A stretch of 64,000 bases of DNA, taken from assembly GCA_027717985.1 (NCBI GenBank), contig JALLOO010000002.1, positions 7,257 to 71,256 on the forward strand, given 5' to 3'. The position numbers were made by a program, and so were the translations under genes. Shown here piece after piece: positions 1 to 64,000 of the stretch. How positions within the stretch are numbered: position 1 is the stretch's first letter; each line of letters opens with the position of its first letter. This stretch comes from Patescibacteria group bacterium AH-259-L05 (lineage in GTDB: Bacteria > Patescibacteriota > Patescibacteriia > UBA2591 > UBA6264). The notes beneath the pieces are model-generated. The model was given only the letters and a program-made list of their open reading frames with translations, was not told the origin of the DNA and did not search any database.

Positions 1-1317
1 GTTAATTACTACTGAAATATTTCGTTCAGATGATCCCTGTGCAATCGCTGCAACATTTACGCCTTTATTTCCTAATGCTTGAAATAATTTTCCAGAAACA
101 CCAGGCGTTTTCTTCATATTTTCTCCCACAACCGCAATGATTAATACATCGTCCTCTATAACAACTTTATCTACAAGGTAATGGTTGATTTCGTGTGCAA
201 ATTCTTTTTCAACTGCTTTTTTTGCTTCGTTAGCAAATTGAGATTCAATAGCACAACATATAGAATGTTCAGACGATGCTTGACTGATTAAAATAACACT
301 AATATTGTTTTGGGCTAAAGCGCCGAATAATCTTTGCGCAATGCCGGCGACACCAATCATTCCTGCTCCATCAATACGTAAAAGCGCAATACGCTCAATT
401 GATGAAATCCCTGTAATTCTCGTACGGCTCGGTGCCTGACTAATTATAGTGCCGTTAAATTGAGAGTTAAAGCTGTTTTTAATTCGAATCGGAATAATCT
501 TTTCTCGCGCAGGCCGAATTGTTGGCGGATACAACACGTTAGCTCCAAAATAAGACATCTCCATTGCCTCTTCATAACTCATATTCTCAATCGAGCGCGT
601 ATTAATAACTTTTTTGGGATCCGCACTCATCACACCGTCAACATCAGTCCAAATCTCTATCTCGTCTGCGCCTAATGCAGCTGCGAATAATGCTGCAGTA
701 TAATCTGATCCGCCCCGCCCCAATGTAGTTGTATTTCCTTTGTCAGAAAAAGCAATAAATCCCGTAATAACTGGTATATTAGTAAAACGCTTAAAATAAT
801 GTTTAATATTATGTTGCGTTGTCTTATAATCCACCTCTGCCCGGCCAAAATGCTCATTAGTTATAATAATCTCTCGTGCATCTAAAAATTTAGCATCAAT
901 CCCTCGTGCTTTAAACGCCTCGCTCATAATAATGGCGGAAAATCGTTCACCAAAACTCATGATTAAATCAAGGTCTTTTAAAGATACACTCTGCGCCTCA
1001 AACACGTTATTCAATATTTTATCAAGATCGTTTATCATTGCCTGAACTATTGCTATTGCATAATTTTGTCTCTGACTCTTGATAAGATTGCGTATCAATG
1101 CTATGTGCCTTAACTCTAACCGTTTGAGAATTTCACTATAATTTTGACCCTTGCTCGCTATCGTAGCTAATTTTATTAACTCATCAGTCACGCCGCCAAC
1201 TGCAGATACCACAACTGCTATATGACCCTGGTCTCTTGATTTAACTATAAGATCAATCACATTGTTAATGCGCTCCGACGTTTTTAATGATGATCCCCCA
1301 AACTTGAGTATTCTCAT
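1..1317 (-). CDS. lysC: aspartate kinase, 3'-truncated by the window edge (at least 439 aa)
   Basis: Minus-strand frame from ATG at 1315-1317 reads MRILKFGGSSLKTSERINNVIDLIVKSRDQGH...GRGGSDYTA... and ends with two ACT-like repeats (IALLRIDGAGMIGVAG..., LIIAVVGENMKKTPGVSG...). It is absent from the ORF track only because it runs off the edge. Confidence 0.8.
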   Translation of the reverse strand, partial: MRILKFGGSSLKTSERINNVIDLIVKSRDQGHIAVVVSAVGGVTDELIKLATIASKGQNYSEILKRLELRHIALIRNLIKSQRQNYAIAIVQAMINDLDKILNNVFEAQSVSLKDLDLIMSFGERFSAIIMSEAFKARGIDAKFLDAREIIITNEHFGRAEVDYKTTQHNIKHYFKRFTNIPVITGFIAFSDKGNTTTLGRGGSDYTAALFAAALGADEIEIWTDVDGVMSADPKKVINTRSIENMSYEEAMEMSYFGANVLYPPTIRPAREKIIPIRIKNSFNSQFNGTIISQAPSRTRITGISSIERIALLRIDGAGMIGVAGIAQRLFGALAQNNISVILISQASSEHSICCAIESQFANEAKKAVEKEFAHEINHYLVDKVVIEDDVLIIAVVGENMKKTPGVSGKLFQALGNKGVNVAAIAQGSSERNISVVIN

Positions 1318-1414
1318 AGAGTTAGGAGGAGGGCTTCGCCGCTCCTCTATACTATATAAATGGTTCGTTCGGTCGAAATACAAGTAAACTTTCATTTCTC
1401 CCTCGCTGCCATTT

Positions 1415-1450
1415 ATAAACAAAACCGACTTCATTTGTGGCTGAAGTCGG
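1415..1450 (-). terminator. attenuator terminator hairpin CCGACUUCA-GCCACAAA-UGAAGUCGG followed by UUUUGUUUAU
   Basis: A perfect 9-bp stem plus U-tract lies between the leader peptide and lysC. The 5' arm can alternatively pair with GGCUGAAGU, which overlaps the leader stop codon, to form the antiterminator. Confidence 0.6.
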
Positions 1451-1485
1451 CTGTAAATAGTTATCTTATACTACAACAAACTTCA

Positions 1486-1536
1486 GCCACCTGAAGTGGT
1501 TGTCGTTGTCGTGGTAGTCGAATTTATCTGAGTCAT
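1486..1536 (-). CDS. Thr-rich attenuator leader peptide MTQINSTTTTTTTTSGG (17 aa, stop TGA at 1483-1485)
   Basis: ATG ACT CAG ATA AAT TCG ACT ACC ACG ACA ACG ACA ACC ACT TCA GGT GGC TGA read on the minus strand. AGGA sits 8 nt upstream of the ATG. It lies about 165 nt upstream of the aspartate kinase start. Confidence 0.6.
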
Positions 1537-1613
1537 ATACATTATCCTAAACAATATAAAATAGATGTCAAACACCTCAACTGTGGATAAATAAAATTAA
1601 CATCGGGTGCCAA

Positions 1614-2351
1614 TTACAATCCTAAAACTATAATAGTCACATTATCACTTCCGCCGCGATTTTGTAAAACTTCTGTTTTTAATGCTTGTGCTACGTCATT
1701 TGGACTATCAAATTTTTGTGAAACTTCTAACACTTCTTTGTTGCTCATTACATCAAATAACCCATCAGTTGCCACAATTAAAAACAAATCATTATCAGAA
1801 ATAGTATATTCATTAACGTCTGGCGTTGCAATAATCCCAATTGGCTTAAAATGTTCATCTCCTAAAGTTCGCGTAGGCATTAACCCTTGTATTCCTCGCA
1901 TTGCATATGGATACTCAACCACACCACCCATAGTCTCGATTCTTTTTCTTTCTTTAGTATCATCCAGGCGATGATCAATAGTTAATTGCTTATAGCTATT
2001 CTTATTAATGATAATAATACGCACATCCCCCACATTTGCCGTATAAATCTTTTTGTTTTTTATAAAAAAATTTGCCGCACATGTTCCAGAATCCTGATCT
2101 TTCAATTCATCAGAAACGTACTCATATGCTTTAACAAATGCATCTTTAATCTCTGCGCCGCCTAACAAAATCTTTAAAAACTTTTTATGAAGATTATTCG
2201 CTACATATTCAGCTGCTTCTTTGTCATTATGCCCATCATACACGCCTCCGAATATCCATTCTTTACCACTAAAATTTGTATCAAGAAAATAAGCGTCCTC
2301 CATATGCGGACGCCTACCTTGTTCTAAAACAATTGCTGATTTAATGTTCAT
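1614..2351 (-). CDS. PP2C-family Ser/Thr protein phosphatase
   Basis: HMEDAY...GGVYDGHN...VGDVRIII...VATDGLFDVMSN...GGSDNVTIIV match the PPM/PP2C motifs. Confidence 0.7.
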   Translation of the reverse strand: MNIKSAIVLEQGRRPHMEDAYFLDTNFSGKEWIFGGVYDGHNDKEAAEYVANNLHKKFLKILLGGAEIKDAFVKAYEYVSDELKDQDSGTCAANFFIKNKKIYTANVGDVRIIIINKNSYKQLTIDHRLDDTKERKRIETMGGVVEYPYAMRGIQGLMPTRTLGDEHFKPIGIIATPDVNEYTISDNDLFLIVATDGLFDVMSNKEVLEVSQKFDSPNDVAQALKTEVLQNRGGSDNVTIIVLGL

Positions 2352-3201
2352 TAAAACTTATTTCAAAATCTGATGTCTTAAAATAATCCCAGGGGCCGCG
2401 GATGACAAAATCCCATTCTTTTGGTACATATCCATGAAAATCAGAGCCAACAGTAATCATTACATCAAGCTCTTTTGCCACAATCTGCCAGTGCTCGATT
2501 TCCTGCCATGAATGATGAGAAGTCACCGCTTCAATTCCATCAAGGCCCATTTGTTTTAATTCGGCAATAATATCCTCATCTTCCCATGACAAATGCTGTC
2601 CTGGATGAGCTAAAACAGCCTTGCCCCCTGCATTTTTAATCAATTGAATTGCCTTCTTAACAGCAATCTCTGATTCAAAATAAATCTGCTTAGGTTTAAA
2701 AAGGTATTTGCCAATAATTTCAGTGATAGGAATTATTTTTCTGTTTTTAAAATCTTTTTGTATCCGCTCCCAATTTTGGGAATCTTTTTTTAAAACACCC
2801 GCGATAGTAGCCGATCCAATGTAGGTGGCTTTTGTATCAAATACTTTTTTCTCATCTATGTTCCACCCATGTTCCTGCAATGCTTTAATAGTTTGTTGTA
2901 CTTGCGGAATATGCGTTTTCTGCAATTTTTTTAAGGCCTTGTTTAAAGCTTTATTTTTTGTATCAAAATCATATCCTAAAATATGCAACTGCCTATCTTT
3001 GTAATGTGTATATATTTCAACTCCAGGAATAGCTTTTAATCCTCGTTCTTTTGAGATACTAAAAAACTCGTCTAGTCCATCAATACCATTATGGTCTGTT
3101 AAACAAACAGTTGAAAGTCCAAGCTCTTGAGCACATTGTACCAATTCTTTTGGCGAATAAACACCGTCAGAATAATATGAATGTATATGTAAATCAATCA
3201 C
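2341..3201 (-). CDS. PHP-domain phosphoesterase (TrpH/YciV-like)
   Basis: N-terminal MIDLHIHSYYSDGVYSPKELVQCAQELGLSTVCLTDHN (polymerase/histidinol-phosphatase domain His motifs), followed by a roughly 80-aa C-terminal extension. Confidence 0.65.
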   Translation of the reverse strand: MIDLHIHSYYSDGVYSPKELVQCAQELGLSTVCLTDHNGIDGLDEFFSISKERGLKAIPGVEIYTHYKDRQLHILGYDFDTKNKALNKALKKLQKTHIPQVQQTIKALQEHGWNIDEKKVFDTKATYIGSATIAGVLKKDSQNWERIQKDFKNRKIIPITEIIGKYLFKPKQIYFESEIAVKKAIQLIKNAGGKAVLAHPGQHLSWEDEDIIAELKQMGLDGIEAVTSHHSWQEIEHWQIVAKELDVMITVGSDFHGYVPKEWDFVIRGPWDYFKTSDFEISFNEH

Positions 3202-4220
3202 AATAATTTTATTTTTTCCTCTGCTTTTATTAAAAGCCTTTTTATGCCTTTTGCTTTAGATCCTGGATTTGGCTCTAGAAATGCAACGATCGCGGCCATC
3301 TCTAATATTTTTTGAATCTCAAAATAGCTCAAACGTATCTGTTCTGATTTAGTTATGTGCTTTCCAAAATAATTTTGTATAAACCTCTTTCTTATTATAT
3401 CAGCATTTGAAATAAAATCAGGTGCATAATAATGAAACATTGAATCAGTTTGTGCTAAAAATCCGCCAACATCTTCTAAGGGATCCCCTAAAAACGCATG
3501 CCCAAAGTCAATAACTTTAAAACCTGAAGCTGAACTTTTTAATATATTGCCCCAATGAAAATCGCCATGAACCAATCGAAACTGCGATCTATCCAAGAAC
3601 AAATCTTCGTACTGCTTTTTATATACCCAAAGCTTTTTAAGAGTATCACTATATAAGGGATAAAATTGCGGTGCACATTTTCGTACTAAAAAAAACCAAT
3701 GCCGCCGCTCTTTTTTCCCTTGCCCTTCATCTTTTATGGGCAAAAACCGTGGTTGCGCAGATATGTTATGAACTTGTTTTAAAAACTGTGCAATCAAAGG
3801 AGTAAATTGTATAGGAATACGAGGCTTTTGAGACATTAATTCTTCAAATGAAATACCTGGTGCTTCTTTATAAAAGAACATATTTAAAGGCCGATAATAA
3901 TCCAGTGCCATTGCAGTATATGTTTCTAAATTATGTTTTTTAAACCACTGAAGCACAGAATATGCTCGATATGGCGTATCCTGACGCTTATGAATTTTTG
4001 CGCGTACTACTTTAGTCCCCCTATTCGTAATAAGCTCATATTTTAAACTCATATTCCTGAACTTGCCACGAAAATTTCTCACTAAATCAATATGTATATC
4101 AACTAAATTCTCATTCAAGCTTAAAAACTTTTGTTTTCTTTTTGCAAACATCGAAAATATATACGTCTTATCAAGCGCTTTTCTGGCATTAACTTTTCTA
4201 TTAATACTAATAAAAATCAT
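3198..4220 (-). CDS. APH/choline-kinase-like phosphotransferase; possible sugar (maltose-type) kinase by neighbourhood
   Basis: Brenner motif HGDFHWGNIL and VIDFGHA (DFG-like) are present. The start overlaps the GH57 stop with ATGA. Confidence 0.5.
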   Translation of the reverse strand: MIFISINRKVNARKALDKTYIFSMFAKRKQKFLSLNENLVDIHIDLVRNFRGKFRNMSLKYELITNRGTKVVRAKIHKRQDTPYRAYSVLQWFKKHNLETYTAMALDYYRPLNMFFYKEAPGISFEELMSQKPRIPIQFTPLIAQFLKQVHNISAQPRFLPIKDEGQGKKERRHWFFLVRKCAPQFYPLYSDTLKKLWVYKKQYEDLFLDRSQFRLVHGDFHWGNILKSSASGFKVIDFGHAFLGDPLEDVGGFLAQTDSMFHYYAPDFISNADIIRKRFIQNYFGKHITKSEQIRLSYFEIQKILEMAAIVAFLEPNPGSKAKGIKRLLIKAEEKIKLL

Positions 4221-6208
4221 TTCTTTTCCTTAGGCGTAAAGCCTGAGATTTTAAATTTAAACCCCTGCCCGACCGGCGGGCGGGCTTGTCCTGTCCTAGA
4301 AATCCGATAGGGAATGACAACAGTTAAATTTTTAAAAAATACAGGCGACCAGCGATTTGCTTCTGCCAAAACTGCAATTTTTAACCACGTACCCTTGTTT
4401 TCATCATCTTGTTTTACCAGTTTTATAAATTTATGTAATAAGCTTGATGGCGTAATAGTAATTTTTAATTTTTTGCTGCGAAGTTCATATTTACATTGCC
4501 CAGGGCGATGATACGTTCCTGATTTAGGAAATCGTGCCACACTCATTGCATCCCAGCCGCTCTCACCAGGCAAATGTTCAATAAATTCAGATGGCACTTC
4601 ACATAAATAAAAACTATTATATTCATCCCGGAAAAATCCCAAAGGATGACCCATCTGCTTTTTATAATATACTGCTTTAACTTCACGAAAGAGTTGTTGT
4701 GGCTGTTTTTTTACAAATTCTTTTGGCTTGAATGCTTTAAAATGTTTTTTAGCAAATATTGAAAACTCGCCTATATCATGCTCCCAATAATCTTTTAATG
4801 ACGGTAGTTTTCGTGAACGCGCTAAATCATCAACAATATGAAGCACATCATAGATATCCATCTCATTTTTTAACTTATAAATCGCATCGCGCCACTTAAT
4901 TGCCTTTTCAAATTCTTGCGCCTTTACGGCTTTATTCATTTCATCTTCAAATTCTAAAATCATTGCATTAAATTGGCCAGAAAACACGCGCTTTTTATAT
5001 GGCCGTCGGTGAACGGTCCCATATGCTTCTCGGTATGCATGTCGAATCTTGCCAGATCGTTGCCACTCAAACGCAAGATCAATAATCTGGCGATAATACT
5101 CGTGTGCTTTATCTTTTTTATTTTTTGATATATCAGGAATGGAAAATACAATATCTTTTAGTAAAAACGCGCCTGCCTCAATCATTTCCAATGACCACCA
5201 GGGCTTTGCGCTTGCCCACCAAAATTGATCTGACTGTAATGCCTTATCAAGTTTTTCTCTTGCTTCCTTGTAATACGGTGCTTTTGTATCTAATTTATGA
5301 ACTAAATCAATTACAAAATGTGTAAACTCCCATTGCAAATGGTGAATTGGATTTTCTGGATGACTCCATAACGTAAATGAGTGTTGTTTTTCTTTTTCTA
5401 AATAAAAATCCTGCTCTTCAGACGACCAGGTAGAGTCTCGCAGTTCAATTTCCTTATCAATGCCAAACTCTTTAACTAATTCAGAAACAAAAACTTTTTT
5501 AATTTTTTTATCATTATAAATTTGAAACAATAAATTTTCCAAACCGGGTCGATGATGTCCAAATGTTTCTGTATCCATCATGGTTAGAAGATACCGATCT
5601 TTTTCTAATTCATCTTTTCCAATTTCTTCAATAAATGACCGTGCACTTCGTGCAATGGCAGACAAAATTAACACACTAATGCGCTTATCCCGAAAAATAA
5701 TTTTAAAATTATCTAAACCCTTAATAGTATAAATACTTTTAAAATCTGGTTTCTTGGGAGATGCAAGCTCTTCCGCTATAATCCATTGAAATCCTGCCTC
5801 TTTCGCGGCTTCGGCAACCTTAAAACTTAATCCTAATTCTGGTGAAAAAAATCCTTGGGGCTTCCAACTCGCACCAAAATATTTTTTATTTGTTTTTTCA
5901 TTTAATTCAATCTGTCGCTTAATCTCATTCCTCGGTAATAATGGCAAAAACGGGTGATATTTCACCCCACCCGTAAACTCAATTTGTCCACGTTGTGCAA
6001 AACTTTTAATATCCTCAATCACATCCATATATCCATTGTTTGCTAATAATTCTACTAATCCCGCATTAATATTAATGGTAATTTTCATGTTTGGATTCAA
6101 AGACAAGCCGCCGATCACTTTGCGGTAGCTTTCATTAACAATCCGCTCTAAAATATCCAGTTGCTGATTGTATGGCTGATAAAAATGTAGAAAAAATCCC
6201 CACGTCAT
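4217..6208 (-). CDS. glycoside hydrolase family 57 alpha-glucan enzyme (663 aa, with C-terminal extension)
   Basis: The GH57 regions are present: HFYQP, GQIEF, GFFSPELG (nucleophile Glu), DTETFGHH (acid/base Asp) and the QFWWASAKPWW helical-domain motif. Confidence 0.7.
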   Translation of the reverse strand: MTWGFFLHFYQPYNQQLDILERIVNESYRKVIGGLSLNPNMKITININAGLVELLANNGYMDVIEDIKSFAQRGQIEFTGGVKYHPFLPLLPRNEIKRQIELNEKTNKKYFGASWKPQGFFSPELGLSFKVAEAAKEAGFQWIIAEELASPKKPDFKSIYTIKGLDNFKIIFRDKRISVLILSAIARSARSFIEEIGKDELEKDRYLLTMMDTETFGHHRPGLENLLFQIYNDKKIKKVFVSELVKEFGIDKEIELRDSTWSSEEQDFYLEKEKQHSFTLWSHPENPIHHLQWEFTHFVIDLVHKLDTKAPYYKEAREKLDKALQSDQFWWASAKPWWSLEMIEAGAFLLKDIVFSIPDISKNKKDKAHEYYRQIIDLAFEWQRSGKIRHAYREAYGTVHRRPYKKRVFSGQFNAMILEFEDEMNKAVKAQEFEKAIKWRDAIYKLKNEMDIYDVLHIVDDLARSRKLPSLKDYWEHDIGEFSIFAKKHFKAFKPKEFVKKQPQQLFREVKAVYYKKQMGHPLGFFRDEYNSFYLCEVPSEFIEHLPGESGWDAMSVARFPKSGTYHRPGQCKYELRSKKLKITITPSSLLHKFIKLVKQDDENKGTWLKIAVLAEANRWSPVFFKNLTVVIPYRISRTGQARPPVGQGFKFKISGFTPKEKK

Positions 6209-6240
6209 ACTAATAGTATACCATTTTATCCAAACAAAAA

Positions 6241-6270
6241 AAGCCAGCTGAATGCTGGCCTTTTTGAAAA
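6241..6270. terminator. hairpin GCCAGCUGAAUGCUGGC flanked by an A-run and a T-run (bidirectional terminator-like)
   Basis: AAAAAGCCAGCTGAATGCTGGCCTTTTTG lies immediately 3' of the 6290..6814 gene. A near-identical copy sits 3' of the 7140..7703 gene. Confidence 0.5.
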
Positions 6271-6289
6271 GAACAAATCCATTATGGGA

Positions 6290-6814
6290 TTACAATTTTT
6301 TGACTCTATACGGCTCTCTAAACTCTACATGTCTTATGTTATCGAAAGGAATAAATTTTATTTCAGGATCATCAGATTTATATTGATATCTAATCTCAAC
6401 ACAATCTCTCTTAACCTTTAATACTATTGTCGGAAAATAAAACGACCCACTCTTTATACGCAAACCAATCACCTGTCCAGACTTCTTTGCTTTTATAAAG
6501 CGGCTTTTAAGACTTTCTCTCGTTGCGGCTACATCTCTTTGTTTTGAGAGGCCAAAAGCTGACACATCCCCTATAGTCCCTATCTCGTCTAAAGGAAAGG
6601 TTATTCTAGAAGCAGTCCTTTTCTGGTTATCTCTACTAACATATTCAATTTCACTAATATATTCAAACTCAACATAATCTTTTCCGATTTTTACAATTTC
6701 TACCGCTTTATAGAATGAACTCGAATGCTTATTGCCTTTTGTTCGAATATTTGGTTTAAGTCCGGCCTGCCAAAATTTCTCAAGACATTTTCGAACTATT
6801 TTTCTTTCAAACAT
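6290..6814 (-). CDS. hypothetical protein, paralog A of a tandem pair, with an internal two-fold repeat
   Basis: Shares IRTxGxxxSSSFxKxVxIxxxGKDYVEFE...FPLxEI...IRHVEFxxPxxVK with the 7140..7703 protein. A strong SD (GAGGAGG) precedes it. Confidence 0.5.
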   Translation of the reverse strand: MFERKIVRKCLEKFWQAGLKPNIRTKGNKHSSSFYKAVEIVKIGKDYVEFEYISEIEYVSRDNQKRTASRITFPLDEIGTIGDVSAFGLSKQRDVAATRESLKSRFIKAKKSGQVIGLRIKSGSFYFPTIVLKVKRDCVEIRYQYKSDDPEIKFIPFDNIRHVEFREPYRVKKL

Positions 6815-6985
6815 AGATTACCTCCTCTTCGTTCGGGCTTTCAAACCCATGTTTGAAAAGAACTAATTTTACGGGGCCAAAACACCTTGTCCAGTCCTTC
6901 CCCGCGTTCAGACTAGACGCCCTCTTTCTCAGGGAGTAAAACTACCCTGCATTCTCTTTATACCATAATCACCAAACCCTGTCAA
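6815..6985 (-). promoter_or_regulatory. conserved promoter (TTGACA-17-TATAAA) plus ~140-nt 5' leader, copy 1
   Basis: On the minus strand TTGACAgggtttggtgattatggTATAAA is followed by a leader with hairpins CAGGG..CCCTG, CGGGG..CCCCG and TTCAAAC-atgg-GTTTGAA, then the SD. It is about 90% identical to 7704..7872. Confidence 0.55.
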
Positions 6986-6989
6986 CCTC

Positions 6990-7080
6990 TTTTTTTGTCA
7001 TTCCGCAGGACCCCTTTGTCATTCCTCACGAGCAGAGCAAGAGAAGGTGATGCGGAATGAAAGGGAGAATGACATCAACA
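6990..7080. repeat. GTCATTCCGC-family palindromic repeat element
   Basis: tgtcattccgcagg...tgcggaatga...gaatgacatc, with inverted-repeat arms. Confidence 0.5.
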
Positions 7081-7139
7081 TGTCTCTCCAAAGAAAAAGC
7101 CAGCACAATATGCTGACCTTTTTGAAAAGAACAAATCCA

Positions 7140-7703
7140 TTACGAGCTTTCTTTGACTTTTCGTGGCTTTTCAAACTCTACGTGCCTTATTTGGCTAAAA
7201 AGAATAATCATTAATTTGAAGTCCCCACCTTTTTTTGGTCTATGCTTAATCACTATATGATCTTTTCCCACGCTCCATATAGTTATATTAGAAAAAAATG
7301 ATCTTGCTCTCGTACGCAAAGCAATTTCTTTTGCTGAATGCTGTACTTCCTTAAAACGCTTCTTAAGGCTTTTTCTTTTATGCGTATGCGCCTCTTTAAT
7401 AAAACTGTCAACCTTTTTCTGTTTTGAAGACTTATAAACTGCTTCTCTACCAAATCCATTAAAAAACTCTACCTGTGCTATTTCCCGTAAGGGAAAAGTT
7501 GTAGTTTGATAAAAAATTCCTTTCTGTGAATTTGACCTATGTTCAAACTCAACATAATCTTTCCCCACGTCTAAAATCCATACATACTTAAAAAACGATG
7601 AACTCCATGAATCTCCCGTTGTCCTAATATGTGGATGCTGTTGGTTTAGCCGAAATCTCTCGAGTATTTTTCTAAGGGTATTCAGCTTCATTTTCTCAAA
7701 CAT
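7140..7703 (-). CDS. hypothetical protein, paralog B of the tandem pair
   Basis: Same architecture as the 6290..6814 protein. It has its own copy of the promoter/leader and of the terminator. Confidence 0.5.
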   Translation of the reverse strand: MFEKMKLNTLRKILERFRLNQQHPHIRTTGDSWSSSFFKYVWILDVGKDYVEFEHRSNSQKGIFYQTTTFPLREIAQVEFFNGFGREAVYKSSKQKKVDSFIKEAHTHKRKSLKKRFKEVQHSAKEIALRTRARSFFSNITIWSVGKDHIVIKHRPKKGGDFKLMIILFSQIRHVEFEKPRKVKESS

Positions 7704-7872
7704 AGTTTCTCTCCTTCATTCGGTCTTTCAAACCTATGTTTGAAAAGAACTGATTTTACGGGGCCTAAACACCTTGTCTAGCCCTTCCCCGCGTTCGGAC
7801 TAGACGCCCTCTTTCTCAGGGAGTAAAACCACCCTGCATTCTCTTTATATCATAATCACCAAACCCTGTCAA
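7704..7872 (-). promoter_or_regulatory. conserved promoter (TTGACA-17-TATAAA) plus 5' leader, copy 2
   Basis: Near-identical to 6815..6985, including the -35/-10 boxes at 7867-7872 and 7844-7849. Confidence 0.55.
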
Positions 7873-7980
7873 CTCAAAAAACAAAAAGCCAGCACAACGC
7901 TAGCCTAAATATATAAATATCTTTCAATTAAGTGAAATATTTTGGTGCATAATCTTTCAGTACACTGAAAGCTTTTATTA

Positions 7981-9318
7981 TTATGAAATTTGTAAAAATC
8001 GCGGTGTTAAATAAAAGGGAAGAGACACAAGAGTAACATTTTTATTATTAACTTTAACTCGCTTTCTTTTCAGCTCCCCGCCATATATTCTCATAAGGTG
8101 ATGATTTTTTACTGCTTTAGAAAATTCATATAGAGATCGCAGTCTTCCCGCTTTTCCTGATTTTACTTCTATTCCCATAATTTTCCCTTTATTATTTAAA
8201 CAAAAATCAATTTCCGCACTCCCTAAGCGTCTTTCTCGAGCCCAATAAAAAAGTTGTGCAGGGGCTTCTACAAACTGAGCTATAATATTTTGTCCAACAA
8301 CTTGTTCTGCTATTTTCCCACGATAGAACTCATTAAGATTAGTAAGATTTGTATAGTTTTCTTGAATGCCCATTTGATGATTTACTAGGCCTACATCTAA
8401 AAATAAAAGTTTTTTAGGCCGTTTTCTCTGAGGAACTAAAGGGAGGTCTGCTGATTTCGTTGCCTGAACTTGATATAAAAGCATCACCTTCTCTAACGTT
8501 GTAAACGCCGCGTTCATTTCACGACTTCTATAATTAGAATCACCAAATTTTTCATAGGTAATCGTGGTGCCTGCAAAAAGCGGCGCTGTTCCAATGATGT
8601 AGGTCAAGTATTTAACATTTGCTGAAGAGCTATATTTATATACATCTTCACTATAAGAAGTAAAAAGCGAAGAATAAACGCTTTTAAGCTTACTTATATT
8701 ATCTTTTTCTAAAAATAGTTTCACTATCTCCGGCATTCCTCCGACCATAGTATATTCATAAAATAACTTGAGCGCTTGTTGATGAATACCTTGAGGAATC
8801 TCTTTATTTAAGGATATGGTTTTTAAAAATTCTAAAAGCTGTATTTCTCCCTTGGCTTCTAAATACTCAAAAAAGTCTAAAGGGTAAAGATAAGCATATT
8901 CTATCCTCCCAACCGGCAGAGAAAATCCCTCTTTTTCAATTTTAGCTTGGAGTAAAGAGCCTGCCGCAATAACATGAATATTAGGCCTTTCTTCATAGAA
9001 AAATCGCAATAGTTTAATTAATATGGGAGAATTCTGGATTTCGTCAATAAAAATCAACGTCTTTCCCGGAATGATTTTTTGACGGAACTTTATCTGAATA
9101 ATTTTTTCAAAATCATCTAAAGAAAGCTCACTTTTAAAAAGGGCGAGATGTTCTGCTTTTTCTAAATTTATATAAATAAGATTTTTAAAATATTTTTTGC
9201 CAAACATTAAAATAGCAAAGGTTTTTCCAACCTGTCGAGCACCTCGTAAAATTAATGGTTTTCTTTCTTTTTTATTTTTCCAGTCCACTAAATAATTAAT
9301 GATTTTTCTGTTAAACAT
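7981..9318 (-). CDS. AAA+ ATPase of the COG1373/DUF4143 type
   Basis: Walker A ILRGARQVGKT and Walker B LIFIDEIQ. The likely true start is MFNRKIINYLVDW at 9318; the ORF-track start at 9387 is an upstream extension. Confidence 0.6.
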   Translation of the reverse strand: MFNRKIINYLVDWKNKKERKPLILRGARQVGKTFAILMFGKKYFKNLIYINLEKAEHLALFKSELSLDDFEKIIQIKFRQKIIPGKTLIFIDEIQNSPILIKLLRFFYEERPNIHVIAAGSLLQAKIEKEGFSLPVGRIEYAYLYPLDFFEYLEAKGEIQLLEFLKTISLNKEIPQGIHQQALKLFYEYTMVGGMPEIVKLFLEKDNISKLKSVYSSLFTSYSEDVYKYSSSANVKYLTYIIGTAPLFAGTTITYEKFGDSNYRSREMNAAFTTLEKVMLLYQVQATKSADLPLVPQRKRPKKLLFLDVGLVNHQMGIQENYTNLTNLNEFYRGKIAEQVVGQNIIAQFVEAPAQLFYWARERRLGSAEIDFCLNNKGKIMGIEVKSGKAGRLRSLYEFSKAVKNHHLMRIYGGELKRKRVKVNNKNVTLVSLPFYLTPRFLQIS

Positions 9319-9479
9319 AGGTACTAACTTATTACAAATTATGTCATAACTTAGTACTAAGTTACTACAATTTCTACCTATTGTCAATACTAGTTTTCCA
9401 CAGCCTATTTCTAAATATAAATCAAAAACAAAAAGCCAGAAACAATTATATCTCTGACTTTTTAATAAATGTGTTGAGA

Positions 9480-10907
9480 TTAATAATCAAACACTGGATC
9501 AATATCAATCGGAATGCCTTTAAGAGATTTACACATCCGTCTTATTTCATCAGGGACTCCTCCCCATTTATCCACGAACTGCTTAACTACCTCATAGTCA
9601 TTTGCCTGCGACAGTTTATAAAACTCATCGCCTAAGGTACTAATTGCACTGTGGAAACAATCAGGATTAAACTCAAATCCTTGACCACTAAATCGAAATG
9701 CGCCGTGTTTCAAAAGCCAATTGTATTGAACGAGTGTAGCAACCGCATGCGCCTCTTCTAAACTCAATCTGACTTGGCGCAAGCCATCTACAACCCGACT
9801 AATAACAGCATTCTTAGCAATATCCTGCTCTATTATTCCTTGATCAGCCAAGAAAAACAGAAAGAGTATACCAAAGACATCTGCTTTTGCCTCTTCAAAA
9901 GACGGACCAAAATCTAAAAATTCCTTTCTGTCGCCAAATCGAATACTAATTCCATGAGACAACTCGTGTCCGAGCACAAACAGAAAATAAAGATCCTTAT
10001 TAAGTACAGAAACTGCTTCAGAAGATAAGACACGCTTTGCAATAGGAAGTGTCAAAAGATTAAACTTTGCATCCATAACATTCCGCATAAATGTCTTTTT
10101 CGAGCCAACTTGTTCATGAATGTCTTTATCGTTTGGTAAATTACATGCCATAGGAACAAACCCATACAGCGCCCCACCGCTCGCCATAACTTCATCAATA
10201 ACCACCATTGGGATTAGAGTGTTACGCGGCATATACCCATAGTTCTTACCTAGATATGCATCAAACTCTATAGCGAACTGCTGATAATACTGTGCCATTT
10301 GATTTACCTCTTTTTTTACAACACCAACGATACCCTCAAAATCTCGCTTGATACTAAACAATGAATCATCATAACTCTCATACGGGCCGATAATCAATTC
10401 AAAAGGTGCACCAACACATCGTACCCACTCTTTATCAATCTGCTTAAATCCATTGGTGCGAAATGCATGCGCCTTCCCTAATAAAAATTTCTTGAACTGT
10501 GAATGGTCAGTAAACTCTGCTGCCTGTTCAAGTAATTGCGCTATCTCATCAAGTTGCTCTTGATAAACTTCTGAATAAAGAATTGCCCTAAGCCTATCAC
10601 CGTCCCGTTCTACATTAGTAAACGGACTCAAAAGCGCTTCTTTATCTTCAGGATGAACTTTTAGATACGCATCAAACTCTTCACGCGTTAAATCAGGTGG
10701 ATAAAAATTGTTTCCTCTTGATCTATCAAAAACGTCGCCTGTTTCCTCTAAGTCCTGCCTCATCTGCGCAAGATAGATTGGGTTAATCTGATCTACGGCC
10801 TTGATAAGCAACCGAAGCACTTTTCTATCATCTTCTCCAAGATGTGAAATATCTGCCCTAATAGGTGCGCGAATATGTTCATCTGGTTTACCAGTTGCAT
10901 GAGCCAT
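9480..10907 (-). CDS. HExxH zinc-metallopeptidase-like protein (DPP III/M49-like motif spacing)
   Basis: VLGHELSHGI, then EEAKADVFG 19 residues later (second Glu ligand). By eye this gene is GC-richer than its neighbours. Confidence 0.4.
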   Translation of the reverse strand: MAHATGKPDEHIRAPIRADISHLGEDDRKVLRLLIKAVDQINPIYLAQMRQDLEETGDVFDRSRGNNFYPPDLTREEFDAYLKVHPEDKEALLSPFTNVERDGDRLRAILYSEVYQEQLDEIAQLLEQAAEFTDHSQFKKFLLGKAHAFRTNGFKQIDKEWVRCVGAPFELIIGPYESYDDSLFSIKRDFEGIVGVVKKEVNQMAQYYQQFAIEFDAYLGKNYGYMPRNTLIPMVVIDEVMASGGALYGFVPMACNLPNDKDIHEQVGSKKTFMRNVMDAKFNLLTLPIAKRVLSSEAVSVLNKDLYFLFVLGHELSHGISIRFGDRKEFLDFGPSFEEAKADVFGILFLFFLADQGIIEQDIAKNAVISRVVDGLRQVRLSLEEAHAVATLVQYNWLLKHGAFRFSGQGFEFNPDCFHSAISTLGDEFYKLSQANDYEVVKQFVDKWGGVPDEIRRMCKSLKGIPIDIDPVFDY

Positions 10908-11199
10908 TTCATACCTCCTCGTTTTACCTATTGAAAAGAACCAAAATCACCATTGTTAAGTCTATCAAACTTCTCCTCTCTTGTCAACCCCTCAAAGCAA
11001 AAACAGGGACTATAATCTAGCCCCTGCTCTTTTTCCAATACTTGAACGTAAGCCATAAACCTACAAGAAACATGCTTAAACCAAGATAGGGAAATTCCTT
11101 CAGTAAAAATATTTCAAAAAGCGACTCTGACACGCTCAACGCCCACCATATCACAATACCAATGCGCTCTTTCGTCATTATGTCCTCCTTGTTTATATA

Positions 11200-11275
11200 A
11201 GAACCTGCTCGCTCCGCTCACAGAACCTTGAAGTTTGGAAGGGGCGATATTTGTATTCAAACTTTAAGAACCACT
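11200..11275. repeat. composite AAGAACC...GAACCTTG / aagtttgaaagg...tatttgtat..aagaacc element
   Basis: aagaacctgctcgctccgctcacagaaccttgaagtttggaaggggcgatatttgtattcaaactttaagaacc; the same arrangement recurs at 45768..45866. Confidence 0.55.
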
Positions 11276-11309
11276 TCATAAGTATAATACCATAAAAAAT
11301 AACCTTTAG

Positions 11310-12563
11310 TCAAGTAGTATTCTTCATTTTCTCAATTGCAGGCAACACTATCCTTTCTATAGCTTGTCGGGAGTGTTGATAATAAGGTTTCCATGCTCGC
11401 TTGGCAAAATAATGCCAGCCAACACAAGAATGAACTGCTGGTAATGTGCTCTTTAAAACTTTTTTAAACTCTTTATCTTTCAATGCTTTTTGCAATCCTC
11501 CGTATTTTTTAACTTTTTGTCGAAAAATAAAATTGTATTCTTTAACTAATTCCTGCCACTCTACAATTCTTCTTCTTCTTAAAGGTTTCCGTTTTCTCCA
11601 CATTCTTCCATATTTATTTGGCTGCCACCATGGAAACGGGTCTTTTGGTGTTGAATCCATTTCCCATGACGCAGGTAAAATCTTAGAAATAGGAAATGAT
11701 TTCGCTTTTGACCAATTAAATTGTGAGGGTAGACAAAAATCTATTTTATCCTTTACTTTTACAAACACCCCCATATCTTTTGCCTTTGATCTTTGATCGA
11801 TTTTCCGTAAGCCTTTTTTTGAACCTGCATTTTCCCAATCCCGCATTAAAACAAAGACATTTTTCTGCAAATACTCTAATACTTGTAAAAAAATTTTAGG
11901 TGAATGAACTGTTCTGCGAACCCGAGCCCATACCAGATCTTCTGGTAAGTGTTGCGGCCGCCTCACATATTTGGGTCGTTTCCGATAATCCTCAGCATTC
12001 ATAAACAAATCTTTAAATAAACAACTATAGACTATTGCGCGTTGGTATCCATCCCTGAACTTAATACACACGGGCCCATGAAAATTATATCTCCCCAACG
12101 ATTTATCAGGAATTAAAAGTATAAGATCGGGAAATATTTCATGGACTATTTTAAGTGTACGTTTATCTACAGCCCCTTCTGGCGGCCAAAACCATGTTGC
12201 TTTGCCTAAAAATTTTTCAACAACCTCTCGATCCAAAATAATCTGGGCTCGGATTAAATCGCTTGATAACATAGGCAAGATAGCATGAGAATAAGCGCTC
12301 GTTCCAATTTCAATGTTCCCGTATTGTTTAGCAATTTTTAAATTTGCAAGCGTCTTTGTAGCCAATTGCCCAATATCTGAACTCGCTCCCAACCATGATT
12401 CAATGGTCCACCCCTGAAGCTGAACGCCACGCAGAATTATACCATGCTTCATAGCTAAAGAAGTGGGTAAAAACTTGACCGTAAGATTTGTTTTCACCCA
12501 CTTCGGTATAAATGTTTTTGGATCAAATGGCTGATAGCCATGAATTAAATCATAAAAATGCAT
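11310..12563 (-). CDS. divergent GH57-like protein
   Basis: IHGYQPF (region I-like), GNIEIGTSAYSHAILPML (region II-like) and WFWPPEGAV (nucleophile region). Region IV is not obvious. Confidence 0.45.
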   Translation of the reverse strand: MHFYDLIHGYQPFDPKTFIPKWVKTNLTVKFLPTSLAMKHGIILRGVQLQGWTIESWLGASSDIGQLATKTLANLKIAKQYGNIEIGTSAYSHAILPMLSSDLIRAQIILDREVVEKFLGKATWFWPPEGAVDKRTLKIVHEIFPDLILLIPDKSLGRYNFHGPVCIKFRDGYQRAIVYSCLFKDLFMNAEDYRKRPKYVRRPQHLPEDLVWARVRRTVHSPKIFLQVLEYLQKNVFVLMRDWENAGSKKGLRKIDQRSKAKDMGVFVKVKDKIDFCLPSQFNWSKAKSFPISKILPASWEMDSTPKDPFPWWQPNKYGRMWRKRKPLRRRRIVEWQELVKEYNFIFRQKVKKYGGLQKALKDKEFKKVLKSTLPAVHSCVGWHYFAKRAWKPYYQHSRQAIERIVLPAIEKMKNTT

Positions 12564-12576
12564 AATTTAAATTATT

Positions 12577-13800
12577 TTACTTCCAATCAGAAATTGTTTC
12601 AATAACTATATATTTACCAGATATTTCTCGCTGCCCTATCTCCTCCAATATATTCTGATGAATCTTTTCAACCTTTCGTAATTCAGGATCTGATAAATTT
12701 GATTTCAAAAGAGACGCTATTTTCAAAAACTTCTCAACATTGATCTTAATTATATTTGGATTCCACCATGGCTTCGCACTTGCCCACCAATATTGATCAG
12801 AGGCAAACGCCTTGTCTAATAACTTTCTCGCCCTTTTGTACTGAGGGCTATTATCGTATTTCTTAATTAATTTAATAATAAAATGAGTTAACTGCCATTG
12901 TAATTTATGAAGATCATTATCTGGATGAGACCATAATGCATATGGTATGTCCTGCTTTAAATCCTTTATCTCTGATGCCCAACTACAAGCTAAAGGATCA
13001 ATCTGTTTAATCGGAGTATCTTTTAATAAATGCAAATATTGGGAATAAGTAATCGTTTTAATCTCTTTCTGGTCTAAAATCTTTGCCCATATATCAATTA
13101 AATGCGCGCGGTGATGTCCTAAGGTCTCTCCGTCAAATGCAGTGACTAAAAATGTGTCTGATCGTCCGTCGTGTTTCACGCTTTGAAGAAACTTATCAAC
13201 CGAATCTAACCATGTCCCAAAAAAGATTAAACTTACTCCACGATTTCGAAAAGTCACTTTAAGATTTTTTTTCTTACCTTGATTTCGAAATAAATCCTTT
13301 ATTTCGTATCGTCTATTAAATGAAACATGATTAAATGTATTATCATATGCAATCTCATCTAAAACAATCCATTCATATCCTAAACTTTGAATAATACGCG
13401 CAGTTTTTTTATCATATGCTAACTCTGGCAAAAAAAATCCTTTTGGCCGCGGCCGCCACACACTTTTAAAATACTTTTGATTAATATTTTCATTCAGCTT
13501 TATTTGACGGATTATTTCTGATTTTGATAAAAACGGTAAAATTGGATGATACTTGGCTGATCCAACAAACTCAATTTGACCATTTTCAGCCAACTTTTTA
13601 ATCCGCTCAAGTATATGTATATATCCATACTCGACCAGCTTCTCTGTTAAGCTTGCGCAAATATTTAAGGTAATTTTTGCATTTGGCCGTGCTTCTAAAA
13701 TAGACAAAATCTTATCATACGATTCAGTTACTACTTTATGTATAATTTTTTTTGTTTGAAAATATGGCTGATAAATGTGTAATAAATTTGCCCAATACAT
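12577..13800 (-). CDS. glycoside hydrolase family 57 enzyme (407 aa)
   Basis: LLHIYQP, ENGQIEFVGSAKYHPILPFL, GFFLPELAYD, FDGETLGHH and DQYWWASAKPWW. Paralog of the 4217..6208 protein. Confidence 0.7.
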   Translation of the reverse strand: MYWANLLHIYQPYFQTKKIIHKVVTESYDKILSILEARPNAKITLNICASLTEKLVEYGYIHILERIKKLAENGQIEFVGSAKYHPILPFLSKSEIIRQIKLNENINQKYFKSVWRPRPKGFFLPELAYDKKTARIIQSLGYEWIVLDEIAYDNTFNHVSFNRRYEIKDLFRNQGKKKNLKVTFRNRGVSLIFFGTWLDSVDKFLQSVKHDGRSDTFLVTAFDGETLGHHRAHLIDIWAKILDQKEIKTITYSQYLHLLKDTPIKQIDPLACSWASEIKDLKQDIPYALWSHPDNDLHKLQWQLTHFIIKLIKKYDNSPQYKRARKLLDKAFASDQYWWASAKPWWNPNIIKINVEKFLKIASLLKSNLSDPELRKVEKIHQNILEEIGQREISGKYIVIETISDWK

Positions 13801-13864
13801 ATTATGTTTCCTTTTTTTGATTAAAATTAAATTACATTAATTTATATACAATGAAAATTTAATT

Positions 13865-15364
13865 TCAAGGTTCTGACGAGCGAAGCGAGGAATGGTTCTT
13901 ATTATTTTGTCTTGTTTCGCGAATAACCCTTCTATAGAGGGTTACATATTTTTTGGCAGGAAGCTTCCATGAATATGATTCTTTCATGGCACGACGCACC
14001 AATGTTTTCCACGCTCCCCGACGTTTATAATCTTCTAATGCACGCGCAATGGCAAATAAAAGATCTTGAGACGTATACGAGGTAAACACAAACCCATTGC
14101 CTCTGCCTGTTTGGGGATTGTAGTCACTAATCGTATCAAGTAATCCACCGACCGCGTGCACAATAGGAATGGATCCATAGCGCAAGCTAATTAATTGCGA
14201 AATCCCACATGGTTCAAAACGAGATGGCATTAAATAAATATCTGAAGCAGCATATACCTTTCTCCCAATATGCTCTTGAAACGGTGAAAAAAATAATAAA
14301 TTTTTACGGTGCTTTCGCGCAGCTTTTCTTAAAAAATCTCTATATACCCCGCCACCGCTCCCTACAATAGCAATTTGTACATCAAGTTTCAAAAGATAAT
14401 CAAGTATATCAATAATTAATTCAAATCCTTTTTGCTCAGTCAATCGATTCGCTAAACCGATCAAGGGCGCTTTAGGATCAACTCTTAAACCAAATCGTTT
14501 TTGCAGCAACACCTTATTCTCACTCTTTTTTTCTAATGAACTTGCATCGTAATTTACATACACATCTTCATCAAATTGCGGATTAAAAATAGTATAATCA
14601 ACACCATTGATAATACCATATAAATCTTTTTTTCTTCCCCGTAAATAACTATCTACATTACATCCATGTTCGGGGGTTAATATTTCCTGTGCATATCGCG
14701 GACTGACGGTATTAATAAGATCGCTGTAGAGAATACCGCGCAGCGCAAAATTAAGCCAATGTAATTGATCTTTATCATGGGGCGGCAAACCCTTTCCATT
14801 ATCTTTTTTCTCTGGCGGAATCTTCCACCAATCTTCTGGTCCTTGAAATAATAAATTATGAATAGTGAAAAGTGTTCCAATATTTTTAAGCGTGTCATCA
14901 CGATTGTATTGTAATTTCAAATAATTAGGAATAAGTCCCGCATGCCAATCATGAGCATGAATAACCTGCGGCTTAAGTCCTAAAACCTTAAGTAGTTTAA
15001 GGGACGCAAGGTTAAATAATAAAAAACGAAGACCGTCGTCTTCATACCCATACAATTTATGCCGTGAACCAAATAATTCTCGCTGGCAAATAAATATAAC
15101 CGGATATTTATCAGGACATATTATTTTCTTAAACCCAAACCTGTATTCTTTCCCTCCAAATTCTACTGAAATCCTTTCCTTTAAATTCTCCATACCCCAT
15201 CCTTTTTTACCAATAAACCCATAATACGGAGTAAATACGACTATTTCATGTCCTAGTCGAACTAATGCACGCGGCAAAGATCGCGCCACATCAGCAAGCC
15301 CACCGCTTTTTGAATACGGAGAAATCTCAGAACTTACATGAACAATTTTTAAAGGCCGTACCAT
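13865..15364 (-). CDS. glgA: glycogen (starch) synthase, GT5
   Basis: KIVHVSSEISPYSKSGGLADV and the GT-B C-terminal motifs. The last roughly 12 codons (…HSSLRSSEP) are encoded by an AAGAACC-family repeat. Confidence 0.85.
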   Translation of the reverse strand: MVRPLKIVHVSSEISPYSKSGGLADVARSLPRALVRLGHEIVVFTPYYGFIGKKGWGMENLKERISVEFGGKEYRFGFKKIICPDKYPVIFICQRELFGSRHKLYGYEDDGLRFLLFNLASLKLLKVLGLKPQVIHAHDWHAGLIPNYLKLQYNRDDTLKNIGTLFTIHNLLFQGPEDWWKIPPEKKDNGKGLPPHDKDQLHWLNFALRGILYSDLINTVSPRYAQEILTPEHGCNVDSYLRGRKKDLYGIINGVDYTIFNPQFDEDVYVNYDASSLEKKSENKVLLQKRFGLRVDPKAPLIGLANRLTEQKGFELIIDILDYLLKLDVQIAIVGSGGGVYRDFLRKAARKHRKNLLFFSPFQEHIGRKVYAASDIYLMPSRFEPCGISQLISLRYGSIPIVHAVGGLLDTISDYNPQTGRGNGFVFTSYTSQDLLFAIARALEDYKRRGAWKTLVRRAMKESYSWKLPAKKYVTLYRRVIRETRQNNKNHSSLRSSEP

Positions 15365-15368
15365 ATAT

Positions 15369-15851
15369 CTATGTTAGATACTTTTTAGTTTGTATACACG
15401 TTATTGCCACTGCTAATGCATCAGCAGCATCATCTGGTTTTGGGATATCTTCCAGTTCAAGAATAAGTTTAACCATTTTTTGAACTTGTACTTTTGTTGC
15501 CCGTCCATATCCAGTTAATGATTGTTTTACTTGTAATGGGGTAAACTCGAAAATCTGCGCTCTGCTTTGAGAGCATGCCAATACGACAACGCCGCGTGCT
15601 TCACTAACTTTCATGGCTGTTTTTACGTTTTTTGCAAAATAAATATTTTCTATCGCAATTGTATCAAGCTTATATTTTTTAAGTATTTTCCTTAAGTCAG
15701 TATAAATTTTAAACAATCTATCAGCATGTTCATCTTCTTTACTGGTTCTAATACAACCATACTCAATCATAAATAATTGATTATTTTTTGCCGTCTTAAT
15801 AATTCCGTATCCAGTAATCGCAATTCCTGGATCAATACCCAAAATAGTCAT
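15369..15851 (-). CDS. ruvC: crossover junction endodeoxyribonuclease RuvC
   Basis: MTILGIDPGIAITGYGII, 160 aa. Confidence 0.85.
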   Translation of the reverse strand: MTILGIDPGIAITGYGIIKTAKNNQLFMIEYGCIRTSKEDEHADRLFKIYTDLRKILKKYKLDTIAIENIYFAKNVKTAMKVSEARGVVVLACSQSRAQIFEFTPLQVKQSLTGYGRATKVQVQKMVKLILELEDIPKPDDAADALAVAITCIQTKKYLT

Positions 15852-15853
15852 AA

Positions 15854-16576
15854 TTACTTTATATTAGTATAGTAATCGCTTACATCTGGCTCATCATCAA
15901 GCTCTTCAAATATACTATCAACTTTTTTTTGAGCCTGTTCACTAATACTAATTAAATCTTTGGCAAACCATTCTACTTCTGCATAATCTACTTCAATACC
16001 TTGTTTTTCAAGATCTTTTTTAACTTTTTCTAAATATTCTGGGCTCGTATAGATTACTAATTCATCATCTTCTTCACTTATATCTTGTGCACCTGCTTCA
16101 ATTACCTTGAGTTGAATATCTTGTTTTTTCTCATCATCCATGTCAAGAACAATACGTATAATGCCTTTCCTTTCAAACATCCATAGAACAGAATTTTGTT
16201 CGCCTAATTTACCTCCATATTTATTAAAAATTCGGCGCAAACTGCCGAGTGTTCTATTTTTATTATCAGTTAATGCCTCAATAACGATTACTGATCCTCC
16301 TGGGCCAAATGCTTCATATAACACTTCCTCAATTTTCTCTCCTGCAAGCTCACCAGTACCGCGTTTAATAGCACGCGCAATATTATCTTTAGGAAGATTA
16401 GCTTTTTTTGCCTTCTCGATAGCTAAACGCAGCTTAAAATTGGCCTCTGGATCACCACCGCCAACTCGAGCCGCAATCGTAATCAAGTGTCCTAGCTTGG
16501 TACGCAAAGCACCTTTTTTAATATCGGTTGCACCCTTAGAATGCTTTAATTTGCTCCAGCGGGAATGTCCACTCAT
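15854..16576 (-). CDS. yebC: YebC/PmpR-family transcriptional regulator
   Basis: MSGHSRWSKLKHSKG...ARVGGGDPEAN... Confidence 0.85.
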   Translation of the reverse strand: MSGHSRWSKLKHSKGATDIKKGALRTKLGHLITIAARVGGGDPEANFKLRLAIEKAKKANLPKDNIARAIKRGTGELAGEKIEEVLYEAFGPGGSVIVIEALTDNKNRTLGSLRRIFNKYGGKLGEQNSVLWMFERKGIIRIVLDMDDEKKQDIQLKVIEAGAQDISEEDDELVIYTSPEYLEKVKKDLEKQGIEVDYAEVEWFAKDLISISEQAQKKVDSIFEELDDEPDVSDYYTNIK

Positions 16577-16594
16577 AAAATTTCTTTTAAAATA

Positions 16595-17254
16595 TTACCT
16601 TTTCATTAAACTTAATTGATACTCTTTTACCTCTTTGCGTAAATATTTTTTTACTCTTGGCCAAGAATAACTTGAATCAAAAACTCTAATACGCCGACTG
16701 CGTGTAGCAGGAGTAGATTTTTCAGCATCAACAAAATAAATAAGTCCCCTCAGAGCCGTTAATACATTAAAGGTTGGATACTTCTCTTTTGTTAATCTTA
16801 TAATCTTTTTAAGGCCCATTTTCTGAATTAAATAATACATATCAATAAAATCTCTCTTAGTTCCTCTCTGAACAATGGCAGCTACTTTCATAGCTGCGAT
16901 ATCTTCAACAGAAGCTACAGGCACGCCGGAAATTAAAACCTTCGGGCGAATCAAAGCATATGGATAATAAAAACAACTAATGTCTACGCCCTGAACGCTT
17001 AATATTAATGTATCTTGCTCTATAACATCCTCTTCAATATCTTCTATAGAGAAGTGTCTATAAAAATCTTTTATTAATAAACGTCCATCAAATTTCTCAG
17101 GACTATAAAAATCAAAATCCTGGGATGTTCGATGGCCCATCTGTAAAGCCAATGCTGTCCCGCCAGATAAATACCCTCCACGTTCTTTAAGAAAAGTTAA
17201 TTTCTCAAAAACTTTTCTTTTTTGATAACTTAAAATAGTCTTTAAATACATCAA
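16595..17254 (-). CDS. AbiEii/AbiGii-like nucleotidyltransferase (putative toxin)
   Basis: GGTALALQMGHRTSQDFDFY matches the GGTAL plus DxD nucleotidyltransferase signature. It is shorter than typical AbiEii. Confidence 0.5.
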   Translation of the reverse strand: MMYLKTILSYQKRKVFEKLTFLKERGGYLSGGTALALQMGHRTSQDFDFYSPEKFDGRLLIKDFYRHFSIEDIEEDVIEQDTLILSVQGVDISCFYYPYALIRPKVLISGVPVASVEDIAAMKVAAIVQRGTKRDFIDMYYLIQKMGLKKIIRLTKEKYPTFNVLTALRGLIYFVDAEKSTPATRSRRIRVFDSSYSWPRVKKYLRKEVKEYQLSLMKR

Positions 17255-17549
17255 AGCGCGGATTAATATCTAAAATAGCCCATTTATAAACTTGTTTAGG
17301 GATCTTCACATCTAAAATTTTAGCCCAATAATTAAGAGATTTAGGGAACCACATCCCTCGTCTTGGATTTTTAACAACTTCAACAATATCTTGCTTTTTA
17401 TATGTTTTAAAAAGCCATTTCACTGCCCTTATATTACCACGATTTAAAACCTGTTGAATAATCAACTCTTTGTCATCGGGATCATAAGGATCCATTTGAG
17501 AAATGTCATACGACCACAAACATGTTTGTAAAAATTTAGGTAAAGCCAT
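17205..17549 (-). CDS. hypothetical protein; possible cognate partner of the AbiEii-like gene (50-nt overlap)
   Basis: Upstream overlapping ORF of 114 aa. No wHTH AbiEi signature was recognised. Confidence 0.3.
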   Translation of the reverse strand: MALPKFLQTCLWSYDISQMDPYDPDDKELIIQQVLNRGNIRAVKWLFKTYKKQDIVEVVKNPRRGMWFPKSLNYWAKILDVKIPKQVYKWAILDINPRFDVFKDYFKLSKKKSF

Positions 17550-17669
17550 ATATTAATTTATTTATTCTATACCCTTATTGTACCATAAATAGACCCAAAA
17601 AGCAAGATAGACACATACCTATTTTAGTGCTACAATATGTATGAACTCATAAATCTTAAATTTGCAATC

Positions 17670-18770
17670 ATGTCTACGCTTGATGATATAAATAAAATCA
17701 AACAACTTGATACATCAGGTATGGCTGATTTTATTGCTGATCTCCCCAACCAAATCCTCAAAGCATATAAACAAAGCCAGAAAATAAAATTGCCTAAAAA
17801 TTTTAAAAATATCTCAAATATTGTCGCCTGCGGCATGGGCGGTTCAGCTATTGGCGGTGACGTAGTCAAGGCACTGATTGATAATCAATTATCATTGCCG
17901 TTTATTATAAACCGCTCGTATCAATTGTCCCAAACAGTCAATAAAAACAGCTTGGTGTTTTTAGTTAGTTTTTCAGGCAATACCCAAGAAACCTTATCCT
18001 GCGCGAAAGTTGCAATACAGAAAAAAGCGCATATATTTGTTATCACCAGCGGTGGAAAACTATTAGTACTCGCTCAAGAAAAAAAAATACCCTTATTTAC
18101 ATTTTCATATAAAGGTCCGCCCCGCGCAAGCTTAGGCTATTTATTTATACCCATACTTATAACGTTAGAAAAACTTGGTCTTGTTAATCTTGATGCATTC
18201 AACATCACAGAATCAATTGAAAAACTAAAAAAATTTAACCAGCTATTTTACCCAGAAACGCCAAGCGAAAAAAATATTGCAAAATACTTAGCATATTTTA
18301 TATTTGACCATCTCCCTATTATTATTGCCCCTGAAGAGCTTAATGGTATTGCAAGACGCTTTAAAACACAAATGGCAGAAAATGCAAAAACATTTTCTTT
18401 TTTTGAAACTGCTCCTGAAATTTTTCACAATTCTATTGAAAGCCAATTTCCGTGGCGATTAAAAGATGATATTGTTTTTTTAATTCTCTCTCCTTTGTCT
18501 TCCCGCGCTTCGCGCGGGAAGACAAGAGAAGAAATGTCATCCCGAGCGCAGTCAAGGGAAGAAAAATTCATCACTGTTTTTAAAAAATTATTAGATAAAG
18601 AAAATATTCGCTGGGAAGCAATACCTGCATCTGGAGATAACGTATTTCTCAATATACTCTCTTTTATTCTTGCGGGTGATTGGATTAGTTTTTATTTGTC
18701 TATCCTTAATGAAACTGACCCCACGCCTGTTAAAAAAATACAATGGCTCAAGCGTCAAATAAAACAATGA
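17670..18770 (+). CDS. bifunctional phosphoglucose/phosphomannose isomerase (SIS domain)
   Basis: NIVACGMGGSAIGGDVV SIS motif, plus a C-terminal PGI/PMI-type region. The likely start is MSTLDDIN at 17670. It carries a palindromic repeat insertion at 18497-18568. Confidence 0.6.
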   Translation: MSTLDDINKIKQLDTSGMADFIADLPNQILKAYKQSQKIKLPKNFKNISNIVACGMGGSAIGGDVVKALIDNQLSLPFIINRSYQLSQTVNKNSLVFLVSFSGNTQETLSCAKVAIQKKAHIFVITSGGKLLVLAQEKKIPLFTFSYKGPPRASLGYLFIPILITLEKLGLVNLDAFNITESIEKLKKFNQLFYPETPSEKNIAKYLAYFIFDHLPIIIAPEELNGIARRFKTQMAENAKTFSFFETAPEIFHNSIESQFPWRLKDDIVFLILSPLSSRASRGKTREEMSSRAQSREEKFITVFKKLLDKENIRWEAIPASGDNVFLNILSFILAGDWISFYLSILNETDPTPVKKIQWLKRQIKQ

Positions 18771-20389
18771 TTAATAATAAATTATTAATTATCAATAAGT
18801 GGCCATGGCTTGGCTATTTTTTTGTTTTTGCCCTTGGGTTTATTATTTTTATCTATATCCTTATCCCGCCTGGTATTATTGGCCCTGATAGTTTTTATCA
18901 CACCAAAATGGCACTTATGATACAAGAGCAGGGATTGATTAAAAGTTTTCCTTGGACACAATTTACCACATATAAGTACTTGTTTGTTGACCACCACTTT
19001 GGCTACCATTATCTTCTTATTCCATTTTTAAGTTTGCCATCACCTCAAAATCTTGATCCATCATCATTAGAGATTGATCAATTAATTAAAGCAAAGCTCG
19101 GAACTGCATTTTTTGCCGCACTTGTTTTTGTAATGATATATTGGTTTTTAAAACGGTTTAAAATAAAGGGTGCCTTATTATGGACACTGCTTACTTTTTT
19201 ACTTACACCGTTTTTGCTCCGACTTTCTTTAATCAGGGCGCCCGCAATTTCCCTTATTATTCTTATTTTAGGATTTTATCTTATTATAAAGAAAAAGTAT
19301 ATGTTGCTTTTTCTCCTCTCATTTATATACGTATGGACGCATGGCACCTGGCCGTTGATACTCGTAGTGGTAGTTATATATTGCTTGGCAAATGCGATAA
19401 AAGAATTGATTAATAAATGGCCGCACATACACATTTTAAAAATTTTCTTCAATAAAACAAACATCAAACTACTGTTAACATGTGTCTCTGGTCTGGCTGC
19501 TGGCTTAATCATTAATCCTTATTTTCCTAAAACACTGCCCTTTTACTGGTTTCAAACCATAAAAATTGCCATCATCAACTACTCAAATAAAATTGGTGTT
19601 GGCGCTGAATGGTACCCATTTGACCCCTCTCTTCTAATTATTGTCCTTCTGCCGCTTTTAATTTTCTGGGTTATTGCTACGGCATGGTTTATAACAAGGG
19701 TAAAAAAGCAAAATACCACTACTTGGTTTTTCACTCTCCTCTCTGTCTTCTTTCTCCTCTACTCATATAAAGCACAACGAAATATTGAATATTTTATTCC
19801 GCCCGCACTCTTTTTAAGTGCATTTATTTTTGGTCAAATGAAAGTTTATATAAACTGGAAGAATATTAAAAATAATATTGCAAAACTATTTCAAGGTCCA
19901 GAGGGTATATTTTACTTTTTATTCAGCATATTTTTTGCTGTTTTTATTGGCTTTTTTATTATTTTTTATCTTAATTTCAGTATTGTAAGACTGCATACGC
20001 AATACAAAGAAAAACGACCTATAAATCAATTTCAAATGGCATCGCATTGGCTTAAAAATAATACACAAAAGGGCGAGATTATATTTCAAAGCGACTGGGA
20101 TATTTTCCCGCAACTATTTTACTTTAATACTCATAATTACTACATCAATGGACTTGATCAAACCTTTATGTATGAATATGATAAAGAGTTGTATACTGCA
20201 TGGCACAATATAGTCTCTGGCAAAACAAGTCCTCAAGATATACTCCAAACTATATCAAAAAAATTTAATGCCTCGTATGTATTCATTGATAAAAAACAAG
20301 ACAAAACATTTGCCAAACTTCTAAAAAAATCTCCGCAGTTTAAAAAAACATATGAAGATGGTGAGGCAATTATCTACAAAATACCATGA
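18767..20389 (+). CDS. GT-C fold polytopic membrane glycosyltransferase (PMT/ArnT-like)
   Basis: More than 10 predicted TM helices. The start ATG overlaps the pgi stop (ATGA) and the stop overlaps the GT2 start. Confidence 0.5.
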   Translation: MINNKLLIINKWPWLGYFFVFALGFIIFIYILIPPGIIGPDSFYHTKMALMIQEQGLIKSFPWTQFTTYKYLFVDHHFGYHYLLIPFLSLPSPQNLDPSSLEIDQLIKAKLGTAFFAALVFVMIYWFLKRFKIKGALLWTLLTFLLTPFLLRLSLIRAPAISLIILILGFYLIIKKKYMLLFLLSFIYVWTHGTWPLILVVVVIYCLANAIKELINKWPHIHILKIFFNKTNIKLLLTCVSGLAAGLIINPYFPKTLPFYWFQTIKIAIINYSNKIGVGAEWYPFDPSLLIIVLLPLLIFWVIATAWFITRVKKQNTTTWFFTLLSVFFLLYSYKAQRNIEYFIPPALFLSAFIFGQMKVYINWKNIKNNIAKLFQGPEGIFYFLFSIFFAVFIGFFIIFYLNFSIVRLHTQYKEKRPINQFQMASHWLKNNTQKGEIIFQSDWDIFPQLFYFNTHNYYINGLDQTFMYEYDKELYTAWHNIVSGKTSPQDILQTISKKFNASYVFIDKKQDKTFAKLLKKSPQFKKTYEDGEAIIYKIP

Positions 20390-21108
20390 CTATATCTATA
20401 GTGGTGCCAACTTTTAACGAAGAAAAAATAATTGGCCAGTCAATTGATCAGCTATATGCGTTTTGTAAAAAAAATTTATCTAACTATTCCTGGACTATTA
20501 TTATCGCAGATAACGGCTCAACTGATAAAACGCTAGAAATTGTAAAAAACAAAAAAACTAAATACCCTCAGATTAAACATTTTCATTTGGAAAAAAGCGG
20601 CAAAGGCGGCACGATTAAATATGGATGGCAAACCTATCCTGCTGATATACATATTTTTATGGATGCTGATCTGCCTGTTGAACTTCGCTTTATTGACGAT
20701 CTTATCAAACCAATAATTAAAAAAAAATACGATATGTGTATTGGCTCACGCCATTTAAAACAAAGTAAACTACAATGGTCTTTTACCAGAATTTTTATCT
20801 CGCGTACCTACAATTTTATTACAAAACTATTTTTTAATATAAGCCTTAGTGATATGCATTGCGGCTTTAAAGCGGTTTCATCTAATATGGTAAAATTTAT
20901 CTTGCCAAAAATAAAAAATACTGGACTTTTTTTTGATACTGAGCTTGTTATTCTATCGCAGTACAGCGGATTTCGTATCAAAGAAGTTCCTGTGTCTTGG
21001 AAAGAAAAAGCTGGCCGAAAAACAAAAGTTAAGATTATTAAAACAGCAATAACTTATTTAAAAGAGCTCATTAAACTAAAAATGCGCCTTTTACGACGCA
21101 AAAAATAA
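20386..21108 (+). CDS. GT2 polyprenyl-phosphate sugar synthase (Dpm1-like)
   Basis: ISIVVPTFNEEKIIGQS...IIIADNGSTDKT...DADL. Confidence 0.75.
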   Translation: MTISIVVPTFNEEKIIGQSIDQLYAFCKKNLSNYSWTIIIADNGSTDKTLEIVKNKKTKYPQIKHFHLEKSGKGGTIKYGWQTYPADIHIFMDADLPVELRFIDDLIKPIIKKKYDMCIGSRHLKQSKLQWSFTRIFISRTYNFITKLFFNISLSDMHCGFKAVSSNMVKFILPKIKNTGLFFDTELVILSQYSGFRIKEVPVSWKEKAGRKTKVKIIKTAITYLKELIKLKMRLLRRKK

Positions 21109-21123
21109 ATCTCAATTTTTGTT

Positions 21124-21196
21124 TTGTCATTCCTTTTTTATTGTCATCCCGCACGAAACGCGGGATGACAAGGGGGTGTGCGGGATGACAAGGGGG
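21124..21196. repeat. GTCATCCCGC palindromic element, probable bidirectional terminator
   Basis: tgtcatcccgcacgaaacgcgggatgaca is a perfect 10-bp stem, followed by a second cgggatgacaaggggg half-site. It lies between convergent genes. Confidence 0.55.
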
Positions 21197-21206
21197 AGAA
21201 AACTTT

Positions 21207-21608
21207 CTATTCTGGAGCAGTTACCTCACTCAACCGCTCAATCACAAATGTAGCAATTGTATACGCTAAAATAACAATAATTAAGCCGACAACTGCGCTG
21301 GTTATAATACCCTTGGCTTTTTTTATTTTTTCCTCATTTCCACCCGAGGTCATCCACATAAATCCACCCACAATTAAAAGAACCACTAAAATAAGCCCTA
21401 ATAATTGTAACACAACTTTTACCATCCTGCCGACCAACGTTGGCACATCTGTTTCAGTTCCTAATCCTGCTTCGCCTGCAACATTTCGCAATTGTTCTAA
21501 CTGTGCAAAGGCAGGAGTAGCAATAATAAACAAAAATAAAAAAATGCTGACAAAACAAACAAATTGCGTGCCTGAAAAAACAGGCCTGCTATCTCTTATG
21601 CCTTCCAT
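21207..21608 (-). CDS. secreted bitopic membrane protein, paralog 1 (VirB2/TrbC-pilin-like topology)
   Basis: Sec signal peptide (…TPAFA/QLEQ), then TM1 ending LLIVGGFMWMTSGGNEEKIKKAKG, then TM2. Confidence 0.45.
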   Translation of the reverse strand: MEGIRDSRPVFSGTQFVCFVSIFLFLFIIATPAFAQLEQLRNVAGEAGLGTETDVPTLVGRMVKVVLQLLGLILVVLLIVGGFMWMTSGGNEEKIKKAKGIITSAVVGLIIVILAYTIATFVIERLSEVTAPE

Positions 21609-21631
21609 ACGATCTAATTTAATACTTCCTA

Positions 21632-21997
21632 CTAAGAGGCTCCTGTTACGCCCGTCAATTGATCAACAACAAATGTCGCAGCTGCGTATGCGATTATAAC
21701 AATCACTAAACCAATAATAGCTGCGCCCATCAACTGCTTTGCCTTGCCCACCTTTTCTTCATTCCCACCTGAGGTCATCCACATAAATCCGCCAACAATA
21801 AGCAAAATCGTAGCTATTAATCCGAGAAGGCTCAAAACAACCTTTACAATCGCGCCAATAACCTCTGGCAAACTTTTTGTCCCTAATCCAGCATTCTGCC
21901 CAAACTCAAGCAATCCTTCATTTAAAGCTTGCCCAAATGCTAATGAAGGCACCAATAGCAGTGAAACCAAAAGTGTAGAAGCAATAAGTTTTTTCAT
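21632..21997 (-). CDS. secreted bitopic membrane protein, paralog 2
   Basis: Signal peptide (…SLAFG/QAL) and LLIVGGFMWMTSGGNEEKVGKAKQ. Confidence 0.45.
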   Translation of the reverse strand: MKKLIASTLLVSLLLVPSLAFGQALNEGLLEFGQNAGLGTKSLPEVIGAIVKVVLSLLGLIATILLIVGGFMWMTSGGNEEKVGKAKQLMGAAIIGLVIVIIAYAAATFVVDQLTGVTGAS

Positions 21998-22099
21998 ACA
22001 AACTCTATTAATTTTTTAAACCCAACGACTTTATATACTATTTATACAAAATAAACCACAATTAGTCAAGTTTTCTACTGTGTATAACTTGTTGTATTG

Positions 22100-22250
22100 G
22101 AATTCCTAAATTCCGATACATACAAGAGGAAGGGGATCGGGGAAACGTAGTTTCCCCGTGGGGGTGACAGAAGCGAATGAAGTGAGCGACGCCAGAGGGC
22201 GGAAGCTCTATGGAGAACATAGTTCGCGAGCATTAGCGAGCGACTCCGTT
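22100..22250. repeat. GC-rich repeat/hairpin block within the pilin-like cluster
   Basis: cggggaaacgtagtttccccg is a perfect 9-bp palindrome, together with gaagtgagcgacg/gagcgactc motifs shared with 50058-50180. Confidence 0.4.
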
Positions 22251-22252
22251 CA

Positions 22253-22612
22253 TTACTCCCCTTTTAATGCCTTTAAAATAAACTCCAGAATTGCATAACT
22301 AAAGAAAATAAACGCCAATCCTATCACAGCCCATACAATCGTATCTTTTCCTTTTTTTATTTTTTCTGCATTTCCGCCTGAGGTCATCCACAAAATTCCC
22401 CCGTAGATAAACATTACCAAAGCCAAAACGCCCACAATGCCTAAAACTGCTTTAATAATCCTGCCAGCCAACTCTGGAATTGGTTCTTTCCCCTCTAAAT
22501 TTAGAGGGTCTTCCAATACTTGTGCAAACAAACTCTGGGACAACAATATATATACCCCTATCACCAAAACTACTATCATTCCTGCATAAATTTTATTTTT
22601 TTTATTTAGCAT
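22253..22612 (-). CDS. secreted bitopic membrane protein, paralog 3
   Basis: Signal peptide (…SLFA/QVL) and MFIYGGILWMTSGGNAEKIKKGKD. Confidence 0.45.
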   Translation of the reverse strand: MLNKKNKIYAGMIVVLVIGVYILLSQSLFAQVLEDPLNLEGKEPIPELAGRIIKAVLGIVGVLALVMFIYGGILWMTSGGNAEKIKKGKDTIVWAVIGLAFIFFSYAILEFILKALKGE

Positions 22613-22614
22613 AT

Positions 22615-23592
22615 TTATTTACAAGATGCATTTGTTATATCTTTTCTTATATCTAGTAACATCGAGGGGTCGACTTCCATTGCATACTTATACGTATATT
22701 CATCAACTATACCATTTTCTGCTAATCCAAAAAGGGATTCCTCTTTAAAGCCGTATTCTTGATAAAATCTATTATATGATTTTTTGAAGTTTATTGTGCA
22801 TATTTCTGTCTGCGATCCAAACTTTCCATCTATCCACTTACAATCGCATCCCATATCCTCTAATGCTCGCTGATAATTCTTAACTATTTGCGCTCTCCAG
22901 CATAAGCTATCCTCATTCTGAGGACTTACACAGTTATGACACCAGTAGGTAGTCGGAGCATCTTGAACAGGTGAAAAACAGCCAAAAGTATCAGGTTCTG
23001 GCTCCCATATATCTTCTATATCCCCAAGAAAACCAGGCCCTTCTACATCCTCAATCGGCAATTCTGGCCTTTCTGGCACCTCAAAACTTACATATTCTTC
23101 CTCAACTCCAAACATAGTACCAAGCACTCTAATTCCTGCTACCGCACCTAAAACAATCACCATGCCAACAACTGCGCCGCTGATAATCTTCTTACCTAAC
23201 TGCACCTTTCCAGTAGATCCGCCCGATGTTATCCAAATCACGCCGCCGATAATAAACATAAGCAAGGCAAAAACTCCTAAATATCTTAAAATTATTTTAG
23301 CAATATTAACTCCTAATGCTAAAAAGTTGCTTAAATCACAATCACCACAAAATACGCAAATTGGATCCCTCATCAACCATCCCAATTCACCGCCCTCCAC
23401 TACATTACCGCCCACTACTCTTTCCCCTTCTAGACCTCCCTGACAATTACATTTCCACGTCCCATCTTCTTGTTTTATACAGTCTGAATACCTATCGCCC
23501 CCAATCGCTCTTGGAAAAGCATATACAACAGAACTAATTAAAAATAACAAAAGCAATACTGCAAATATCAAAATTATTTTTTTAGAAAACAT
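22615..23592 (-). CDS. paralog 4: Cys-rich N-domain, pilin-like TM hairpin and C-terminal peptidoglycan-binding-like domain
   Basis: MFIIGGVIWITSGGSTGKVQLGKK core. N-terminal CIKQEDGTWKCNCQGG...CVFCGDCD. C-terminal CKWIDGKFGSQTEICTINFKKSYNRF...GLAENGIVDEYTY resembles PG_binding_1. Confidence 0.45.
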   Translation of the reverse strand: MFSKKIILIFAVLLLLFLISSVVYAFPRAIGGDRYSDCIKQEDGTWKCNCQGGLEGERVVGGNVVEGGELGWLMRDPICVFCGDCDLSNFLALGVNIAKIILRYLGVFALLMFIIGGVIWITSGGSTGKVQLGKKIISGAVVGMVIVLGAVAGIRVLGTMFGVEEEYVSFEVPERPELPIEDVEGPGFLGDIEDIWEPEPDTFGCFSPVQDAPTTYWCHNCVSPQNEDSLCWRAQIVKNYQRALEDMGCDCKWIDGKFGSQTEICTINFKKSYNRFYQEYGFKEESLFGLAENGIVDEYTYKYAMEVDPSMLLDIRKDITNASCK

Positions 23593-23594
23593 AT

Positions 23595-24974
23595 TTAATA
23601 TGTTAAATTCACTCTCTTAGCTCCATAATCAATCGCTCGCTCAACTGTTTTCTCGCCACTTAACACAGCAGAAACCATTTCTTCAAATGCTTCTTCAACT
23701 AATGAATAATTTTTTCCGTGATACCAGGTCTTGGCAGTTAACACCCCGCTTGCAAAGGGATTAAGATCAAAATCCTCTAACTGCATAGCAATCAATTCCC
23801 GGTGCGCCGTAGGATGTTTTGATCGTTCAACAAATGTTTTCGCATTTTGCGTCTCGGTGGCATACAATACAAATGCCCATGCTTCATGAGGATGCTCTGT
23901 TCTTTTTGATATTACTTCTATGGGATAGCGCGCATAATTTACTTCTTTTAATGATCCTGCGATTTGGGGAACTTTACTTATATCAAAATTTAACTTCGGC
24001 GCCTGCTCTTTAATTTTGGTTAAATAATCAGAATACCCAAAAATAAAGCCAACTTTTCCCGCAATAAAGGCATCTAATGATGGTTCCATTGCATTATTCC
24101 ATGTATAAATATCTGACCCTGGCTGGCTAAACCCAACATAAAATTGCATTGCTTCTTGCGCAGGAAAATATTTTGGATCATCAGGCAATGATTGATGAAA
24201 CGTTGCCGTATCACCGCGTTCATTTGCCATACGCGTGCCATTCTGAAACATTAATAATGATAAAATATCCGTAACATATGAAATATTTTCTGAAGCACCA
24301 AATGCAGCACCTGACTGGATAAACTCTCCATATCGATCTTGAAGCGTAAGCGCAGCAACATCTAGAGCAAATTCCTCCCATGTCTGCGGTGCATTTGCAA
24401 TCCTTGCGGAATTCAACATATCTCGATTATAATATAATGCTAACACGTCTAAGGAGAGCGGCAGTCCATATATTCTATTATCAATTACCACGTCTTTTGG
24501 CACTGCTTCAACAAATGTTTCGCGCAACTGTCGTAGGCCTGGTGCTTTTTTTACCTCTTTAATAAGTTTTGTTTCTTTTTTAATGCTACCCGTCGTGATT
24601 TGTTTTGCCATAATTACTTCGCCCCCGAGCTCTCGCGGCAAAATCTTGGACTGATATTTCCCCAGCCACGTATTAGGAATAGAAAAAATATCAGGTCCTC
24701 GGTCTTCAGCCCATGCTTCTAATAATTCTTGTTCATATTCTTGTTCTCGTATCACCCTATACGTAATAGAAACATGTGGATACAGTGCTTGAAATCCTTG
24801 GATAATGGCACCAAATGCATCTTGGCCGTCTTGTGTTCTCCAATACACCAAATTAACTGGCTTTGCCCGTTGTGCCAGTTCTTTTGATATTCCTCTACAC
24901 CCTAGACCAGCAGTAACAAAAAATACAGCAATGAGAGACAAAATAAATAATTTTGAATATTTTTTTCTAAACAT
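23595..24974 (-). CDS. ABC transporter family-1 (MalE-like) solute-binding lipoprotein, orphan
   Basis: Lipobox LGC, then LVYWRTQDGQDAFGAIIQGFQALYPHVSITY... No permease or ATPase is adjacent. Confidence 0.65.
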   Translation of the reverse strand: MFRKKYSKLFILSLIAVFFVTAGLGCRGISKELAQRAKPVNLVYWRTQDGQDAFGAIIQGFQALYPHVSITYRVIREQEYEQELLEAWAEDRGPDIFSIPNTWLGKYQSKILPRELGGEVIMAKQITTGSIKKETKLIKEVKKAPGLRQLRETFVEAVPKDVVIDNRIYGLPLSLDVLALYYNRDMLNSARIANAPQTWEEFALDVAALTLQDRYGEFIQSGAAFGASENISYVTDILSLLMFQNGTRMANERGDTATFHQSLPDDPKYFPAQEAMQFYVGFSQPGSDIYTWNNAMEPSLDAFIAGKVGFIFGYSDYLTKIKEQAPKLNFDISKVPQIAGSLKEVNYARYPIEVISKRTEHPHEAWAFVLYATETQNAKTFVERSKHPTAHRELIAMQLEDFDLNPFASGVLTAKTWYHGKNYSLVEEAFEEMVSAVLSGEKTVERAIDYGAKRVNLTY

Positions 24975-24988
24975 ATATCATCCCTCCT

Positions 24989-25078
24989 CTTGTCATCCCA
25001 CACTCAATGTGGGAAGACAGAGAGTGGGTTGGAATGACAAAAAAAGATGTCATTCCGCGGACTTTATCCGCGAGATTT
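24989..25078. repeat. GTCATCCCAC / TCATTCCGCGG palindromic elements
   Basis: tgtcatcccacactcaatgtgggaagaca and ccgcggactttatccgcgag hairpins lie between the solute-binding protein start and the galU stop. Confidence 0.5.
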
Positions 25079-25944
25079 CAAATATTTACTCTCCTTAAAA
25101 ACTTTCTTAAATCTTTATTAATCTCTTTATCTTTCAATCCAAGCGCAATATTTGCCTCTAAAAAGCTTTGTTTACTGCCTACAGTATACCACGCTCCTTT
25201 AAATTCGCAAGCATATGCTGGTCGTTTTGTGCGTAATAATCCGTCAAACCCCTCAACTAGACCAAACTCTTTTCCTTTTGGAAGTTTAATGCCCTGAAGC
25301 ACTTCAAGTATTTCAGGAGTAATAATATATCGTCCTACGATTCCTAATAATGAAGGCGCATGCTCTGGTTTTGGTTTTTCTACAATTTTGTGTAGCTGAT
25401 ATACTCCATCTTCCACTTTTATCCCCCCGACTGAACCAAAATATTTAATCTCGCTCTTTTTCACTCGCTTTACCGCAACTACAGGATCTCCATATCGTTT
25501 ATATACGTCAATGAGCTGTCCGATACATGGCGATGCACTATCAATAATGTCATCGCCAAGCATAACTACGCATGGCTCATCTTTTACAAATTCATAAGCA
25601 CACAAAATTGCATCACCAAATCCTTTGGGCTCACGTTGTCTAATAAATACAAACTCTGCCATGTGATGAATCGGGCGGATGCTTTTAAGCGCTTTTATTT
25701 TTTTGCGCTTTTTCAACCAATATTCCAATTCAAAATTATAGTCAAAATAGTCTTCAATTGCCCGCTTTGTTGAAGAGGTGATTAAAAAAATCTGCTTGAT
25801 TCCTGCCTTAACTGCTTCTTCTACCACGTAATGAATTACGGGTTTATCTACCACGGTAAGCATTTCTTTTGGCTGTGACTTGGTTGCGGGTAAAAACCGC
25901 GTTCCTAAACCAGCTACCGGAATAATTGCTTTAGTAATCTTCAT
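25078..25944 (-). CDS. galU: UTP--glucose-1-phosphate uridylyltransferase
   Basis: AGLGTRFLPATKSQPKEMLTVVDKP. Confidence 0.85.
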   Translation of the reverse strand: MKITKAIIPVAGLGTRFLPATKSQPKEMLTVVDKPVIHYVVEEAVKAGIKQIFLITSSTKRAIEDYFDYNFELEYWLKKRKKIKALKSIRPIHHMAEFVFIRQREPKGFGDAILCAYEFVKDEPCVVMLGDDIIDSASPCIGQLIDVYKRYGDPVVAVKRVKKSEIKYFGSVGGIKVEDGVYQLHKIVEKPKPEHAPSLLGIVGRYIITPEILEVLQGIKLPKGKEFGLVEGFDGLLRTKRPAYACEFKGAWYTVGSKQSFLEANIALGLKDKEINKDLRKFLRRVNI

Positions 25945-27134
25945 AACATTAATTTAATAAATCTTCGTTTTCCCACCTTAATTATCATACCAGACTTTGG
26001 CTCACATTCATACTGCCAGTTGTCAATTACGTTTTTGTCCACTTCTACTGCGCCCTGTTTTATTAATCTTCGCGCCTCGCCCTTACTTAAAGTCAATCCG
26101 CTCTCGCACAACAGATCAATTAATAAATATTTTTTCTTTTTTACGTTATATGTTGGAATATCTTGAGGTAATTCTTTATCTCGAAACACTCTATTAAATT
26201 CATCTTGAGCCTGGTGCGCAGCGTTTTCTCCATGATATAGCTTTACAATCTCATATGCTAACTTTTCCTTAAAATCCCGTGGATTAGCACCGCGACCCAT
26301 TGCAATAACCACTTTATTAATATCAGATAAACTCACATTCGTACATAATTCAAAATACTGTTCAATTAAATCATCACCCATTGACATTATTTTGCCATAT
26401 TGTTCTTGTGATGAATCAGTAATGGTAACAATATTCCCTTTTGTTTTACTCATTTTCTCACCATCAGTTCCAATCAACATCTTAAGCGTTATAATATCTT
26501 GTGGTTCTTGTTGATAGGCCCCTTGTATTTTTCTGCCTGCGAGTAAATTAAATAGCTGGTCATTGCCCCCCACTTCAACATCAGCTTTTACCGCGACTGA
26601 ATCATATCCTTGATATAAAGGATAAAGAAATTCACGAATAGAAATCTCTTCTTCATTTTTCAACCGCGTCCTAAAGTTACGACGTGCTAACATCTGTCCT
26701 ATACTAAAGAGCTCTGCAAGCTCGCCAAGCTGACGCGGTCTTAATTTGTTAATCCATTCACTGTTTCGGTGCCATTCTACTTTTTTATTATTTAAAATTT
26801 TTCCAATTTGTTTTTTATATGTTTTCAAATTTTTGTTTACTTGTTTTAGAGATATGAATGGCCGTTTATATAATTTATCAGACGGGTCTCCAATTTGTGC
26901 TGTATAATCCCCCAAAATTAAAACAATTGTATGCCCTAAATCCTGAAATTCTTTTAATTTCCACAAGACCATAGCATGTCCAAGATGAAGGTCAATCCCG
27001 GTGGGATCAATACCGTGCTTAATGCGTAACGTTTCACCAGAAATTAATCGCTTTTTCAAATGTTCAATAGCAATAACTTTCTCCACATTCCGAGATAAAA
27101 GATGCTCAATTTTACCCTTATCTGTTTTTGTCAT
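25941..27134 (-). CDS. tyrS: tyrosyl-tRNA synthetase
   Basis: HLGH (IDLHLGHAMV), KMSKT and a C-terminal S4 domain. Confidence 0.85.
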   Translation of the reverse strand: MTKTDKGKIEHLLSRNVEKVIAIEHLKKRLISGETLRIKHGIDPTGIDLHLGHAMVLWKLKEFQDLGHTIVLILGDYTAQIGDPSDKLYKRPFISLKQVNKNLKTYKKQIGKILNNKKVEWHRNSEWINKLRPRQLGELAELFSIGQMLARRNFRTRLKNEEEISIREFLYPLYQGYDSVAVKADVEVGGNDQLFNLLAGRKIQGAYQQEPQDIITLKMLIGTDGEKMSKTKGNIVTITDSSQEQYGKIMSMGDDLIEQYFELCTNVSLSDINKVVIAMGRGANPRDFKEKLAYEIVKLYHGENAAHQAQDEFNRVFRDKELPQDIPTYNVKKKKYLLIDLLCESGLTLSKGEARRLIKQGAVEVDKNVIDNWQYECEPKSGMIIKVGKRRFIKLML

Positions 27135-27192
27135 ATTTTTATGATACTACTTTAAAAACAAAAAAACAAGGTGAAATACTCACCCTGCTTCT

Positions 27193-27591
27193 TTACTCAA
27201 TTGAATTAGAAATTGAAACAGTAAATAATCCTAAGCGCCCTTTATACTTTATCGGAACAGGAAATTTATAAGAGTTCTCAAATCTCCATGCAAATGTATT
27301 ATCTCCATACGGACGCGACCCAACCTCTAGATGAAGTGGCCGGCATGTCTCCCATTCCTTTTCAGTTAACCTTTTTATTTCTATTAAATCCACCGTGCCT
27401 AACAAACAGCCAACCTCATTCTCTAATATAATAGTAATACCTAATCTTTTGCACTCTTCTTTTTCTACGGTGAGACCGGCATGAATTACTAATCTTCCTC
27501 GATATTTTGGCGCCCAACTTCGTATTTCAAACACCCTTTTGTCCTGTACTATCAAATTTGCCCATGGTTGATGAATCGACAATGCTTTCAT
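27193..27591 (-). CDS. ASCH-domain protein
   Basis: MKALSIHQPWANLIVQDKRVFEIRSW. The start ATG overlaps the HIT stop (ATGA). Confidence 0.6.
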   Translation of the reverse strand: MKALSIHQPWANLIVQDKRVFEIRSWAPKYRGRLVIHAGLTVEKEECKRLGITIILENEVGCLLGTVDLIEIKRLTEKEWETCRPLHLEVGSRPYGDNTFAWRFENSYKFPVPIKYKGRLGLFTVSISNSIE

Positions 27592-28085
27592 TAATAATCT
27601 CCTCCGCCTGGAATAGCCTTTCGAATACCACCGCGCGGATTGTCCTCGTCGCCCCAATATCGCGGCATAATATGTATATGCAAATGATGAATCGTTCTCC
27701 CAGCTGCTTCGCCTTCATTAACGCCCCAAATACATCCATCCATTTTCTTATCTATACCAACATGGGTTAACATTTGCTCGCACATTTGTCGAGAGCTCTC
27801 TTTAATAGGATTTTTCAAAAACCTCCTATATACCTCTTTCAAATCCGTCTTATTAATCAGTTTAATAACTGCAGGAATAATATGATAAAGCTCTGTCCAC
27901 TCAGGCGCTCTTAGGTCAAGGTCAAGCAATGAAACAACATGACGTTTTGGAATTATTTCTACGTGCCCAGGGGTTTTGGGAAATTTATCAAACCGCGCAT
28001 ACCAATATTTAGCTTCATAAATAACATCTATTCTTTCCTTATATATCTTGCAAAACAAACACTCATCTAACTCTTTGTCCCCCAT
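27591..28085 (-). CDS. HIT-family hydrolase
   Basis: HHLHIHIMPR histidine triad. Confidence 0.8.
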   Translation of the reverse strand: MGDKELDECLFCKIYKERIDVIYEAKYWYARFDKFPKTPGHVEIIPKRHVVSLLDLDLRAPEWTELYHIIPAVIKLINKTDLKEVYRRFLKNPIKESSRQMCEQMLTHVGIDKKMDGCIWGVNEGEAAGRTIHHLHIHIMPRYWGDEDNPRGGIRKAIPGGGDY

Positions 28086-28257
28086 AACATACCTCCTTTT
28101 GTTAAATGTTTTGAACTACCTCAACTATGCCACAAACTTAACCTTTTGTCAATCCCAAAACCATGCGCGATTTCCATTTCTAACCAAATCAGGACTCAGG
28201 CTTCTGATTCTAATTAAAAATAAATAAAAAAGGCTATCTAATGATAGCCTTAACTTA

Positions 28258-28488
28258 TATAACCCGAACAGCTATGAGCCCTAAATCAGCAAATTCATCA
28301 AGCAAAGCATCATGAATACGACGACGGTACTCTCCTTTATCATCTGTATCTCCATAAAGTGTGAGACGAAAATTCCAATATGGATCATTATTTTCTTTCA
28401 GGCGTTCCACGCCTGGATACGTACCGAGTCATTTGCGAACTTCAGAAACTGGACGACCACTCACTCTTACAAAAACCTTGATAGCCAT
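28258..28488 (-). pseudogene. 77-codon ORF with strong SD, interrupted by one in-frame TGA (codon 20); ferredoxin-like (ABM/Dabb-like?) small protein
   Basis: AGGAGGgaatatatATG; MAIKVFVRVSGRPVSEVRK-TGA-LGTYPGVERLKENNDPYWNFRLTLYGDTDDKGEYRRRIHDALLDEFADLGLIAVRVI. A hairpin CAGGCGuggaaCGCCUG lies 14 nt 3' of the TGA, and a terminator hairpin sits downstream at ~28219-28250. Confidence 0.3.
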
Positions 28489-28710
28489 ATATATTCCCTC
28501 CTCTAATTAAGAATAAGGATAAATATCTATCCTTTATTTGAAATACCTATGTCTAGAGTAGCACAAATGAAAACTTCGTCAATAGCGGCTTGACAAAAAT
28601 TATACATAATACATACTACAATTAGTCACGGCGTATGGGGAGCGCTGTGAAAAGGAGGCAATATCGCTCCTTGCAAAAGCAGAATCCCCAACAGAAAGGA
28701 GGAGTTTGTT

Positions 28711-29433
28711 ATGACGACAAAAAACAAAAAGTTTGTTGTCACCGACAAACAAAAAGCTACGCTTCTAGATAGAAATACAGTGTTTCTAGAGCGTTGTCGA
28801 CGAGGAATACTTAACCCTGACCATGCTTTAGAAGGTCTCCAAATGCTCAATGACGGAAAAAGGCTTAAAGAATTCACCATAACTGACCTTATTGAAGAAT
28901 GGGAGCAATTCTACAATGATATCTTCAACATCTATATAACGTTCACTGGTTATATTCTCCCTGCAACACGAAAAGGATTTAACCGCCCGCTTATTATGGC
29001 CCAAAGCATAACTGCAAGTAAATTGGTTGCTAAGTGTGAAGAATTATTTAGCTGCAAAAAATGGACCAATGATGACTTTGATAAAATTGTTGTTTCCGAC
29101 CGTACTGCTCAAGATGCCTCTTATGGTATTTGGATTCGCGACCGCCAAATAGCAGATACAGAACTCACAGGATATAGCTGTAATTATCTTACAAGACTAT
29201 CCACTCTCGGCATAACTCTAGAAGAACGGCTACTATACGAATTAAAATATTTTACTGAAACAAAAGAACATCTAGATATAGGCAGACGCACCCTTTGCAG
29301 TGGTTCAATATATGAGAGCATATTGACTGTCCCTACAGTTTATTGCAAAAATAATATTTTACACATTAGTAAAGGCCATCTTCCTTCTATTCCTCGACAA
29401 GATACTTCGGCTCGTGAAGTAATTGCCAAGTAA
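28711..29433 (+). CDS. hypothetical protein (240 aa)
   Basis: Strong SD AAAGGAGGAG. It stands alone on the + strand with its own terminator. Confidence 0.5.
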   Translation: MTTKNKKFVVTDKQKATLLDRNTVFLERCRRGILNPDHALEGLQMLNDGKRLKEFTITDLIEEWEQFYNDIFNIYITFTGYILPATRKGFNRPLIMAQSITASKLVAKCEELFSCKKWTNDDFDKIVVSDRTAQDASYGIWIRDRQIADTELTGYSCNYLTRLSTLGITLEERLLYELKYFTETKEHLDIGRRTLCSGSIYESILTVPTVYCKNNILHISKGHLPSIPRQDTSAREVIAK

Positions 29434-29445
29434 AGACAGATAATG

Positions 29446-29482
29446 CCCTCGCATCATGCGAGGGTTTTTCTTTTTTTTATCT
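29446..29482 (+). terminator. rho-independent terminator
   Basis: GCCCTCGCAtcaTGCGAGGGTTTTTCTTTTTTTT. Confidence 0.65.
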
Positions 29483-29518
29483 TGTAATTTATAAAATCAA
29501 TGATACAATTAAATCTGT

Positions 29519-32500
29519 ATGTCAAAACATAAATCAAAATCACAATGGCGGTCTAAAAAAATTAGTTCGCCAAAAAAATCAAAATTCACCAAGAAAAAGT
29601 TATCTCCGGCGGAGCAAAGTCTTCAAAAAGCAAAAAAAACCACCGCACCAAAACGAAAAATAAAACGAGCTAAACCCCAACCCCGTACCAAAACAAGTTC
29701 GGTACGGGGCAAGAAAACAAATCTGGTGAAAAAGCTTTTTATTTTTATTATTTTTCTCGTCCTTGTCTTTGGTGCAATCGGGAGCATCAGTCTATTTTTG
29801 CTTACCAAAAGCCTGCCGCATCCAGAAAAATTAATAGAGCGAAGTATTGCCCAAAGTACGAAAATATATGCCCGAGATGAAAAAACACTGTTATATGAAA
29901 TATTTTCTGAACAAAGGCGAACCGTAGTTGATCTGGAAAAAATTCCTCAGCATCTTGTCTATGCCACTATTGTTTCAGAAGACAGAGATTTTTTTACTCA
30001 TCCAGGATTTGATATTTCTGGGATTGCGCGCGCCATTCTCGTTGATATTCTTCGCGGAGGTAAAGTTCAAGGTGGCTCAACCCTCACCCAGCAGTTTATA
30101 AAAAATGCCTTTTTAACGCGAAAAAAAACATACACCAGAAAAATCAAAGAACTGCTCATGGCATATCAAGTTGAAAAAAAATTTAGCAAACTTGAAATAC
30201 TTCAGATGTACTTTAATGAAATTCCCTACGGATCAAATGCATATGGCGCTGAAGCAGCGAGTCAAATCTATTTTTCAAAATCAGTACGCGACCTAACGTT
30301 AGATGAAACAACGCTCTTAGCTGCGCTTCCGAAAGCGCCTACCTATTACTCTCCCTATGGTCAACACACTGAAGAACTACTTTTTCGCCAACACTTTATT
30401 TTAGATGTTATGACTGAAGAAGGATATATTACCTCTTCGCAGGCTTTGCAGGCTAAAAGCATTAATACGTTAGAAAAAATTACGTCACGTCGTGAAAATA
30501 TTCGCGCTCCTCACTTTGTCTTCTACGTGAGAGAATTATTAACTGAAAAATACGGTGATCGTCTTGTAGAACAGGGCGGGCTCAAGGTTATTACCACACT
30601 TGACTTTGACAAACAAACAATTGCAGAACAAGCAATTGAAAAATATGCAGAGCGTAATGAAGAAATATTTGATGCTACAAATGCGGCATTAGTTGCCATT
30701 GATGTAGATACCGGACAAATTCTTGCTATGGTAGGATCAAAAGATTTTTTTAACGAAGAAATTGATGGCCAAGTAAATGTAGTAACACGAGAACGTCAAC
30801 CAGGATCATCCTTTAAACCAATTGTCTATGCGACCGCATTTGAAAAAGGCTATACCCCTAATACAATTATATTTGATGCAGAAACAAGTTTTGGCCCTAA
30901 AACACCTGAACCAGATGCCCAAGATTATATCCCGCGAAACTATGATGAAAAATTCAGGGGTCCGGTTAGTATGCGAAAAGCATTAGCAGGATCATTAAAT
31001 ATCCCAGGTGTAAAAACAATGTATTTAGCAGGGGTTAATAACGTTTTAAACACGGCGGAACGTATGGGCTACACTACCTTAGAAGACAGAGAACAATACG
31101 GTCTCTCGCTTGTTTTAGGAGGGGGAGAGATAAAACTATTAGAACATGTAGCAGCTTTTGCTATTTTTGCCCGTGAAGGTGTTAAAATCCCTACAACGAG
31201 TATTTTAAAAGTGGAAGATAACAAAGGTAATATTTTAGAAGAATTACCTAAAAAACCCAAACTTCCTCAAACAGTATTTGATCCGCAAATCGCCCGGCTC
31301 ATCAATGACATCTTATCTGATAATCAATCACGGGCGTTTATGTTTGGCTATCAAAACTTTTTAACACTCCCTAATCGGCCTGTTGCCGCAAAAACAGGTA
31401 CTACCAATGACTTTCGTGACGCGTGGACTGTTGGCTTTACGCCAAATCTTGCAGCTGGTGTATGGGTGGGGAATAACAACAATGATGTAATGGGTGAAAA
31501 AGCTGATGGTTCAACGGTTGCCGCGCCCATTTGGAATGAATTTATGAAGCGTGCCTTAGAAAATACCTCTCCTCAACCATTTACTCCTCCTGAAACAATC
31601 TACGTAGACAAGCCAATATTAAACGGGGAAATCCCTGGGAAAATTACGCTCAAAATTGACACGGCATCAAAAAAATTAGCAACTGAGCTCACGCCTGACT
31701 CACAAATAATAGAAAAAACCTTTGTAAGCTTTTATCCTATTCTCTACTACATAGATAAAAATAACCCGCAAGGACCGCTCCCCTCAAACCCAAAAGCTGA
31801 TTATCAATATGAATTCTGGGAAGAGGGAATTACCAACTGGCTTACTGCCGTATCTGAATTACTTGCCTCACCAGCTTCTCCCTCTGTCATCCTGCCACTT
31901 CAGGATGACAAAGAGGAGGGACAGGATGACAAAGAGGAGGGACAGGATGACAAAGAGAGCGTCATCCCGAGCGAAGACGGGGAAGGCCCCAAAGTTGTTA
32001 TTTCTGATTTTATATTTGACCTTGCGCTTGAAGGACTTGAAATACCACCAACTGAATATGATGATGTCCATATTCCAGCAAATGAACCGTATATAAAAAT
32101 TCTTTCTCCTTCAAATAATACAATCATTAATGAAAATGTTATTCGGATAAAGGTAGAAGCATCAGCGCCGCGTGGACTTAAAAAAATAACATGTTCTATT
32201 GATGATGCACCGCTTGATAGTATTGTGGTAAACAGCCCAAATATTCAGTCATACACCTGTGTCCTTGGCCTTAGCGGGATCTCTTCGGGAAAGCATACTA
32301 TTAAAGCAACCGCGCTTGATGATGTTGGTAACAACAATACCGACGCTATTCAAATAATTACCGCTCAAGGATTTGAAAGGACATTTGAATGGCTTTCACC
32401 AAAAAATAATGATGTGGTATATCAAGGTAATTTTCCACTCACACTCTCAGTTCTCACTCCGCCGACTAAAATCAATACGATAAAGTTTTTCGCACAAAAT

Positions 32501-32674
32501 CAAAACACGTATCAGCTTTCACTTATCAGCACTATATTTAATCCTGAAACTGTTGGTGTCATTGAAACGCCTTGGAATTTAGCTGACAAAGGAATGTATG
32601 AACTATGGGCAGAAATGACTGATATTGATGGCCAAACACAGACCAGCAACAAAATCCAAATTGAAATTGAATAA
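29519..32674 (+). CDS. mrcA: class A penicillin-binding protein (transglycosylase plus transpeptidase) with long C-terminal extension
   Basis: GT51 motifs (EDRDFFTHPGFD, GGSTLTQQ), a transpeptidase SxxK region, and a C-terminal domain of roughly 300 aa containing a repeat-encoded DDKEEGQ x2.5 insert. Confidence 0.85.
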   Translation: MSKHKSKSQWRSKKISSPKKSKFTKKKLSPAEQSLQKAKKTTAPKRKIKRAKPQPRTKTSSVRGKKTNLVKKLFIFIIFLVLVFGAIGSISLFLLTKSLPHPEKLIERSIAQSTKIYARDEKTLLYEIFSEQRRTVVDLEKIPQHLVYATIVSEDRDFFTHPGFDISGIARAILVDILRGGKVQGGSTLTQQFIKNAFLTRKKTYTRKIKELLMAYQVEKKFSKLEILQMYFNEIPYGSNAYGAEAASQIYFSKSVRDLTLDETTLLAALPKAPTYYSPYGQHTEELLFRQHFILDVMTEEGYITSSQALQAKSINTLEKITSRRENIRAPHFVFYVRELLTEKYGDRLVEQGGLKVITTLDFDKQTIAEQAIEKYAERNEEIFDATNAALVAIDVDTGQILAMVGSKDFFNEEIDGQVNVVTRERQPGSSFKPIVYATAFEKGYTPNTIIFDAETSFGPKTPEPDAQDYIPRNYDEKFRGPVSMRKALAGSLNIPGVKTMYLAGVNNVLNTAERMGYTTLEDREQYGLSLVLGGGEIKLLEHVAAFAIFAREGVKIPTTSILKVEDNKGNILEELPKKPKLPQTVFDPQIARLINDILSDNQSRAFMFGYQNFLTLPNRPVAAKTGTTNDFRDAWTVGFTPNLAAGVWVGNNNNDVMGEKADGSTVAAPIWNEFMKRALENTSPQPFTPPETIYVDKPILNGEIPGKITLKIDTASKKLATELTPDSQIIEKTFVSFYPILYYIDKNNPQGPLPSNPKADYQYEFWEEGITNWLTAVSELLASPASPSVILPLQDDKEEGQDDKEEGQDDKESVIPSEDGEGPKVVISDFIFDLALEGLEIPPTEYDDVHIPANEPYIKILSPSNNTIINENVIRIKVEASAPRGLKKITCSIDDAPLDSIVVNSPNIQSYTCVLGLSGISSGKHTIKATALDDVGNNNTDAIQIITAQGFERTFEWLSPKNNDVVYQGNFPLTLSVLTPPTKINTIKFFAQNQNTYQLSLISTIFNPETVGVIETPWNLADKGMYELWAEMTDIDGQTQTSNKIQIEIE

Positions 32675-32718
32675 ACTTCGAAACGTAGTATTGAAATCAA
32701 AAATCAGAGCTCTCAAGC

Positions 32719-32752
32719 TCTGATTTTTTAACTTCTTTAGCCAATTCTCCAA
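32719..32752. terminator. bidirectional terminator hairpin CAGAGCTCtcaAGCTCTG flanked by A/T runs
   Basis: Lies between the convergent PBP gene and the 32756..33019 gene. Confidence 0.6.
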
Positions 32753-32755
32753 CCT

Positions 32756-33019
32756 TTAAATAGCAGAAACCAATGCCCCTATATCTCTTAAGATTAGATT
32801 CCATAACACAAGCTTCTCATCCTCAGTAAGCTCGTCAATCTCAACTATATCTCTTATAGTCTTGAAATAATTTCTATCATCTTCAGGAACTTCCTCATAT
32901 TGTATAGAATCTATAACCGCTTTCTCTCTCCAAGATAACCTCGTGTCTCTATCATCATTTAAAAGCTGCTTCCATTTCTCTAGGCGTTCTTCTATTACTT
33001 CCTTTCGAATCTCTGTCAT
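32756..33019 (-). CDS. hypothetical acidic protein (87 aa)
   Basis: ORF with no recognisable motifs. Confidence 0.35.
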   Translation of the reverse strand: MTEIRKEVIEERLEKWKQLLNDDRDTRLSWREKAVIDSIQYEEVPEDDRNYFKTIRDIVEIDELTEDEKLVLWNLILRDIGALVSAI

Positions 33020-33122
33020 TATAGACCTCCTTTTTTATGTTAAAGAAATAACCACTTATAGTATAGAAAATCTTAAAAAACGTGTCAAGACTCGAAAGCT
33101 AAATGTCGAAAGCTAAAAGGGC

Positions 33123-33647
33123 TCATGAGCCCTTTTTTGACATATATTGTTTTTGAAGTTCGTGAAATTTCTCTAACGAATACGTATCATGCGTTCTTGG
33201 ATCTTCAGAATCAAATAGTGTGTTGGCAATGACCAACAAGCCGCTTCCCTCTTCTAATACTTCATACGTGTGGAGAATAAAAGACGGCACAAACACACCG
33301 TTCTCTGGCGTAATAATAAACTCTGCTCCTCCGCCAAAAAGATCTACACACCCCCACCGTACTGATCCCTCAAGCACAAAAACCATTTCTTTACGAATCC
33401 GATGAAATTCATTTCCGCCAAGTTCACCTTCAGACAAATTCCGAACAGTATAGCTTCTTAATCCACGAATGTCTCCAGGAATTCGTGCCAATTCTTTATC
33501 ATCATACTCAAAGTACGCATCTATATCAACATACGCAAGAGCATAAAGAACCATTAGCTCACCATTTGATTTTGTTTTCCACGGACCACGCGCCTTGATT
33601 ACTTTAACATCATCTACTGCAGCTGGATCTTTGCTTGGCTTTTCCAC
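33123..33647 (-). CDS. cupin-fold sugar-nucleotide isomerase/epimerase-like protein (RmlC/FdtA/WxcM-like)
   Basis: GNEFHRIRKEMVFVLEGSVRWGCVDL and GVFVPSFILHTYEVL resemble the RmlC-like cupin core. A terminator hairpin GGGCTCATGAGCCC+T4 overlaps the stop. Confidence 0.4.
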   Translation of the reverse strand: MEKPSKDPAAVDDVKVIKARGPWKTKSNGELMVLYALAYVDIDAYFEYDDKELARIPGDIRGLRSYTVRNLSEGELGGNEFHRIRKEMVFVLEGSVRWGCVDLFGGGAEFIITPENGVFVPSFILHTYEVLEEGSGLLVIANTLFDSEDPRTHDTYSLEKFHELQKQYMSKKGS

Positions 33648-33736
33648 TCTTCTTTCCTCCTTTTCAAGGTTCTAAACTAAAACAGCATATCATTATGCTG
33701 TTATTATTTATATTTTAACATAAAAATTTATTTCTG

Positions 33737-34633
33737 TCAATCCTCTTTCTCAACCACAATCATTATTTTTTTTCCCTTGAGTACCTCTTGCGCTCGTTCG
33801 TCTTTGCTTAGTCCTGTTTTCTCGCCTAAAGCAAACGGCCAGTCATGGATTGATTCAAAAAATTTATCATATGAATATGAAAAATCTGCACCGCGTTGTG
33901 CACCTGGATCATTGGTAATAATATTATTCTCATCATATCCTTTAACCACTACGGTATGATACGGCGGTCCTGGTGACTTATAATAGGGATTGTTTAACAA
34001 CCTTCCTGCCATGGGTGTAATTACTAAATTTCCGTTGCTTAACTGATACTTTATATCATCAATAGAATTAACACTTGAATAATATATTTTTTCAATATTA
34101 AAATACCGACGCGCTAAATCAACAATGTCTAAAACTTGCAAATCATAATGGCCGCCAAAATTTTCTTCCTGCCATGCTACTACATCTAAAATCTCTTGTT
34201 CAGCTGTTTCTTTGTTGAGCTCAAAATTGTCTAACCAATATTTTGCCATAATAAGCACTGCTTCCTCGTATGCTTCATTGTGTAAATCGTCCCAGTTTGC
34301 ATATGGCGCCTGCACGGTAAACGGCACTACTAAATTAACTCCTGGCTTAATTTGCTTTAAAATCTCAACTGAAGTTTCAACCATACTCTCTCCTTTATTC
34401 TCTTCCTCTTGTTCTGTTATAGACTCTTCAATTGTAGAAGTTCGTTCTTCTGTACTCTTAATAGTTGCCCTAATTTGTTCTCCGCCCAGCTCTTTGTTTA
34501 GCGAGGGATCTGTCGATGGTGCAGAGAATTGTTGTGGAGCAAATATCGCAAAATCAAAAACAAAAATCACAACTAAAGCTATAAATCCAATAATTATTTT
34601 TTGAATAATCTTTTTAGCTTTTCTTGATAACAT
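33737..34633 (-). CDS. membrane-anchored C39-like (papain-fold) domain protein, catalytic Cys apparently absent
   Basis: N-terminal TM; VPFTVQAPYANWDDLHNEAYEEAVLIMAKYW and YHTVVVKGYDENNIITNDPG resemble Peptidase_C39_2, but NE replaces CG. Confidence 0.3.
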   Translation of the reverse strand: MLSRKAKKIIQKIIIGFIALVVIFVFDFAIFAPQQFSAPSTDPSLNKELGGEQIRATIKSTEERTSTIEESITEQEEENKGESMVETSVEILKQIKPGVNLVVPFTVQAPYANWDDLHNEAYEEAVLIMAKYWLDNFELNKETAEQEILDVVAWQEENFGGHYDLQVLDIVDLARRYFNIEKIYYSSVNSIDDIKYQLSNGNLVITPMAGRLLNNPYYKSPGPPYHTVVVKGYDENNIITNDPGAQRGADFSYSYDKFFESIHDWPFALGEKTGLSKDERAQEVLKGKKIMIVVEKED

Positions 34634-34700
34634 ATACTGACTTCTAAAATTTTACAAATTTATCTTTAACAAAGGAACGCCAATAATCTGGATAATTTTT

Positions 34701-35717
34701 TTACTTTTCTCTCTTAACATATTTATAATTTTCTATAAAACCCCTCCCTACTAAAGGCCGCCACCAATTCTCGTTTTTTACATACCAATCAACTACTTGG
34801 TCTAGGCCATTTTCAAAATCAATCTCAGACTCCCAACCTAGTTCCTTTCGAATTTTTGTAGTATCTAAAAGGTAACGACGATCATGCCCGGGCCTATCTT
34901 CAATATATGTTTTTAATGACTCAGGCTTATTAAGTCTTTTTAATACAGCTTGAGCAACTTCTTCTATACTTTTTTCTACACCACTGCCGATATTATAAGC
35001 TTGGCCGATTCTCCCTTTTCTTATAATCAAATCTATGCCCCTGCAATGATCTTGTGTATGAAGCCACTCTCTTTTATTATGACTACTTTTGAATAATGGT
35101 AATTTTTGATCCTGGATGGCATTAGTAATAAAACGGGGAATAACCTTCTCAAGAAGCTGGTAAGCCCCGTAATTATTTGAACAATGGCTAATAGTTACTG
35201 GTAGTTTAAAGGTATGAAAATAAGCCATTACTTCATGGTTAGCCGCGGCTTTTGAAGCATTATAGGGTGTTTTAGGCATATAAGGATCGCTTTCTTTAAA
35301 GGCTTTATTTTCATCTAAGGCCATATCACCAAAAACCTCACAGGTTGAAATATGATGAAACCTTTTTATCCCTGCATCCTTTGCTGCCTCTAAAAGCATT
35401 TGGGTTCCTAAAACATTGGTTTTAACAAAAATATCTGGCTCAATCATGGCCCGACCATTATGTGATTCAGCAGCAAAATTAACTATTACATCTACCCTTT
35501 CTCTTTGAAGCAATTTTCTGTTCCTCTTCAAATCTCCAATATCACCTTTAACAAATTTATAATTAGAATTGTCGGCAATGTCTTTTAGACTTTCTAAAAC
35601 CCCAGCGTATGTCAAAAGATCCAGATTAATAATCTGATCATCTGGATATTTCTCCAGCCAATAGTGAATAAAATTAGATCCAATAAATCCTGCCCCCCCG
35701 GTAACTAATAACTTCAT
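34701..35717 (-). CDS. rfbB: dTDP-glucose 4,6-dehydratase
   Basis: MKLLVTGGAGFIGSNF...LTYAGVLESL. Confidence 0.8.
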   Translation of the reverse strand: MKLLVTGGAGFIGSNFIHYWLEKYPDDQIINLDLLTYAGVLESLKDIADNSNYKFVKGDIGDLKRNRKLLQRERVDVIVNFAAESHNGRAMIEPDIFVKTNVLGTQMLLEAAKDAGIKRFHHISTCEVFGDMALDENKAFKESDPYMPKTPYNASKAAANHEVMAYFHTFKLPVTISHCSNNYGAYQLLEKVIPRFITNAIQDQKLPLFKSSHNKREWLHTQDHCRGIDLIIRKGRIGQAYNIGSGVEKSIEEVAQAVLKRLNKPESLKTYIEDRPGHDRRYLLDTTKIRKELGWESEIDFENGLDQVVDWYVKNENWWRPLVGRGFIENYKYVKREK

Positions 35718-35723
35718 ACAATT

Positions 35724-36194
35724 TTATTTAAATATCCAAAATTTTTGAACACTAAAACGAAAAAACATTACCATAACGGCAGCAATCGCCTTAGCTATAA
35801 TATCATATATATGTGCTGATTCGACAAAAAATGCAAGAAGTGCCTGATAAAACACCATTCCTCCTATTCCGCCAACAATCCAAAATTGCAAATACTGAGA
35901 CGCAATCTTGCCACCACGATAATTAAATACCCAATGTTTATTTAATACAAAGCCTCCGATAGCACCAACTGACATAGCAATAAAATTCGCCCATAAATAG
36001 TGTGTTTGCCAAAATAAAAAAATACGCGTAAAAAAAATATAAATACCAAAGTCAACAACAGCAAAAAGAGTTCCTGAAATAGCAAATCGGGTAAGCTGAC
36101 GCAGATATTGACGTTTTCGAAAAATAGGCAAGACACGCAAAATTCTGTCAGTCCAATGAAATGGCTTTTTAATGCTTAGAATAAATTTTCTCAT
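35724..36194 (-). CDS. GtrA-family membrane protein
   Basis: LTRFAISGTLFAVVDFGIYIFF; four TM helices. Confidence 0.65.
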   Translation of the reverse strand: MRKFILSIKKPFHWTDRILRVLPIFRKRQYLRQLTRFAISGTLFAVVDFGIYIFFTRIFLFWQTHYLWANFIAMSVGAIGGFVLNKHWVFNYRGGKIASQYLQFWIVGGIGGMVFYQALLAFFVESAHIYDIIAKAIAAVMVMFFRFSVQKFWIFK

Positions 36195-37225
36195 TACTTC
36201 AAATACTTTGCCTTATTATAATTATGCTCCTTAATGGTAAGCGAGAAAATATTAATTCCATCAGGGGTCACTAAAAAACAACAATAATCATTTTCAATAG
36301 GATCAACCGTTGCTGAAATCGCAGAAAAGGATGGATTATTAATGGGTCCTGGCGGCAAGCCAGGATGAAGATACGTATTATACGGAGAAGGGGTCCGTGT
36401 ATCTTCAAATGTTGGCTGAAGTTTTGACGTGTTTAAAATATAGTTAACCGTTGCATCTGACTGCAATGCCCAATTAATTGATAACCTGCTCCAGAAAACA
36501 TCAGCAATTAATCGGCGATCTTGGTCTAAATCTGCTTCTTTTTCAACAATGGATGCAAGGGTAATCACCTCATGAATTGATTTATCTAATCCTTTAACTT
36601 TTGCACGGATGTCAGTATTCAACTTCTCGTCAAATGTTTTTACCATTTTTCTAATAACCGCTTCTGCGCTTGTTTCTTGGTAAAAGCGGTACGTGTCTGG
36701 GAACAAATATCCTTGAAATCGCGCTTCATCAATAGGGACATTTAACACTTCATCAGATAAAAATTCATAGGTATTGATAAACTCCTGATCTTGGCTTAAT
36801 TCATCTAATGCAGTAAAAAAATCGTCTTGTGCTACTATGTCATTCTCTTCTAATACTTGTGCAATCTCTGAATTTGTCAGTCCTTCAACAATGGTGACAC
36901 TCGTTTCTGGCGCTAACGGCCTGCTCGTCAAAAACCCAACCAATTCTTTAAAACTTATCTCTCTAGGAAGACGATACTCACCTGGCAAAAACTTAGTCCG
37001 CGCATTACTTAAAAATGAATACAATTGAAACAATTTACTATTTTTAACAAATCCTTCTTGTTCTAATCTCTCACTAATTTCTTTTACTCCTTGTCCTTTT
37101 TCAATAGAAAAAAGAATTTCGCGTTCTTTCCCTTCACCACCGCCACTGTCCTGAAATGAAAAATACAAAAAAATGATAATTAAAGCAAATATAATATAAC
37201 CGAGCCATATTCCTTTTTTCTTCAT
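36194..37225 (-). CDS. mltG: endolytic murein transglycosylase MltG (YceG-like)
   Basis: N-terminal TM; ITLASIVEKEADLDQDRRLIADVFWSRL. Confidence 0.8.
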   Translation of the reverse strand: MKKKGIWLGYIIFALIIIFLYFSFQDSGGGEGKEREILFSIEKGQGVKEISERLEQEGFVKNSKLFQLYSFLSNARTKFLPGEYRLPREISFKELVGFLTSRPLAPETSVTIVEGLTNSEIAQVLEENDIVAQDDFFTALDELSQDQEFINTYEFLSDEVLNVPIDEARFQGYLFPDTYRFYQETSAEAVIRKMVKTFDEKLNTDIRAKVKGLDKSIHEVITLASIVEKEADLDQDRRLIADVFWSRLSINWALQSDATVNYILNTSKLQPTFEDTRTPSPYNTYLHPGLPPGPINNPSFSAISATVDPIENDYCCFLVTPDGINIFSLTIKEHNYNKAKYLK

Positions 37226-37232
37226 TTTTTTA

Positions 37233-37364
37233 GTTAAATTTCTTGTATAGTTGTTTGATTAATTTTTGTTGCTCTTCTATATCTAAAACCTCTCGCCGAA
37301 TACGAGCCTTTTGAGTACGAATGTACTTTCGAATTCCCTTTGATAACCGTTTTGTTTTAGACAT
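37233..37364 (-). CDS. small basic hypothetical protein (44 aa) MSKTKRLSKGIRKYIRTQKARIRRE...
   Basis: Short ORF downstream of mltG with a weak SD. Confidence 0.25.
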
Positions 37365-37411
37365 AGTATACTTCTCATTTCTGTATTATTACTTAAAGTC
37401 TGGATAAAGAT

Positions 37412-37466
37412 ATCATTCCTTTCAGACTTCAAGGTTCTTCCGAACGAAGTGAGGAATGATTCTTAT
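37412..37466. repeat. AAGAACC-family element nested in a 9-bp inverted repeat (atcattcct...aggaatgat)
   Basis: cttcaaggttcttccgaacgaagtgaggaatgattcttat lies in the divergent mltG/ychF intergenic region. Confidence 0.5.
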
Positions 37467-37552
37467 TTATTTTAACAAGAATAACATATAATACAAGATG
37501 AGATACATGAGTAACACTTTCTTTTTTTAACTAGAAACAATATACTTAAAAT

Positions 37553-38614
37553 ATGAGCTTCTCAATAGGTATCATTGGCCTGCCTAATGTGGGTAAATCA
37601 ACACTATTTAAAGCGCTTACTAAAAAAAGTGTTGATATTTCTAATTATCCGTTTTGCACGATTGATCCCAATATAGGAAATGTAAAAATTCCAGACAGAC
37701 GATTAGATAAATTAGCAGATGTATTGAATCCAAAGCAAGTGCTTCCTACCTATGTTGAATTTGTTGATATTGCAGGATTAGTAAAAGGAGCACATAAGGG
37801 CGAGGGGTTGGGCAATCAATTTTTGTCCCACATCCGCGAGGTAGACGCGCTCGTTGAAATTATTCGATCTTTTTCTGACCCTGATGTTTCTCATGTAAGT
37901 GGAAAAATAGACCCGCATAGTGACAAAGAAACAATTAAACTTGAATTAATTTTTGCTGACCTCAAAACCATAGAAAAAAATTTAGAAAAAACTAGTAAAT
38001 ATGCAAAAATAGGAGATAAAAAAGCAACAAAAATAATTATTATCTTAGAAAAACTAAAATCAGGATTAGACCATGCAAAACCTGTTTCTAAAATAGAACT
38101 AGTATCAGAAGAAAAATCTTTACTATCTTATCTTAACCTTTTAACGGCAAAACCAATTATATATGTTATTAATATTGACGAAAATGTTTTAAGTAACCAG
38201 CAACCAACAACCAGTAACCAAATCTTTTTATGTGCTAAGCTCGAGGCAGAGTTAGTTGATTTATCTTCTCAAGAAGCAAAAGAATATTTACAAGAATACA
38301 ATATAAAAACATCAGCGCTTGATACACTTATCACCGCTGCATATAACATACTTAATTTAATTACGTTTATAACTTTTCAAAATCAAATTCTTCAAGCATG
38401 GACAATTCCATCAGGATCTACCGCGCTCAATGCAGCTGAAAAAATTCACACTGATATGGCCCAGGGTTTTATCAAGGCTGAAATAATTAACTGGCAGGAT
38501 TTAGTAAAATACAAATCTGAACAAAAGGCCCGCGAAGCAGGCCTTATGCGAACTGAAGGGAAAGAATATATCATTCATGATGGTGACGTGATTCACTTCA
38601 AGTTCAAAGCTTAA
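37553..38614 (+). CDS. ychF: ribosome-binding ATPase YchF
   Basis: IGIIGLPNVGKSTLF plus a C-terminal TGS domain. Confidence 0.9.
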   Translation: MSFSIGIIGLPNVGKSTLFKALTKKSVDISNYPFCTIDPNIGNVKIPDRRLDKLADVLNPKQVLPTYVEFVDIAGLVKGAHKGEGLGNQFLSHIREVDALVEIIRSFSDPDVSHVSGKIDPHSDKETIKLELIFADLKTIEKNLEKTSKYAKIGDKKATKIIIILEKLKSGLDHAKPVSKIELVSEEKSLLSYLNLLTAKPIIYVINIDENVLSNQQPTTSNQIFLCAKLEAELVDLSSQEAKEYLQEYNIKTSALDTLITAAYNILNLITFITFQNQILQAWTIPSGSTALNAAEKIHTDMAQGFIKAEIINWQDLVKYKSEQKAREAGLMRTEGKEYIIHDGDVIHFKFKA

Positions 38615-38706
38615 TTAAATTCGTCATTCGTCATCCCACACCCCATTCGTCACCTCGCAACTTTTAGCTGCAGGGTGGCACTTTTTCTTGTCATCCAGCT
38701 TCGCGG

Positions 38707-38812
38707 GATGATAAAGTGATGGGATGACAAAGGAATAGGATGACAAAGTGATGGGATGACAAAGGAATAGGATGACAAAGTGATGGGATGACAAAGGAAT
38801 AGGATGACAAAG
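38707..38812. repeat. tandem array: 3.3 copies of the 32-nt unit gatgacaaagtgatgggatgacaaaggaatag (built from 16-nt gatgacaaag-like subunits)
   Basis: Direct repeats with no spacers, preceded by tcgtcattcgtcatcccaca and gtcatccagcttcgcgggatga hairpins. Confidence 0.7.
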
Positions 38813-38920
38813 AGGAGCGGAAGTTATCAACTTGACAGAATTCCAATTAAGTATTATGCTTAAAATAGATCATTATCCTCATTATGAGGATTAACTGTTC
38901 ATTACAAAAGGAGTTATGCT

Positions 38921-41900
38921 ATGAAGAAAATACTGACATCTTTAATGATTGGATTATTGATCTCACTGACTTCTGATCTTAATGCACGAAACAAGATTAA
39001 CTACCGTCCTACAACCTGGAAGCATTATTCTATAAGCCTTGGTGACAATAGTGAAGGGTTTGAACTTTGGATATCAGATCGCCTCGATTCTACACTTCGC
39101 GCTGCAACACCAGAAATCATCAACAACATTTTTACTGACTATTCAAAACTCTTTAGTGGTTTTCGGTGGCAAACTCAGGATTACACGTTCACTAAATTTC
39201 GCTTCTTTTATAAAGATAGTGTAACCGTTGCAGCTGATGATACGCTCGTAACAAACTGGATGGATAAAAACCGAACATACGTAATCTATGCAAATCTGGA
39301 AGACTTTCTGCGACAACAAATATCACCCGGATTCACACAAGCACTTGGTTTTTTTCAGCATATTTTCGGCTTTCGTATCGCCGTGCCATATCCTGGATCA
39401 TACGCATTGTATGAATATATTCTGCGTCATGAATCAGCGCACGCATGGATGTATCAGCTCATGCGCGAATCAGTAAAAACCCATAATAAAAAAATGTCAA
39501 AAGTAAAGGGAACGCGGTATCAGATATTAGGAGAAGATGATCGCTTTAGTATGCCGCTCTGGGTTGTTGAAGGATTTGCTGAATGGGTTGCCCAAAAATT
39601 TGATAGCACACACTATGATCCTATGATCTATCGAACCATTCTTGGAAATAATCACCTCCGTCGTCACGTCACTGACTTGTCCCAAAACCTGCCTGACATT
39701 GCTCATGATATGTATTTTAATCCTTACTATTTTGGTGTTTCATTCTTTAATTGGTTAGAAAAAATCTACGGCAAAGAAAAAATAATTGAATTTTTTATAC
39801 AAAGACCACACTATAAAACAGAAGGGGGTAAAACCGGTTTTGAAAGAGCATGGGAAAAAACGTTTGGGAGAGAAATCTCAGAAATGCACTCAATAAGGCA
39901 GACAGAAATGCAGATTGAATGGAAAGACAGTCTTATTCCGTATTTTAAGCCATACTTTACTGATACCTTGCAATCAATAACTGAACGAGTTACCTGGCCA
40001 ATCAATAAAGAAAAGGGAGAAAAAGAACCGCTGTTAGCTGGCTATGTAAGTCATGATGCAAGCAAGGTTATTTACTATACCCTTGATCCAAAATGGCAAG
40101 CGCGCATTGAAGTACGGGATTTATTTACCAATGAAACCTGGATTGTTCACAAAATGTCTACGAATAAATCTTTGTGGTATCGATTTGACAATGCGCCCGC
40201 TATAGAGGGAAATAAGGTTGCGGTCGTTATTAATCGGGAAGGGCAAGACGAGCTTCGTATATATAAATTACGACAACTTGATCTAATTAAAAAAAGAAAC
40301 ATAGACAAAATTCTCTGGACTAAAGAAAAAACTGCACAGGTAGCTCAAATTGACTCGCTGCGCCATCATGCCATACTCACGATTAATACACCGTCATTTA
40401 ACCATGATGGCACCAAACTTGTGTTTGAAGGAATTGCGCGAAATGGATTTTCTGACCTGTACCTCTGGAACCGTGAAACAGACACACTCTCGCGTCTTAC
40501 CAATGATGTTTACGAAGACTTGCGTCCACGGTTTGAACGAATTAATAAAACCAGCAGTGAAGCGATTGTGTTTATTTCTGATAGAATCAATCCAGCAAAA
40601 ATGGATGTATTTACACTCTGGCCTGAAACAAAAGAAATCACCTCTCTTTATCAACCAAATCAACCGCATACTGTTATTGATCAAATTTCAGTTTCCCCAG
40701 ACTCTCATTTTGTTGCAATGAGAATGGTCTCCCTTGATCATTCACCGCAAATTCTGATATGGAGTCCGCCTCACAATGTTTATCATGTATTCTCTACATT
40801 CTATGGTGTAAGTCAAATTGTTGACTGGATTGATAATAACACCTTGCTGCTCTTAGATGAACGATTTAAGCTGGCAAAATTCCATCTTAATGACCTTAAA
40901 ATGTATGCTCCAATTCCCACAACATATACTGCCATGAAAAAAACTACCTGGCAGCCAATACAACCTGATACCCTTATCAAACCAACACCAATAACAGGAA
41001 AGAAAAAGAAGTATCGATATTTGACACCGCTCGGCTTAGGAAGTTTTGGATTTGCATCAGCAACTGGAGAAGAAATCTATCTCAGCTCTAACCTGTATAT
41101 TTACTATGGATCTGGCCTTGGATGGTTTTATAGCTTCTCAGTTGGTAGAATTGATATGAGGCAACGGCTTCGCAAGTTCTATAGTTTTACTGCATCCCGA
41201 GACCTTAATCTACGTACCTTAGAAAACAGTAAACCGTATTATAACTTTAGGCTGCAGCAAATTACACGCTTTAACTGGGTACTTGATCACAATATTCGAC
41301 TCACTGCAAATTTTTACTGGCCTTTTGATTTTGAAAACGGAATTGGATTGAGTGCTTCAATTGGATGGTTTGGACGGGATTATGAATACGTGTTTCCATA
41401 TTATTACTACTATTACTCTATGACGCGCTCGCTTAATCGCAATACTCTTAAGCCATTGCCGCATCAAAAACCGCTTAACCCAAAAGCTCAAAAATACATG
41501 AAAACAATAAGTCCTGCACTCTATCACGGCTGGTCAAAACAATCAATGGCATCAGTGATTGAATCTATAGGAAAAGGTGCTCTGCTTGGTACTGGTATTT
41601 ACTTTCTCCATGATAAGACATTTTCAAGCATGTATGGCGAAGTAAACCGCGGCACCTGGCTTGCAACGCAACTAGATGTTCTGGCAGTAAACAAAAAAAT
41701 CTTAGAAGGACAGTTTATATTTGATGGACGATTTTATATTCAGATCAAAAACTCACGCGCACTCATTGCAAATAGACTCTATGTGGTAAAATCTCTTGGT
41801 TCAGATAAGCCAATATTTTTGACGCCACGAGTATTAGAAAAACAAAAATTCCCGTACTATAACACAAAGCTTGGAACTGATGCTATACTCAAACAAATTG

Positions 41901-42190
41901 AATTTCGCTTTCCTATTTTAAACTTTATAGTGTTCCAGCCAGCACTGGTACCACCTAATTCTCCTGAAGGTATTATGGGATTCTGGGTAAATGGATCCTT
42001 GTTCTACAATAGTGGTAATATCTGGTTCTATGGAACCGAAATGCCGCAAATAAAACGAGCTGGACTTGCTATAAAACTGAGAATTTTTGGCAATATAAGT
42101 CTACAACACGAACAATATAAAATGAAATATGGAGCAGGACCCTGGACTCATGCATGGAAAAAAGGATGGTTTTTAAACTTTGAGTTCTAG
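38921..42190 (+). CDS. large secreted multidomain protein: peptidase-MA-like HExxH domain, PD40/TolB-like beta-propeller repeats, aromatic beta-rich C-terminal region ending in Phe
   Basis: Signal peptide MKKILTSLMIGLLISLTSDLNA; ILRHESAHAWMY...EGFAEW; NHDGTKLVFEG...DLYLWNRETD; C-terminus ...KKGWFLNFEF. Confidence 0.5.
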   Translation: MKKILTSLMIGLLISLTSDLNARNKINYRPTTWKHYSISLGDNSEGFELWISDRLDSTLRAATPEIINNIFTDYSKLFSGFRWQTQDYTFTKFRFFYKDSVTVAADDTLVTNWMDKNRTYVIYANLEDFLRQQISPGFTQALGFFQHIFGFRIAVPYPGSYALYEYILRHESAHAWMYQLMRESVKTHNKKMSKVKGTRYQILGEDDRFSMPLWVVEGFAEWVAQKFDSTHYDPMIYRTILGNNHLRRHVTDLSQNLPDIAHDMYFNPYYFGVSFFNWLEKIYGKEKIIEFFIQRPHYKTEGGKTGFERAWEKTFGREISEMHSIRQTEMQIEWKDSLIPYFKPYFTDTLQSITERVTWPINKEKGEKEPLLAGYVSHDASKVIYYTLDPKWQARIEVRDLFTNETWIVHKMSTNKSLWYRFDNAPAIEGNKVAVVINREGQDELRIYKLRQLDLIKKRNIDKILWTKEKTAQVAQIDSLRHHAILTINTPSFNHDGTKLVFEGIARNGFSDLYLWNRETDTLSRLTNDVYEDLRPRFERINKTSSEAIVFISDRINPAKMDVFTLWPETKEITSLYQPNQPHTVIDQISVSPDSHFVAMRMVSLDHSPQILIWSPPHNVYHVFSTFYGVSQIVDWIDNNTLLLLDERFKLAKFHLNDLKMYAPIPTTYTAMKKTTWQPIQPDTLIKPTPITGKKKKYRYLTPLGLGSFGFASATGEEIYLSSNLYIYYGSGLGWFYSFSVGRIDMRQRLRKFYSFTASRDLNLRTLENSKPYYNFRLQQITRFNWVLDHNIRLTANFYWPFDFENGIGLSASIGWFGRDYEYVFPYYYYYYSMTRSLNRNTLKPLPHQKPLNPKAQKYMKTISPALYHGWSKQSMASVIESIGKGALLGTGIYFLHDKTFSSMYGEVNRGTWLATQLDVLAVNKKILEGQFIFDGRFYIQIKNSRALIANRLYVVKSLGSDKPIFLTPRVLEKQKFPYYNTKLGTDAILKQIEFRFPILNFIVFQPALVPPNSPEGIMGFWVNGSLFYNSGNIWFYGTEMPQIKRAGLAIKLRIFGNISLQHEQYKMKYGAGPWTHAWKKGWFLNFEF

Positions 42191-42199
42191 ACTTAAAAA

Positions 42200-42232
42200 T
42201 CCCTGTATCAACTACAGGGGTTTTTCTTTTTG
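42200..42232 (+). terminator. rho-independent terminator CCCTGTAtcaactaCAGGGG+T-run
   Basis: Immediately 3' of the 1089-aa gene. Confidence 0.6.
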
Positions 42233-42251
42233 TCATTCCGCGACCTTTTTT

Positions 42252-42283
42252 TGTCATTCCGCGACCAGTGGTCGCGGAATGAC
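42252..42283. repeat. GTCATTCCGCGACC palindromic element
   Basis: gtcattccgcgaccagtggtcgcggaatgac is a perfect 14-bp stem, preceded by a second tgtcattccgcgacc half-copy. Confidence 0.6.
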
Positions 42284-42351
42284 AAAGGTGGGTTGACTTT
42301 TTTCTAAAATCTGTCATGATATAAATAACTAATACGTAAAGGAGGTATGCT

Positions 42352-43644
42352 ATGAAAGAAACATTAGAACAAGCAAAACCTACTAAGGATGAAGCTCGAC
42401 TAGAAACGGTTGAAAAATTAGAAATTCTTGATACGCATGATGAAAATTGGGTATTGGCAAATAAGGGTGAATTTTTAAGACCCGACTTTAACAAATATCT
42501 CGAAGAACTAAAAAATCAAGGTATTCTTAAATTTAGCCCAAGCTCAGGAAGACTTAAATGGGCAAAACGAAAAGAAGAGCAGACACATAGGGTTCATGTT
42601 ATTGAGCCCATTGGAGACGACAAAGAGGGTGGTTACTACTATGGCAGTAAGCAAAGTGTTCATGCTGGTACGCACGGGAATATATTTAACTCCTTACCAC
42701 AACTCCGAGAAAAAACACTCCAAAATGAACAACCGCAATCACAAAAAAGACGTTCAAAAGAACGGCCAAAAAAAGATACAGAACTTCTCAAGCACTTTGA
42801 AAAACTCATGCAAAAACCGATTCGATTGCTTAAAAACTTAGAAAAAGCGCTTGAAAAAAATGAAGCATCAATTCGCGGACCAGCAGCACAAATTGAGCTA
42901 CTTCGACACTACGCCAAACATCTCAATAAAGCAGTTAAACAAAATAATTCCTTAGATGCACGTGCGCTCATAGCTGATTTGGGAGACCTGGGTATAGAAT
43001 ATCCAAAATCTGCTAAAGAAGAATTTGAAAACACCATTCTGCCAGAAGCTTACAACTTGCTTGAAAAAACTTCAGAAAACCAATTCACGCTTGAAGATAT
43101 TAAACAAGCAAAAAAAGAAGATCGGTATCTCATGGAAAAACCAGAATATGAAGAAATACACTATAAATACTGGGAGCAACACCCCCAAGAAGAAAGCATC
43201 CGTCATATTGACGTCTATACATTTAAAGGAAATAAAAACTCAGAAATTCAGTATAAATGGATATTTGGTGATTTAAAAAATTGCGCCAGAATGGTAGAAT
43301 ATCTGGAATGGATTAATTCATCAATAGAGAGATGGAGAGGTCAAAGCCATCAAGAAGAAAAAATCCCAGAAACACAACGTGAAGCACATAAAAAAGCAGC
43401 AGATAAAGCAATTGAAAAATTTATGCACAGAAAACCAAAAACAGAAGAAGAAAGAAAAAAGGGACGTGAAGAGAAAAGAAAAGCTCGGCAAGAAGCTCAA
43501 AGTAAAAAAGGAGAAGAGAGAACATTCAGTTGGGATGAACTAGCTGAAGTAAAAGAACATCTGGAAAAACAAGCGAAAAAGAAAAAACCTTCTGTAAAGA
43601 AAAAAACATCGACCACCAAAAAAACAAAAACCAAAAAAAAGTAA
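42352..43644 (+). CDS. hypothetical highly charged (K/E-rich) protein with poly-Lys C-terminus
   Basis: No signal peptide. C-terminus is KKKKPSVKKKTSTTKKTKTKKK. SD AAAGGAGG. Confidence 0.45.
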   Translation: MKETLEQAKPTKDEARLETVEKLEILDTHDENWVLANKGEFLRPDFNKYLEELKNQGILKFSPSSGRLKWAKRKEEQTHRVHVIEPIGDDKEGGYYYGSKQSVHAGTHGNIFNSLPQLREKTLQNEQPQSQKRRSKERPKKDTELLKHFEKLMQKPIRLLKNLEKALEKNEASIRGPAAQIELLRHYAKHLNKAVKQNNSLDARALIADLGDLGIEYPKSAKEEFENTILPEAYNLLEKTSENQFTLEDIKQAKKEDRYLMEKPEYEEIHYKYWEQHPQEESIRHIDVYTFKGNKNSEIQYKWIFGDLKNCARMVEYLEWINSSIERWRGQSHQEEKIPETQREAHKKAADKAIEKFMHRKPKTEEERKKGREEKRKARQEAQSKKGEERTFSWDELAEVKEHLEKQAKKKKPSVKKKTSTTKKTKTKKK

Positions 43645-43659
43645 AGTAATTAATTCAGC

Positions 43660-43695
43660 AGAAAAAGCCATGGCCACCACGCCATGGCTTTTTAC
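43660..43695 (+). terminator. rho-independent terminator AAAGCCATGGCcaccacGCCATGGCTTTTT
   Basis: Followed by the 43728..43755 tgtcatcccgcaaaattgcggaatgaca palindrome. Confidence 0.65.
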
Positions 43696-43773
43696 ATACG
43701 TCTTTAAACTACGAAATATATTTTTTGTGTCATCCCGCAAAATTGCGGAATGACAAAAAAAATATTAAAAAAT

Positions 43774-44223
43774 TTAAGTAGATTTTTGTATAGACCGTAT
43801 CACTAAAATAAAAACACCAGCCATAATCATTGCATCCGCTATGTTGAATGCAAACAAAAATAAAATGTCAACGTAATCTATAACGGCACCGTATATAAAA
43901 CGATCTAATATATTACTTATAGCTCCAACAACAATCAAACTTAAACTAAAAACAGCTGTTATTTTTCTTTCTTGATAACTGGTAATCAAACTTGATATTA
44001 CAAAAATTAAAACAATACCAAAAAAAACATAAAATAATAAACCTGATAATGGTAGAGAAAACGCAATATATGGATTTTCAAAAACAGAAAAATTAATAAA
44101 AAAAATATTTTTTTCTATACCACTCAATGCAAGTATTTTTAAAACTCGGTCTACAATAAAAAAAAATACGACCAGCGTATTAATAAACATGAGCTGTTTT
44201 CGCCAACGTTTAACTTGTTCCAT
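43774..44223 (-). CDS. lspA: lipoprotein signal peptidase II
   Basis: NILDRFIYGAVIDYVDI...FNIADAMI. Confidence 0.75.
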   Translation of the reverse strand: MEQVKRWRKQLMFINTLVVFFFIVDRVLKILALSGIEKNIFFINFSVFENPYIAFSLPLSGLLFYVFFGIVLIFVISSLITSYQERKITAVFSLSLIVVGAISNILDRFIYGAVIDYVDILFLFAFNIADAMIMAGVFILVIRSIQKST

Positions 44224-44267
44224 GATTTTTAAAATTTAGCATTAAAAATAACAAACCTTTTAAGGTT

Positions 44268-44636
44268 CTATAAAATATGATTCTTATCTTTACAATCTAT
44301 ACAATACTGAGCGGTCGGCAACACCTCTAATCTTTTTTTACTGATTTCTTTCCCGCAGTCTTCACAAATACCATACTCATTTTTTGCAATCTTGCCTAAC
44401 GCTACATTCACTTGTGCCAATGCGTTTTCTAAATTTTTCTCAAGCGAAAGGCTATCAACAAAATTCGCTACCTCATCTGCGTTTTCATCTTCAGCGCGAC
44501 CATACTCAGGAAAGCGCGCCTCATAATCATTTGCAACGCGCGTACTTTTTTCAGCAAATGACTCTAATTGTTTTTTAATTTCGCGTCTTCGTTCCTGTAA
44601 ATCCTTTTTTTTCGACGCTACAAATTTTTTAAACAT
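44268..44636 (-). CDS. DksA/TraR-family C4 zinc-finger protein
   Basis: CEDCGKEISKKRLEVLPTAQYCIDC. The true start is likely MFKKFVASKKK at 44636. The ORF-track N-terminus (…FCERSEQV…) is a translated repeat element. Confidence 0.65.
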   Translation of the reverse strand: MFKKFVASKKKDLQERRREIKKQLESFAEKSTRVANDYEARFPEYGRAEDENADEVANFVDSLSLEKNLENALAQVNVALGKIAKNEYGICEDCGKEISKKRLEVLPTAQYCIDCKDKNHIL

Positions 44637-44682
44637 AAAAACACTTATTCTGGTTAGTGCTTTGCGCTCCACAGTTAGTATA

Positions 44683-44722
44683 AGAACCTGCTCGCTTCGC
44701 TCGCAGAACCTTGAAATCCCTT
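44683..44722. repeat. AAGAACC-family element
   Basis: aagaacctgctcgcttcgctcgcagaaccttgaa. Confidence 0.55.
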
Positions 44723-44820
44723 CAGGACTTACAAATGTGAAAGTAAACTTTCCCATTTGATTCGTCCTTAGGAATTATAGAGCAAAAATCGTAAATGACA
44801 AGAAAAGTTATCCACACCTC

Positions 44821-45729
44821 TTATTTAGAAATTTCTTGTTGGGAAACTAGCTTCAAACATCCCTCCAATTTCCTATCTCCCTCTCCCATTATTATATCTT
44901 CTATACCATACGCATCCAGTTGAACATATACTGCTTGTTTAAATTCTGTGTCTTCAAGATTAGAAAAACACATACTAATAAAATTTTGATTCTCCTCAAG
45001 GTTATTAGAAACAAAAATATAGTTTTTGTCTTTCCACAATACAACACGTTTGTTATCATCTTCCCAATATCGTACTCTTTTTTCATCAATAACCTTATCT
45101 TTAAAATCAAAAACATCTATATCGGCAATAACCTCAATAAACGTTGATCCGTCAGGTAAAACAACGCGTTTTTCAACCGGCGTGTACAAGGCAAGGTACG
45201 ATTTAATTTTTTTTTCAAAATCTTCAAGCGACGTATCTGTCCTTAACACAAGAACAAAACTCTGATCTGATGTATCATTGTACCGTACTGTATTATTATC
45301 TAACAACATAGGGAACGTTATATCAGAGATATCTAATATAAAAAATAAATATTGAGAATCTTGTGATATATATACACTAAAGGGAACAAGATCAGAAAAT
45401 GTCATCTCTATGTTATCCTGCAATAACTTTACTATCTGAGACAAATCTATATATCCGTGCCCAACAAAATTTTTCTTTAAAAAATATGCATATAGTTTTT
45501 TAACGATAAAACGCGATTTTTCTTTGAAGTGAAATGCGCCCACACTACTGGTATATGTTTCTGTAATATCTTTAAACCAATAATGCTCTATCAACTCCTC
45601 TCCTACATATACATAAAAATACATATGATCAGTAACATATGATATAGGTGCTTGAGAAAATATGATATAGCCTCCAATAATTATCACAAGGATAATAAAA
45701 ATTTTTAAACCTGAAATAAGTATCCTCAT
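44821..45729 (-). CDS. hypothetical membrane-anchored protein
   Basis: Likely start MRILISGLKIFIILVIIIGG at 45729. The upstream ORF-track extension (CERSEQ…) is repeat-encoded. Confidence 0.4.
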   Translation of the reverse strand: MRILISGLKIFIILVIIIGGYIIFSQAPISYVTDHMYFYVYVGEELIEHYWFKDITETYTSSVGAFHFKEKSRFIVKKLYAYFLKKNFVGHGYIDLSQIVKLLQDNIEMTFSDLVPFSVYISQDSQYLFFILDISDITFPMLLDNNTVRYNDTSDQSFVLVLRTDTSLEDFEKKIKSYLALYTPVEKRVVLPDGSTFIEVIADIDVFDFKDKVIDEKRVRYWEDDNKRVVLWKDKNYIFVSNNLEENQNFISMCFSNLEDTEFKQAVYVQLDAYGIEDIIMGEGDRKLEGCLKLVSQQEISK

Positions 45730-45767
45730 ACCATTACTATACACCTTTTTTATATTTTTGTTAAGAA

Positions 45768-45866
45768 AACTATAAGAACCATGCTTCGCAGAACCTTGAA
45801 GTTTGAAAGGAATGATATTTGTATCCAAACTATAAGAACCATGCTTCGCAGAACCTTGTTGTTCGC
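45768..45866. repeat. two direct copies of an AAGAACC-family element separated by aagtttgaaaggaatgatatttgtatcc
   Basis: aaactataagaaccatgcttcgcagaaccttg appears twice; the arrangement is shared with 11200..11275. Confidence 0.6.
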
Positions 45867-45933
45867 TTCGCTCACAATAAAGTCTCACAATAAAGTCTTG
45901 TCAACCTTTAAAAAATAATATACAATAATCTTT

Positions 45934-47079
45934 ATGGCAGTTAAACAAATAACAATTAAAAAAGATTACAACACCCTTATCCAATCCATGCCGAGAGTGA
46001 ACGAACTAATTGAAGGAGAGGTTATTGAAATTGGAAAAAATGAAATATATATAAACATAGAAGGAATTCTCACGGGCGTCATACGAGGACCAGAACTCTA
46101 TGACGAATCTGGTGAATTTTCTGATTTAAAAAAAGGAGATAAAGTATCCACGACCGTTCTTGAATTAGAAAATGAAAAAGGTTTTGTAGAACTCTCGCTT
46201 CGGTATGCAAGTCATCAAAAAGCATGGAACAAACTTGAAAGTATTGCCAAAAATAAAAAAACAGTCATGGTTAAAATAATTGGTGCAAATAAAGGCGGTC
46301 TTTTGATTCAATATGGAAAAATACAAGGATTTATGCCAGTCTCTCAATTAAAACATGAACACTACCCTCGCGTCGAAGGAGGTGATAAAAATAAAATATT
46401 AGAAAAACTAAAAAAATTTGTTGGCACTGAAATGGAGGTTAAATTCATCACGGTTGATGAAAAAGAAGAAAAGCTTATTGTTTCTGAAAAAGAAATAGCT
46501 TCCAAGCAAAAAAAAGAATCAAAAGAAAAACAATATAAGGTTGGTGATGTAGTTGAAGGAAAAATCACTGGCTTAGTAGATTTTGGTGCATTTGTGACCT
46601 TTGATAAAAACCAGGAAGGATTAGTACATATTTCTGAAATTGGATGGCAGCGAATAGATCATCCTCAAGACATACTCTCAATTGGTGACAAAGTAAAAAT
46701 AAAGATTATTGAAATTACCGAAGATGGTAAAATCTCTCTTTCTATAAGACGTTTAATTGAAGATCCATGGAAAGATATAAAAGAACGATACTCTATTGGC
46801 CAAAAAGTCAAAGGTAAAATACTTAAAATCAATGCCTTTGGCTTTTTTGTTGAACTGGATTCTGAAATACACGGCCTTGCCCATGTCTCAGAAATAACCG
46901 CAAAACCAACAAAAGATTTAAACAAAATTGCCAAAACTGGCGATGTTCTTGAATTTAAAATTGTTTCAATCGAACCAAAGGATCACCGCCTCGGACTATC
47001 CCTTATTAAGGCGAAACCAAAAGAACAAGCGCCTCTTTCTCAAACAAAAACTAAACAAACAGAAAAAGATGAAACATAA
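45934..47079 (+). CDS. rpsA: 30S ribosomal protein S1 (four S1 domains, 381 aa)
   Basis: Repeated S1 OB-fold motifs (GxV.G.V..i..fGaFV). Confidence 0.85.
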   Translation: MAVKQITIKKDYNTLIQSMPRVNELIEGEVIEIGKNEIYINIEGILTGVIRGPELYDESGEFSDLKKGDKVSTTVLELENEKGFVELSLRYASHQKAWNKLESIAKNKKTVMVKIIGANKGGLLIQYGKIQGFMPVSQLKHEHYPRVEGGDKNKILEKLKKFVGTEMEVKFITVDEKEEKLIVSEKEIASKQKKESKEKQYKVGDVVEGKITGLVDFGAFVTFDKNQEGLVHISEIGWQRIDHPQDILSIGDKVKIKIIEITEDGKISLSIRRLIEDPWKDIKERYSIGQKVKGKILKINAFGFFVELDSEIHGLAHVSEITAKPTKDLNKIAKTGDVLEFKIVSIEPKDHRLGLSLIKAKPKEQAPLSQTKTKQTEKDET

Positions 47080-48910
47080 ACAAAAAAGTAACATGAAGTC
47101 GCTTATTAAAAATTTTCTTATTTTTATTATTATCTTTTTAATTCTCTCTGGTATCTTTAGTTTATTTAGTAGCGAAACACAAAAAACACAAGAAATAGGT
47201 CTTAATACCTTGATTTCTGAAATCCAACAAGAAAAAGTACAAGAAATAACTATTGAAGAAGATAAAATTATTATTATTCTCAATGACAATACACATCAAT
47301 TTGCTTTTAAAGAACTTAATGAACCATTGGTAGAACTATTAACAAATTATGGTATTACTCCAGAAAAGATTGCCAATATAGATATAAAAGTAAGAAGCAC
47401 GCGAGGAAGAAATACGTTGATAAATATTATTATTCCTTTTGTGCTTCCACTCCTCATTCTCGTTGGTCTTATCTACTTTTTTTCTCGTCAAGTAAAAGGT
47501 GCAGGTATGCAAGCATTTAAGTTTGGTGAAAGTAGAGTACGAAAAATTGAACCAAAGGATAAAAAAATAAAAACAACATTTAAAGATGTCGCCGGAATTA
47601 AAGAAGCAAAAGAAGATTTAGAAGAAGTTGTTGATTTTTTAAAAAATCCAAAAAAATATATCTCCCTCGGAGCTAAAATCCCTAAAGGAGTACTCTTAGT
47701 TGGTCCTCCTGGGTGTGGTAAAACACTTTTAGCGCGTGCTGTTGCGGGTGAAGCAAATGTACCATTTTTTCATATTTCAGGATCAGAGTTTATTGAAATG
47801 TTTGTAGGCGTTGGCGCATCACGAGTACGCGATTTATTTGTAAAGGCAAAAAAAAATCTTCCGGCAATTGTATTTGTTGATGAACTTGACGCAGTTGGCC
47901 GCCAGCGCGGCGCTGGGCTTGGCGGATCCCATGACGAACGAGAGCAAACCCTTAATCAAATCCTTGTTGAACTCGACGGATTTGATCCTAATATCGGTCT
48001 CGTCGTCCTCGCGGCAAGTAACCGCCCTGATATTTTAGACCCCGCACTCCTGCGCCCAGGACGATTTGATCGAAAAGTAATTTTAGATCTTCCTGATATT
48101 GGCGATAGAGAAGAAATTTTAAAAATTCATGCACGCGGAAAACCATTTGCCTCAAGTGTAAATTTAAAACAGGTGGGAGAAAGAACGCCAGGATTTACTG
48201 GTGCTGATTTAGAAAACTTGCTTAATGAAGCAGCAATTCTTACTGCAAAACTCAATAAAAAGAAAATTGGTATGAATGAAATATTTGAAAGCATTGAACG
48301 GGTAATGCTTGGCCCTGAAAGAAAATCTCATGTTCTTTCAAAAAAGGAACGAGAAATTGTTGCCTATCATGAAGCAGGACACGCAATTGTCGCACACCTG
48401 CTTTCCGGATGTGACCCTGTACAAAAAGTATCTATTATATCTCGAGGAAGGGCTGCTGGCTATACTTTAAAAATGCCGGAAAAAGAAAAATCTCTTCGCA
48501 ACAAGTCAGAATTTCTAGACAATATTGCCTCAGCACTGGGTGGATATGCAAGTGAAAAAATGATATTTAACTCTGTCACTACAGGCGCTGCTGATGACCT
48601 GCGTCAAGCAACAAAATTAACAAGAAAAATGGTTACTGAATATGGTATGAGCGACATATTAGGACCTCGTACATTTGGAGAAAAAGAAGAACTTATATTT
48701 TTAGGGCGTGAAATATCCGAAAGAAGAGATTATTCTGAAAAAATAGCTGAGTTAATTGATTCAGAAGTTTCTAAAATTATTAATACATGTTTTAATAAAG
48801 CACAAATTATTCTGAAAAAAAACAGAAAAAAACTTAATACAATTGCAAAATCGCTGTTAAAAAAAGAATCGTTAGAAAAGGCAGAATTTAATAAATTAAT
48901 GAAAACGTAA
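47069..48910 (+). CDS. ftsH: ATP-dependent zinc metalloprotease FtsH
   Basis: [27 protein letters not shown]. The start at 47069 overlaps the rpsA stop; the ORF-track upstream extension is in the rpsA 3' region. Confidence 0.9.
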
Positions 48911-49824
48911 TGTCAGTAAAACTAAAACCTCTTCTTAAAAATTCATGGAATATTGTATGGCATAATCCGCTCTTGTGGTTGTTTGGATTTTTCGCTGCCC
49001 TATTTGCCAATAACGAAATTAATGTCATTATTGCTAACTTTAATCGAATTAATAATTGGATAGACCAGCTTATCACTTTAAAAGTGATAAAAACACAATT
49101 TAATACCATTTTTACTGGCATTCAATCACAAGAATTTTTTACCGCAACTGCATTATATAATATATCATTAGGACTAATTATTTTTTTGTTCTTTTTATAT
49201 CTTTCAATAACTTCTCAAATTGCACTTGTTCTATCAGTTAAAAAAATACACACAGTTAAAACACGGCTTACCTTAACAAATATATGGAAAAAAAGTAAAA
49301 CATTTTTTTGGCCCATACTTGGATTATATTTTCTTGTATTGGTAATTACCTATGGTTTTTTATATCTTCTGTCTTTTCCATTTTTATACACCCTTCCTAT
49401 CCCTATTATTACCTATATTATTATTTTTCTTATTCTTGTATTCTGTGTTACCTTTATCTCTCGGTTTGCAATTTTTTATATCATATTAAAAAATAATCGT
49501 ATCATAAATTCTTTTAAAAATGCATCTTTATTTTTCTTTAAAAATTTTTCTATTGTTATTAAAACATCAGTCATTTTATTTATCATTCTTATTGTAGTCG
49601 GTCTTGGAGTACTTTTAGTCTCTATTGGCGCATCATTTCCGTTCTTAACTCTTATGAGTCTTTTTCTTTATATAAAGTTTATGTTTGGATTTTGGTTTAC
49701 CCTTATCGCATGGACGTTTATATTACTTATATTTTTTGCGGTTATTAGTTCTATTTTCTCATCGTTTCAAACATCAGTATGGATTTTACTCTTCTCTAAA
49801 CTATCAAAAAAGTTATCTTCTTAA
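48910..49824 (+). CDS. hypothetical polytopic membrane protein
   Basis: At least 6 hydrophobic helices. The start overlaps the ftsH stop. Confidence 0.45.
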   Translation: MSVKLKPLLKNSWNIVWHNPLLWLFGFFAALFANNEINVIIANFNRINNWIDQLITLKVIKTQFNTIFTGIQSQEFFTATALYNISLGLIIFLFFLYLSITSQIALVLSVKKIHTVKTRLTLTNIWKKSKTFFWPILGLYFLVLVITYGFLYLLSFPFLYTLPIPIITYIIIFLILVFCVTFISRFAIFYIILKNNRIINSFKNASLFFFKNFSIVIKTSVILFIILIVVGLGVLLVSIGASFPFLTLMSLFLYIKFMFGFWFTLIAWTFILLIFFAVISSIFSSFQTSVWILLFSKLSKKLSS

Positions 49825-50049
49825 GAATTTGTTAACTTCATGTGTATAATCTATAGATAAAATATTAACTTTATTATTTTTGATTCTCATTCACTTTTTA
49901 TCCACTTATTTCTCAATACATACACACAGTACCTTTTATAACTTTTCCGCTTAATCTTCATATACTTTTTTGTTTTCCACTATTTCCACACCTTTATTAT
50001 TACTACTAAATAATATATACTAAATAATATAATAAGATCTCTGAAAAAA

Positions 50050-50352
50050 TATTGTTTTTGTCATTTCGACCGAGCGAACGAAGTGAGCGAGTGGAGAAAT
50101 CTCATACGTTTACGATAAATGAATGGTGTGAGATTCCTCGTCACGACTACGTCGTGACTCGGAATGACAAGGTGGGAGGTTTACTCGCTCTTCGTAAAGA
50201 CTTTTTCAGAGGTCTCATAATAAGAACCTTCCTTACTTTGTTCGGAGGAACTTTGAAGAGATATCTTTGATGTCATTGCGAGGAGCAGAGCGACGAAGCA
50301 ATCTCATGTATGAGATCCCTCGCTGCGCTCGGGATGACACTGCGTGTCATTT
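50050..50352. repeat. block of long imperfect palindromes of the GTCAT...GGATGACA family plus one AAGAACC-family element (50213-50252)
   Basis: tgtcattgcgaggagcagagcgacgaagcaatctcat/atgagatccctcgctgcgctcgggatgaca, and gtcatttcgaccgagcgaacgaagtgagcga...gtcgtgactcggaatgaca. Confidence 0.55.
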
Positions 50353-50377
50353 ATATCCAAACTTTAATATAACATTT

Positions 50378-51499
50378 ATGAAATTCTCTTGCCGTCAAGA
50401 AAATATATCGTATGGATTAAATATAGGCTCAAAAATTGCCGGAACATCAAAAAGTAGCCTTCCAATTTTAAATAATGTTCTTTTATCTGCTGAATCGGGC
50501 ACTCTTATAATCAGTGCCACAAATTTAGAAATGGCAATTGAAGTAAAAATCCGCGCAAAAGTAGAAAAACAAGGTAAAATTACTATCCCCGCACAAATTT
50601 TAAACAATTATATTAATTTATTAAATGAAAATGAAGTACTTAATTTCAAAGCAGTAAAAAATGAACTTAACATTACCAGTGAAAATCAAAAAACAAAGAT
50701 AAAAGGAGAATTCGCAGAAGAATTTCCTATTATCCCTCATATTGAAAGCAAAGAACAATACATACTAAAGAGTAAAACACTAAAAAATGCATTAGAAAAA
50801 ACAGTATTTGCAATCTCAAGCACTGAAGTAAGAGCTGAATTAAGTGGAGTTCTCTTTTCATTCAATACACCACATGATAATAAAATAACACTAGTAAGTA
50901 CTGATAGTTATCGTCTTTGTGAAAAACAAATTGATATTAAAAAAACCTCACATAAAAATAAAAAAAACATTATTATACCGGTAAGAACATTAGTTGAACT
51001 TTTAAGAGTTATTAAAGATAAAGATGATATAGAAGTATCAGTTTCAGAAAACCAAGTATTATTTAAATATGATGACGTAGAGATAATAACACGAATTATT
51101 AGTGGAGAATTTCCTAATTATAAGAGCACCATACCACCAGAATTTAGAACCAAAGTGCTTATTAAGAGAGAAAGCTTTTTAACTGCGGTAAAAGGAGCCG
51201 GATTTTTTACTCGTTTAGGCGTTAACGATATTAATATACAGTTTATAGCTAAAAATAATAAGTTAGTAGTTTCTTCTTTAAATAATCAGTTAGGGGAAAA
51301 TCAAACAACATTAAAAGCAGATATTAGTGGTGAGGATAATGAAATTGTTTTTAATTATCATTACTTAATTGATGGTTTAACTAATATAAAAGGAAAAGAG
51401 GTTAGTTTAGAAATCGTAAATGATAATATGCCAGGCGTGATACGATCAGAGGACGACAAACATTATCTATATTTAATAATGCCAATTAAGAACTCATAA
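50378..51499 (+). CDS. dnaN: DNA polymerase III beta sliding clamp
   Basis: MKFSCRQENISYGLNIGSKIA...LPILNNVLL. The ORF-track N-terminal 37 codons are repeat-derived. Confidence 0.85.
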   Translation: MKFSCRQENISYGLNIGSKIAGTSKSSLPILNNVLLSAESGTLIISATNLEMAIEVKIRAKVEKQGKITIPAQILNNYINLLNENEVLNFKAVKNELNITSENQKTKIKGEFAEEFPIIPHIESKEQYILKSKTLKNALEKTVFAISSTEVRAELSGVLFSFNTPHDNKITLVSTDSYRLCEKQIDIKKTSHKNKKNIIIPVRTLVELLRVIKDKDDIEVSVSENQVLFKYDDVEIITRIISGEFPNYKSTIPPEFRTKVLIKRESFLTAVKGAGFFTRLGVNDINIQFIAKNNKLVVSSLNNQLGENQTTLKADISGEDNEIVFNYHYLIDGLTNIKGKEVSLEIVNDNMPGVIRSEDDKHYLYLIMPIKNS

Positions 51500-51504
51500 A
51501 AGTC

Positions 51505-51780
51505 ATGAATAAACGAGAGTTAATTGAAGAACTATATAAAAAAGCAGATGGGTGCTCTAAACTTGAAGCAGAAAATTATCTAAATTTTTTAGTTAATATT
51601 ATTAAGTCAAATTTAAAAAAAGGTGATAAGGTAACGATTGCTGGTTTTGGCACGTTTAGAACTTTGGTAAGAAAGGCGCGAAGCGGTGTTGATCCGCAGA
51701 CAGGAAAAAAAATTAAAATTCCCAAGGTACGCGTTGCAAAATTTGTCACAGGCAGCGCCCTCAAACGCGCCGTGAAATAA
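51505..51780 (+). CDS. hup: HU-family DNA-binding protein
   Basis: MNKRELIEEL...GFGTF...R.GRNP-like arm (ARSGVDPQTGKKIKIP). Confidence 0.9.
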   Translation: MNKRELIEELYKKADGCSKLEAENYLNFLVNIIKSNLKKGDKVTIAGFGTFRTLVRKARSGVDPQTGKKIKIPKVRVAKFVTGSALKRAVK

Positions 51781-51861
51781 GCCTCCTTTTCTTGTCAACT
51801 CGAATGAGTTATAGGCGAGCGAGGAATTCAATTCACCACAAACTCTTTGTTAAACATTTTT

Positions 51862-51892
51862 TAACTAAAAAAGCGATATAAACCATCGCTTT
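51862..51892 (+). terminator. rho-independent terminator AAAAAAGCGATataaaccATCGCTTTTTT
   Basis: Lies 3' of hup. Confidence 0.65.
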
Positions 51893-51901
51893 TTTACGTT
51901 A

Positions 51902-52027
51902 TAAGAAAGTTGATATAGTGCCCAGTGTAGCTATTACTGTACCGGTGGCTATAAATATATAAATAATCCTATCAAAGTATTTTTCCAAATGGGCCAAATC
52001 GATTTTCTTATTTTTTAATTTTGACAT
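51902..52027 (-). CDS. small hydrophobic protein (42 aa) MSKLKNKKIDLAHLEKYFDRIIYIFIATGTVIATLGTISTFL
   Basis: Strong SD AGAGGAG 7 nt upstream; one TM helix. Confidence 0.4.
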
Positions 52028-52197
52028 CTCGTCACTCCTCTATTTTTTTTGTTAAGAACTATAATTGTAATTCTAAATAAAAAGAAAAAATCTGTCAAAC
52101 GCAAACTATAGTATTGTCGTACCTATAGTATTTGACATTTTATTTATTGGAAACCGTCTAAGCAAAAGCTATGACGGTTTTTTCTTTAAACAAAAAA

Positions 52198-52268
52198 TGC
52201 CCCCAGAAGGGATTGAGCCTTCTTCAATTGCTTAAGAGGCAACTGCTTTACCATTAAGCTATGGGGGC
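52198..52268 (-). tRNA. tRNA-Lys (anticodon CUU), CCA not encoded
   Basis: GCCCCCATAGCTTAATGGTAAAGCAGTTGCCTCTTAAGCAATTGAAGAAGGCTCAATCCCTTCTGGGGGCA. It has a 7-bp acceptor stem, a 4-bp D stem, a 5-bp anticodon stem with loop CUCUUAA, and a 5-bp T stem. Confidence 0.8.
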
Positions 52269-52276
52269 ATATAAAA

Positions 52277-52690
52277 TTAAATTTTATTTTTAATCAAAGA
52301 AATAAATTTTTTAATATCTTTTAGTCGATTTTGTAGTGTGTCGTATACAATATCATAATCTATTTGTTCATAGTCATGAGCAATAATATTTCTAAAACCA
52401 GTCATTTTCGCTAGTTGTTCTGTTAGTTTATTTGATATAATTTTTTCTTCATTTAGAATATAAAAGTTTTCGCTTAATGTTGTTGGTTTTCGAAATTTTT
52501 TTAATGAGATAACAGCTTCTGCTAAATCAATAGTTGCTTGAACAGCTAAATATAAATATCTCTCAAGAGACCCTTTAATGGTTATGTTTTGTTTTATTTC
52601 TTCTACCGAATACTTCTTAAAAGAATTTAAAATACTAAGATATTTTTCAACCGAACTGATTTTATTTTCAATCACAGAATGATTAGTCAT
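52277..52690 (-). CDS. hepT: HepT-like HEPN toxin (DUF86)
   Basis: Rx4HxY motif GFRNIIAHDYEQIDY. Confidence 0.7.
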   Translation of the reverse strand: MTNHSVIENKISSVEKYLSILNSFKKYSVEEIKQNITIKGSLERYLYLAVQATIDLAEAVISLKKFRKPTTLSENFYILNEEKIISNKLTEQLAKMTGFRNIIAHDYEQIDYDIVYDTLQNRLKDIKKFISLIKNKI

Positions 52691-53085
52691 GGCTTTGTAA
52701 GGTTATATTTTAAAAGCATTTGACGAAAGTCAAAATATTCATTAAGGATACGAGGCTCAATTAAAACCTTAAACGGCTCACGTTCTAAAATTAATTTTCC
52801 GTCTTTAATAATATTATATTTCAATTCAGGTTGTTCAACTGTGTTTAACATAACCACATCAATATTATCAGTCTTTAATATCCTGCTTATTATATCAATG
52901 AGTTTGAGCTTGAGATCGGTTATCTTTTTTTTATTATTTTCATCTATATAAAAAGCAAAATCATAGTCGCTTAATGGACCGCTGTTATCTTGTGCTTTTG
53001 ACCCAAATAAATATACAAGTTTTATTTGAGGAAAAGACTTGAAAGTTTTGACAAGTGATGTAATGTTTTTGTCTTTTTTTGTCAT
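52687..53085 (-). CDS. mntA: MntA-like nucleotidyltransferase antitoxin
   Basis: LFGSKAQDNSGPLSDYDFAF (GS..x9-13..DxD) pol-beta NTase motif. There is a 4-nt overlap with hepT. Confidence 0.7.
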   Translation of the reverse strand: MTKKDKNITSLVKTFKSFPQIKLVYLFGSKAQDNSGPLSDYDFAFYIDENNKKKITDLKLKLIDIISRILKTDNIDVVMLNTVEQPELKYNIIKDGKLILEREPFKVLIEPRILNEYFDFRQMLLKYNLTKP

Positions 53086-53146
53086 AACAACAGTATTATA
53101 TCAAATTTTTATTTGGTTGTAAAGATTCCTAAAAAAATTATCACCG

Positions 53147-53431
53147 TTAGGTGACAATTTTTTTCTTTTGTAGCTTAATTTTTATTATCAGGATGAGGTA
53201 ATAAGAGTACAGAATTGTGAATGATATTTGTCCAGAAATAATCCAGAGATCTCCCATATTAATAAACTTAGCCATAATTAGTACCATTGCTATAAAGCGC
53301 ATAACAACCTCCCAAATAGCTATATCGCTCACTGTTTTTCTTTTTCTGGTTTTTCGAATTTGTAGAAATACGCCTAATACCAGAACACCATAGGCAAGAA
53401 GAGCAAGAGAGTTGATAACTGCTGTTGGCAC
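53147..53431 (-). CDS. SemiSWEET/PQ-loop-like small membrane protein (94 aa)
   Basis: Three TM helices. FLQIRKTRKRKTVSDIAIW resembles the PQ-loop motif, with LQ in place of PQ. Confidence 0.35.
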   Translation of the reverse strand: MPTAVINSLALLAYGVLVLGVFLQIRKTRKRKTVSDIAIWEVVMRFIAMVLIMAKFINMGDLWIISGQISFTILYSYYLILIIKIKLQKKKIVT

Positions 53432-53531
53432 GGTATTCTTCCTCCTAATTTAGGATGAACAAATTTTTTTATTTTTCCAATTGTATTTATATTCTATCAA
53501 AAAAATGACCCCTTGTCAATAGAGGCGACAC

Positions 53532-53559
53532 TTGACATAGGGCTAAAAACAGGTATAGT
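53532..53559 (+). promoter_or_regulatory. sigma70-like promoter TTGACA-16-TATAGT
   Basis: cTTGACAtagggctaaaaacaggTATAGTttc lies about 40 nt upstream of the 53600 start, with a GGAGGG SD. Confidence 0.5.
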
Positions 53560-53599
53560 TTCTATATAGATCATTAAAATTGCTTAGGAGGGTAGATAA

Positions 53600-54001
53600 A
53601 TGATTACATGGTATGTTGTTGGGTTAGTAGTCATTGTAGTATGTCTTGCTCTTAAGGAGTATATAAAAGAAATTTCTATAAAAGTACTGATTCCTACTTT
53701 TCTTTTAGGAAGATTTCTTGATAAGTATTCTACGTGGTTAGTTTTAGAGAAATTTAATCATAATTCTGAGTTAGAGCAGAGTATAATAACTCGATGGATG
53801 TTACAGAATATTGATTTCTCAGATGGGATTGTACTTTTTTTTTCTGATATAGTATTGTTGCTTCCTTTCTTTTTTATAGTAAAACATTTTTGGCGTAAAT
53901 CAGAGATATCAAAAATAAGAACCAAAGCATATCTGTTAGCAGGTACTATTTTATTCTTTCTTGTTGCAAATTCTAATTTTTTCCATTACTTTTCTTCATA
54001 G
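53600..54001 (+). CDS. hypothetical membrane protein (133 aa)
   Basis: Four hydrophobic segments with SD TAGGAGGG. Confidence 0.45.
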   Translation: MITWYVVGLVVIVVCLALKEYIKEISIKVLIPTFLLGRFLDKYSTWLVLEKFNHNSELEQSIITRWMLQNIDFSDGIVLFFSDIVLLLPFFFIVKHFWRKSEISKIRTKAYLLAGTILFFLVANSNFFHYFSS

Positions 54002-54112
54002 TATCAATGCAATGGTTCTATTCAGGGTTGAGTAGAGCCATTTTTGTTTTTTTTGTACAATAGAAGAAAAAACCATCATCTAACTAAGTGACGGTTTTTA
54101 TTGTAAGAGTCA

Positions 54113-54892
54113 TTATTTTATACTCCTTAGAAGCGATCGGACTGCAGCAATCCAGCTTATTATTTCTTCAACATCATTAGTAACACCAAACATTCGTAAT
54201 TCAATAGTTCCATGAACACTGATACGGATTAGGTGATAACAGTCTCGTGGGTTATCCGCAAATCCTTGTTTTTTTGCAACTTCAAAGAAATGATCAACAT
54301 CTCTGTAGTGGTATGGTATCCAGTCAGGTGCCATTTCTTTATATAATTGAAGTCGTTTCCCATGAGAGTGATCACCGAGCCGACAAAGGTAATTAAGATA
54401 ATTTTTTAGATGGTTTGCTGATCTGATTGCTGTTTCAATATCTGGCATGCCTATATGAATATGAGTTCCTGTGACTCTACAGGCTGCTTTTAGCTTTTCT
54501 TGAGGAATAGTTTTTACAATTTTAAGGTAACGCGGATCTGGATATACATCTAAGATCATGTTTTCTGGTGCAACCTCAATACTACGTAAATTTAAACTCA
54601 GTTTACGTGCAACTGCCTTGCCTTCTTTATGGTTTTGAATAAGTTGTGCGTGGATATTCTCTAGTTTTTTTTCTGGATTTGTTCTGACTTCAACTTGACA
54701 AACTGACAGTTCATATGTCCATTTTTGATCATTCATTTCTTTAAGAAAATCTACCGCACAAGGAATCGGAGTATTATCTACTGATGTAAGAAAATATTCT
54801 CTTTCAATTCCAATAAGTCCTTTATTCTTTTTATCAAACTTAAACTTTTTCAAAAATTCAGCTATATCTGCTTTTTTCTGTGTTTTGTTCAT
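54113..54892 (-). CDS. GCS2-family (glutamate-cysteine-ligase-like) carboxylate-amine ligase, short form
   Basis: GIEREYFL near the N-terminus is typical of GCS2/YbdK-like ligases. At 259 aa it is shorter than typical members. Confidence 0.45.
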   Translation of the reverse strand: MNKTQKKADIAEFLKKFKFDKKNKGLIGIEREYFLTSVDNTPIPCAVDFLKEMNDQKWTYELSVCQVEVRTNPEKKLENIHAQLIQNHKEGKAVARKLSLNLRSIEVAPENMILDVYPDPRYLKIVKTIPQEKLKAACRVTGTHIHIGMPDIETAIRSANHLKNYLNYLCRLGDHSHGKRLQLYKEMAPDWIPYHYRDVDHFFEVAKKQGFADNPRDCYHLIRISVHGTIELRMFGVTNDVEEIISWIAAVRSLLRSIK

Positions 54893-54932
54893 GTTTCCCC
54901 TCCTTTTTTGTTAATGAACTAATTTTTTAAAT

Positions 54933-55706
54933 TTATTTTTTATTGGGCAAAACAAAATAGTTTAAAAAGTTTAGCAAAATTTTTTCTGTTTGACCAGTTT
55001 TTTTAATAGATAAAAGCAATTTTTTAAATTCGTTTTCATTGTTCACAAAACCTTCTTTTATCAAGCCTTGTTTATATTGTTTTGTTTTAGTTGTCATATG
55101 ATGATAAGATAATTCTGGATGAAATTGAACAGTTCTTGTATAGCTGTTTATAGCGAGTGATTGAATTTCGCATAGATCAGAAGATGCAAGCAATTTCCCT
55201 TTCGTGTTGATATTTTTAACCATACATTTATGACTTGATTGAACAAAAAAATTTTCAGGAACTCCCTTAAATAAAAGGTCTTTCGTTCCATTTTTGGTAA
55301 GCGTTAGTGGTATGGTTCCGAATTCTCTTCCTTGTGGATTATAAATCACCGTTCCTCCCAAAGCTCGTGCAATAAATTGGTGCCCCCCACATACGCCAAG
55401 TAAAGGAATGTGTGTATTGATTGCTGTATTAATAAATTTGTATACATTTTTCATCCAGTGGTTTTCATCACTTGGTATTGGATGCTTTGCTGATCCACCA
55501 ATAATGATTCCATGATATTTTTTTGGATCAGGAAGCTGTTTTTGAGCAGCATCAACGGTGATAAATTCATCTTTTTTTAGATTTAATTTTTTTCTAAAAA
55601 GTTCTGCGTAAGGACCTTTTGTCACTTTTTCTTCTTGTTTTTTTGATTCTAAATTATCAGTTAAAATATCAAGAAATAGTAATTGTAATTTTTTATTATT
55701 TTTCAT
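54933..55706 (-). CDS. class I glutamine amidotransferase-like protein
   Basis: HIPLLGVCGGHQFIARALGG (Cys-His GATase1 motif). Confidence 0.65.
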   Translation of the reverse strand: MKNNKKLQLLFLDILTDNLESKKQEEKVTKGPYAELFRKKLNLKKDEFITVDAAQKQLPDPKKYHGIIIGGSAKHPIPSDENHWMKNVYKFINTAINTHIPLLGVCGGHQFIARALGGTVIYNPQGREFGTIPLTLTKNGTKDLLFKGVPENFFVQSSHKCMVKNINTKGKLLASSDLCEIQSLAINSYTRTVQFHPELSYHHMTTKTKQYKQGLIKEGFVNNENEFKKLLLSIKKTGQTEKILLNFLNYFVLPNKK

Positions 55707-55972
55707 ACGTTTAGAATATAAAATAAAACTAGCTTTCTGTTTTTGGAAAGCTGGTCTGATCTATGTTGCGTTGTTATATAATTCTTTAATTTACTAAATC
55801 AAATACTAACTTTCCATCAGAAAGCCATGTAGCCCAATAGTTGCAAGAGTTATTTTTTGAAAAGTTAGTCATATGCAAGTAAGTTTATATAAGAAATAAA
55901 ATTTGGTCAATACTATCTATTGTGGATAAGTTATACTCTTAAAATTTGGCAGTTAAGATAGTATACCTTTTG

Positions 55973-56008
55973 AATTTCAAGGTTCTCGAGCGAAGCGAGA
56001 GGTTCTTA
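55973..56008. repeat. AAGAACC-family element overlapping the atpC stop
   Basis: caaggttctcgagcgaagcgagaggttcttata. Confidence 0.5.
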
Positions 56009-56269
56009 TATTTCTGCTAAAATTACCACTTCTTCGGGTTTTACCTCTAAAAATCCTTTTTTGATTTCAATAGTTTGTATTTGTTCTTTTTCGTATCGCT
56101 CAGGTTTTATAGATTTTTTAATTTTAATTACTCCTTTTTTAAGCGGTGTGATTAAAGGAATGTGGTGGTCAAGAATAGATATTTCTCCATCAATTGATGG
56201 CACGCTTAATAGACCAATACTTCCTTCAAATAATGTTTTCTCTAAGGTGTAAATAAAAAGATTGAACAT
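56006..56269 (-). CDS. atpC: F1 ATP synthase epsilon subunit (beta-sandwich domain only, 87 aa)
   Basis: …GLLSVPSIDGEISILDHHIPLITPLKKGVIKIK…. Confidence 0.75.
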   Translation of the reverse strand: MFNLFIYTLEKTLFEGSIGLLSVPSIDGEISILDHHIPLITPLKKGVIKIKKSIKPERYEKEQIQTIEIKKGFLEVKPEEVVILAEI

Positions 56270-56270
56270 A

Positions 56271-57647
<1,377 letters not shown>

Positions 57648-57653
57648 CTATAT

Positions 57654-58664
57654 TTATTTTAATGCTTCTTGGCTCGCAATTACTTCTAGAATTTCGTTCG
57701 TAATAGCAGATTGGCGTGCTTTGTTATAAAACAAGGTGAGATTTGTTAGAATTTCTCCTGCATTATCAGATGCATTTTTCATCGCAACCATTCGTGCAGA
57801 ATGTTCAGACGCATTTGTTTCTAAAATCATATGGTGGATTTGAATTTTAACTAAGAGGGGTAAAAGTTTGTCAAGTATTATTTCTTGTGATGGTTCAAAT
57901 ATATATTCGTAGTTATATGGAGATGAAGTTTGTTTTTTCCTTGACTCGCTTTGCTCGCTCGGAATGACAGGGGAGGGAGAGGGCTCGCTCGGAATGACAG
58001 GGGAGGGAGAGGGCTCGCTCGGAATGACAGGGGAGGAAGAGGCATATCTGACGGATTGGGGAGTAATCCCTTTGACAATTTCTTCAATCCCCATTTTTGT
58101 AATTGGTAAAACTTGGCGGATAACAGGATCTTGTTTTAGCGTGGAAATAAAGTTGGTATATGCGCACATAATTTTTTTATATTGACCGTTTTTATATATA
58201 TCAATAATTTTTTCAGCAAAAGGCAGTGTTTGTTCTAACTTTATATAATCACCAAAACCAGTAAATTCATAATGTACGGGTATATTTCGAAAATCAAAGT
58301 ATTTCTTTGCTTTTTTCCCAACCGTGATAATATCGATATCATCGTTTTTTTGAATGTAAGCATGCGTCTTTTTTAGCATATTATTATTATATCCGCCACA
58401 TAAACCTTTATCACTGGTAATGATAACAAGACATAGTTTGTTTGTCTGCGTTTTTTTTCTTAGTAAGAGGTGACGCTTTTGAGACACTTGTTCACTTACA
58501 TTTGAAAGAAGTTTGAGCGCATGTTCTGTATAAGGACGAGCATTGAGCGCATATTCTTGCGATCGCCGCATCTTAGTTGCGGAAACTGCTTCCATTGCAC
58601 GGGTAATTTGCTGCGTGTTTTTAATTGAGCGCATTCTGCGCTTTATATCTCGTCGAGATTCCAT
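57654..58664 (-). CDS. atpG: F1 ATP synthase gamma subunit with repeat-encoded insertion of roughly 45 aa
   Basis: The gamma N- and C-terminal helices are conserved. The internal SSSPVIPSEPSPSPVIPSEPSPSPVIPSEQSE is encoded by a 3x30-nt tandem repeat at 57953-58042. Confidence 0.85.
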   Translation of the reverse strand: MESRRDIKRRMRSIKNTQQITRAMEAVSATKMRRSQEYALNARPYTEHALKLLSNVSEQVSQKRHLLLRKKTQTNKLCLVIITSDKGLCGGYNNNMLKKTHAYIQKNDDIDIITVGKKAKKYFDFRNIPVHYEFTGFGDYIKLEQTLPFAEKIIDIYKNGQYKKIMCAYTNFISTLKQDPVIRQVLPITKMGIEEIVKGITPQSVRYASSSPVIPSEPSPSPVIPSEPSPSPVIPSEQSESRKKQTSSPYNYEYIFEPSQEIILDKLLPLLVKIQIHHMILETNASEHSARMVAMKNASDNAGEILTNLTLFYNKARQSAITNEILEVIASQEALK

Positions 58665-58670
58665 ATGATT

Positions 58671-60206
58671 TTATTCTTTGGAAAAAGTATTTTTAAATTC
58701 CTTAATTATATTTTGTAATTTTTTTTCTGTTTTTTCGTCTAAATCTTTATTTTTATGAATACTCTCTAAAAGCTCGGAGTGCATATTTTCTGCATATTCA
58801 AGAAATTTGTGTTCAAATTCTTTGATTTTTTCTACCCCAATATCGTCAAGAAAGCCATTTACTGCAGCATAGATAACAATGACTTGTTTTTCAAATGTAA
58901 GCGGACTATATTGAGGTTGTTTTAAAATTTCAGTAACTCGTTTACCTCGTTCAATTCGTTCTCGCGTTGCTTTATCAAGATCAGCGCCAAACTGAACAAA
59001 AGCAGCGAGCTCTCTGTATTGCGCTAATTCCAATCTGAGTTTGCCTGCTACCTTTTTCATTGCTTTTGTTTGCGCTGCTGAACCAACCCGTGATACGGAA
59101 AGACCAACATTTAATGCTGGTCGAATACCAGCATAAAATAGTTCTGGTTCTAAATAAATTTGGCCGTCAGTAATTGAAATAACATTGGTGGGAATATATG
59201 CAGAGACATCACCTGCTTGCGTTTCAATAATAGGGAGTGCAGTAAGTGATCCTCCGCCATGTTCTTTATTCAGTTTTGCTGCACGTTCCAAAAGACGGGA
59301 GTGGAGATAAAAAATATCACCAGGATAAGCTTCTCTTCCAGGCGGGCGGCGTAAAAGGAGCGAGATTTGTCTATATGACCAGGCATGTTTTGTTAAATCA
59401 TCATATATTACTAATGCATCTTTCCCTTTATCCATAAAGTATTCTCCTATAGCACATCCTGCGTAGGGCGCGATGTAAAGTAAGGGGGCAGGCTCAGACG
59501 CAGAGGCTACAACAACAGTAGTATACTCCATTGCCCCTGCTTTTTCTAACGTTGCAATAATTTTAGCTATTTTTGAATCTTTTTGGCCAATGGCAACATA
59601 AATACAAATAGGACGATTTTGCTTCGGTTCCTTTAGCTGGTTAATAATTGTATCAATTACGAGTGCGGTTTTTCCGATTTGTCGGTCGCCAATGATTAAC
59701 TCTCGTTGACCCCGGCCAATAGGTATCATAGAATCAATACTTTTAATACCAGTGTGAAGCGGTGCATTTACTGATTCTCGAGTGATGACGCGGGGCGCAA
59801 CATGCTCTATAGGATAAAAGTTTTTTGTTTTAATTTCTCCTTTTCCGTCGAGAGGTGTTCCCACAGGATTAACAACACGCCCAACAAGGGCATCACCAAC
59901 AGGGACTTGTAAGATTTTGTTTGTTGATTTTACTTCATCACCTTCTTTAATATGTTTATACTCACCCAAGATTACCGCGCCGATTTTATCTTCTTCAAGA
60001 TTAAGTGTAAGTCCATAGATTAGCTCATTTGTTTCAGGGTCTTGAGGAAATGCTAACATCTCTGATACCATTGCGTCTTTCAAGCCAACAATGGTAGCAA
60101 CACTATCTCCAACTTTTACTACTTTTCCAACCGTTTCCTTACTAATTTCAGGCTTAAATCCTTGGATTTGTTTTTTTAATTCTTCAATAATGTAGTCTTT
60201 AGCCAT
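58671..60206 (-). CDS. atpA: F1 ATP synthase alpha subunit
   Basis: GDRQIGKT plus alpha signature motifs. Confidence 0.95.
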
Positions 60207-60208
60207 TT

Positions 60209-60595
60209 TTATTTCAATTGTTGTTTTAATGAATTAAGCTGTTTTTTAATAGATCCATCAATAACAGTATCGCCAATTTGTATTTTTGCCCCTCCAATTA
60301 AACTTGGATCAACAATCTGTTTTATCTGTATTTTTTTATATGGTAATGCCTGCTGTATTTGTTTTATCGTGTCATTATCAAAGGCATTCGCGCTTGTAAT
60401 AATTGCTTCAGTAATATTTTTTGTTTGTTTATCAATTGAGGACACTTTATCAAGTATTTGTTTAAACAACGTAGCATCATTGTTTTTTACAAGAATGTTA
60501 TGAAGATTATTAATATAAGTTTTTATGTCAGATTTTTTTGAGTCCTCAATGCATTCATATAAAGCGTGTGCATATTGTTGTAAGGTATAACTCAT
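60209..60595 (-). CDS. atpH: F1 ATP synthase delta (OSCP) subunit, short (128 aa)
   Basis: C-terminal …[27 protein letters not shown]; placed between atpF and atpA. Confidence 0.7.
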
Positions 60596-61098
60596 GTAGT
60601 ATCTTTTAATACTTTTAATGTTTTTTGTGTTAGATCTTTTTGTTTTTGTTCAGTCATTTCTTGTTCTAAGATTTTTGAAGTTGCCCCCGCGATAAGATCT
60701 GCAATATCGCTTCTTACTTGTTTTATCATTACTTCTTTTTCTGCTTGAATCTGACTTTTTGCATCATCAATTATTTTTTGCGCCCTTTTTTCTGTAGCAG
60801 CAATGATTTCTTGTTGTTTTTGGTCGCCTGTTTCTTTTGCTTTGGCAATAATGCTTTGCGCTTGCTTGTGAATTTTGGCAAGCTCTTGCTCTTTTTGCTC
60901 TTGAAGTTTTTCAAATGCTTGTTCTGCTTGTTCTGCTTTCTCTAATCCTGAAACAATTTTTTCTTTACGCATATTCATGAATTTGACAAGTGGAGCGTAT
61001 AAGAATTTTTTTAAAACAAAAAGAAGAATTACAAAATTAATAATTTGTGCAATAAGCAATTTCCACTCAACACCTAATTGGTGAATTAGTTCTTCCAT
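60592..61098 (-). CDS. atpF: Fo ATP synthase b subunit
   Basis: N-terminal TM and long charged coiled coil. Confidence 0.8.
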   Translation of the reverse strand: MEELIHQLGVEWKLLIAQIINFVILLFVLKKFLYAPLVKFMNMRKEKIVSGLEKAEQAEQAFEKLQEQKEQELAKIHKQAQSIIAKAKETGDQKQQEIIAATEKRAQKIIDDAKSQIQAEKEVMIKQVRSDIADLIAGATSKILEQEMTEQKQKDLTQKTLKVLKDTT

Positions 61099-61170
61099 AA
61101 TAATAAACTTACGAATCCATGAACGTAAGAACGCATGAACAATTTGTTCTTTAGTTTTTTAGTCGTTTGA

Positions 61171-61410
<240 letters not shown>

Positions 61411-62157
61411 TTAATGTGTTTCGCTGGTGGCGATTTTTAAAAATACCAAGGTAAGCATAGCAAATATAAGTGCCTGGACAAATCCAACAAATAATTCTAA
61501 TACCATAAAGGGAAGCGGTGCAATAAAAGGAATTAAAAATGCTATCACTACCAAGAGCACTTCACCAGCAAAAATATTGCCAAATAATCGAAATGAAAAA
61601 GAAATTAATTTTGCTATTTCAGCAATAAGTTCTAAAATACCTGTAAAGGTGAGGATAGGATTTTTAAAATTAATATATCTTGAAATATATTTAAAAGTTC
61701 CAATTGCAGTGATGCCAAAAATTTGTGTTGCAATAACTGCGACAATCGCCAAGGCCAGAGTCATATTAATATCACTATTGGTTGAGCGAAAAAAGGGGAT
61801 AAACATTTCATGGCCATTCTGAGCTTTGTCAATTTCGAAAAAACCAATAGTTCCAATGCCCGGAACCAAACCAAGCCAGTTCGATAAGAGGATGAATATA
61901 AAAATAGTTGCAATTAAAGGAAAAAATTGCTCTGCTTGTTTCTTTTCTCCAACAACTTTCTCTATAAAATTTAACATTGTTTCAACAATACTTTCAACAA
62001 CATTTTGTAATGGCGAAGGAATGAGTTGTAATTTCCGTGTTGCAATTATTGAAATAATAATTAATATAGCTATGGCAATCCATGACATCAAAAGCGTGTT
62101 GGTAATGGGGAAGCCAAACAAAGTAAATACATGTTCAGCAGCTAACGAAATATGCAT
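61411..62157 (-). CDS. atpB: Fo ATP synthase a subunit
   Basis: …SFRLFGNIFAGEVLL…. Confidence 0.9.
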   Translation of the reverse strand: MHISLAAEHVFTLFGFPITNTLLMSWIAIAILIIISIIATRKLQLIPSPLQNVVESIVETMLNFIEKVVGEKKQAEQFFPLIATIFIFILLSNWLGLVPGIGTIGFFEIDKAQNGHEMFIPFFRSTNSDINMTLALAIVAVIATQIFGITAIGTFKYISRYINFKNPILTFTGILELIAEIAKLISFSFRLFGNIFAGEVLLVVIAFLIPFIAPLPFMVLELFVGFVQALIFAMLTLVFLKIATSETH

Positions 62158-62226
62158 ATTTTGTAATTGAGGAATTTGAAAAATTCTGAAATTGAAGATT
62201 TCAAGGATTTTCCCAAAATTCCGAGA

Positions 62227-62490
62227 TTAGTTATGATCCGAAGGATCATGTCCTTCTCTATCCATTTCTTTAACAATTCTTTGTATTTTTATAAATACTA
62301 AAATAGATGAAATAATAAGTGATAATACAACGCCAGTTAAAAGAAAAATAGGGGAAGAATCATACTGTTTATCTAAGATTCTGCCCGCGATTGCAAAAAT
62401 AACAAGCGGTAGTGCAATAGCGTAGCCAAGTTGCATTGCAATAGAAATACTTTGCCATACAACAGATTTTTCTTTGTTTTCTTTTTTCAT
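62227..62490 (-). CDS. AtpZ/AtpI-like small membrane protein upstream of the atp operon
   Basis: Likely start MKKENKEKSVVWQSISIAMQLGYAIALPLVIFAIAGRILD; two TM helices. Confidence 0.5.
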   Translation of the reverse strand: MKKENKEKSVVWQSISIAMQLGYAIALPLVIFAIAGRILDKQYDSSPIFLLTGVVLSLIISSILVFIKIQRIVKEMDREGHDPSDHN

Positions 62491-62607
62491 TGATATAGTT
62501 CCTACTCTATTGATTATATAAAAAAATAGATTTATGGCAAGCCTAATACTTGACAAGTGGATAAAAGTGTGATATACTATAAACAATAATTAAAAAAGGA
62601 GGAGGTC

Positions 62608-62991
62608 ATGAATGTAGAAATCGTTAGTTCATCACCAATATTGCTTATTATACTCGGTGTTGTTGCTGCAGCCATAATTATAGTTATATTGGCTCTGGCT
62701 ATTATTCATCTGAGGCCAAAAGAGACGAAAAAAGAAGATGATAGTCAAAGTCTTGAAAAAGGTACTACCCCTAGCTCCACATCTACAAAAACAGGAAAGA
62801 AAAACATGTTTCAATACGTTCCGACCAAAGGAGAAAAAGTAGAAATTTTTCATAAAGGAAGATGGGGATCATTTGGGGAAGTACGTGATATAGTAGGTAG
62901 TAAGGCAGTTGTTCATATTAATGGTCAGCCAGATGATGATAATAGCAGGATAGTTCACCGAAGAACATTTGATAAAATTCGCCCTGTATAA
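62608..62991 (+). CDS. hypothetical N-terminally anchored protein (127 aa)
   Basis: SD AAGGAGGAGG; one TM helix followed by a soluble C-domain. Confidence 0.45.
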   Translation: MNVEIVSSSPILLIILGVVAAAIIIVILALAIIHLRPKETKKEDDSQSLEKGTTPSSTSTKTGKKNMFQYVPTKGEKVEIFHKGRWGSFGEVRDIVGSKAVVHINGQPDDDNSRIVHRRTFDKIRPV

Positions 62992-63079
62992 TAAGTTCTA
63001 TTCGAACAAAGTCCTGTTGATAAAAAAATGTCAACTAGGGCTTTTCTTTTTCTTTATTTTTTGATATATATAAGAATAT

Positions 63080-63325
63080 ATGAAAAAACTATTTGTATTT
63101 ATTTTAATTATTATTTTTCTTGCCATTGCAGGGCTGGCAGTATTTAAGATATTTAAGAAAAAACAAGGCAGTTGGTTTGAAACAATTCAAACTCAAGCAA
63201 GCCTTCAAGAGAGCGTTACAAAACAGACAGAGATTAATCCAGTAGAAAATTTACCAGAAACAAATGTATTTGAAGAGATTGAAATTAATCCGTTTGAACG
63301 AGGATATAAAAATCCATTTAAGTAA
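63080..63325 (+). CDS. small hypothetical membrane-anchored protein (81 aa)
   Basis: N-terminal TM MKKLFVFILIIIFLAIAGLAVF. Confidence 0.35.
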   Translation: MKKLFVFILIIIFLAIAGLAVFKIFKKKQGSWFETIQTQASLQESVTKQTEINPVENLPETNVFEEIEINPFERGYKNPFK

Positions 63326-63378
63326 AAGTAACCCGTAATTCGTTTTTAATTTTTTACTCGTTACTGCGTAAAGCATTT

Positions 63379-64000
63379 ATGAAATCAAAGAACATTTTTA
63401 TATATTCTATTATTCTATCCGCATTTTTTCTTGGCGTACTTTTTACCACATCAGCTATTTTTGCGCAGAATAATTTAGAAAATATTCAGTTTCCAGTTGC
63501 TGAACTGGGGAATTGTCAAAGTAGAGAGCAATGCGAAGCATTTTGTGAGTTAGAAGAAAATATTCTTGCGTGCGTAAATTTTGCCGAAGCCCATGGATTA
63601 ATGAGTTCACGTGAAGCACAAAGGGTAAGGAAGATGATGGAGCTTGGCATGACCTCTGGTCCAGGCGGATGTCGTGGAGAGAAGGAGTGTAAGAATTATT
63701 GCGACGACCCAACTCATATGCGGGAATGTATTATATTTGCAAAAGAACATAATCTTATGCCACCTGAAGAATTAGAAGAGGCAGAAATGGTTTTAAAGGC
63801 GTTAGAAAAAGGAGCAACATTACCAGGCGGGTGCACAAGCAAGGCGCGATGTGAGGTGTATTGTGAGAATCCAGATAATATAATTGAGTGTGTTGAATTT
63901 GCTGAAGCCGCAGGGTTTATCTCAAAACAAGAAGCTAAAATGATACGAAAAACGGGAGGCAAGGGACCAGGTGGTTGTCGTGGAGAAAATGAATGTGAAA
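63379..64000 (+). CDS. secreted Cys-rich repeat protein, 3'-truncated by the window edge
   Basis: Signal peptide MKSKNIFIYSIILSAFFLGVLFTTSAIFA/Q, then at least 3 repeats of a roughly 55-aa module C-x5-C-x3-C-x7-AC-x2-FAE-x-G…GPGGCRGE-x-EC-x2-YC. Confidence 0.55.
   Translation, partial: MKSKNIFIYSIILSAFFLGVLFTTSAIFAQNNLENIQFPVAELGNCQSREQCEAFCELEENILACVNFAEAHGLMSSREAQRVRKMMELGMTSGPGGCRGEKECKNYCDDPTHMRECIIFAKEHNLMPPEELEEAEMVLKALEKGATLPGGCTSKARCEVYCENPDNIIECVEFAEAAGFISKQEAKMIRKTGGKGPGGCRGENECE

Follow-up and report, generated by a model that had tools for sequence, protein, structure and literature searches.

Dispersed TGTCAT hairpin repeats in a Patescibacteria genome and their likeness to the NTS/SRM repeats of Ssn nucleases

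The NTS/SRM repeats are ssDNA hairpins that are cut by small GIY-YIG nucleases, the Ssn nucleases (Chenal et al., 2025; PMC11893778). The first description of the nucleases and of their motifs dates from 2025, and the part of that account on which we draw covers the following points (PMC11893778). In Neisseria, the NTS (CGTCATTCCCGCGMAVGCGGGAATCYRG) is bound as ssDNA and is cut upstream by SsnA. NTS are directional, and 2% of them lie inside genes. The NTS-ssnA-NTS arrangement is insertion-sequence-like, and the motifs are enriched in symbionts. The role demonstrated for Ssn in Neisseria is the modulation of transformation. The published SRM pattern is HGTCWYN(0-2)YYVSBRHN(0-5)WNVSBRGN(0-2)RNCYNB (PMC11893778).

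A second system with which the present repeats invite comparison is that of the Rickettsia palindromic elements (RPEs), which are about 100-150 bp long, with ten Rickettsia-specific families and a conserved encoded peptide (Ogata et al., 2000, via PMC10969869). Our literature search found no description of TGTCAT repeats in Patescibacteria, nor any report of a connection between RPEs and GIY-YIG or Ssn proteins. To our knowledge, the mechanism by which RPEs insert in frame has never been explained, and we know of no demonstration that an Ssn nuclease moves or copies its own motifs. Here we describe a family of hairpin repeats in a stretch of 64,000 nucleotides (the window) from Patescibacteria group bacterium AH-259-L05 (L05), and compare it with these systems.

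The repeat family and its copies

The initial annotation of the window had proposed a dispersed family of GC-rich palindromes whose arms begin TGTCAT(C/T)CC(G/A)C. The hairpin family is real, and its motif exceeds chance by a wide margin: TGTCATYCCRC is matched exactly 11 times in the window, where 0.09 matches are expected, and none of 100 shuffles reaches 11. The half-site GTCATYCY matches 36 times (4.9 +/- 2.0 expected), and 33 of these matches are concentrated in 11 loci. The consensus of 33 arms is a pyrimidine-rich stretch followed by TGTCATYCCGC. As proposed, the family is dispersed and palindromic, its termini are conserved while the interiors vary, and its elements are richer in G+C (44-66%) than the AT-rich background (35% in the window). 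Most copies are 29-37 bp long, solo arms or arrays; two elements are 69 and 111 bp. The short hairpins, folded as DNA, reach -12 to -22 kcal/mol (z = -3.4 to -8.2), and by these folds are GC-rich inverted repeats capable of forming a hairpin in ssDNA. At gathering thresholds, the sole Rfam match in the window is one tRNA-Lys, which rules out known RNA families as the source of the elements, and with them the rRNA/tRNA fragments that had been named as a possible source. The loci are as follows (coordinates are those of the window; the intergenic loci have no strand).

6987-7078: composite cluster of two left and two right arms, a 92-nt insertion
18495-18566, plus strand: perfect hairpin with a 14-bp stem and a solo unit in pgi, in frame, residues about 287-310
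21125-21197: solo left box, hairpin and duplicated right arm, between convergent genes
22133-22250: GC-rich palindromic stretch (58% GC) without a TGTCATYCC box, a doubtful member
24976-25075: cluster of a hairpin, an extra right arm and an asymmetric unit, in the spacer from the galU stop to the SBP gene start
31878-31985, plus strand: in-frame block in PBP1A, residues about 787-822
38620-38812: decayed copies, an imperfect hairpin and a right-arm array, downstream of ychF
42229-42286: two tandem left arms and one right arm, with a perfect 18-bp stem
43726-43757: hairpin GTGTCATCCCGCAA-AA-TTGCGGAATGACAA, between convergent genes
50059-50169: 111-bp element of two asymmetric, SRM-like units, inverted, upstream of dnaN
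50271-50339: 69-bp element of two inverted units, immediately upstream of dnaN
57953-58042, minus strand: solo unit of 30 nt present three times in tandem in atpG, in frame, residues about 205-240

Ten loci, all intergenic, had been listed initially. Nine of them hold family members; the tenth (22100-22250) is doubtful, lacking the TGTCATYCC box, and three loci within genes had been missed (18495-18566 in pgi, 31878-31985 in PBP1A and 57953-58042 in atpG). About a quarter of the family loci are intragenic. The copies had also been said to sit usually between convergent genes or right after stop codons. Two of the eight intergenic loci do lie between convergent genes (at 21.1 and 43.7 kb), but the other six are between co-directional genes, often 3′ of a separate terminator.

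The locus at 21125-21197 is flanked by a GT2 glycosyltransferase gene and a T4SS-pilin-like gene, which are convergent. Its hairpin (21141-21171) reads TTGTCATCCCGCAC-GAAA-CGCGGGATGACAA, with an 11-bp perfect TGTCATCCCGC/GCGGGATGACA core and flanking T-A pairs, and folds at -16.9 kcal/mol (z = -6.95). There is a solo left box at 21125-21135, and the duplicated right arm (21178-21191) pairs perfectly over 14 nt with the left arm (21141-21154). The hairpin here is near-perfect. At 50058-50180 and 50268-50352, the left termini are variant (TGTCATTTCGA, TGTCATTGCGA).

The other intergenic loci vary in make-up. The cluster at 6987-7078 lies between two tandem paralogous genes, just past the terminator of gene 7140-7703; its left arms are at 6996 and 7017 and its right arms at 7052-7062 and 7064-7074, and the fold of the whole cluster is weak (z = -2.4). 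At 24976-25075 (fold z = -3.4), the hairpin 24990-25020 (TTGTCATCCCACAC-TCAA-TGTGGGAAGACA) is joined by an extra right arm (25029-25040) and the asymmetric unit TGTCATTCCGCGGA-CTTTA-TCCGCGAG (25048-25075). The locus 42229-42286, with left arms in a 21-nt period and a perfect 18-bp stem of TTTGTCATTCCGCGACCA with TGGTCGCGGAATGACAAA, has the fold of -21.6 kcal/mol (z = -8.2) and is placed past a true terminator (42195-42225) and before a promoter-like site of gene 42352. The hairpin at 43726-43757 has a fold z of -5.55. Downstream of ychF, the decayed copies include TTCGTCACCTCGCA…TGCAGGGTGGCAC followed by TTTTT, and there are an imperfect hairpin (38688-38714) and an array of seven right arms in a 16-nt period (38703-38812). 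The doubtful stretch at 22133-22250 contains the hairpin CGGGGAAAC-GTA-GTTTCCCCG and then a degenerate GGGGGTGACAGAAG; it has CGAAGTGAGCGA in common with the element at 50059-50169 and may be a degenerate copy of the family.

Of the two longer elements, that at 50059-50169 consists of the units TGTCATTTCGA…GAGAAATCTCA and TGAGATTCCTCG…CTCGGAATGACA. Its ends are those of an Ssn unit, with the gene absent, and its terminal TGTCAT and ATGACA are paired in the minimum-free-energy fold. The units at 50271-50339 are TGTCATTGCGAGG…GCAATCTCA and TGAGATCCCTCG…CTCGGGATGACA. The real start of dnaN is near 50378.

The hairpins had been thought probably to double as terminators, a role that most of them do not have. 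Those at 21141, 42250, 43726, 18495 and 24990 have a T- or pyrimidine-rich 5′ flank and an A- or purine-rich 3′ flank on both strands, and are thus strong hairpins without a 3′ T-tract on either strand. Separate canonical terminators adjoin the hairpins (42195-42225, 43672-43689), and a terminator scan of the window called these neighbours instead of the TGTCAT hairpins. The sole exception is the decayed copy at 38652-38683 downstream of ychF: it includes a terminator-like call of the scan (38667-38679) and, judged from its sequence, is likely to be the ychF terminator. With this one copy set aside, the family hairpins were rejected as intrinsic terminators on account of the missing T-tract and the adjacent separate terminators.

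An ability of the family to enter reading frames, also proposed initially, is borne out by the in-frame copies in atpG, pgi and PBP1A. In pgi, the hairpin (18495-18525) is TTGTCTTCCCGCGC-TTC-GCGCGGGAAGACAA, with the solo unit TGTCATCCCGAGCGCAGTCAAGGGAAGA next to it, and the locus (18495-18566) folds at -18.5 kcal/mol (z = -6.85). The insert is missing from pgi of the sister genome AH-259-L07 (L07; GCA_027718005.1), L05 having a net 45 nt more; P0243 and the L05 insert have only the SSRAQSREEK part in common. The PBP1A block comprises one left arm, three tandem right arms that recur every 21 nt (GGATGACAAAGAGGAGGGACA), and also a solo unit (CGTCATCCCGAGCGAAGAC); its peptide is SVILPLQDDKEEGQDDKEEGQDDKESVIPSE, and its position is past the PBP1A core of Pfam/NCBIfam (end near residue 700). 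The atpG unit reads CCCCTGTCATTCCGAGCGAGC on the coding strand and gives the peptide SPVIPSEPSP three times. L05 has three 30-nt copies of this unit, L07 has one and the more distant relatives P0123 and P0125 have none; P0124 atpG (SVVPDEPNKTKK) may retain a decayed remnant, and more distant atpG homologues have no VIPSE insert aligned at the site. The inserts within genes come in multiples of three, against the 16-nt period of the intergenic array, which is the expected outcome of frame-preserving selection.

In-frame insertion into unrelated housekeeping genes, with short peptides at tolerated sites, is a feature shared with RPEs, as is the presence of palindromic repeats in a reduced, AT-rich, symbiont-type genome. 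The window copies differ from RPEs, as described above, in size and make-up: two elements alone have 69-111 bp, and most of the others are solo arms, arrays or copies of 29-37 bp.

Comparison with a paralogous copy and with sister genomes indicates that the copies were inserted recently and differentially, as empty sites are found in both. The 92-nt cluster at 6987-7078 is missing from the paralogous copy (junction 7873/7874), where a 182-nt flank is 89% identical. Empty sites in L07 are those in the GT2/pilin spacer (32 bp in the orthologous spacer), in pgi and downstream of ychF; at the last, the terminator position is occupied in L07 by an intact TGTCACCCCGC hairpin, and the array is absent. 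The orthologous spacer of the relatives L195 and L193 lacks both elements upstream of dnaN. At other positions L07 has a hairpin with a different interior (42229-42286), a half-site only (43726-43757), another repeat, of the AGAACC family (galU/SBP), or different sequence (22133-22250). In L110 and L193-L196, which are more distant relatives, the family is no more frequent than expected by chance. Four empty-site comparisons were checked for a target-site duplication of the MITE type, and no consistent one emerged; an ambiguous TCAAC at 6987-7078 is the sole candidate.

Likeness to NTS/SRM repeats and occurrence in other phyla

The window family shares with the NTS/SRM repeats a (T/C)GTCAT 5′ box that leads into a stem of the form YCCSG, a hairpin that is rich in G+C and 20-50 nt long, many copies, inverted pairs and enrichment in symbiont-type genomes. 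The box HGTCWY and the stem start YYVSB of the SRM pattern are found in 33 arms as TGTCAT followed by YCCGC or YCCGA, and the window box agrees with the columns that are invariant among 62 Ssn-flanking motifs (G-T-C-A…C-C). The stems of the window copies (ATYCCGC…GCGGRAT) also come close to Neisseria dRS3 (ATTCCC-N8-GGGAAT), which is the NTS core. The first two-thirds of the SRM pattern match three sites in the window (0.46 expected), and the full published pattern has no match there. What is absent is the directional 3′ box RNCYNB (ATCCAG, ACCCAT), which alignments to a covariance model of the Ssn-flanking motifs leave unmatched. In its place (…ACCCAT or ATCYRG) the short hairpins have ATGACA, and the units of the long elements end in ATCTCA, which is near the 3′ box but fails at the last position. 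Unlike NTS as portrayed in that account, the short hairpins of the window are therefore two-ended and non-directional. About a quarter of the window loci are intragenic, against 2% for NTS, and the host belongs to Patescibacteria (CPR), a group that does not appear as a host in the portion of the account available.

The covariance model was built from the 62 Ssn-flanking motifs. On the window, family members make up most of its top matches, with weak E-values (0.02-10). The best match is 21139-21186 (E = 0.019); 42229-42286 is matched on both strands, and the right half of 50271-50339 is matched at 50309-50342 (E = 1.6).

The family extends well beyond this DNA. The hairpin TGTCATYCCGC-N1-30-GCGGRATGACA occurs at at least 108 loci in many phyla; the family is not lineage-specific. 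Two of the cross-phylum loci (L058, L095) have the same arm duplications, another (L036) has the same CCCCTTGTCAT…ATGACAAGGGG flanks, and short TGTCATCCCGC hairpins are present in a Rickettsia endosymbiont (L016, L065). De novo clustering of the ORFs around the 108 loci listed gave no common neighbouring gene. Among these loci, one (L012) has a GIY-YIG gene within about 8 kb (PF01541, E = 7e-17), and there TGTCATCCCGC…GCGGGATGACA follows 18 nt after the gene. A scan of viral contigs for the exact hairpin gave no match and thus no sign of a phage vector.

A closer association is seen from the side of the nucleases. In 80 metagenomic loci with Ssn-like genes, GTCATYCC occurs 4.19 times per kb at up to 250 bp from the gene and 0.23 times per kb farther away, an 18-fold enrichment beside the gene. 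Upstream of the gene, 60 of 76 loci have the forward box; downstream of it, 55 of 77 have the reverse box; 49 loci have both. The architecture is GTCAT-hairpin–ssn–hairpin-ATGAC. The symmetric form seen in the window was found at three of the Ssn-like genes examined: that of L012, and those of L173 and L188, where TTTTGTCATCCCGG…CCGGGATGACAAGGGGG stands right at the gene. In the lineage of L05 itself, searches with phmmer and a profile HMM found no Ssn/GIY-YIG gene in the 64-kb window and 100 kb from relatives (164 kb in all).

Origin and spread of the copies

We favour, with moderate confidence, the view that the window hairpins are NTS/SRM-class (Ssn-related motif) DNA repeats, present in Patescibacteria AH-259-L05 as gene-less versions of the Ssn unit. 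The basic unit is a 5′ box, (T)GTCAT, running directly into a GC-rich stem, YCCGC or YCCGAG. By analogy with the characterised systems, the hairpin would form in ssDNA, where an Ssn would bind it and nick a few nt upstream of the box. In the Ssn-encoding unit, two inverted motifs bracket the gene (GTCAT-hairpin … ssn … hairpin-ATGAC). Without the gene, the two inverted motifs may be abutted (50059-50169, 50271-50339), or the ends may have collapsed to one hairpin with the box on both arms (21141-21171, 42250-42286, 43726-43757, 18495-18525), in which case both strands would present the recognition surface. Duplication of 16-30 nt units could have produced the solo arms and the tandem arm arrays. 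The copies sit in spacers between genes and also, with lengths divisible by three, in presumably tolerant loops of atpG, pgi and PBP1A.

Because no Ssn gene was found in the 164 kb of the lineage, we can only infer the mobilising enzyme: an Ssn-type nuclease, encoded elsewhere in the genome or acting on imported DNA, would create or spread the copies. These presumably have no dedicated host function, save for the one co-opted as the ychF terminator. Against membership in the NTS/SRM class we count, besides the missing gene, the lack of a match to the SRM pattern, the weak covariance E-values, the directionality of NTS and their rarity within genes, the presence of a GIY-YIG gene at only one of the 108 listed loci, and the circumstance that Ssn is not known to move its motifs. 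We also offer, tentatively and as having a small chance of being right, the suggestion that the two-ended hairpins and paired units are miniature selfish derivatives of GIY-YIG (Ssn) elements that spread via ssDNA and colonise genes in frame. The gene-less architectures fit an Ssn unit that is a mobile element with miniature derivatives. If so, Ssn would be the long-missing mobilising enzyme of RPE-like "coding palindromes", and an ultra-small Patescibacteria genome would have been invaded, perhaps via imported DNA without a resident nuclease.

The symmetric two-ended motif is missed by the published pattern, yet it occurs in many phyla and next to some Ssn genes; current motif counts are therefore probably underestimates. 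The window hairpins are concrete candidate substrates for possible Ssn cleavage of both strands at a symmetric site. The window also documents that atpG, pgi and PBP1A of a streamlined, ultra-small Patescibacteria genome have recently received in-frame insertions, which parallel the RPE phenomenon in Rickettsia.

Other origins have to be weighed. It is unlikely that the family is a lineage-specific palindromic MITE moved in trans by a conventional transposase, with a likeness to NTS/SRM that is coincidental or limited to the short box. The inverted termini and the presence/absence polymorphism would suit such an element, as would the lack of an Ssn gene in 164 kb and of a full SRM match, but no target-site duplication is consistent (the TCAAC at 6987-7078 being ambiguous at most), the window was found to hold no transposase, many copies are solo arms or have a length of only 29-37 bp, and the identical 11-nt arm recurs in many phyla and adjoining Ssn genes. 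Correia-type MITEs are likewise inverted-repeat non-autonomous elements, but they have 100-200 bp, a TA target duplication and termini unrelated to those of the window family, in which no target duplication is seen. Decidedly unlikely, too, is that the copies arose as a side effect of replication slippage driven by hairpins, of gene conversion or of the integration of DNA imported by natural transformation, with no need for a dedicated enzyme in the genome. Arm-level tandem duplications of 16-30 nt are common, L05 and L07 have different interiors within the same termini at common positions, no partner gene was found in 164 kb, and Patescibacteria are thought to rely on DNA uptake. Slippage could expand existing copies but not seed them at unrelated loci, and it leaves unexplained why, in other genomes, the boxes are concentrated in the flanks of Ssn genes.

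The resemblance to REP, RPE or MITE elements drawn initially holds for the RPE-like entry into frames; the copies are not REP/RAYT-like, nor do they have a consistent target-site duplication. That they are REP/BIME-type repeats mobilised by a RAYT (IS200/IS605 Y1 family) is very improbable. REP/BIME repeats do share the form of short GC-rich extragenic palindromes, as ssDNA hairpins in clusters or arrays, and a partner gene flanked by its own repeats, and the sister genome L07 encodes a RAYT-like protein (NF047646, E = 1e-10). That gene, however, is flanked by another palindrome, CGGGGGTCSGACCCCCG. Even when 3 mismatches are allowed, this palindrome is not matched in the window, and REP/RAYT identity was rejected on this ground. 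Moreover, the window holds no Y1 transposase, the REP head is of the GTAG type as against the TGTCAT 5′ box here, and the partner is a Y1 HUH transposase as against GIY-YIG.

Improbable as well are functional host elements evolved in place, as terminators, RNA-stability hairpins or sites for DNA-binding proteins. Strong hairpins without a T-tract on either strand, next to separate terminators, argue against this origin, as do copies inside three essential genes, the absence of several copies from the sister genome without replacement and the same sequence in unrelated phyla. In its favour, most copies are intergenic, the decayed copy with a T-tract at the ychF terminator position is conserved in L07, and a purine-rich flank supplies gene 23595-24974 with a GGAGG ahead of its start.

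The TGTCAT family in the window

The dispersed family of GC-rich palindromes described in the initial annotation is real. The host is Patescibacteria group bacterium AH-259-L05, whose YchF, AtpG and PGI match those encoded in the window at 100% identity. The window has 11 occurrences of TGTCATYCCRC (0.09 expected; 11 was reached by no shuffle) and 36 of the half-site GTCATYCY (4.9 +/- 2.0 expected), with 33 of these half-sites grouped in 11 compact loci. The elements are 44-66% G+C, compared with 35% for the window, of which they take up about 1.7%. The arm consensus is a pyrimidine-rich stretch followed by TGTCATYCCGC, and the short hairpins at 21.1, 42.2, 43.7 and 18.5 kb are strong ssDNA folds (z = -5.5 to -8.2). 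Members were found at nine of the ten loci originally proposed, the tenth (22100-22250) being GC-rich and palindromic but without the box, and three loci within genes had been missed. An origin from rRNA or tRNA fragments was not borne out: an Rfam search of the window returned one tRNA and no other match. The pieces of 21124-21196 and the added loci are:

21125: solo box TGTCATTCC, the first of three pieces in 21124-21196
21141-21171: hairpin TTGTCATCCCGCAC-GAAA-CGCGGGATGACAA, with an 11-bp perfect core TGTCATCCCGC/GCGGGATGACA
21178-21191: second right-arm copy, with perfect 14-nt pairing to the left arm of hairpin 21141-21171
18495-18566: family locus within a gene
31878-31985: family locus within a gene
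57953-58042: family locus within a gene

The long elements at 50059-50169 and 50271-50339 each consist of two asymmetric units in inverted orientation, e.g., GTCATTGCGAGG…GCAATCTCA followed by TGAGATCCCTCG…GGGATGAC. The remaining copies comprise solo arms and arrays of tandem arms that repeat every 16, 20-21 or 30 nt.

Relation to the NTS and Ssn-related motifs

By sequence, structure and cross-genome association, the TGTCAT family belongs to the class of the Neisseria Transformation Sequence (NTS), defined as CGTCATTCCCGCGMAVGCGGGAATCYRG (Chenal et al., 2025; PMC11893778). The NTS is bound only as ssDNA, and is cut just upstream by SsnA, a GIY-YIG protein of roughly 100 aa (cd10448). The same study generalized the NTS to "Ssn-related motifs" (SRM) flanking Ssn genes in many phyla, found symbionts enriched among genomes with >300 motifs, and likened NTS-ssnA-NTS to an insertion sequence (PMC11893778). 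The window arms (GTCAT-YCCGC) agree with the NTS (GTCAT-TCCCGC) in the 5′ box and in how the stem begins. The published degenerate SRM pattern has no match in the window because the short hairpins carry ATGACA, the complement of the 5′ box, in place of the directional 3′ box; the first two-thirds of the pattern has three matches (0.46 expected).

Copies are not confined to the window. When 596 Gb (one genome per species) was scanned for TGTCATYCCGC-N1-30-GCGGRATGACA, the exact hairpin was found at at least 108 loci, where we estimate about 4 by chance at uniform base composition; the same scan of viral contigs gave no match. Hosts among the matches listed include Rhizobium, Bradyrhizobium, Prevotella, Acidobacteriota, Gemmatimonadota, Chloroflexia, Spirochaetia and a Rickettsia endosymbiont, and the hairpin is thus not lineage-specific. 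Some of these loci share further details with the window: a duplicated left arm (L058, L095) or the flanks CCCCTTGTCAT…ATGACAAGGGG (L036).

One of these loci, in a Phenylobacterium MAG (L012), has a GIY-YIG gene (PF01541, E = 7e-17), and TGTCATCCCGC…GCGGGATGACA starts 18 nt past its stop codon. With this protein as query, 80 Ssn-like loci were collected from metagenomes. Up to 250 bp from the Ssn-like gene, GTCATYCC has a density of 4.19 per kb, compared with 0.23 per kb at greater distances; one or more boxes lie close to the gene in 65 of the 80 loci. The box lies upstream in forward orientation in 60/76 loci and downstream in reverse in 55/77, both together in 49 (median about 64 bp to the gene). 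Only 25 and 23 loci show the opposite orientations, and the boxes are oriented as inverted ends. An asymmetric layout (TGTCATCCCGG-inner hairpin-CCGGGACCCAT) is seen in most flanking motifs. In L173 and L188 a symmetric motif, with flanks like those in the window, lies directly at the gene, and L181 and L189 have the Neisseria NTS itself.

A covariance model built from 62 Ssn-flanking motifs and run unfiltered on the window placed family members in most of its top 16 hits, although the E-values are weak overall (best 0.019, at 21139-21186) and the 3′ box was never matched. Further hits lie at 42.25 kb (both strands), 6993-7058, 25023-25042, 50309-50342, 18501-18519 and in the 38.7-kb array. 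The second hit, 17468-17496 (E = 0.2; CTTTGTCATCGGGATCATAAGGATCCATT), lies inside ORF 17205-17549 and has both 5′ and 3′ SRM-like boxes; it may represent a canonical unit that has decayed, or have arisen by chance.

Elements 50059-50169 and 50271-50339 represent both ends of an Ssn unit with the gene absent, and the short hairpins would be the two ends collapsed onto a single stem. The locus shared by L113 and L012, whose Ssn-like proteins are 86% identical, repeats this contrast, with an inverted unit pair in L113 and a single symmetric hairpin in L012. The window family is a symmetric, two-ended variant without the gene, in a Patescibacteria host, which the published pattern misses.

We infer that an Ssn enzyme makes or spreads the window copies. 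Neither a GIY-YIG gene nor a Y1 transposase was found in the 64-kb window, nor was an Ssn-like gene found by a 25-sequence profile in 164 kb of the AH-259-L05 lineage. Compared with the action of an Ssn enzyme, it is less well supported that the family is an unrelated MITE, that its copies come from enzyme-independent slippage or recombination, or that the hairpins are functional and evolved in place. The same holds for REP/RAYT repeats. The sister genome AH-259-L07 does have a RAYT-like Y1 transposase gene (NF047646, E = 1e-10; contig JALLOP010000021.1, L197:14419-14984, partial at the locus end), but it is bracketed by CGGGGGTCSGACCCCCG palindromes rather than TGTCAT hairpins, with one further copy in the more distant relative L110. 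Gene and palindrome are both absent from the window, which argues against RAYT as the partner; they are a separate REP/RAYT system of the sister genome.

Turnover, genomic context and in-frame copies

A local duplication serves as a control within the window: its paralogous copy (7873|7874) lacks the 92-nt cluster 6987-7078, while the adjoining 182 nt are 89% identical. (The tandem duplication, of about 880 bp within 6150-7950, yields two paralogous genes of unknown function, 6290-6814 and 7140-7703.) AH-259-L07 (YchF 82% identical) has an empty GT2/pilin spacer of 32 bp and no counterpart of the 38.7-kb array; the hairpins that the two genomes carry at 42.2 kb agree in their termini but not in their interiors. 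Upstream of dnaN, L195 and L193 keep a conserved AT-rich block and lack both long elements. In L110 and L193-L196, which are more distantly related, the box is no commoner than expected by chance. No consistent target-site duplication was found at the empty sites.

The family had been placed between convergent genes or after stop codons. This describes two of eight intergenic loci as to convergence; the other loci have co-directional neighbours and usually follow closely on a separate canonical terminator (42195-42225, 43672-43689 and that of gene 7140-7703). No more than one copy fits the proposal that the hairpins double as terminators. The strong hairpins are flanked by T/pyrimidine-rich sequence on the 5′ side and A/purine-rich sequence on the 3′ side, hence have no T-tract after the stem on either strand, and none was called by a terminator scan of the window. 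Only the decayed copy 38652-38683 precedes TTTTT, at the ychF terminator position, where AH-259-L07 has an intact TGTCACCCCGC hairpin. At 24975-24990 (-), the purine-rich flank of a hairpin cluster, ATGACAAGAGGAGGGATGATATATG, contains a Shine-Dalgarno-like GGAGG that precedes the ATG of gene 23595-24974 by about 8 nt; this gene may have gained its ribosome-binding site from the element, or had an older one replaced by it. Repeat elements are also interspersed among three to four consecutive paralogous T4SS-pilin-like genes (NF045849/PF18895; 21207-23592). A replication origin, with both long elements inside, probably lies at about 44000-50400, the minimum of cumulative GC skew; dnaN starts near 50378, and an AT-rich block (49841-50010), conserved with L195, has DnaA-box-like sequences, whose clustering alone is weak.

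Entry into coding frames, also proposed initially, is confirmed by copies in the AtpG, PGI and PBP1A genes. AtpG has a triple SPVIPSEPSP at residues ~205-240, encoded by 3 x 30 nt; the unit is present once in AH-259-L07, is missing from the homologues P0123 (77% identical) and P0125 (69% identical), and no insert of this type aligned in more distant homologues. The homologue P0124 reads SVVPDEPNKTKK there, perhaps what is left of a decayed copy. PGI has SPLSSRASRGKTREEMSSRAQSREEK vs. STKNETEFKQ in AH-259-L07 (net +45 nt); the insert, lacking in the AH-259-L07 pgi, contains a perfect 14-bp-stem hairpin, and the homologue P0243 has only SSRAQSREEK in common with it. PBP1A has 21-nt repeats at residues ~787-822. 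Selection on the reading frame fits, since the periods within genes are multiples of three and that of the intergenic array is 16 nt. Such in-frame insertion parallels that reported for Rickettsia palindromic elements (PMC10969869), and contrasts with the NTS, 2% of whose copies lie within genes. Related Patescibacteria (P0243-P0246, P0125) carry other lineage-specific in-frame inserts at other positions of PGI and AtpG (NRALQNLVTRFARNN, IIEESEKSLKSSISRFSQDSEISSVPKAQVQ and, in AtpG, NLHNEIDPIRNNPDGHRDAALNKERIS), which suggests that reading frames in this clade are recurrently invaded by repeat-derived DNA. The atpG and atpD genes abut in the window and are about 400-500 bp apart in relatives (L112:5706-6104, L193:10952-11461), where the spacer contains, on the opposite strand, a 97-136-aa ORF that matches no Pfam family.

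A second dispersed repeat

The window has a second repeat, TATAAGAACC-[GC-rich 9-19 nt, e.g., TGCTCGCTCCGCTCA]-(C)AGAACCTTGAA:

11195-11235
13864-13908 (-)
37428-37472 (-)
44678-44715
45770-45803
45830-45863
50218-50260
55978-56020 (-)
L197 ~11540-11585: copy in AH-259-L07

AGAACC is directly repeated on either side of the GC-rich core, resembling a target duplication, and the cores are similar to SRM interiors (GAGCGAAGCGAG). Two copies extend to a unit of about 60 nt with its own inverted repeat, and one overlaps the 3′ end of ORF 13865-15364.

Follow-up and report, generated by a model that had tools for sequence, protein, structure and literature searches.

In the gene for a class A PBP (PBP1A family) of the Patescibacteria bacterium AH-259-L05 (L05), an in-frame stretch of repeated DNA is most probably (probability about 0.75) a copy of a small, non-autonomous, REP/MITE-like palindromic family that multiplied in the AH-259-L05 lineage and that resembles the Rickettsia palindromic elements (RPEs), being kept in genes only where the reading frame is preserved, with local amplification by slippage. 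The family was delineated in the 64-kb stretch of DNA that contains this gene, referred to below as the window.

The host gene is an ORF of 1051 aa (29519-32674, forward strand, as for all features below unless stated otherwise) with the Pfam domains Transgly, Transpeptidase and Big_7, and its product matches the NCBI PBP1A entry for Patescibacteria bacterium AH-259-L05 at 100% identity. Its extra segment (31874-31981), encoding ASPSVILPLQDDKEEGQDDKEEGQDDKESVIPSEDG, stands for 15 nt of the ortholog in L07, a sister genome about 90% identical to L05 in DNA, and lengthens the gene by a net 93 nt (31 codons). On either side of it the L05 and L07 genes align at 94% and 89% identity, the alignments stopping at 31873 and 31982. 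The insert has a GC content of 57% versus 39% for the whole gene, is stop-free and in frame, reads ...ASPASPSVILPLQDDKEEGQDDKEEGQDDKESVIPSEDGEGPKVV... and encodes an acidic peptide with a net charge of -11. It is positioned in the linker after the transpeptidase region and before the Ig-like domains, a linker of 68 aa in L05 as compared to a median of 10 in 64 PBP1A orthologs, and AlphaFold assigns pLDDT values below 50 across aa 788-825, coinciding with the insert.

The first-pass annotation had proposed an in-frame repeat in this protein, and a hairpin, a 21-nt array and the motif GTCATCCCGAGCGAAG are indeed present at 31874-31981. The type B hairpin (31878-31918), CTCCCTCTGTCATCCTG / loop CCACTT / CAGGATGACAAAGAGGAG, has a core of two exact inverted repeats, GTCATCCTG (31886-31894) and CAGGATGAC (31901-31909), which form a 9-bp stem around the 6-nt loop, with imperfect arms reaching 13-22 nt; what had been described as a perfect palindrome starting at 31884 is hence a looped hairpin that starts 2 nt later. 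The DNA folds at -11.8 kcal/mol with a z of -4.9 versus shuffles, and the insert RNA folds better than 200 of 200 shuffles (z -4.0). The site is not terminator-like, and a terminator or promoter role for the hairpin found no support. The tandem array consists of the right arm, with a 21-nt unit CAGGATGACAAAGAGGAGGGA (DDKEEGQ repeats) at 31901-31957, and was confirmed by TRF (100% matches, score 114), at 2.7 copies instead of the 2.5 given earlier. It is followed by a degenerate type A module, GTCATCCCGAGCGAAGACGGGGAAGG (31961-31988), read as VIPSEDGEG and containing GTCATCCCGAGCGAAG in frame at 31961-31976; the module also occurs in PGI, in atpG and upstream of dnaN, with 13 of 13 nt shared with 18536 (PGI) and with 50338 (minus strand, upstream of dnaN). 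In PBP1A, GGGGAAGG is found where the closing arm is expected and the fold is no better than shuffles (z 0.07), and this module is at best a degenerate copy.

A palindromic repeat family, mostly intergenic, exists in the window. It is defined by hairpin arms (T)TGTCWTYC and GRAWGACA(A) together with pyrimidine-rich and purine-rich tails, and its ends read TGTCATYCC...GGRATGACA. The sequence GTCATYCC occurs 26 times in the window as compared to 2.0 expected, GGATGACAAAG with up to one mismatch 18 times (1.1 expected) and the 16-mer motif GTCATCCCGAGCGAAG with up to three mismatches 8 times (0.12 expected). Hairpins of the GTCWTYC...GRAWGAC type number 8 in the 64 kb, as compared to four weak examples across 1.83 Mb from other loci, and the fold z of the window copies ranges from -3.2 to -8.9. 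Ten sites were located, or about one per 6 kb, of which seven are intergenic although coding sequence makes up at least 85% of the window (P = 1.4e-4), and three are genic (PBP1A, atpG and PGI). Hairpins measure 26-45 nt and composite copies about 70-110 nt; the arrays repeat every 21 and 30 nt within genes and every 16/32, 20 and 21 nt in intergenic copies. The tag TGTC is invariant in the alignment of copies, and CGTC is found only at 31959-31962 and within 38621-38631. That the insert and the intergenic repeats form one family, as the first-pass annotation held, was upheld by nucleotide sequence common to both: the 17-mer AGGATGACAAAGAGGAG of the PBP1A unit is matched 17/17 at intergenic 38801-38817, and the unit matches intergenic 24981-24998 at 18 of 19 nt. 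Furthermore, the covariance model R1, built from six other copies with the PBP1A copy held out, recognized the PBP1A site with 30.3 bits and an E-value of 3.2e-6, the next non-family match having an E-value of 0.24. The PBP1A layout of a hairpin with a reiterated arm recurs at intergenic 21126 and 38690.

Among the intergenic copies, the one at 6988-7090 is a type B hairpin whose loop contains a type A module, and it was recognized by R1 while held out (E 4.5e-5). At 21126-21200, the hairpin GTCATCCCGC/GCGGGATGAC, absent from the L07 spacer, has its right arm duplicated with a 20-nt period, while at 24981-25075 a type B hairpin with an extra arm is joined by a second hairpin, and L07 has a different repeat here. 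A hairpin followed by a right-arm array GGGATGACAAAG... occupies 38623-38823, with 6.8 copies of 16 nt (3.3 of 32 nt). At 42227-42292 the left arm is duplicated with a 21-nt period ahead of a hairpin with a 17-bp stem (z -8.9), and a further copy lies between convergent genes at 43722-43765 (z -6.0). Upstream of dnaN (50130-50339, no strand assigned) an end module at 50130-50179 is accompanied by a 69-nt mini-element at 50271-50339 of the form TGTCAT...ATCTC/GAGAT...ATGACA, whose layout is that of the ~108-nt elements of L069; most L05 copies are merely two such element ends abutting.

The genic copies in PBP1A, atpG and PGI all lie at length-variable sites and lengthen these three housekeeping proteins by 15-31 residues with no disruption of any of them. 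The phosphoglucose/phosphomannose isomerase gene (PGI) carries a hairpin CTTTGTCTTCCCGCGC/GCGCGGGAAGACAAG and then GTCATCCCGAGCGCAGTCAAGGGAAG in frame at 18486-18563; this copy has a fold z of -7.2 and is missing from L07, and its type A part is common to P0243. In atpG, three tandem 30-nt units CCTCTCCCTCCCCTGTCATTCCGAGCGAGC at 57953-58042 (minus strand) encode (PSPSPVIPSE)x3 in frame, L07 having one such unit versus three in L05, and the product is modelled as disordered, like the PBP1A insert (AlphaFold pLDDT <50 over aa 207-247, coinciding with the insert). The VIPSE signature reported as common to PBP1A and atpG is real, since atpG contains SPVIPSEPSPSPVIPSEPSPSPVIPSEQ and in each of these genes the GTCATYCCGAGCG module translates to VIPSE. 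The accompanying assertion that both orientations are tolerated fails: PBP1A and atpG lie on opposite strands of the chromosome, but each has the module on its coding strand and in the same frame, and PGI likewise carries it on the coding strand, in another frame that gives MSSRAQSREEK.

Comparison with relatives places the PBP1A insertion in the L05 lineage. PBP1A identities of 92/82/82% over ungapped columns (92% being L05-L07) give the tree ((L05,L07),P0003). At the site no more than 15-24 nt are present in L07, the closest relative, and in P0003, the outgroup, and therefore L05 gained 93 nt; the insert is found in 0 of 39 other orthologs (L07, P0003 and 37 more). The PBP1A copy is thus a 93-nt gain in L05 relative to sister and outgroup, and the earlier description of a lineage-specific, in-frame insertion in the linker after the transpeptidase region was borne out. 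The gain splits as 27 + 42 + 24 nt, which implies several events and not a single clean insertion. The empty site reads ACT GAC AAA GAA GAA GGG in L07 and ACT GAC GAG AAA GAG GAG in P0003, encoding a short acidic DKEEG/DEKEE, and its DNA resembles the purine-rich arm of the repeat. In the ortholog comparison the insert is absent and this short acidic stretch is ancestral, but similarity to the intergenic copies is demonstrable, and because of that similarity the case is not one of an ancestral acidic stretch devoid of nucleotide likeness. An exact search of metagenomes for the PBP1A junction GGATGACAAAGAGGAGGGACAGGATGAC gave no match. The roughly 35 kb that L05 shares with L07 contains five L05 sites: L07 lacks the repeat at three of them, carries a different repeat at another and has one copy versus three at the last. 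The copy number of tandem units varies among close relatives. The family is nearly missing from 1.3 Mb of related genomes, L07 included.

The ancestral acidic codons raise the question of whether the insert could have grown in place, by slippage within a DKEEG linker, its likeness to the intergenic repeats being a coincidence of purine-rich K/E codons. Since L07 and P0003 have TGACAAAGARGARGG at the empty site, a local origin of the 21-nt unit is conceivable; part of this unit may be descended from, or targeted to, ancestral PBP1A sequence. Furthermore, without the 24 nt AGCGTCATCCCGAGCGAAGACGGG the third unit becomes CAGGATGACAAAGAG-GAAGGC, identical to the unit at 19 of 21 positions, and the PBP1A linker is K/E-rich in many orthologs. 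However, such growth leaves unexplained the left arm that makes the hairpin, the exact 17-mer and 18/19 matches to intergenic copies, the 13-16-nt GTCATCCCGAGCG(AAG) common to three other sites, the held-out model match and the recurrence of the same layout at 21126 and 38690. The 17-mer and 18/19 matches and the R1 match largely refute it, and it is considered very improbable. A general likeness of target sites to the arm was likewise rejected, as the empty site of PBP1A alone resembles the arm and those of PGI and 21126 do not. An adaptive origin, with the insert selected as a spacer adjusting the reach or charge of the PBP1A Ig-like domains, or with the mRNA hairpin or SD-like GAGGAGG sites tuning translation, could draw on the net charge, the RNA fold that surpasses all 200 shuffles and an ORF kept intact in a gene otherwise about 90% identical in nucleotides. 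It is nevertheless improbable, given an insert that is present in one genome only and missing from L07 and all other orthologs, is modelled as disordered, shares its DNA with spacers and with unrelated proteins in other frames, and lacks a terminator-like site. As a further alternative, single-cell amplification or assembly could have produced the structure artificially, since MDA chimeras make inverted junctions and the evidence comes from a single amplified genome in one assembly, with a PBP protein cluster of one member on one contig. This is extremely improbable: the insert is in frame with no stop codons, the motifs that compose it occur at some ten further places, the independent genome L07 has the atpG module too, an unrelated Logan assembly has the PGI module, and the 57-nt array is shorter than a typical short read, which would be of the order of 150 nt.

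Under the preferred reading, that of a miniature palindromic family multiplied in the L05 lineage, copies would arrive by transposition or ectopic conversion from other copies, and at PBP1A microhomology with the ancestral codons GAC AAA GAR GAR GG may have helped the arrival. One arm would then be reiterated through hairpin-promoted replication slippage, and within genes only arrays with a period that is a multiple of 3 would survive. Selection would purge genic insertions except in tolerant surface loops, so that the acidic peptide would be a passenger that lengthens the linker joining the Ig-like domains to the transpeptidase region, not an evolved domain. No transposase is found among the about 50 ORFs of the window. 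Direct repeats indicating a target-site duplication were not seen at PBP1A, PGI or 21126 when compared with the L07 empty sites, whose junctions are blurred by divergence.

As to the agent of mobilisation, the copies could be true REPs moved by a tyrosine transposase of the RAYT type (Y1/HUH), whose gene would lie outside the window in L05, with arm reiteration arising from RAYT cleavage and rejoining instead of slippage. Palindromes of 26-45 nt with a conserved tag beside a variable stem and a mostly extragenic location agree with this, as do the intragenic REPs and complex REP arrays already on record (Di Nocera et al. 2013, PMC3733652). The sister L07 encodes a RAYT-like protein (PF01797 E 2.6e-7), but its score of 41.8 bits with NF047646 is under the NCBIfam cut-off of 80 bits, and the gene is flanked by ATCGGGGGTCSGACCCCCGAT, a different repeat, with unrelated hairpins. 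It is absent at the syntenic place in L05 and forms a singleton in the 90% cluster with no L05 homolog; on these grounds the L07 gene could not be connected to the family. Besides, L07, which carries this gene, is nearly devoid of family copies, the tag in most copies is TGTC and not GTAG or CGTC, and the 69-nt and about 108-nt TGTCAT...ATGACA copies are more MITE-like. RAYT-driven movement is rather unlikely, though less so than local growth, an adaptive origin or an artefact.

Internal evidence for a wide distribution exists for the type A module alone. This module is defined as GTCATYCC-GAGCGMAGCGA-GGRATC, where GTCATCCCGAGCGMAG and then (C)GAGGGAYC close the stem ATCCC/GGGAT, and its matches elsewhere possess the closing arm in 40 of 68 cases versus 1 of 68 in the control. 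A pan-bacterial hairpin family, suggested by more than 120 metagenome matches to TTGTCATYCC..GGRATGACAA, was dropped in view of permuted-arm controls, which in scans of a viral collection yielded 11 and 0 matches versus 10 with the real arms. Rfam returned one tRNA only at gathering thresholds and, in E-value mode, just miRNA-hairpin matches far below threshold, and therefore no known RNA family fits; a literature search for the repeats, as nucleotides or as translated peptides, gave no relevant match. In PGI, L05 and P0243 share 30 identical nt, yet have unrelated hairpins at the same place. A more far-reaching interpretation is speculative and distinctly unlikely, namely that a tiny element is at present active in a streamlined CPR/Patescibacteria genome as a regular source of linkers and loops for the essential proteins PBP1A, ATP synthase gamma and PGI, that type A (GTCATYCC-GAGCGAAGCGA-GGRATC) is an undescribed element in contigs of GC 38-71%, that hairpins beside this module undergo wholesale replacement, and that, as the PGI comparison would hint, an enzyme (HUH/Y1 or other) writes palindromes into coding DNA in a site-directed manner.

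Patescibacteria have small, reduced genomes, and in the window a miniature palindromic repeat has proliferated in a lineage-specific burst, being nearly absent from the sister L07. For genome annotation, the family can account for unusual low-complexity inserts and for spurious small ORFs with VIPSE or SSRAQ peptides; L05 and L07 offer a natural before/after pair; and for protein evolution, selfish DNA may be seen as a seed of new protein linkers.

Repeats residing inside genes have been reported as RPEs, intragenic REPs and QMITEs (PMC10969869, PMC3733652, PMC5896051). The RPEs of Rickettsia (Ogata et al. 2000, 2002, cited in PMC10969869 and PMC5896051) are elements of about 100-150 bp (RPE-1 to RPE-10) with a CGTC tag. 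Like them, the present family is a dispersed palindrome of a small, reduced genome; a sizeable share of its copies is in frame within unrelated housekeeping genes, where they add a conserved peptide at tolerant positions of the fold, and there are presence/absence differences among close relatives. It differs in its smaller size, in the TGTC tag, in extensive tandem reiteration of one arm, in its Patescibacteria (CPR) host and in having only 3 of 10 sites in genes; this separation rests on published descriptions, and no likeness to an RPE sequence is evident. With REPs and BIMEs (PMC3733652) the family shares the many copies of a mostly extragenic, imperfect palindrome of 20-40 bp with a conserved end and a variable stem, in clusters and arrays; unlike them, it has no GTAG tag, CGTC in a minority of copies and no RAYT in the window. 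MITEs such as Coxiella QMITE1/2, ERIC and Correia (PMC5896051, PMC10969869) are similar in their terminal inverted repeats, non-autonomy, lineage-specific burst and occasional in-frame fusion. Terminal inverted repeats bounding a short non-coding element are found at 50271-50339 and in the L069 elements, and presence/absence polymorphism is seen at the five sites shared with L07, four of which are empty or hold another repeat in that genome while the remaining one differs in copy number. Compared with these MITEs the copies are much shorter, and target-site duplications were not seen at their divergence-blurred junctions. The perfect head-to-tail 21-nt and 30-nt units with variable copy number (atpG 3 versus 1) recall intragenic slippage repeats, except that what is repeated here is not a purely local sequence but one arm of a dispersed palindrome. 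By analogy, the RPE phenomenon would appear to recur here in an unrelated reduced-genome lineage, and the repeat does not amount to a new kind of system.

The ORF at 29519..32674 (+) encodes a protein of 1051 aa with 100% identity to the PBP1A-family protein of AH-259-L05 (L05), containing Transgly (aa 124-298), Transpeptidase (aa 390-677) and Big_7 Ig-like (aa 857-930) domains. Its lysine-rich N-terminal extension of ~70 aa ahead of the membrane anchor (29519-29730) is variable among orthologs. The insert at 31874-31981 in this gene contains a hairpin with a 9-bp stem, formed by GTCATCCTG (31886-31894) and CAGGATGAC (31901-31909) around the non-palindromic loop CCACTT, and imperfect arms reaching 13-22 nt. 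At 31901-31957 it carries 2.7 mismatch-free copies of the 21-nt unit CAGGATGACAAAGAGGAGGGA, and this array is followed by GTCATCCCGAGCGAAG at 31961-31976. The first-pass annotation had described a perfect palindrome and 2.5 copies of the unit, which are small inaccuracies, and the rest of its description of this stretch was confirmed in the sequence. Translated in the gene frame, the insert reads ASPSVILPLQDDKEEGQDDKEEGQDDKESVIPSEDGEGP; three of its six frames are open, the frame in use lacks a stop codon and the net length gain is a multiple of three. Its GC content is 57%, while the gene has 39% and the window 35%.

Matches to these repeats exceed chance expectation in the window and make up a family, with 26 occurrences of GTCATYCC against 2.0 expected, 18 of GGATGACAAAG with at most one mismatch against 1.1, and 8 of the 16-mer GTCATCCCGAGCGAAG with at most three mismatches against 0.12. 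They group at ten sites, of which seven are intergenic (6988-7090, 21126-21200, 24981-25075, 38623-38823, 42227-42292, 43722-43765 and 50130-50339) and three lie in the genes for PGI (18486-18563), atpG (57953-58042) and PBP1A. Two recurrent modules were distinguished: a strong hairpin, type B, of the form (T)TTGTCATYCC-variable-GGRATGACAA(AG), whose 5' tail is rich in pyrimidines and whose 3' tail is rich in purines (z-scores of -3.2 to -8.9 on DNA folding), and type A, GTCATYCCGAGCGMAG...GGGAAG/GGGATCTC. The PBP1A and PGI copies have a common layout, in which a type B hairpin is followed by a spacer and type A. Type B often has one of its arms reiterated in tandem, with a period of 20 nt at 21163/21183, of 16/32 nt (x6.8) at 38705-38812, and of 21 nt both at 42227-42266 and in PBP1A. 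The array at 38705-38812, composed of GGGATGACAAAG x6.8 with a 16-nt period, a 32-nt super-period and 98% matches, is iteron-like in appearance and lies ~110 nt upstream of a 1089-aa ORF (38921..42190) without a Pfam domain.

Membership of the PBP1A copy was assessed using a covariance model, R1, built from six other hairpins with the PBP1A and 6988 copies held out. R1 recovered both held-out copies, with E-values of 3.2e-6 (30.3 bits) for PBP1A and 4.5e-5 for 6988, as against 0.24 for the top unrelated match in the window. When the insert was compared by BLAST with the remainder of the window, the matches were AGGATGACAAAGAGGAG at 38801-38817 (17/17, E 6e-4), GGATGACAA-GAGGAGGGA at 24981-24998 (18/19) and GTCATCCCGAGCG at 18536 and 50338 (13/13 each).

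Comparison with the sister genome AH-259-L07 (L07) indicates that the insert was gained in the L05 lineage. The two PBP1A proteins share 86% identity in BLAST, or 92% if only ungapped columns are counted. The L07 DNA matches the window with 94% identity as far as 31873 and with 89% from 31982 onwards, leaving 15 nt between these flanks as against 108 nt in L05. At this site, L07 reads GCC TCA CCA CCA ACT GAC AAA GAA GAA GGG CCC (ASPPTDKEEGP), and P0003, the ortholog of the next relative, reads ...ACT GAC GAG AAA GAG GAG TCC. The tree that follows from the identities (92/82/82%) is ((L05,L07),P0003), on which absence from L07 and P0003 is explained by a single gain. The insert is also absent from all other 37 PBP1A orthologs aligned, so that its proposed status as a lineage-specific addition held up, and the L05 linker, measured between two conserved motifs, ranks first in length among 64 orthologs (68 aa; next 42, median 10).

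The empty site already resembles the purine-rich arm of the element (L07 TGACAAAGAAGAAGGG versus ATGACAAAGAGGAGGG), and by manual reading of the alignment the additional 93 nt split exactly into 27 nt (left arm and loop), 42 nt (two 21-nt units) and 24 nt (AGCGTCATCCCGAGCGAAGACGGG, interrupting a third unit). Possibly, the ancestral D-K-E-E-G codons drew in a conversion or an insertion by microhomology; they could equally be a relic of an older copy, or the likeness may reflect K/E codon composition. The L07 counterparts of the other L05-specific sites have no such likeness. A purely local origin of the insert is unlikely, because of the held-out R1 match, the shared 17-mer and the common type A module.

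The gain in PBP1A is accompanied by turnover elsewhere, and sequence comparison shows the TGTCAT hairpin family to be young and unstable. L07 is syntenic with the window over ~35 kb including five L05 family sites, and is empty at three of them (PGI, the 21126 spacer and PBP1A); its spacer matching 24981 holds a different repeat, and its atpG has one repeat unit as against three. GTCWTYC...GRAWGAC hairpins number 8 in the 64-kb window versus 4 weak ones in the other loci retrieved (1.83 Mb). A second intergenic family, CAAGGTTCT-GAC/TCC-GAGCGAAGCGAGGAAT-GGTTCTTA, is common to L05 (11198-11277, 13861-13901, 37392-37467, 45786-45849) and L07 (locus L001, 1598-1684 and 5129-5190). It has the same GAGCGAAGCGAGG core as type A and fills the L07 spacer where L05 has TGTCAT hairpins (24981-25075).

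In atpG, the 30-nt unit CCTCTCCCTCCCCTGTCATTCCGAGCGAGC is present three times and read as PSPSPVIPSE; the single L07 copy reads PLVIPSE, SVVPDEP in a more distant ortholog may be a relic, and the remaining orthologs compared have no copy. The PGI module, absent from L07, is read in a different frame (MSSRAQSREEK). A PGI ortholog from an unrelated Logan assembly (P0243; SRR33235153, 76-1200) shares, at ~nt 930-1010, 30 identical type A nt with L05 and has an upstream hairpin, TCCCTCGCCCAG ctca CTGGGTGAGGGA, in the same position as that of L05 and unrelated to it, L07 lacking both; ectopic conversion between copies would be the simplest explanation. The first-pass annotation had proposed one family in frame in different proteins and in both orientations. 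The core of this interpretation is right but its orientation claim is not: both orientations occur with respect to the chromosome strands and not with respect to the genes, as in PBP1A, atpG and PGI alike the coding strand carries the GTCATYCCGAGCG motif.

In AlphaFold models built with ortholog alignments, the PBP1A insert (aa 786-821) falls in the gap between two helices, of which the first ends at 783 and the second begins at 830, with pLDDT <50 and no secondary structure over aa 788-825; the same holds for aa 207-247 of atpG (insert, aa 212-241). All three genic sites vary in length among orthologs, and only 3 of the 10 sites are genic in a window with a coding fraction of at least 85% (binomial P = 1.4e-4). 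Tandem periods are 21 and 30 nt in genes and 16/32, 20 and 21 nt between them. These data are consistent with a filter, in which genic insertions or slippage products would persist only if the frame is kept and a tolerant loop is hit.

R1 searched over 1.3 Mb from ~80 related genomes found nothing convincing except two MITE-like elements of ~108 nt in a Candidatus Buchananbacteria MAG (L069, 6056-6163 and 12756-12863). Their ends, TTTGTCAT-hairpin-ATCTCC ... GGAGAT-hairpin-ATGACAAAA, are those of the L05 family, of which they look like a long form, and this architecture is present in complete form, with a length of 69 nt, at 50271-50339. The L05 hairpins thus look like two abutting ends of a MITE-like element, and type A like a single end. 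Ends similar to those of the L069 elements were seen at loci L065 and L076. The dnaN ORF as listed (50267-51499, +) has a TTG start within the repeat cluster and its Pfam N-terminal domain from aa 38; the true start is probably the ATG at ~50378, which would place the repeats upstream of the gene. GC skew changes sign at ~42-46 kb.

Beyond L05, type A is a real module: IMG/VR contigs (GC 38-71%) hold 68 distinct exact matches, 40 of which are followed within 45 nt by the closing arm GAGGGAYC, as against 1 with this arm upstream, giving the hairpin ATCCC-GA-GC[GAA]GC-GA-GGGAT. For type B, a wide distribution found no support, as permuted-arm controls gave as many matches as real arms and its metagenome matches hence carry no weight. 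Rfam had no matching family, and the literature search found no paper with these repeat sequences.

No transposase domain was found among the ~50 window ORFs. L07 encodes a RAYT-like Y1 transposase of 224 aa near the PBP1A locus (L001 8022-8822; PF01797 E 2.6e-7; NF047646 41.8 bits versus a cut-off of 80), flanked on both sides by AAAATCGGGGGTCSGACCCCCGATTTT in a REPtron-like unit, whose palindrome differs from the L05 family. This gene is missing at the syntenic place in L05 (28086-28710), and L07 is also almost devoid of TGTCAT copies. Its HIT-domain neighbor is shortened (114 aa versus 164 aa in L05). In L05, the HIT-domain ORF and an ASCH-domain ORF (27591-28085 and 27193-27657, -) share 67 nt in their listed coordinates, and the TTG start of the latter is probably too far upstream. 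The window also holds four consecutive T4SS-pilin/TrbC-like paralogs (21207-23592, -), conserved in L07, and two toxin-antitoxin-like pairs, AbiEii with DUF6922 (16595-17549, -) and HepT with MNT (Polbeta nucleotidyltransferase; 52277-53085, -).

Among known systems, the family resembles MITEs in its terminal inverted repeats and presence/absence polymorphism, but no target-site duplication was seen and there is no known parent IS. It is also similar to intragenic REPs (PMC3733652). It is not a member of the RPE or REP families, from which its size, its TGTC tag and its host set it apart, and no RAYT partner was found. Functionally, the L05 family is the phenomenon known from RPEs, palindromic selfish DNA that forms in-frame fusions with housekeeping genes in a reduced genome (PMC10969869; PMC5896051).

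Follow-up and report, generated by a model that had tools for sequence, protein, structure and literature searches.

The window analysed here is a stretch of 64,000 nucleotides from the Patescibacteria single-cell genome AH-259-L05 (L05), and it contains an intact ATP synthase operon in which the gene for the gamma subunit, atpG, carries a tandem repeat. The gene lies between atpA (58671-60206) and atpD (56271-57644), all on the minus strand, and the gene order and Pfam families of the operon are identical in the related loci L001 and L006. The features at the locus are as follows.

56006..62157, minus strand: ATP synthase operon atpB-E-F-H-A-G-D-C around atpG, intact (open reading frames)
57654..58664, minus strand: atpG, ATP synthase F1 gamma subunit, 336 aa, intact (open reading frame and Pfam PF00231)
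57903..58061, minus strand: low-confidence loop that holds the array, gamma residues 202-254 (AlphaFold2 pLDDT <50)
57953..58042, minus strand: tandem array of three 30-nt modules, codons 208-238 (Tandem Repeats Finder and sequence)
57937..57952, minus strand: right arm of the element, a single copy after the third module, AAAGCGAGTCAAGGAA on the coding strand

The atpG reading frame is matched end to end by the ATP-synt family PF00231 (E 7.8e-88, residues 5-335 against profile positions 3-285 of 285), and its product is 100% identical to the NCBI protein named ATP synthase F1 subunit gamma of Patescibacteria group bacterium AH-259-L05. Comparison with the sequences of solved structures matches the window gamma to 50 solved gammas. 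An AlphaFold2 model gives helices at residues 4-57 and 260-335 with strands and helices in between, which together form a coiled coil and an alpha/beta globular domain, and a Foldseek search with this model finds the gammas of Caldalkalibacillus, PS3 and Chloroflexus at a TM of about 0.8. Against the orthologue in the sister genome AH-259-L07 (L07), atpG has a dN/dS of 0.19 at a dS of 0.19, and dN/dS is 0.10-0.19 across all pairs; purifying selection acts on the gene. Apart from one tRNA, no intron or other Rfam family is matched in the window.

Tandem Repeats Finder calls the array at 57953-58042 with a period of 30, 3.0 copies, 98% matches, a score of 173 and the consensus GCTCGCTCGGAATGACAGGGGAGGGAGAGG. 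The units lie at 57953-57982, 57983-58012 and 58013-58042, of which the first two are identical and the third differs by one base (GGAAGAGG versus GGGAGAGG). The original prediction of three 30-nt copies in frame was borne out by this call and by the open reading frame, which passes through the array without a frameshift to encode SSSPVIPSEPSPSPVIPSEPSPSPVIPSEQ, a peptide of 30 Pro/Ser-rich residues without cysteines. The G+C content of the array is 67%, as against about 37% in the surrounding region. On the coding strand, the module reads CCTCT(T/C)CCTCCCCT + GTCATTCC + GAGCGAGC, corresponding to a pyrimidine leader, a conserved core and a left hairpin arm. The copy that comes first in coding order (58013-58042) has the T, as does L07, and copies two and three have the C. 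The single right arm, together with the last core (57953-57968), makes up one complete 34-nt element, GTCATTCCGAGCGAGCAAAGCGAGTCAAGGAAAA, that matches a cross-phylum consensus (GTCATTCCGAGCGAGCGAAGCGAGTCGAGGAATC) at 30/34 positions; the single L07 copy likewise matches at 30/34, and 16 identical bases (GTCATTCCGAGCGAGC) are common to the atpG sequence and the element in both L05 and L07. The unit had been said to carry the core of the intergenic palindromes of the window, and the shared core is real, but the 30-nt unit itself is not palindromic, being the leader and left arm of a 34-nt hairpin element. Neither microhomology nor a duplicated flank is present at the module junctions.

The same earlier reading placed the insert in the middle of a conserved gamma subunit and proposed alignment with gammas from related genomes to locate it. 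The gamma is real and intact, but the alignment puts the array in a hypervariable, predicted-disordered loop ahead of the C-terminal helix (residues 202-254) rather than in a conserved part. Solved gammas align to the window gamma at residues 1-191 and 247-334 only, and none aligns across residues 192-246. In the AlphaFold2 model, the loop sits between a clade-specific helix (190-199) and the C-terminal helix starting at residue 260, with a pLDDT of 33-39 for the insert. The linker ranges from 5 to 42 aa (median 13) among the 120 patescibacterial gammas retrieved, and gammas of the clade share an additional conserved helix as well as a P-x-x-G-R-Y motif in this loop. By the model and these alignments, the array lies in the one hypervariable, predicted-disordered loop of gamma. 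In the spinach precursor 6fkf_g the first aligned block reaches residue 237, and in the mature chain 22vl_D residue 194, just ahead of the redox cysteines 199 and 205 of chloroplast gamma. Gammas from other Parcubacteria contain unrelated short repeats in the same loop, such as TSYKLQATSY.

The element as a whole consists of the pyrimidine leader and a REP-like, 34-nt imperfect palindrome, with a GTCATTCC core, a GA-flanked helix and a GGAAT closing arm. Forty-five distinct copies share the frame ATYCC...GGRAT, their outer stem covaries while their inner helices are variable, and most copies in the family are topped by GCG(A/C/G)AGC. The atpG copies lack this canonical top, with GCAAAGC in the window and GCGGAGT in L07. 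DNA folding of the unit, the consensus element and the whole array gave stabilities no greater than those of shuffled sequences. This result was set aside because nearest-neighbour parameters give the GCGNAGC tops no credit, and a reading in which the element is not a hairpin was dropped in view of the 45 copies with their covarying outer stem and GCGNAGC tops.

Across the window, where the core had been noted in intergenic palindromes, it recurs far more often than chance would allow. GGAATGACA occurs 14 times, compared with 0.30 expected from shuffles, and 11 of the 14 occurrences are outside atpG; GTCATTCCGAGCG is found 8 times at up to two mismatches, compared with 0.45 expected. The GTCATYCC core occurs 26 times on both strands of the 64 kb. 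Besides in-frame copies in atpG and in genes for a phosphoglucose/phosphomannose isomerase (PGI) and a PBP1A-type protein, the window has at least seven intergenic clusters. Copies and clusters outside atpG include the following.

18495..18565, plus strand: in-frame element in the PGI gene (17637-18770), encoding SPLSSRASRGKTREEMSSRAQSRE
21126..21195, no strand assigned: intergenic cluster, palindrome GTCATCCCGC...GCGGGATGAC with the right arm duplicated, absent from the orthologous L07 spacer
31880..31990, plus strand: in-frame cluster in the PBP1A-type gene (29519-32674), encoding SVILPLQDDKEEGQDDKEEGQDDKESVIPSEDGEG
38705..38812, no strand assigned: intergenic array of 6.8 right-arm modules (GGGATGACAAAGGAAT / AGGATGACAAAGTGAT)
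42229..42286, no strand assigned: intergenic, left arm and leader twice, then the perfect palindrome GTCATTCCGCGACC-AGT-GGTCGCGGAATGAC

The PBP1A cluster is composed of the palindrome GTCATCCTG-CCACTT-CAGGATGAC, a 21-nt right-arm module CAGGATGACAAAGAGGAGGGA repeated 2.7 times and then GTCATCCCGAGCGAAGACGGGG, and it is flanked by the transpeptidase domain (residues 390-677) on one side and the Big_7 domain (857-930) on the other. The PGI element is absent from the L07 orthologue P0122 and partly common to P0123. One-arm arrays are found at 42229-42286, 21126-21195, 38705-38812 and 31901-31957, the first of which has the same architecture as the atpG array. The L07-syntenic parts of the window have 11 family cores, as compared with 2 in 30 kb of L07, and the repeat family is dynamic between the two genomes. 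Alignment against L07 reveals no target-site duplication, which along with terminal inverted repeats would mark a MITE, at L05-specific insertions. The window encodes no transposase gene and no Y1 (RAYT) gene flanked by family hairpins. L07 carries a Y1_Tnp-like gene, and it is flanked by a different palindrome, CGGGGGTCSGACCCCCG, that is absent from the window.

The family extends well beyond these two genomes. A 21-nt pattern of leader, core and arm was found at 20 loci in a genome collection, where about one is expected by chance according to our own arithmetic, and a GAGGAAT-type right arm follows in at least 15 of the 20, even though it was outside the query. The family occurs in many phyla, and the 34-nt element with the same array architecture is present from Acidobacteria to Bifidobacterium. 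Metagenomes contain 103 comparable left-arm arrays with a period of 25-36 nt and 2-6 copies, of which 85 end in a complete copy, and some are in frame in GidA-family, RF-1-domain and LysE genes. A phmmer search with the insert peptide found one true relative, a 56-aa open reading frame with (APVIPSERSD)x3 and the same architecture; three other matches were rejected as unrelated low-complexity proteins. The consensus element has no match in a plasmid collection, five element-rich loci have no match in Rfam at E up to 1, and the full-text literature, searched with the DNA strings, the translated peptides and the topic, yielded no published description of the element. From these comparisons, the element family is not specific to the L05 genome, with the same kind of arrays in many phyla, and the one-arm arrays are a property of the whole family rather than of L05 alone.

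Comparison of atpG among relatives places the insertion in time. In L07, a single complete element is present at the same codon as in L05, GCC TCT TCC CCC CTT GTC ATT CCG AGC GAG CGG AGT GAG TCG AGG AAA, so the element was in atpG before L05 and L07 split. What sets L05 apart is the number of copies, three versus one, rather than the presence of the element. The core is identical between L05 and L07 over 16 nt, and the right arm differs at 5/18 positions. In the gamma tree, ((((window,L07)95%,P0003),P0005)84%,P0004), the more distant relative P0004 has a colinear decayed copy, GTCGTTCCGGATGAACC, and P0003 and P0005 have a linker that is shorter by 9 codons, with the leader and core absent. P0006, also more distant, has YASSPVTTSSDPE at the array site, with a similar YASSPV start and no core; this segment may descend from an earlier copy that has decayed, or it may be an ancestral linker with no more than a likeness to the element.

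Taken together, the array is probably a tolerated insertion of a repeat element into the atpG loop that was later expanded in tandem, and its effect is most likely neutral or close to it. In an ancestor of this Patescibacteria lineage, a copy of a short, dispersed hairpin element rich in G+C would have inserted in frame into the variable linker loop of gamma. After L05 and L07 split, the 30-nt module of leader and left arm would have changed in copy number, in the simplest case through two additional tandem duplications in L05, with the right arm remaining single. The T of L07 is retained in copy one and the C is common to copies two and three, a pattern that points to no fewer than two rounds of duplication. 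L07 may instead have contracted from three copies to one, and we infer expansion in L05. Replication slippage or unequal recombination may have caused the duplications, although the lack of microhomology at the module junctions means that simple slippage fails to explain the first. Nested self-insertion was rejected as the origin of the array, since more than one right arm would then be expected and the array has a single one. If translated, the insert would give a 30-residue, Pro/Ser-rich, disordered extension of a solvent-exposed loop at the base of the rotor, one that the enzyme would tolerate and that, on the assumption of neutrality, is not a functional module.

The array might instead be an ordinary coding minisatellite, in which slippage duplicated a native linker rich in Pro and Ser that resembles the dispersed repeats by coincidence. 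The in-frame tandem units do differ in number between close relatives, with three in L05 and one in L07 at a dS of 0.19, the loop is hypervariable and accommodates unrelated short repeats in other Parcubacteria, and P0006 has the similar start without the core. Coincidence is nevertheless improbable given the 16 identical bases and the 30/34 match to the element in both L05 and L07, the pyrimidine leader that is found in other copies of the family, and the G+C content of the array relative to its surroundings. In addition, the 85 metagenomic arrays have this same architecture, in which left-arm modules precede one full copy.

An artefact of single-cell amplification or assembly could account for the copy number, or for the array itself, but this is quite improbable. 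Such genomes are made by multiple displacement amplification (PMC8406227). The three-copy allele is known from one single-cell assembly, with a protein cluster of one member on one contig, no independent contig was found, and no other allele of the window atpG was found in a metagenome scan. Amplification chimeras, however, are typically inversions and not 30-nt direct repeats, and the 90-nt array should be shorter than a typical read and than the long k-mers of the assembler. Moreover, one of the three copies is a variant and it is this copy that matches L07, the reading frame is kept, and L07, an independent cell, has the element at the same codon.

It is equally doubtful that the insert is an adaptive module that might tune rotation, contacts with epsilon or the c-ring, or inhibition. 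This is suggested by the insertion site, which is that of the chloroplast redox loop, by the extra helix and P-x-x-G-R-Y motif already conserved in the loop of the clade, and by a core that is unchanged between L05 and L07 next to a right arm that is not. The insert is, however, free of cysteines and predicted to be disordered, its copy number differs between sister genomes, the leader and core are missing in two close relatives, and related elements occur in unrelated proteins and spacers. Finally, decay of atpG into a pseudogene, or removal of the 90 nt from RNA or protein in the manner of an intron or intein, is suggested only by the oddity of a repeat in an essential gene and is very improbable given the full-length reading frame, the dN/dS of 0.19, the intact operon, the absence of any Rfam intron match in the window, a 30-aa Pro/Ser repeat without intein features and the NCBI annotation as a normal gamma subunit.

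A tolerated element insertion invites comparison with the in-frame colonisation of conserved genes by selfish repeats, for which we know of one textbook case, that of Rickettsia. The proposed likeness to Rickettsia palindromic elements (RPEs) was upheld by the in-frame copies in atpG, PGI and PBP1A along with the intergenic clusters. Both families are dispersed and non-autonomous with hairpin potential, are found between genes and in frame in conserved housekeeping genes of a small-genome bacterium, and encode no transposase; both are apparently tolerated because of their location at the protein surface. In the summary of Ogata et al. (2000, 2002) given by PMC10969869, RPEs are described as about 100-150 bp in length, restricted to Rickettsia, and inserted as single whole units that encode a conserved peptide. 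These published properties set RPEs apart from the family in atpG, whose element is 34 nt plus a leader (unit 30 nt), spans many phyla and forms tandem half-elements, and it is read as similar to RPEs but from a different sequence family. The atpG case would represent a similar process in an ultra-small, uncultured Patescibacteria lineage and in the rotor of ATP synthase, by an element that is four times shorter than those of Rickettsia and that grows by duplicating half of itself.

The element also resembles REP sequences and BIMEs, imperfect palindromes of only 20-40 nt whose base is conserved and whose top varies, which are numerous and clustered and lack target-site duplications. REPs, however, carry a conserved 5' GTAG tetranucleotide, where the window family has GTCAT, and REP clusters are alternating and inverted, whereas those in the window repeat one arm in direct orientation. 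Within the sequences covered, no RAYT transposase is linked to the window family. Classical REPs lie outside genes and are specific to a species, and the window family is also found in genes and in many phyla. As with coding minisatellites (in-frame VNTRs), the unit is a multiple of three, copy number varies, the product is disordered and of low complexity, and slippage is the presumed cause; in this case, though, the unit derives from a dispersed element and the host is a core bioenergetic enzyme rather than a surface or contingency protein. The regulatory insert of chloroplast and cyanobacterial gammas sits at the same place in the fold, after the last strand of the globular domain and ahead of the segment that leads into the C-terminal helix. 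It is a conserved, structured hairpin with a redox cysteine pair in plastids, unlike the predicted-disordered, cysteine-free and unconserved insert in atpG. Chloroplasts have used this loop of gamma for regulation, and the atpG array marks the loop ahead of the C-terminal helix as a naturally permissive site, which is useful for engineering and for the reading of length variation in gamma.

A wider reading is possible, and is put forward tentatively. In it, the atpG array would be a single instance that has come to light of an undescribed repeat family found across many phyla, with a 34-nt hairpin, a GTCATTCC base, a tandem G-A-flanked helix and a GCGNAGC mini-hairpin top. The module of leader and one arm would multiply by a mechanism intrinsic to the element, and copies would have been fixed repeatedly in frame in housekeeping genes, here atpG, PGI and PBP1A, and GidA-family, RF-1-domain and LysE genes in GC-rich soil bacteria. 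If so, the family could generally supply proteins with new disordered linkers, and it could serve as a marker of horizontal spread from one phylum to another. The wide distribution of the 34-nt element may matter more than the atpG case. For annotators, the element explains the recurrent peptides VIPSE, SFRAS and QDDK in predicted proteins. GCGNAGC mini-hairpins melt at 70-76 C and occur at the replication origins of single-stranded phage DNA (PMC13037366). The tops of most family copies resemble them, unlike those of the atpG copies, and the literature searched yielded no link between such mini-hairpins and dispersed repeats. In the metagenomic arrays, most modules break directly after the GCGNAGC motif.

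A single strong tandem array was found in the region by Tandem Repeats Finder (57953-58042; period 30, 3.0 copies, 98% matches), and the raw sequence confirms the original prediction that three tandem 30-nt copies lie inside atpG.

57654-58664, minus strand: atpG ORF of 336 aa, containing the array
57953-57982: array unit
57983-58012: array unit, identical to the preceding one
58013-58042: array unit, differing by 1 base

The match to the ATP synthase gamma profile PF00231 spans the full ORF (E 7.8e-88). The gene is flanked by atpA and atpD, within an atpBEFHAGDC operon that is complete, and its product has 100% identity to the gamma subunit of Patescibacteria group bacterium AH-259-L05. The array occupies codons 208 to 238 without loss of frame, as had been proposed, and its product is SSSPVIPSEPSPSPVIPSEPSPSPVIPSEQ. 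The G+C content of the 30-nt unit is 67%, versus ~35% for the window. On the opposite strand (57964-58185, +), the array gives GGAGG-like stretches followed by ATG (in GGAATGAC), and thereby opens a 73-aa antisense ORF with MTGEGEGSLG repeated, probably a spurious one.

The coding strand reads AGATATG, then CCTCTTCCTCCCCT GTCATTCC GAGCGAGC, then CCTCTCCCTCCCCT GTCATTCC GAGCGAGC twice, and then AAAGCGAGTCAAGGAA. Each unit comprises a pyrimidine leader, a conserved core and 8 bases that, in complete family members, make up the left hairpin arm. Only the third unit is followed by the right arm, GCGAGTCAAGGAA, and there the last core plus right arm agrees with the consensus GTCATTCCGAGCGAGCGAAGCGAGTCGAGGAATC, derived from copies in other phyla, at 30 of 34 positions. 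Given that this last core and right arm complete an element, the unit alone is half an element, and folding of a single 30-nt unit found no fold. Inspection of the array junctions found no microhomology.

The closest relative is the gamma subunit of the sister single-cell genome AH-259-L07 (92% identity over aligned residues, dS 0.19); the single-cell genomes of the AH-259 plate come from shallow subsurface sediment of the Atlantis Massif (PMC8406227). At the same codon, L07 carries one complete element, CCCCCTT GTCATTCC GAGCGAGC GGAGTGAGTCGAGGAA, which is translated PLVIPSERSESRK and likewise agrees with the consensus at 30 of 34 positions. The gamma gene of P0004, which is the outgroup among the five clade members, retains an AT-enriched, colinear remnant, GTCGTTCCGGATGAACC, translated SVVPDEPNK and present in four independent assemblies, and the relatives P0003 and P0005 have a linker 9 codons shorter, without leader and core. 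The neighbour-joining tree is ((((window,L07)95%,P0003),P0005)84%,P0004)100%. The simplest history would be a single insertion older than the diversification of the clade, followed by decay of the P0004 copy, loss of the module from P0003 and P0005, and an increase from one module to three in L05. Because the first atpG copy shares a T with L07, and the second and third copies have a C in common, the sequence suggests that the L05 array arose by two successive duplications. The pattern could also reflect separate insertions at a hot spot, or contraction in L07.

We conclude that insertion of a REP-like element and later expansion of a module explains the atpG array. A dispersed REP-like hairpin element would have been fixed in frame in a permissive gamma loop, and the leader-plus-left-arm module would later have expanded in tandem, to give a disordered, Pro/Ser-rich loop extension tolerated by the enzyme. 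Rival explanations are a plain minisatellite, an adaptive module, an insert that is excised, and a pseudogene. The core of the unit is strongly over-represented in the window, with 14 occurrences of GGAATGACA against 0.30 expected, eight of GTCATTCCGAGCG with up to 2 mismatches against 0.45 expected, and 26 of GTCATYCC on both strands together. All pairs among the five closest atpG genes have dN/dS of 0.10-0.19, and the predicted structure has the gamma fold (TM ~0.8 versus solved gammas); judged by substitution pattern and model, the atpG gene is a working one. An assembly artefact is unlikely, given that the array is short, its variant copy is informative, and L07 provides an independent single-copy allele.

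Alignment with related gammas places the insertion in a variable, low-pLDDT loop before the C-terminal helix. Solved gammas cover only residues 1-191 and 247-334 of the window protein. In the AlphaFold2 model, residues 190-199 form a short, clade-specific helix, pLDDT is below 50 across residues 202-254, and the C-terminal helix begins at 260. Among 120 patescibacterial gammas, the linker from the conserved G-R-Y motif to the conserved Y-x-Y-E-Y motif spans 5-42 residues (median 13), the window linker is joint longest, and others carry unrelated short repeats or insertions in the same place. In the spinach precursor chain, the first aligned block stops at residue 237, and in a mature chloroplast chain at residue 194, directly before the chloroplast gamma redox cysteines 199 and 205; therefore, the loop is the same one that holds the regulatory insert of chloroplast and cyanobacterial gammas. 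The Y-x-Y-E-P segment after the loop corresponds to the region of E. coli gamma 205-207, a c-ring contact, so the loop lies where the rotor has its base. In the 120-gamma alignment, many Parcubacteria have internally repeated short peptides in this loop, such as TSYKLQATSY, TTNYKLQTTNY and SPDFRLPTSDFR, which look like other, lineage-specific DNA repeats in translated form.

Other insertions were seen in related gammas. In the P0004 relative (locus L002, 2530-2600), the 3' end of atpG has received another palindrome, GGCTCCGAGACCTGACCCAG...CTGGGTCAGGCCTCGGGGCC, so that gamma now ends at a newly created stop codon with its last residues replaced; the old gene end is still readable downstream. 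P0005 (L009, 727-1728) has a 26-aa insertion, LHNEIDPIRNNPDGHRDAALNKERIS, at residues ~120-146, in a different gamma loop, and P0021 and P0028 have additional insertions. The gamma of this clade thus accepts insertions in several places. A small opposite-strand gene without a Pfam match separates atpG from atpD in L07 (L001, 5763-6056; 97 aa) and in a more distant relative (L006, 10985-11395); in the window, atpG and atpD abut.

The element also occurs elsewhere in the window.

18495-18565, plus strand: two elements in frame (24 aa, product SPLSSRASRGKTREEMSSRAQSRE) in the phosphoglucose/phosphomannose isomerase gene 17637-18770
31880-31990, plus strand: compound in-frame cluster in a PBP1A-type gene (ORF 29519-32674), in the linker between transpeptidase and Ig-like domains
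42229-42286, 21126-21195 and 38705-38812: intergenic clusters with one arm and leader repeated beside one complete hairpin

The intergenic clusters follow the architecture of the atpG array. As claimed, the core of the array is common to the intergenic palindromes of the window. The isomerase elements are missing from the L07 orthologue and partly shared by another relative; relatives of this isomerase have other short insertions at several sites. In the PBP1A cluster, a perfect palindrome is followed by 2.7 copies of a 21-nt right-arm module (QDDKEEG) and then by another element (SVIPSE). Where L07 is syntenic with the window, its 30 kb hold 2 cores, versus 11 in L05. The orthologous L07 spacers lack several of the L05 clusters, and alignment with these spacers revealed no target-site duplication. 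At 4300-4320, the GTCATTCC core falls within the final 30 codons of a GH57-family gene (ORF 4217-6208, minus), in an end that overlaps the start of the next gene; the C-terminus may have been extended or replaced by the element. Several elements, including the strong hairpin GTCATTCCGAGTCACGACGTAGTCGTGACGAGGAATC, lie upstream of dnaN (50055-50340) and inflate its ORF call: the reading frame called from a TTG at 50267 runs through them, whereas dnaN probably starts at the ATG at 50375.

The family extends beyond this lineage, and its presence across phyla is what most merits further work. The pattern CCCCT(N)GTCATTCCGAGCGAGC matched 20 loci in one-genome-per-species contigs, versus ~1 expected by chance by our own arithmetic. 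By record title, these belong to Acidobacteria, Terriglobia, Thermoanaerobaculia, Gemmatimonadaceae, Anaerolineaceae, Saprospiraceae, Bacteroidales, Verrucomicrobiia, Gammaproteobacteria, Bradyrhizobium, Bifidobacterium, Saccharibacteria and Gribaldobacteria (L010-L029). A GAGGAAT-type right arm, absent from the query, comes next in at least 15 of them. The common plan of 45 distinct copies is (GTC)ATYCC, GA, a variable helix, GA and GGRAT, with covariation in the outer stem (ATTCC/GGAAT versus ATCCC/GGGAT) and most frequently GCG(A/C/G)AGC at the top, a heptamer that is a mini-hairpin DNA motif melting at 70-76 C (PMC13037366). Neither Rfam nor the literature searched yielded a matching family, description or name. 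An exhaustive phmmer query with the atpG insert returned only one true relative, a 56-aa ORF of the same architecture.

When metagenomes were scanned for pairs of cores spaced 6-20 nt, 103 left-arm arrays were recovered on 99 contigs, with a period of 25-36 nt (mode 28) and 2-6 copies; a complete copy closes 85 of them, and the most frequent break is directly after the mini-hairpin. Periods divisible by three are not enriched, so most of these arrays are probably non-coding. In-frame arrays were found in three genes with Pfam matches.

GidA-family gene (PF01134, E 1e-61): VIPSERSATP repeated
RF-1-domain gene (PF00472, E 5e-22)
LysE transporter (PF01810, E 2e-32)

The in-frame loci are L045 (~410-455), L120 (ORF 9160-10417), L062 (~1478-1520), L070 and L107 (~1149-1194), and include an HprK-like protein (weak match); one example of their products is VIPSERSATP in four to five repeats. 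One-arm arrays recur and often end at a very stable mini-hairpin, which suggests stalling of replication at this structure; from two copies on, slippage or unequal exchange would be expected.

The predicted likeness to Rickettsia palindromic elements holds for the process (PMC10969869), though the element belongs to no RPE family: it is four times shorter, has another host and distribution, and forms arrays of half-elements. Its size, structure, abundance and absence of target duplications are REP-like, but it has no GTAG motif. No transposase gene is encoded within the window, and no cognate RAYT gene was found there or in the available L07 locus. A Y1_Tnp (IS200/RAYT-like) protein is encoded beside a HIT gene in L07 (L033, 14468-14984), between CGGGGGTCSGACCCCCG hairpins; this palindrome differs from the element, and both it and the gene are absent from the window.

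In a second dispersed repeat of ~75 nt, common to L05 and L07, two GGTTCT direct repeats enclose the hairpin TCCGAGCGAAGCGAGGAA, and GTCAT is absent. This repeat is listed with other features of the window.

37388-37467, 45773-45849, 11198-11273, 13861-13901 and 55939-56009: ~75-nt repeat, window
7931-8079 and 11510-11585: ~75-nt repeat, L033 of L07
16595-17549, minus strand: AbiEii/DUF6922 pair (toxin-antitoxin-like)
52277-53085, minus strand: HepT/nucleotidyltransferase pair (toxin-antitoxin-like)
21207-23592, minus strand: cluster of four T4SS-pilin-like paralogues
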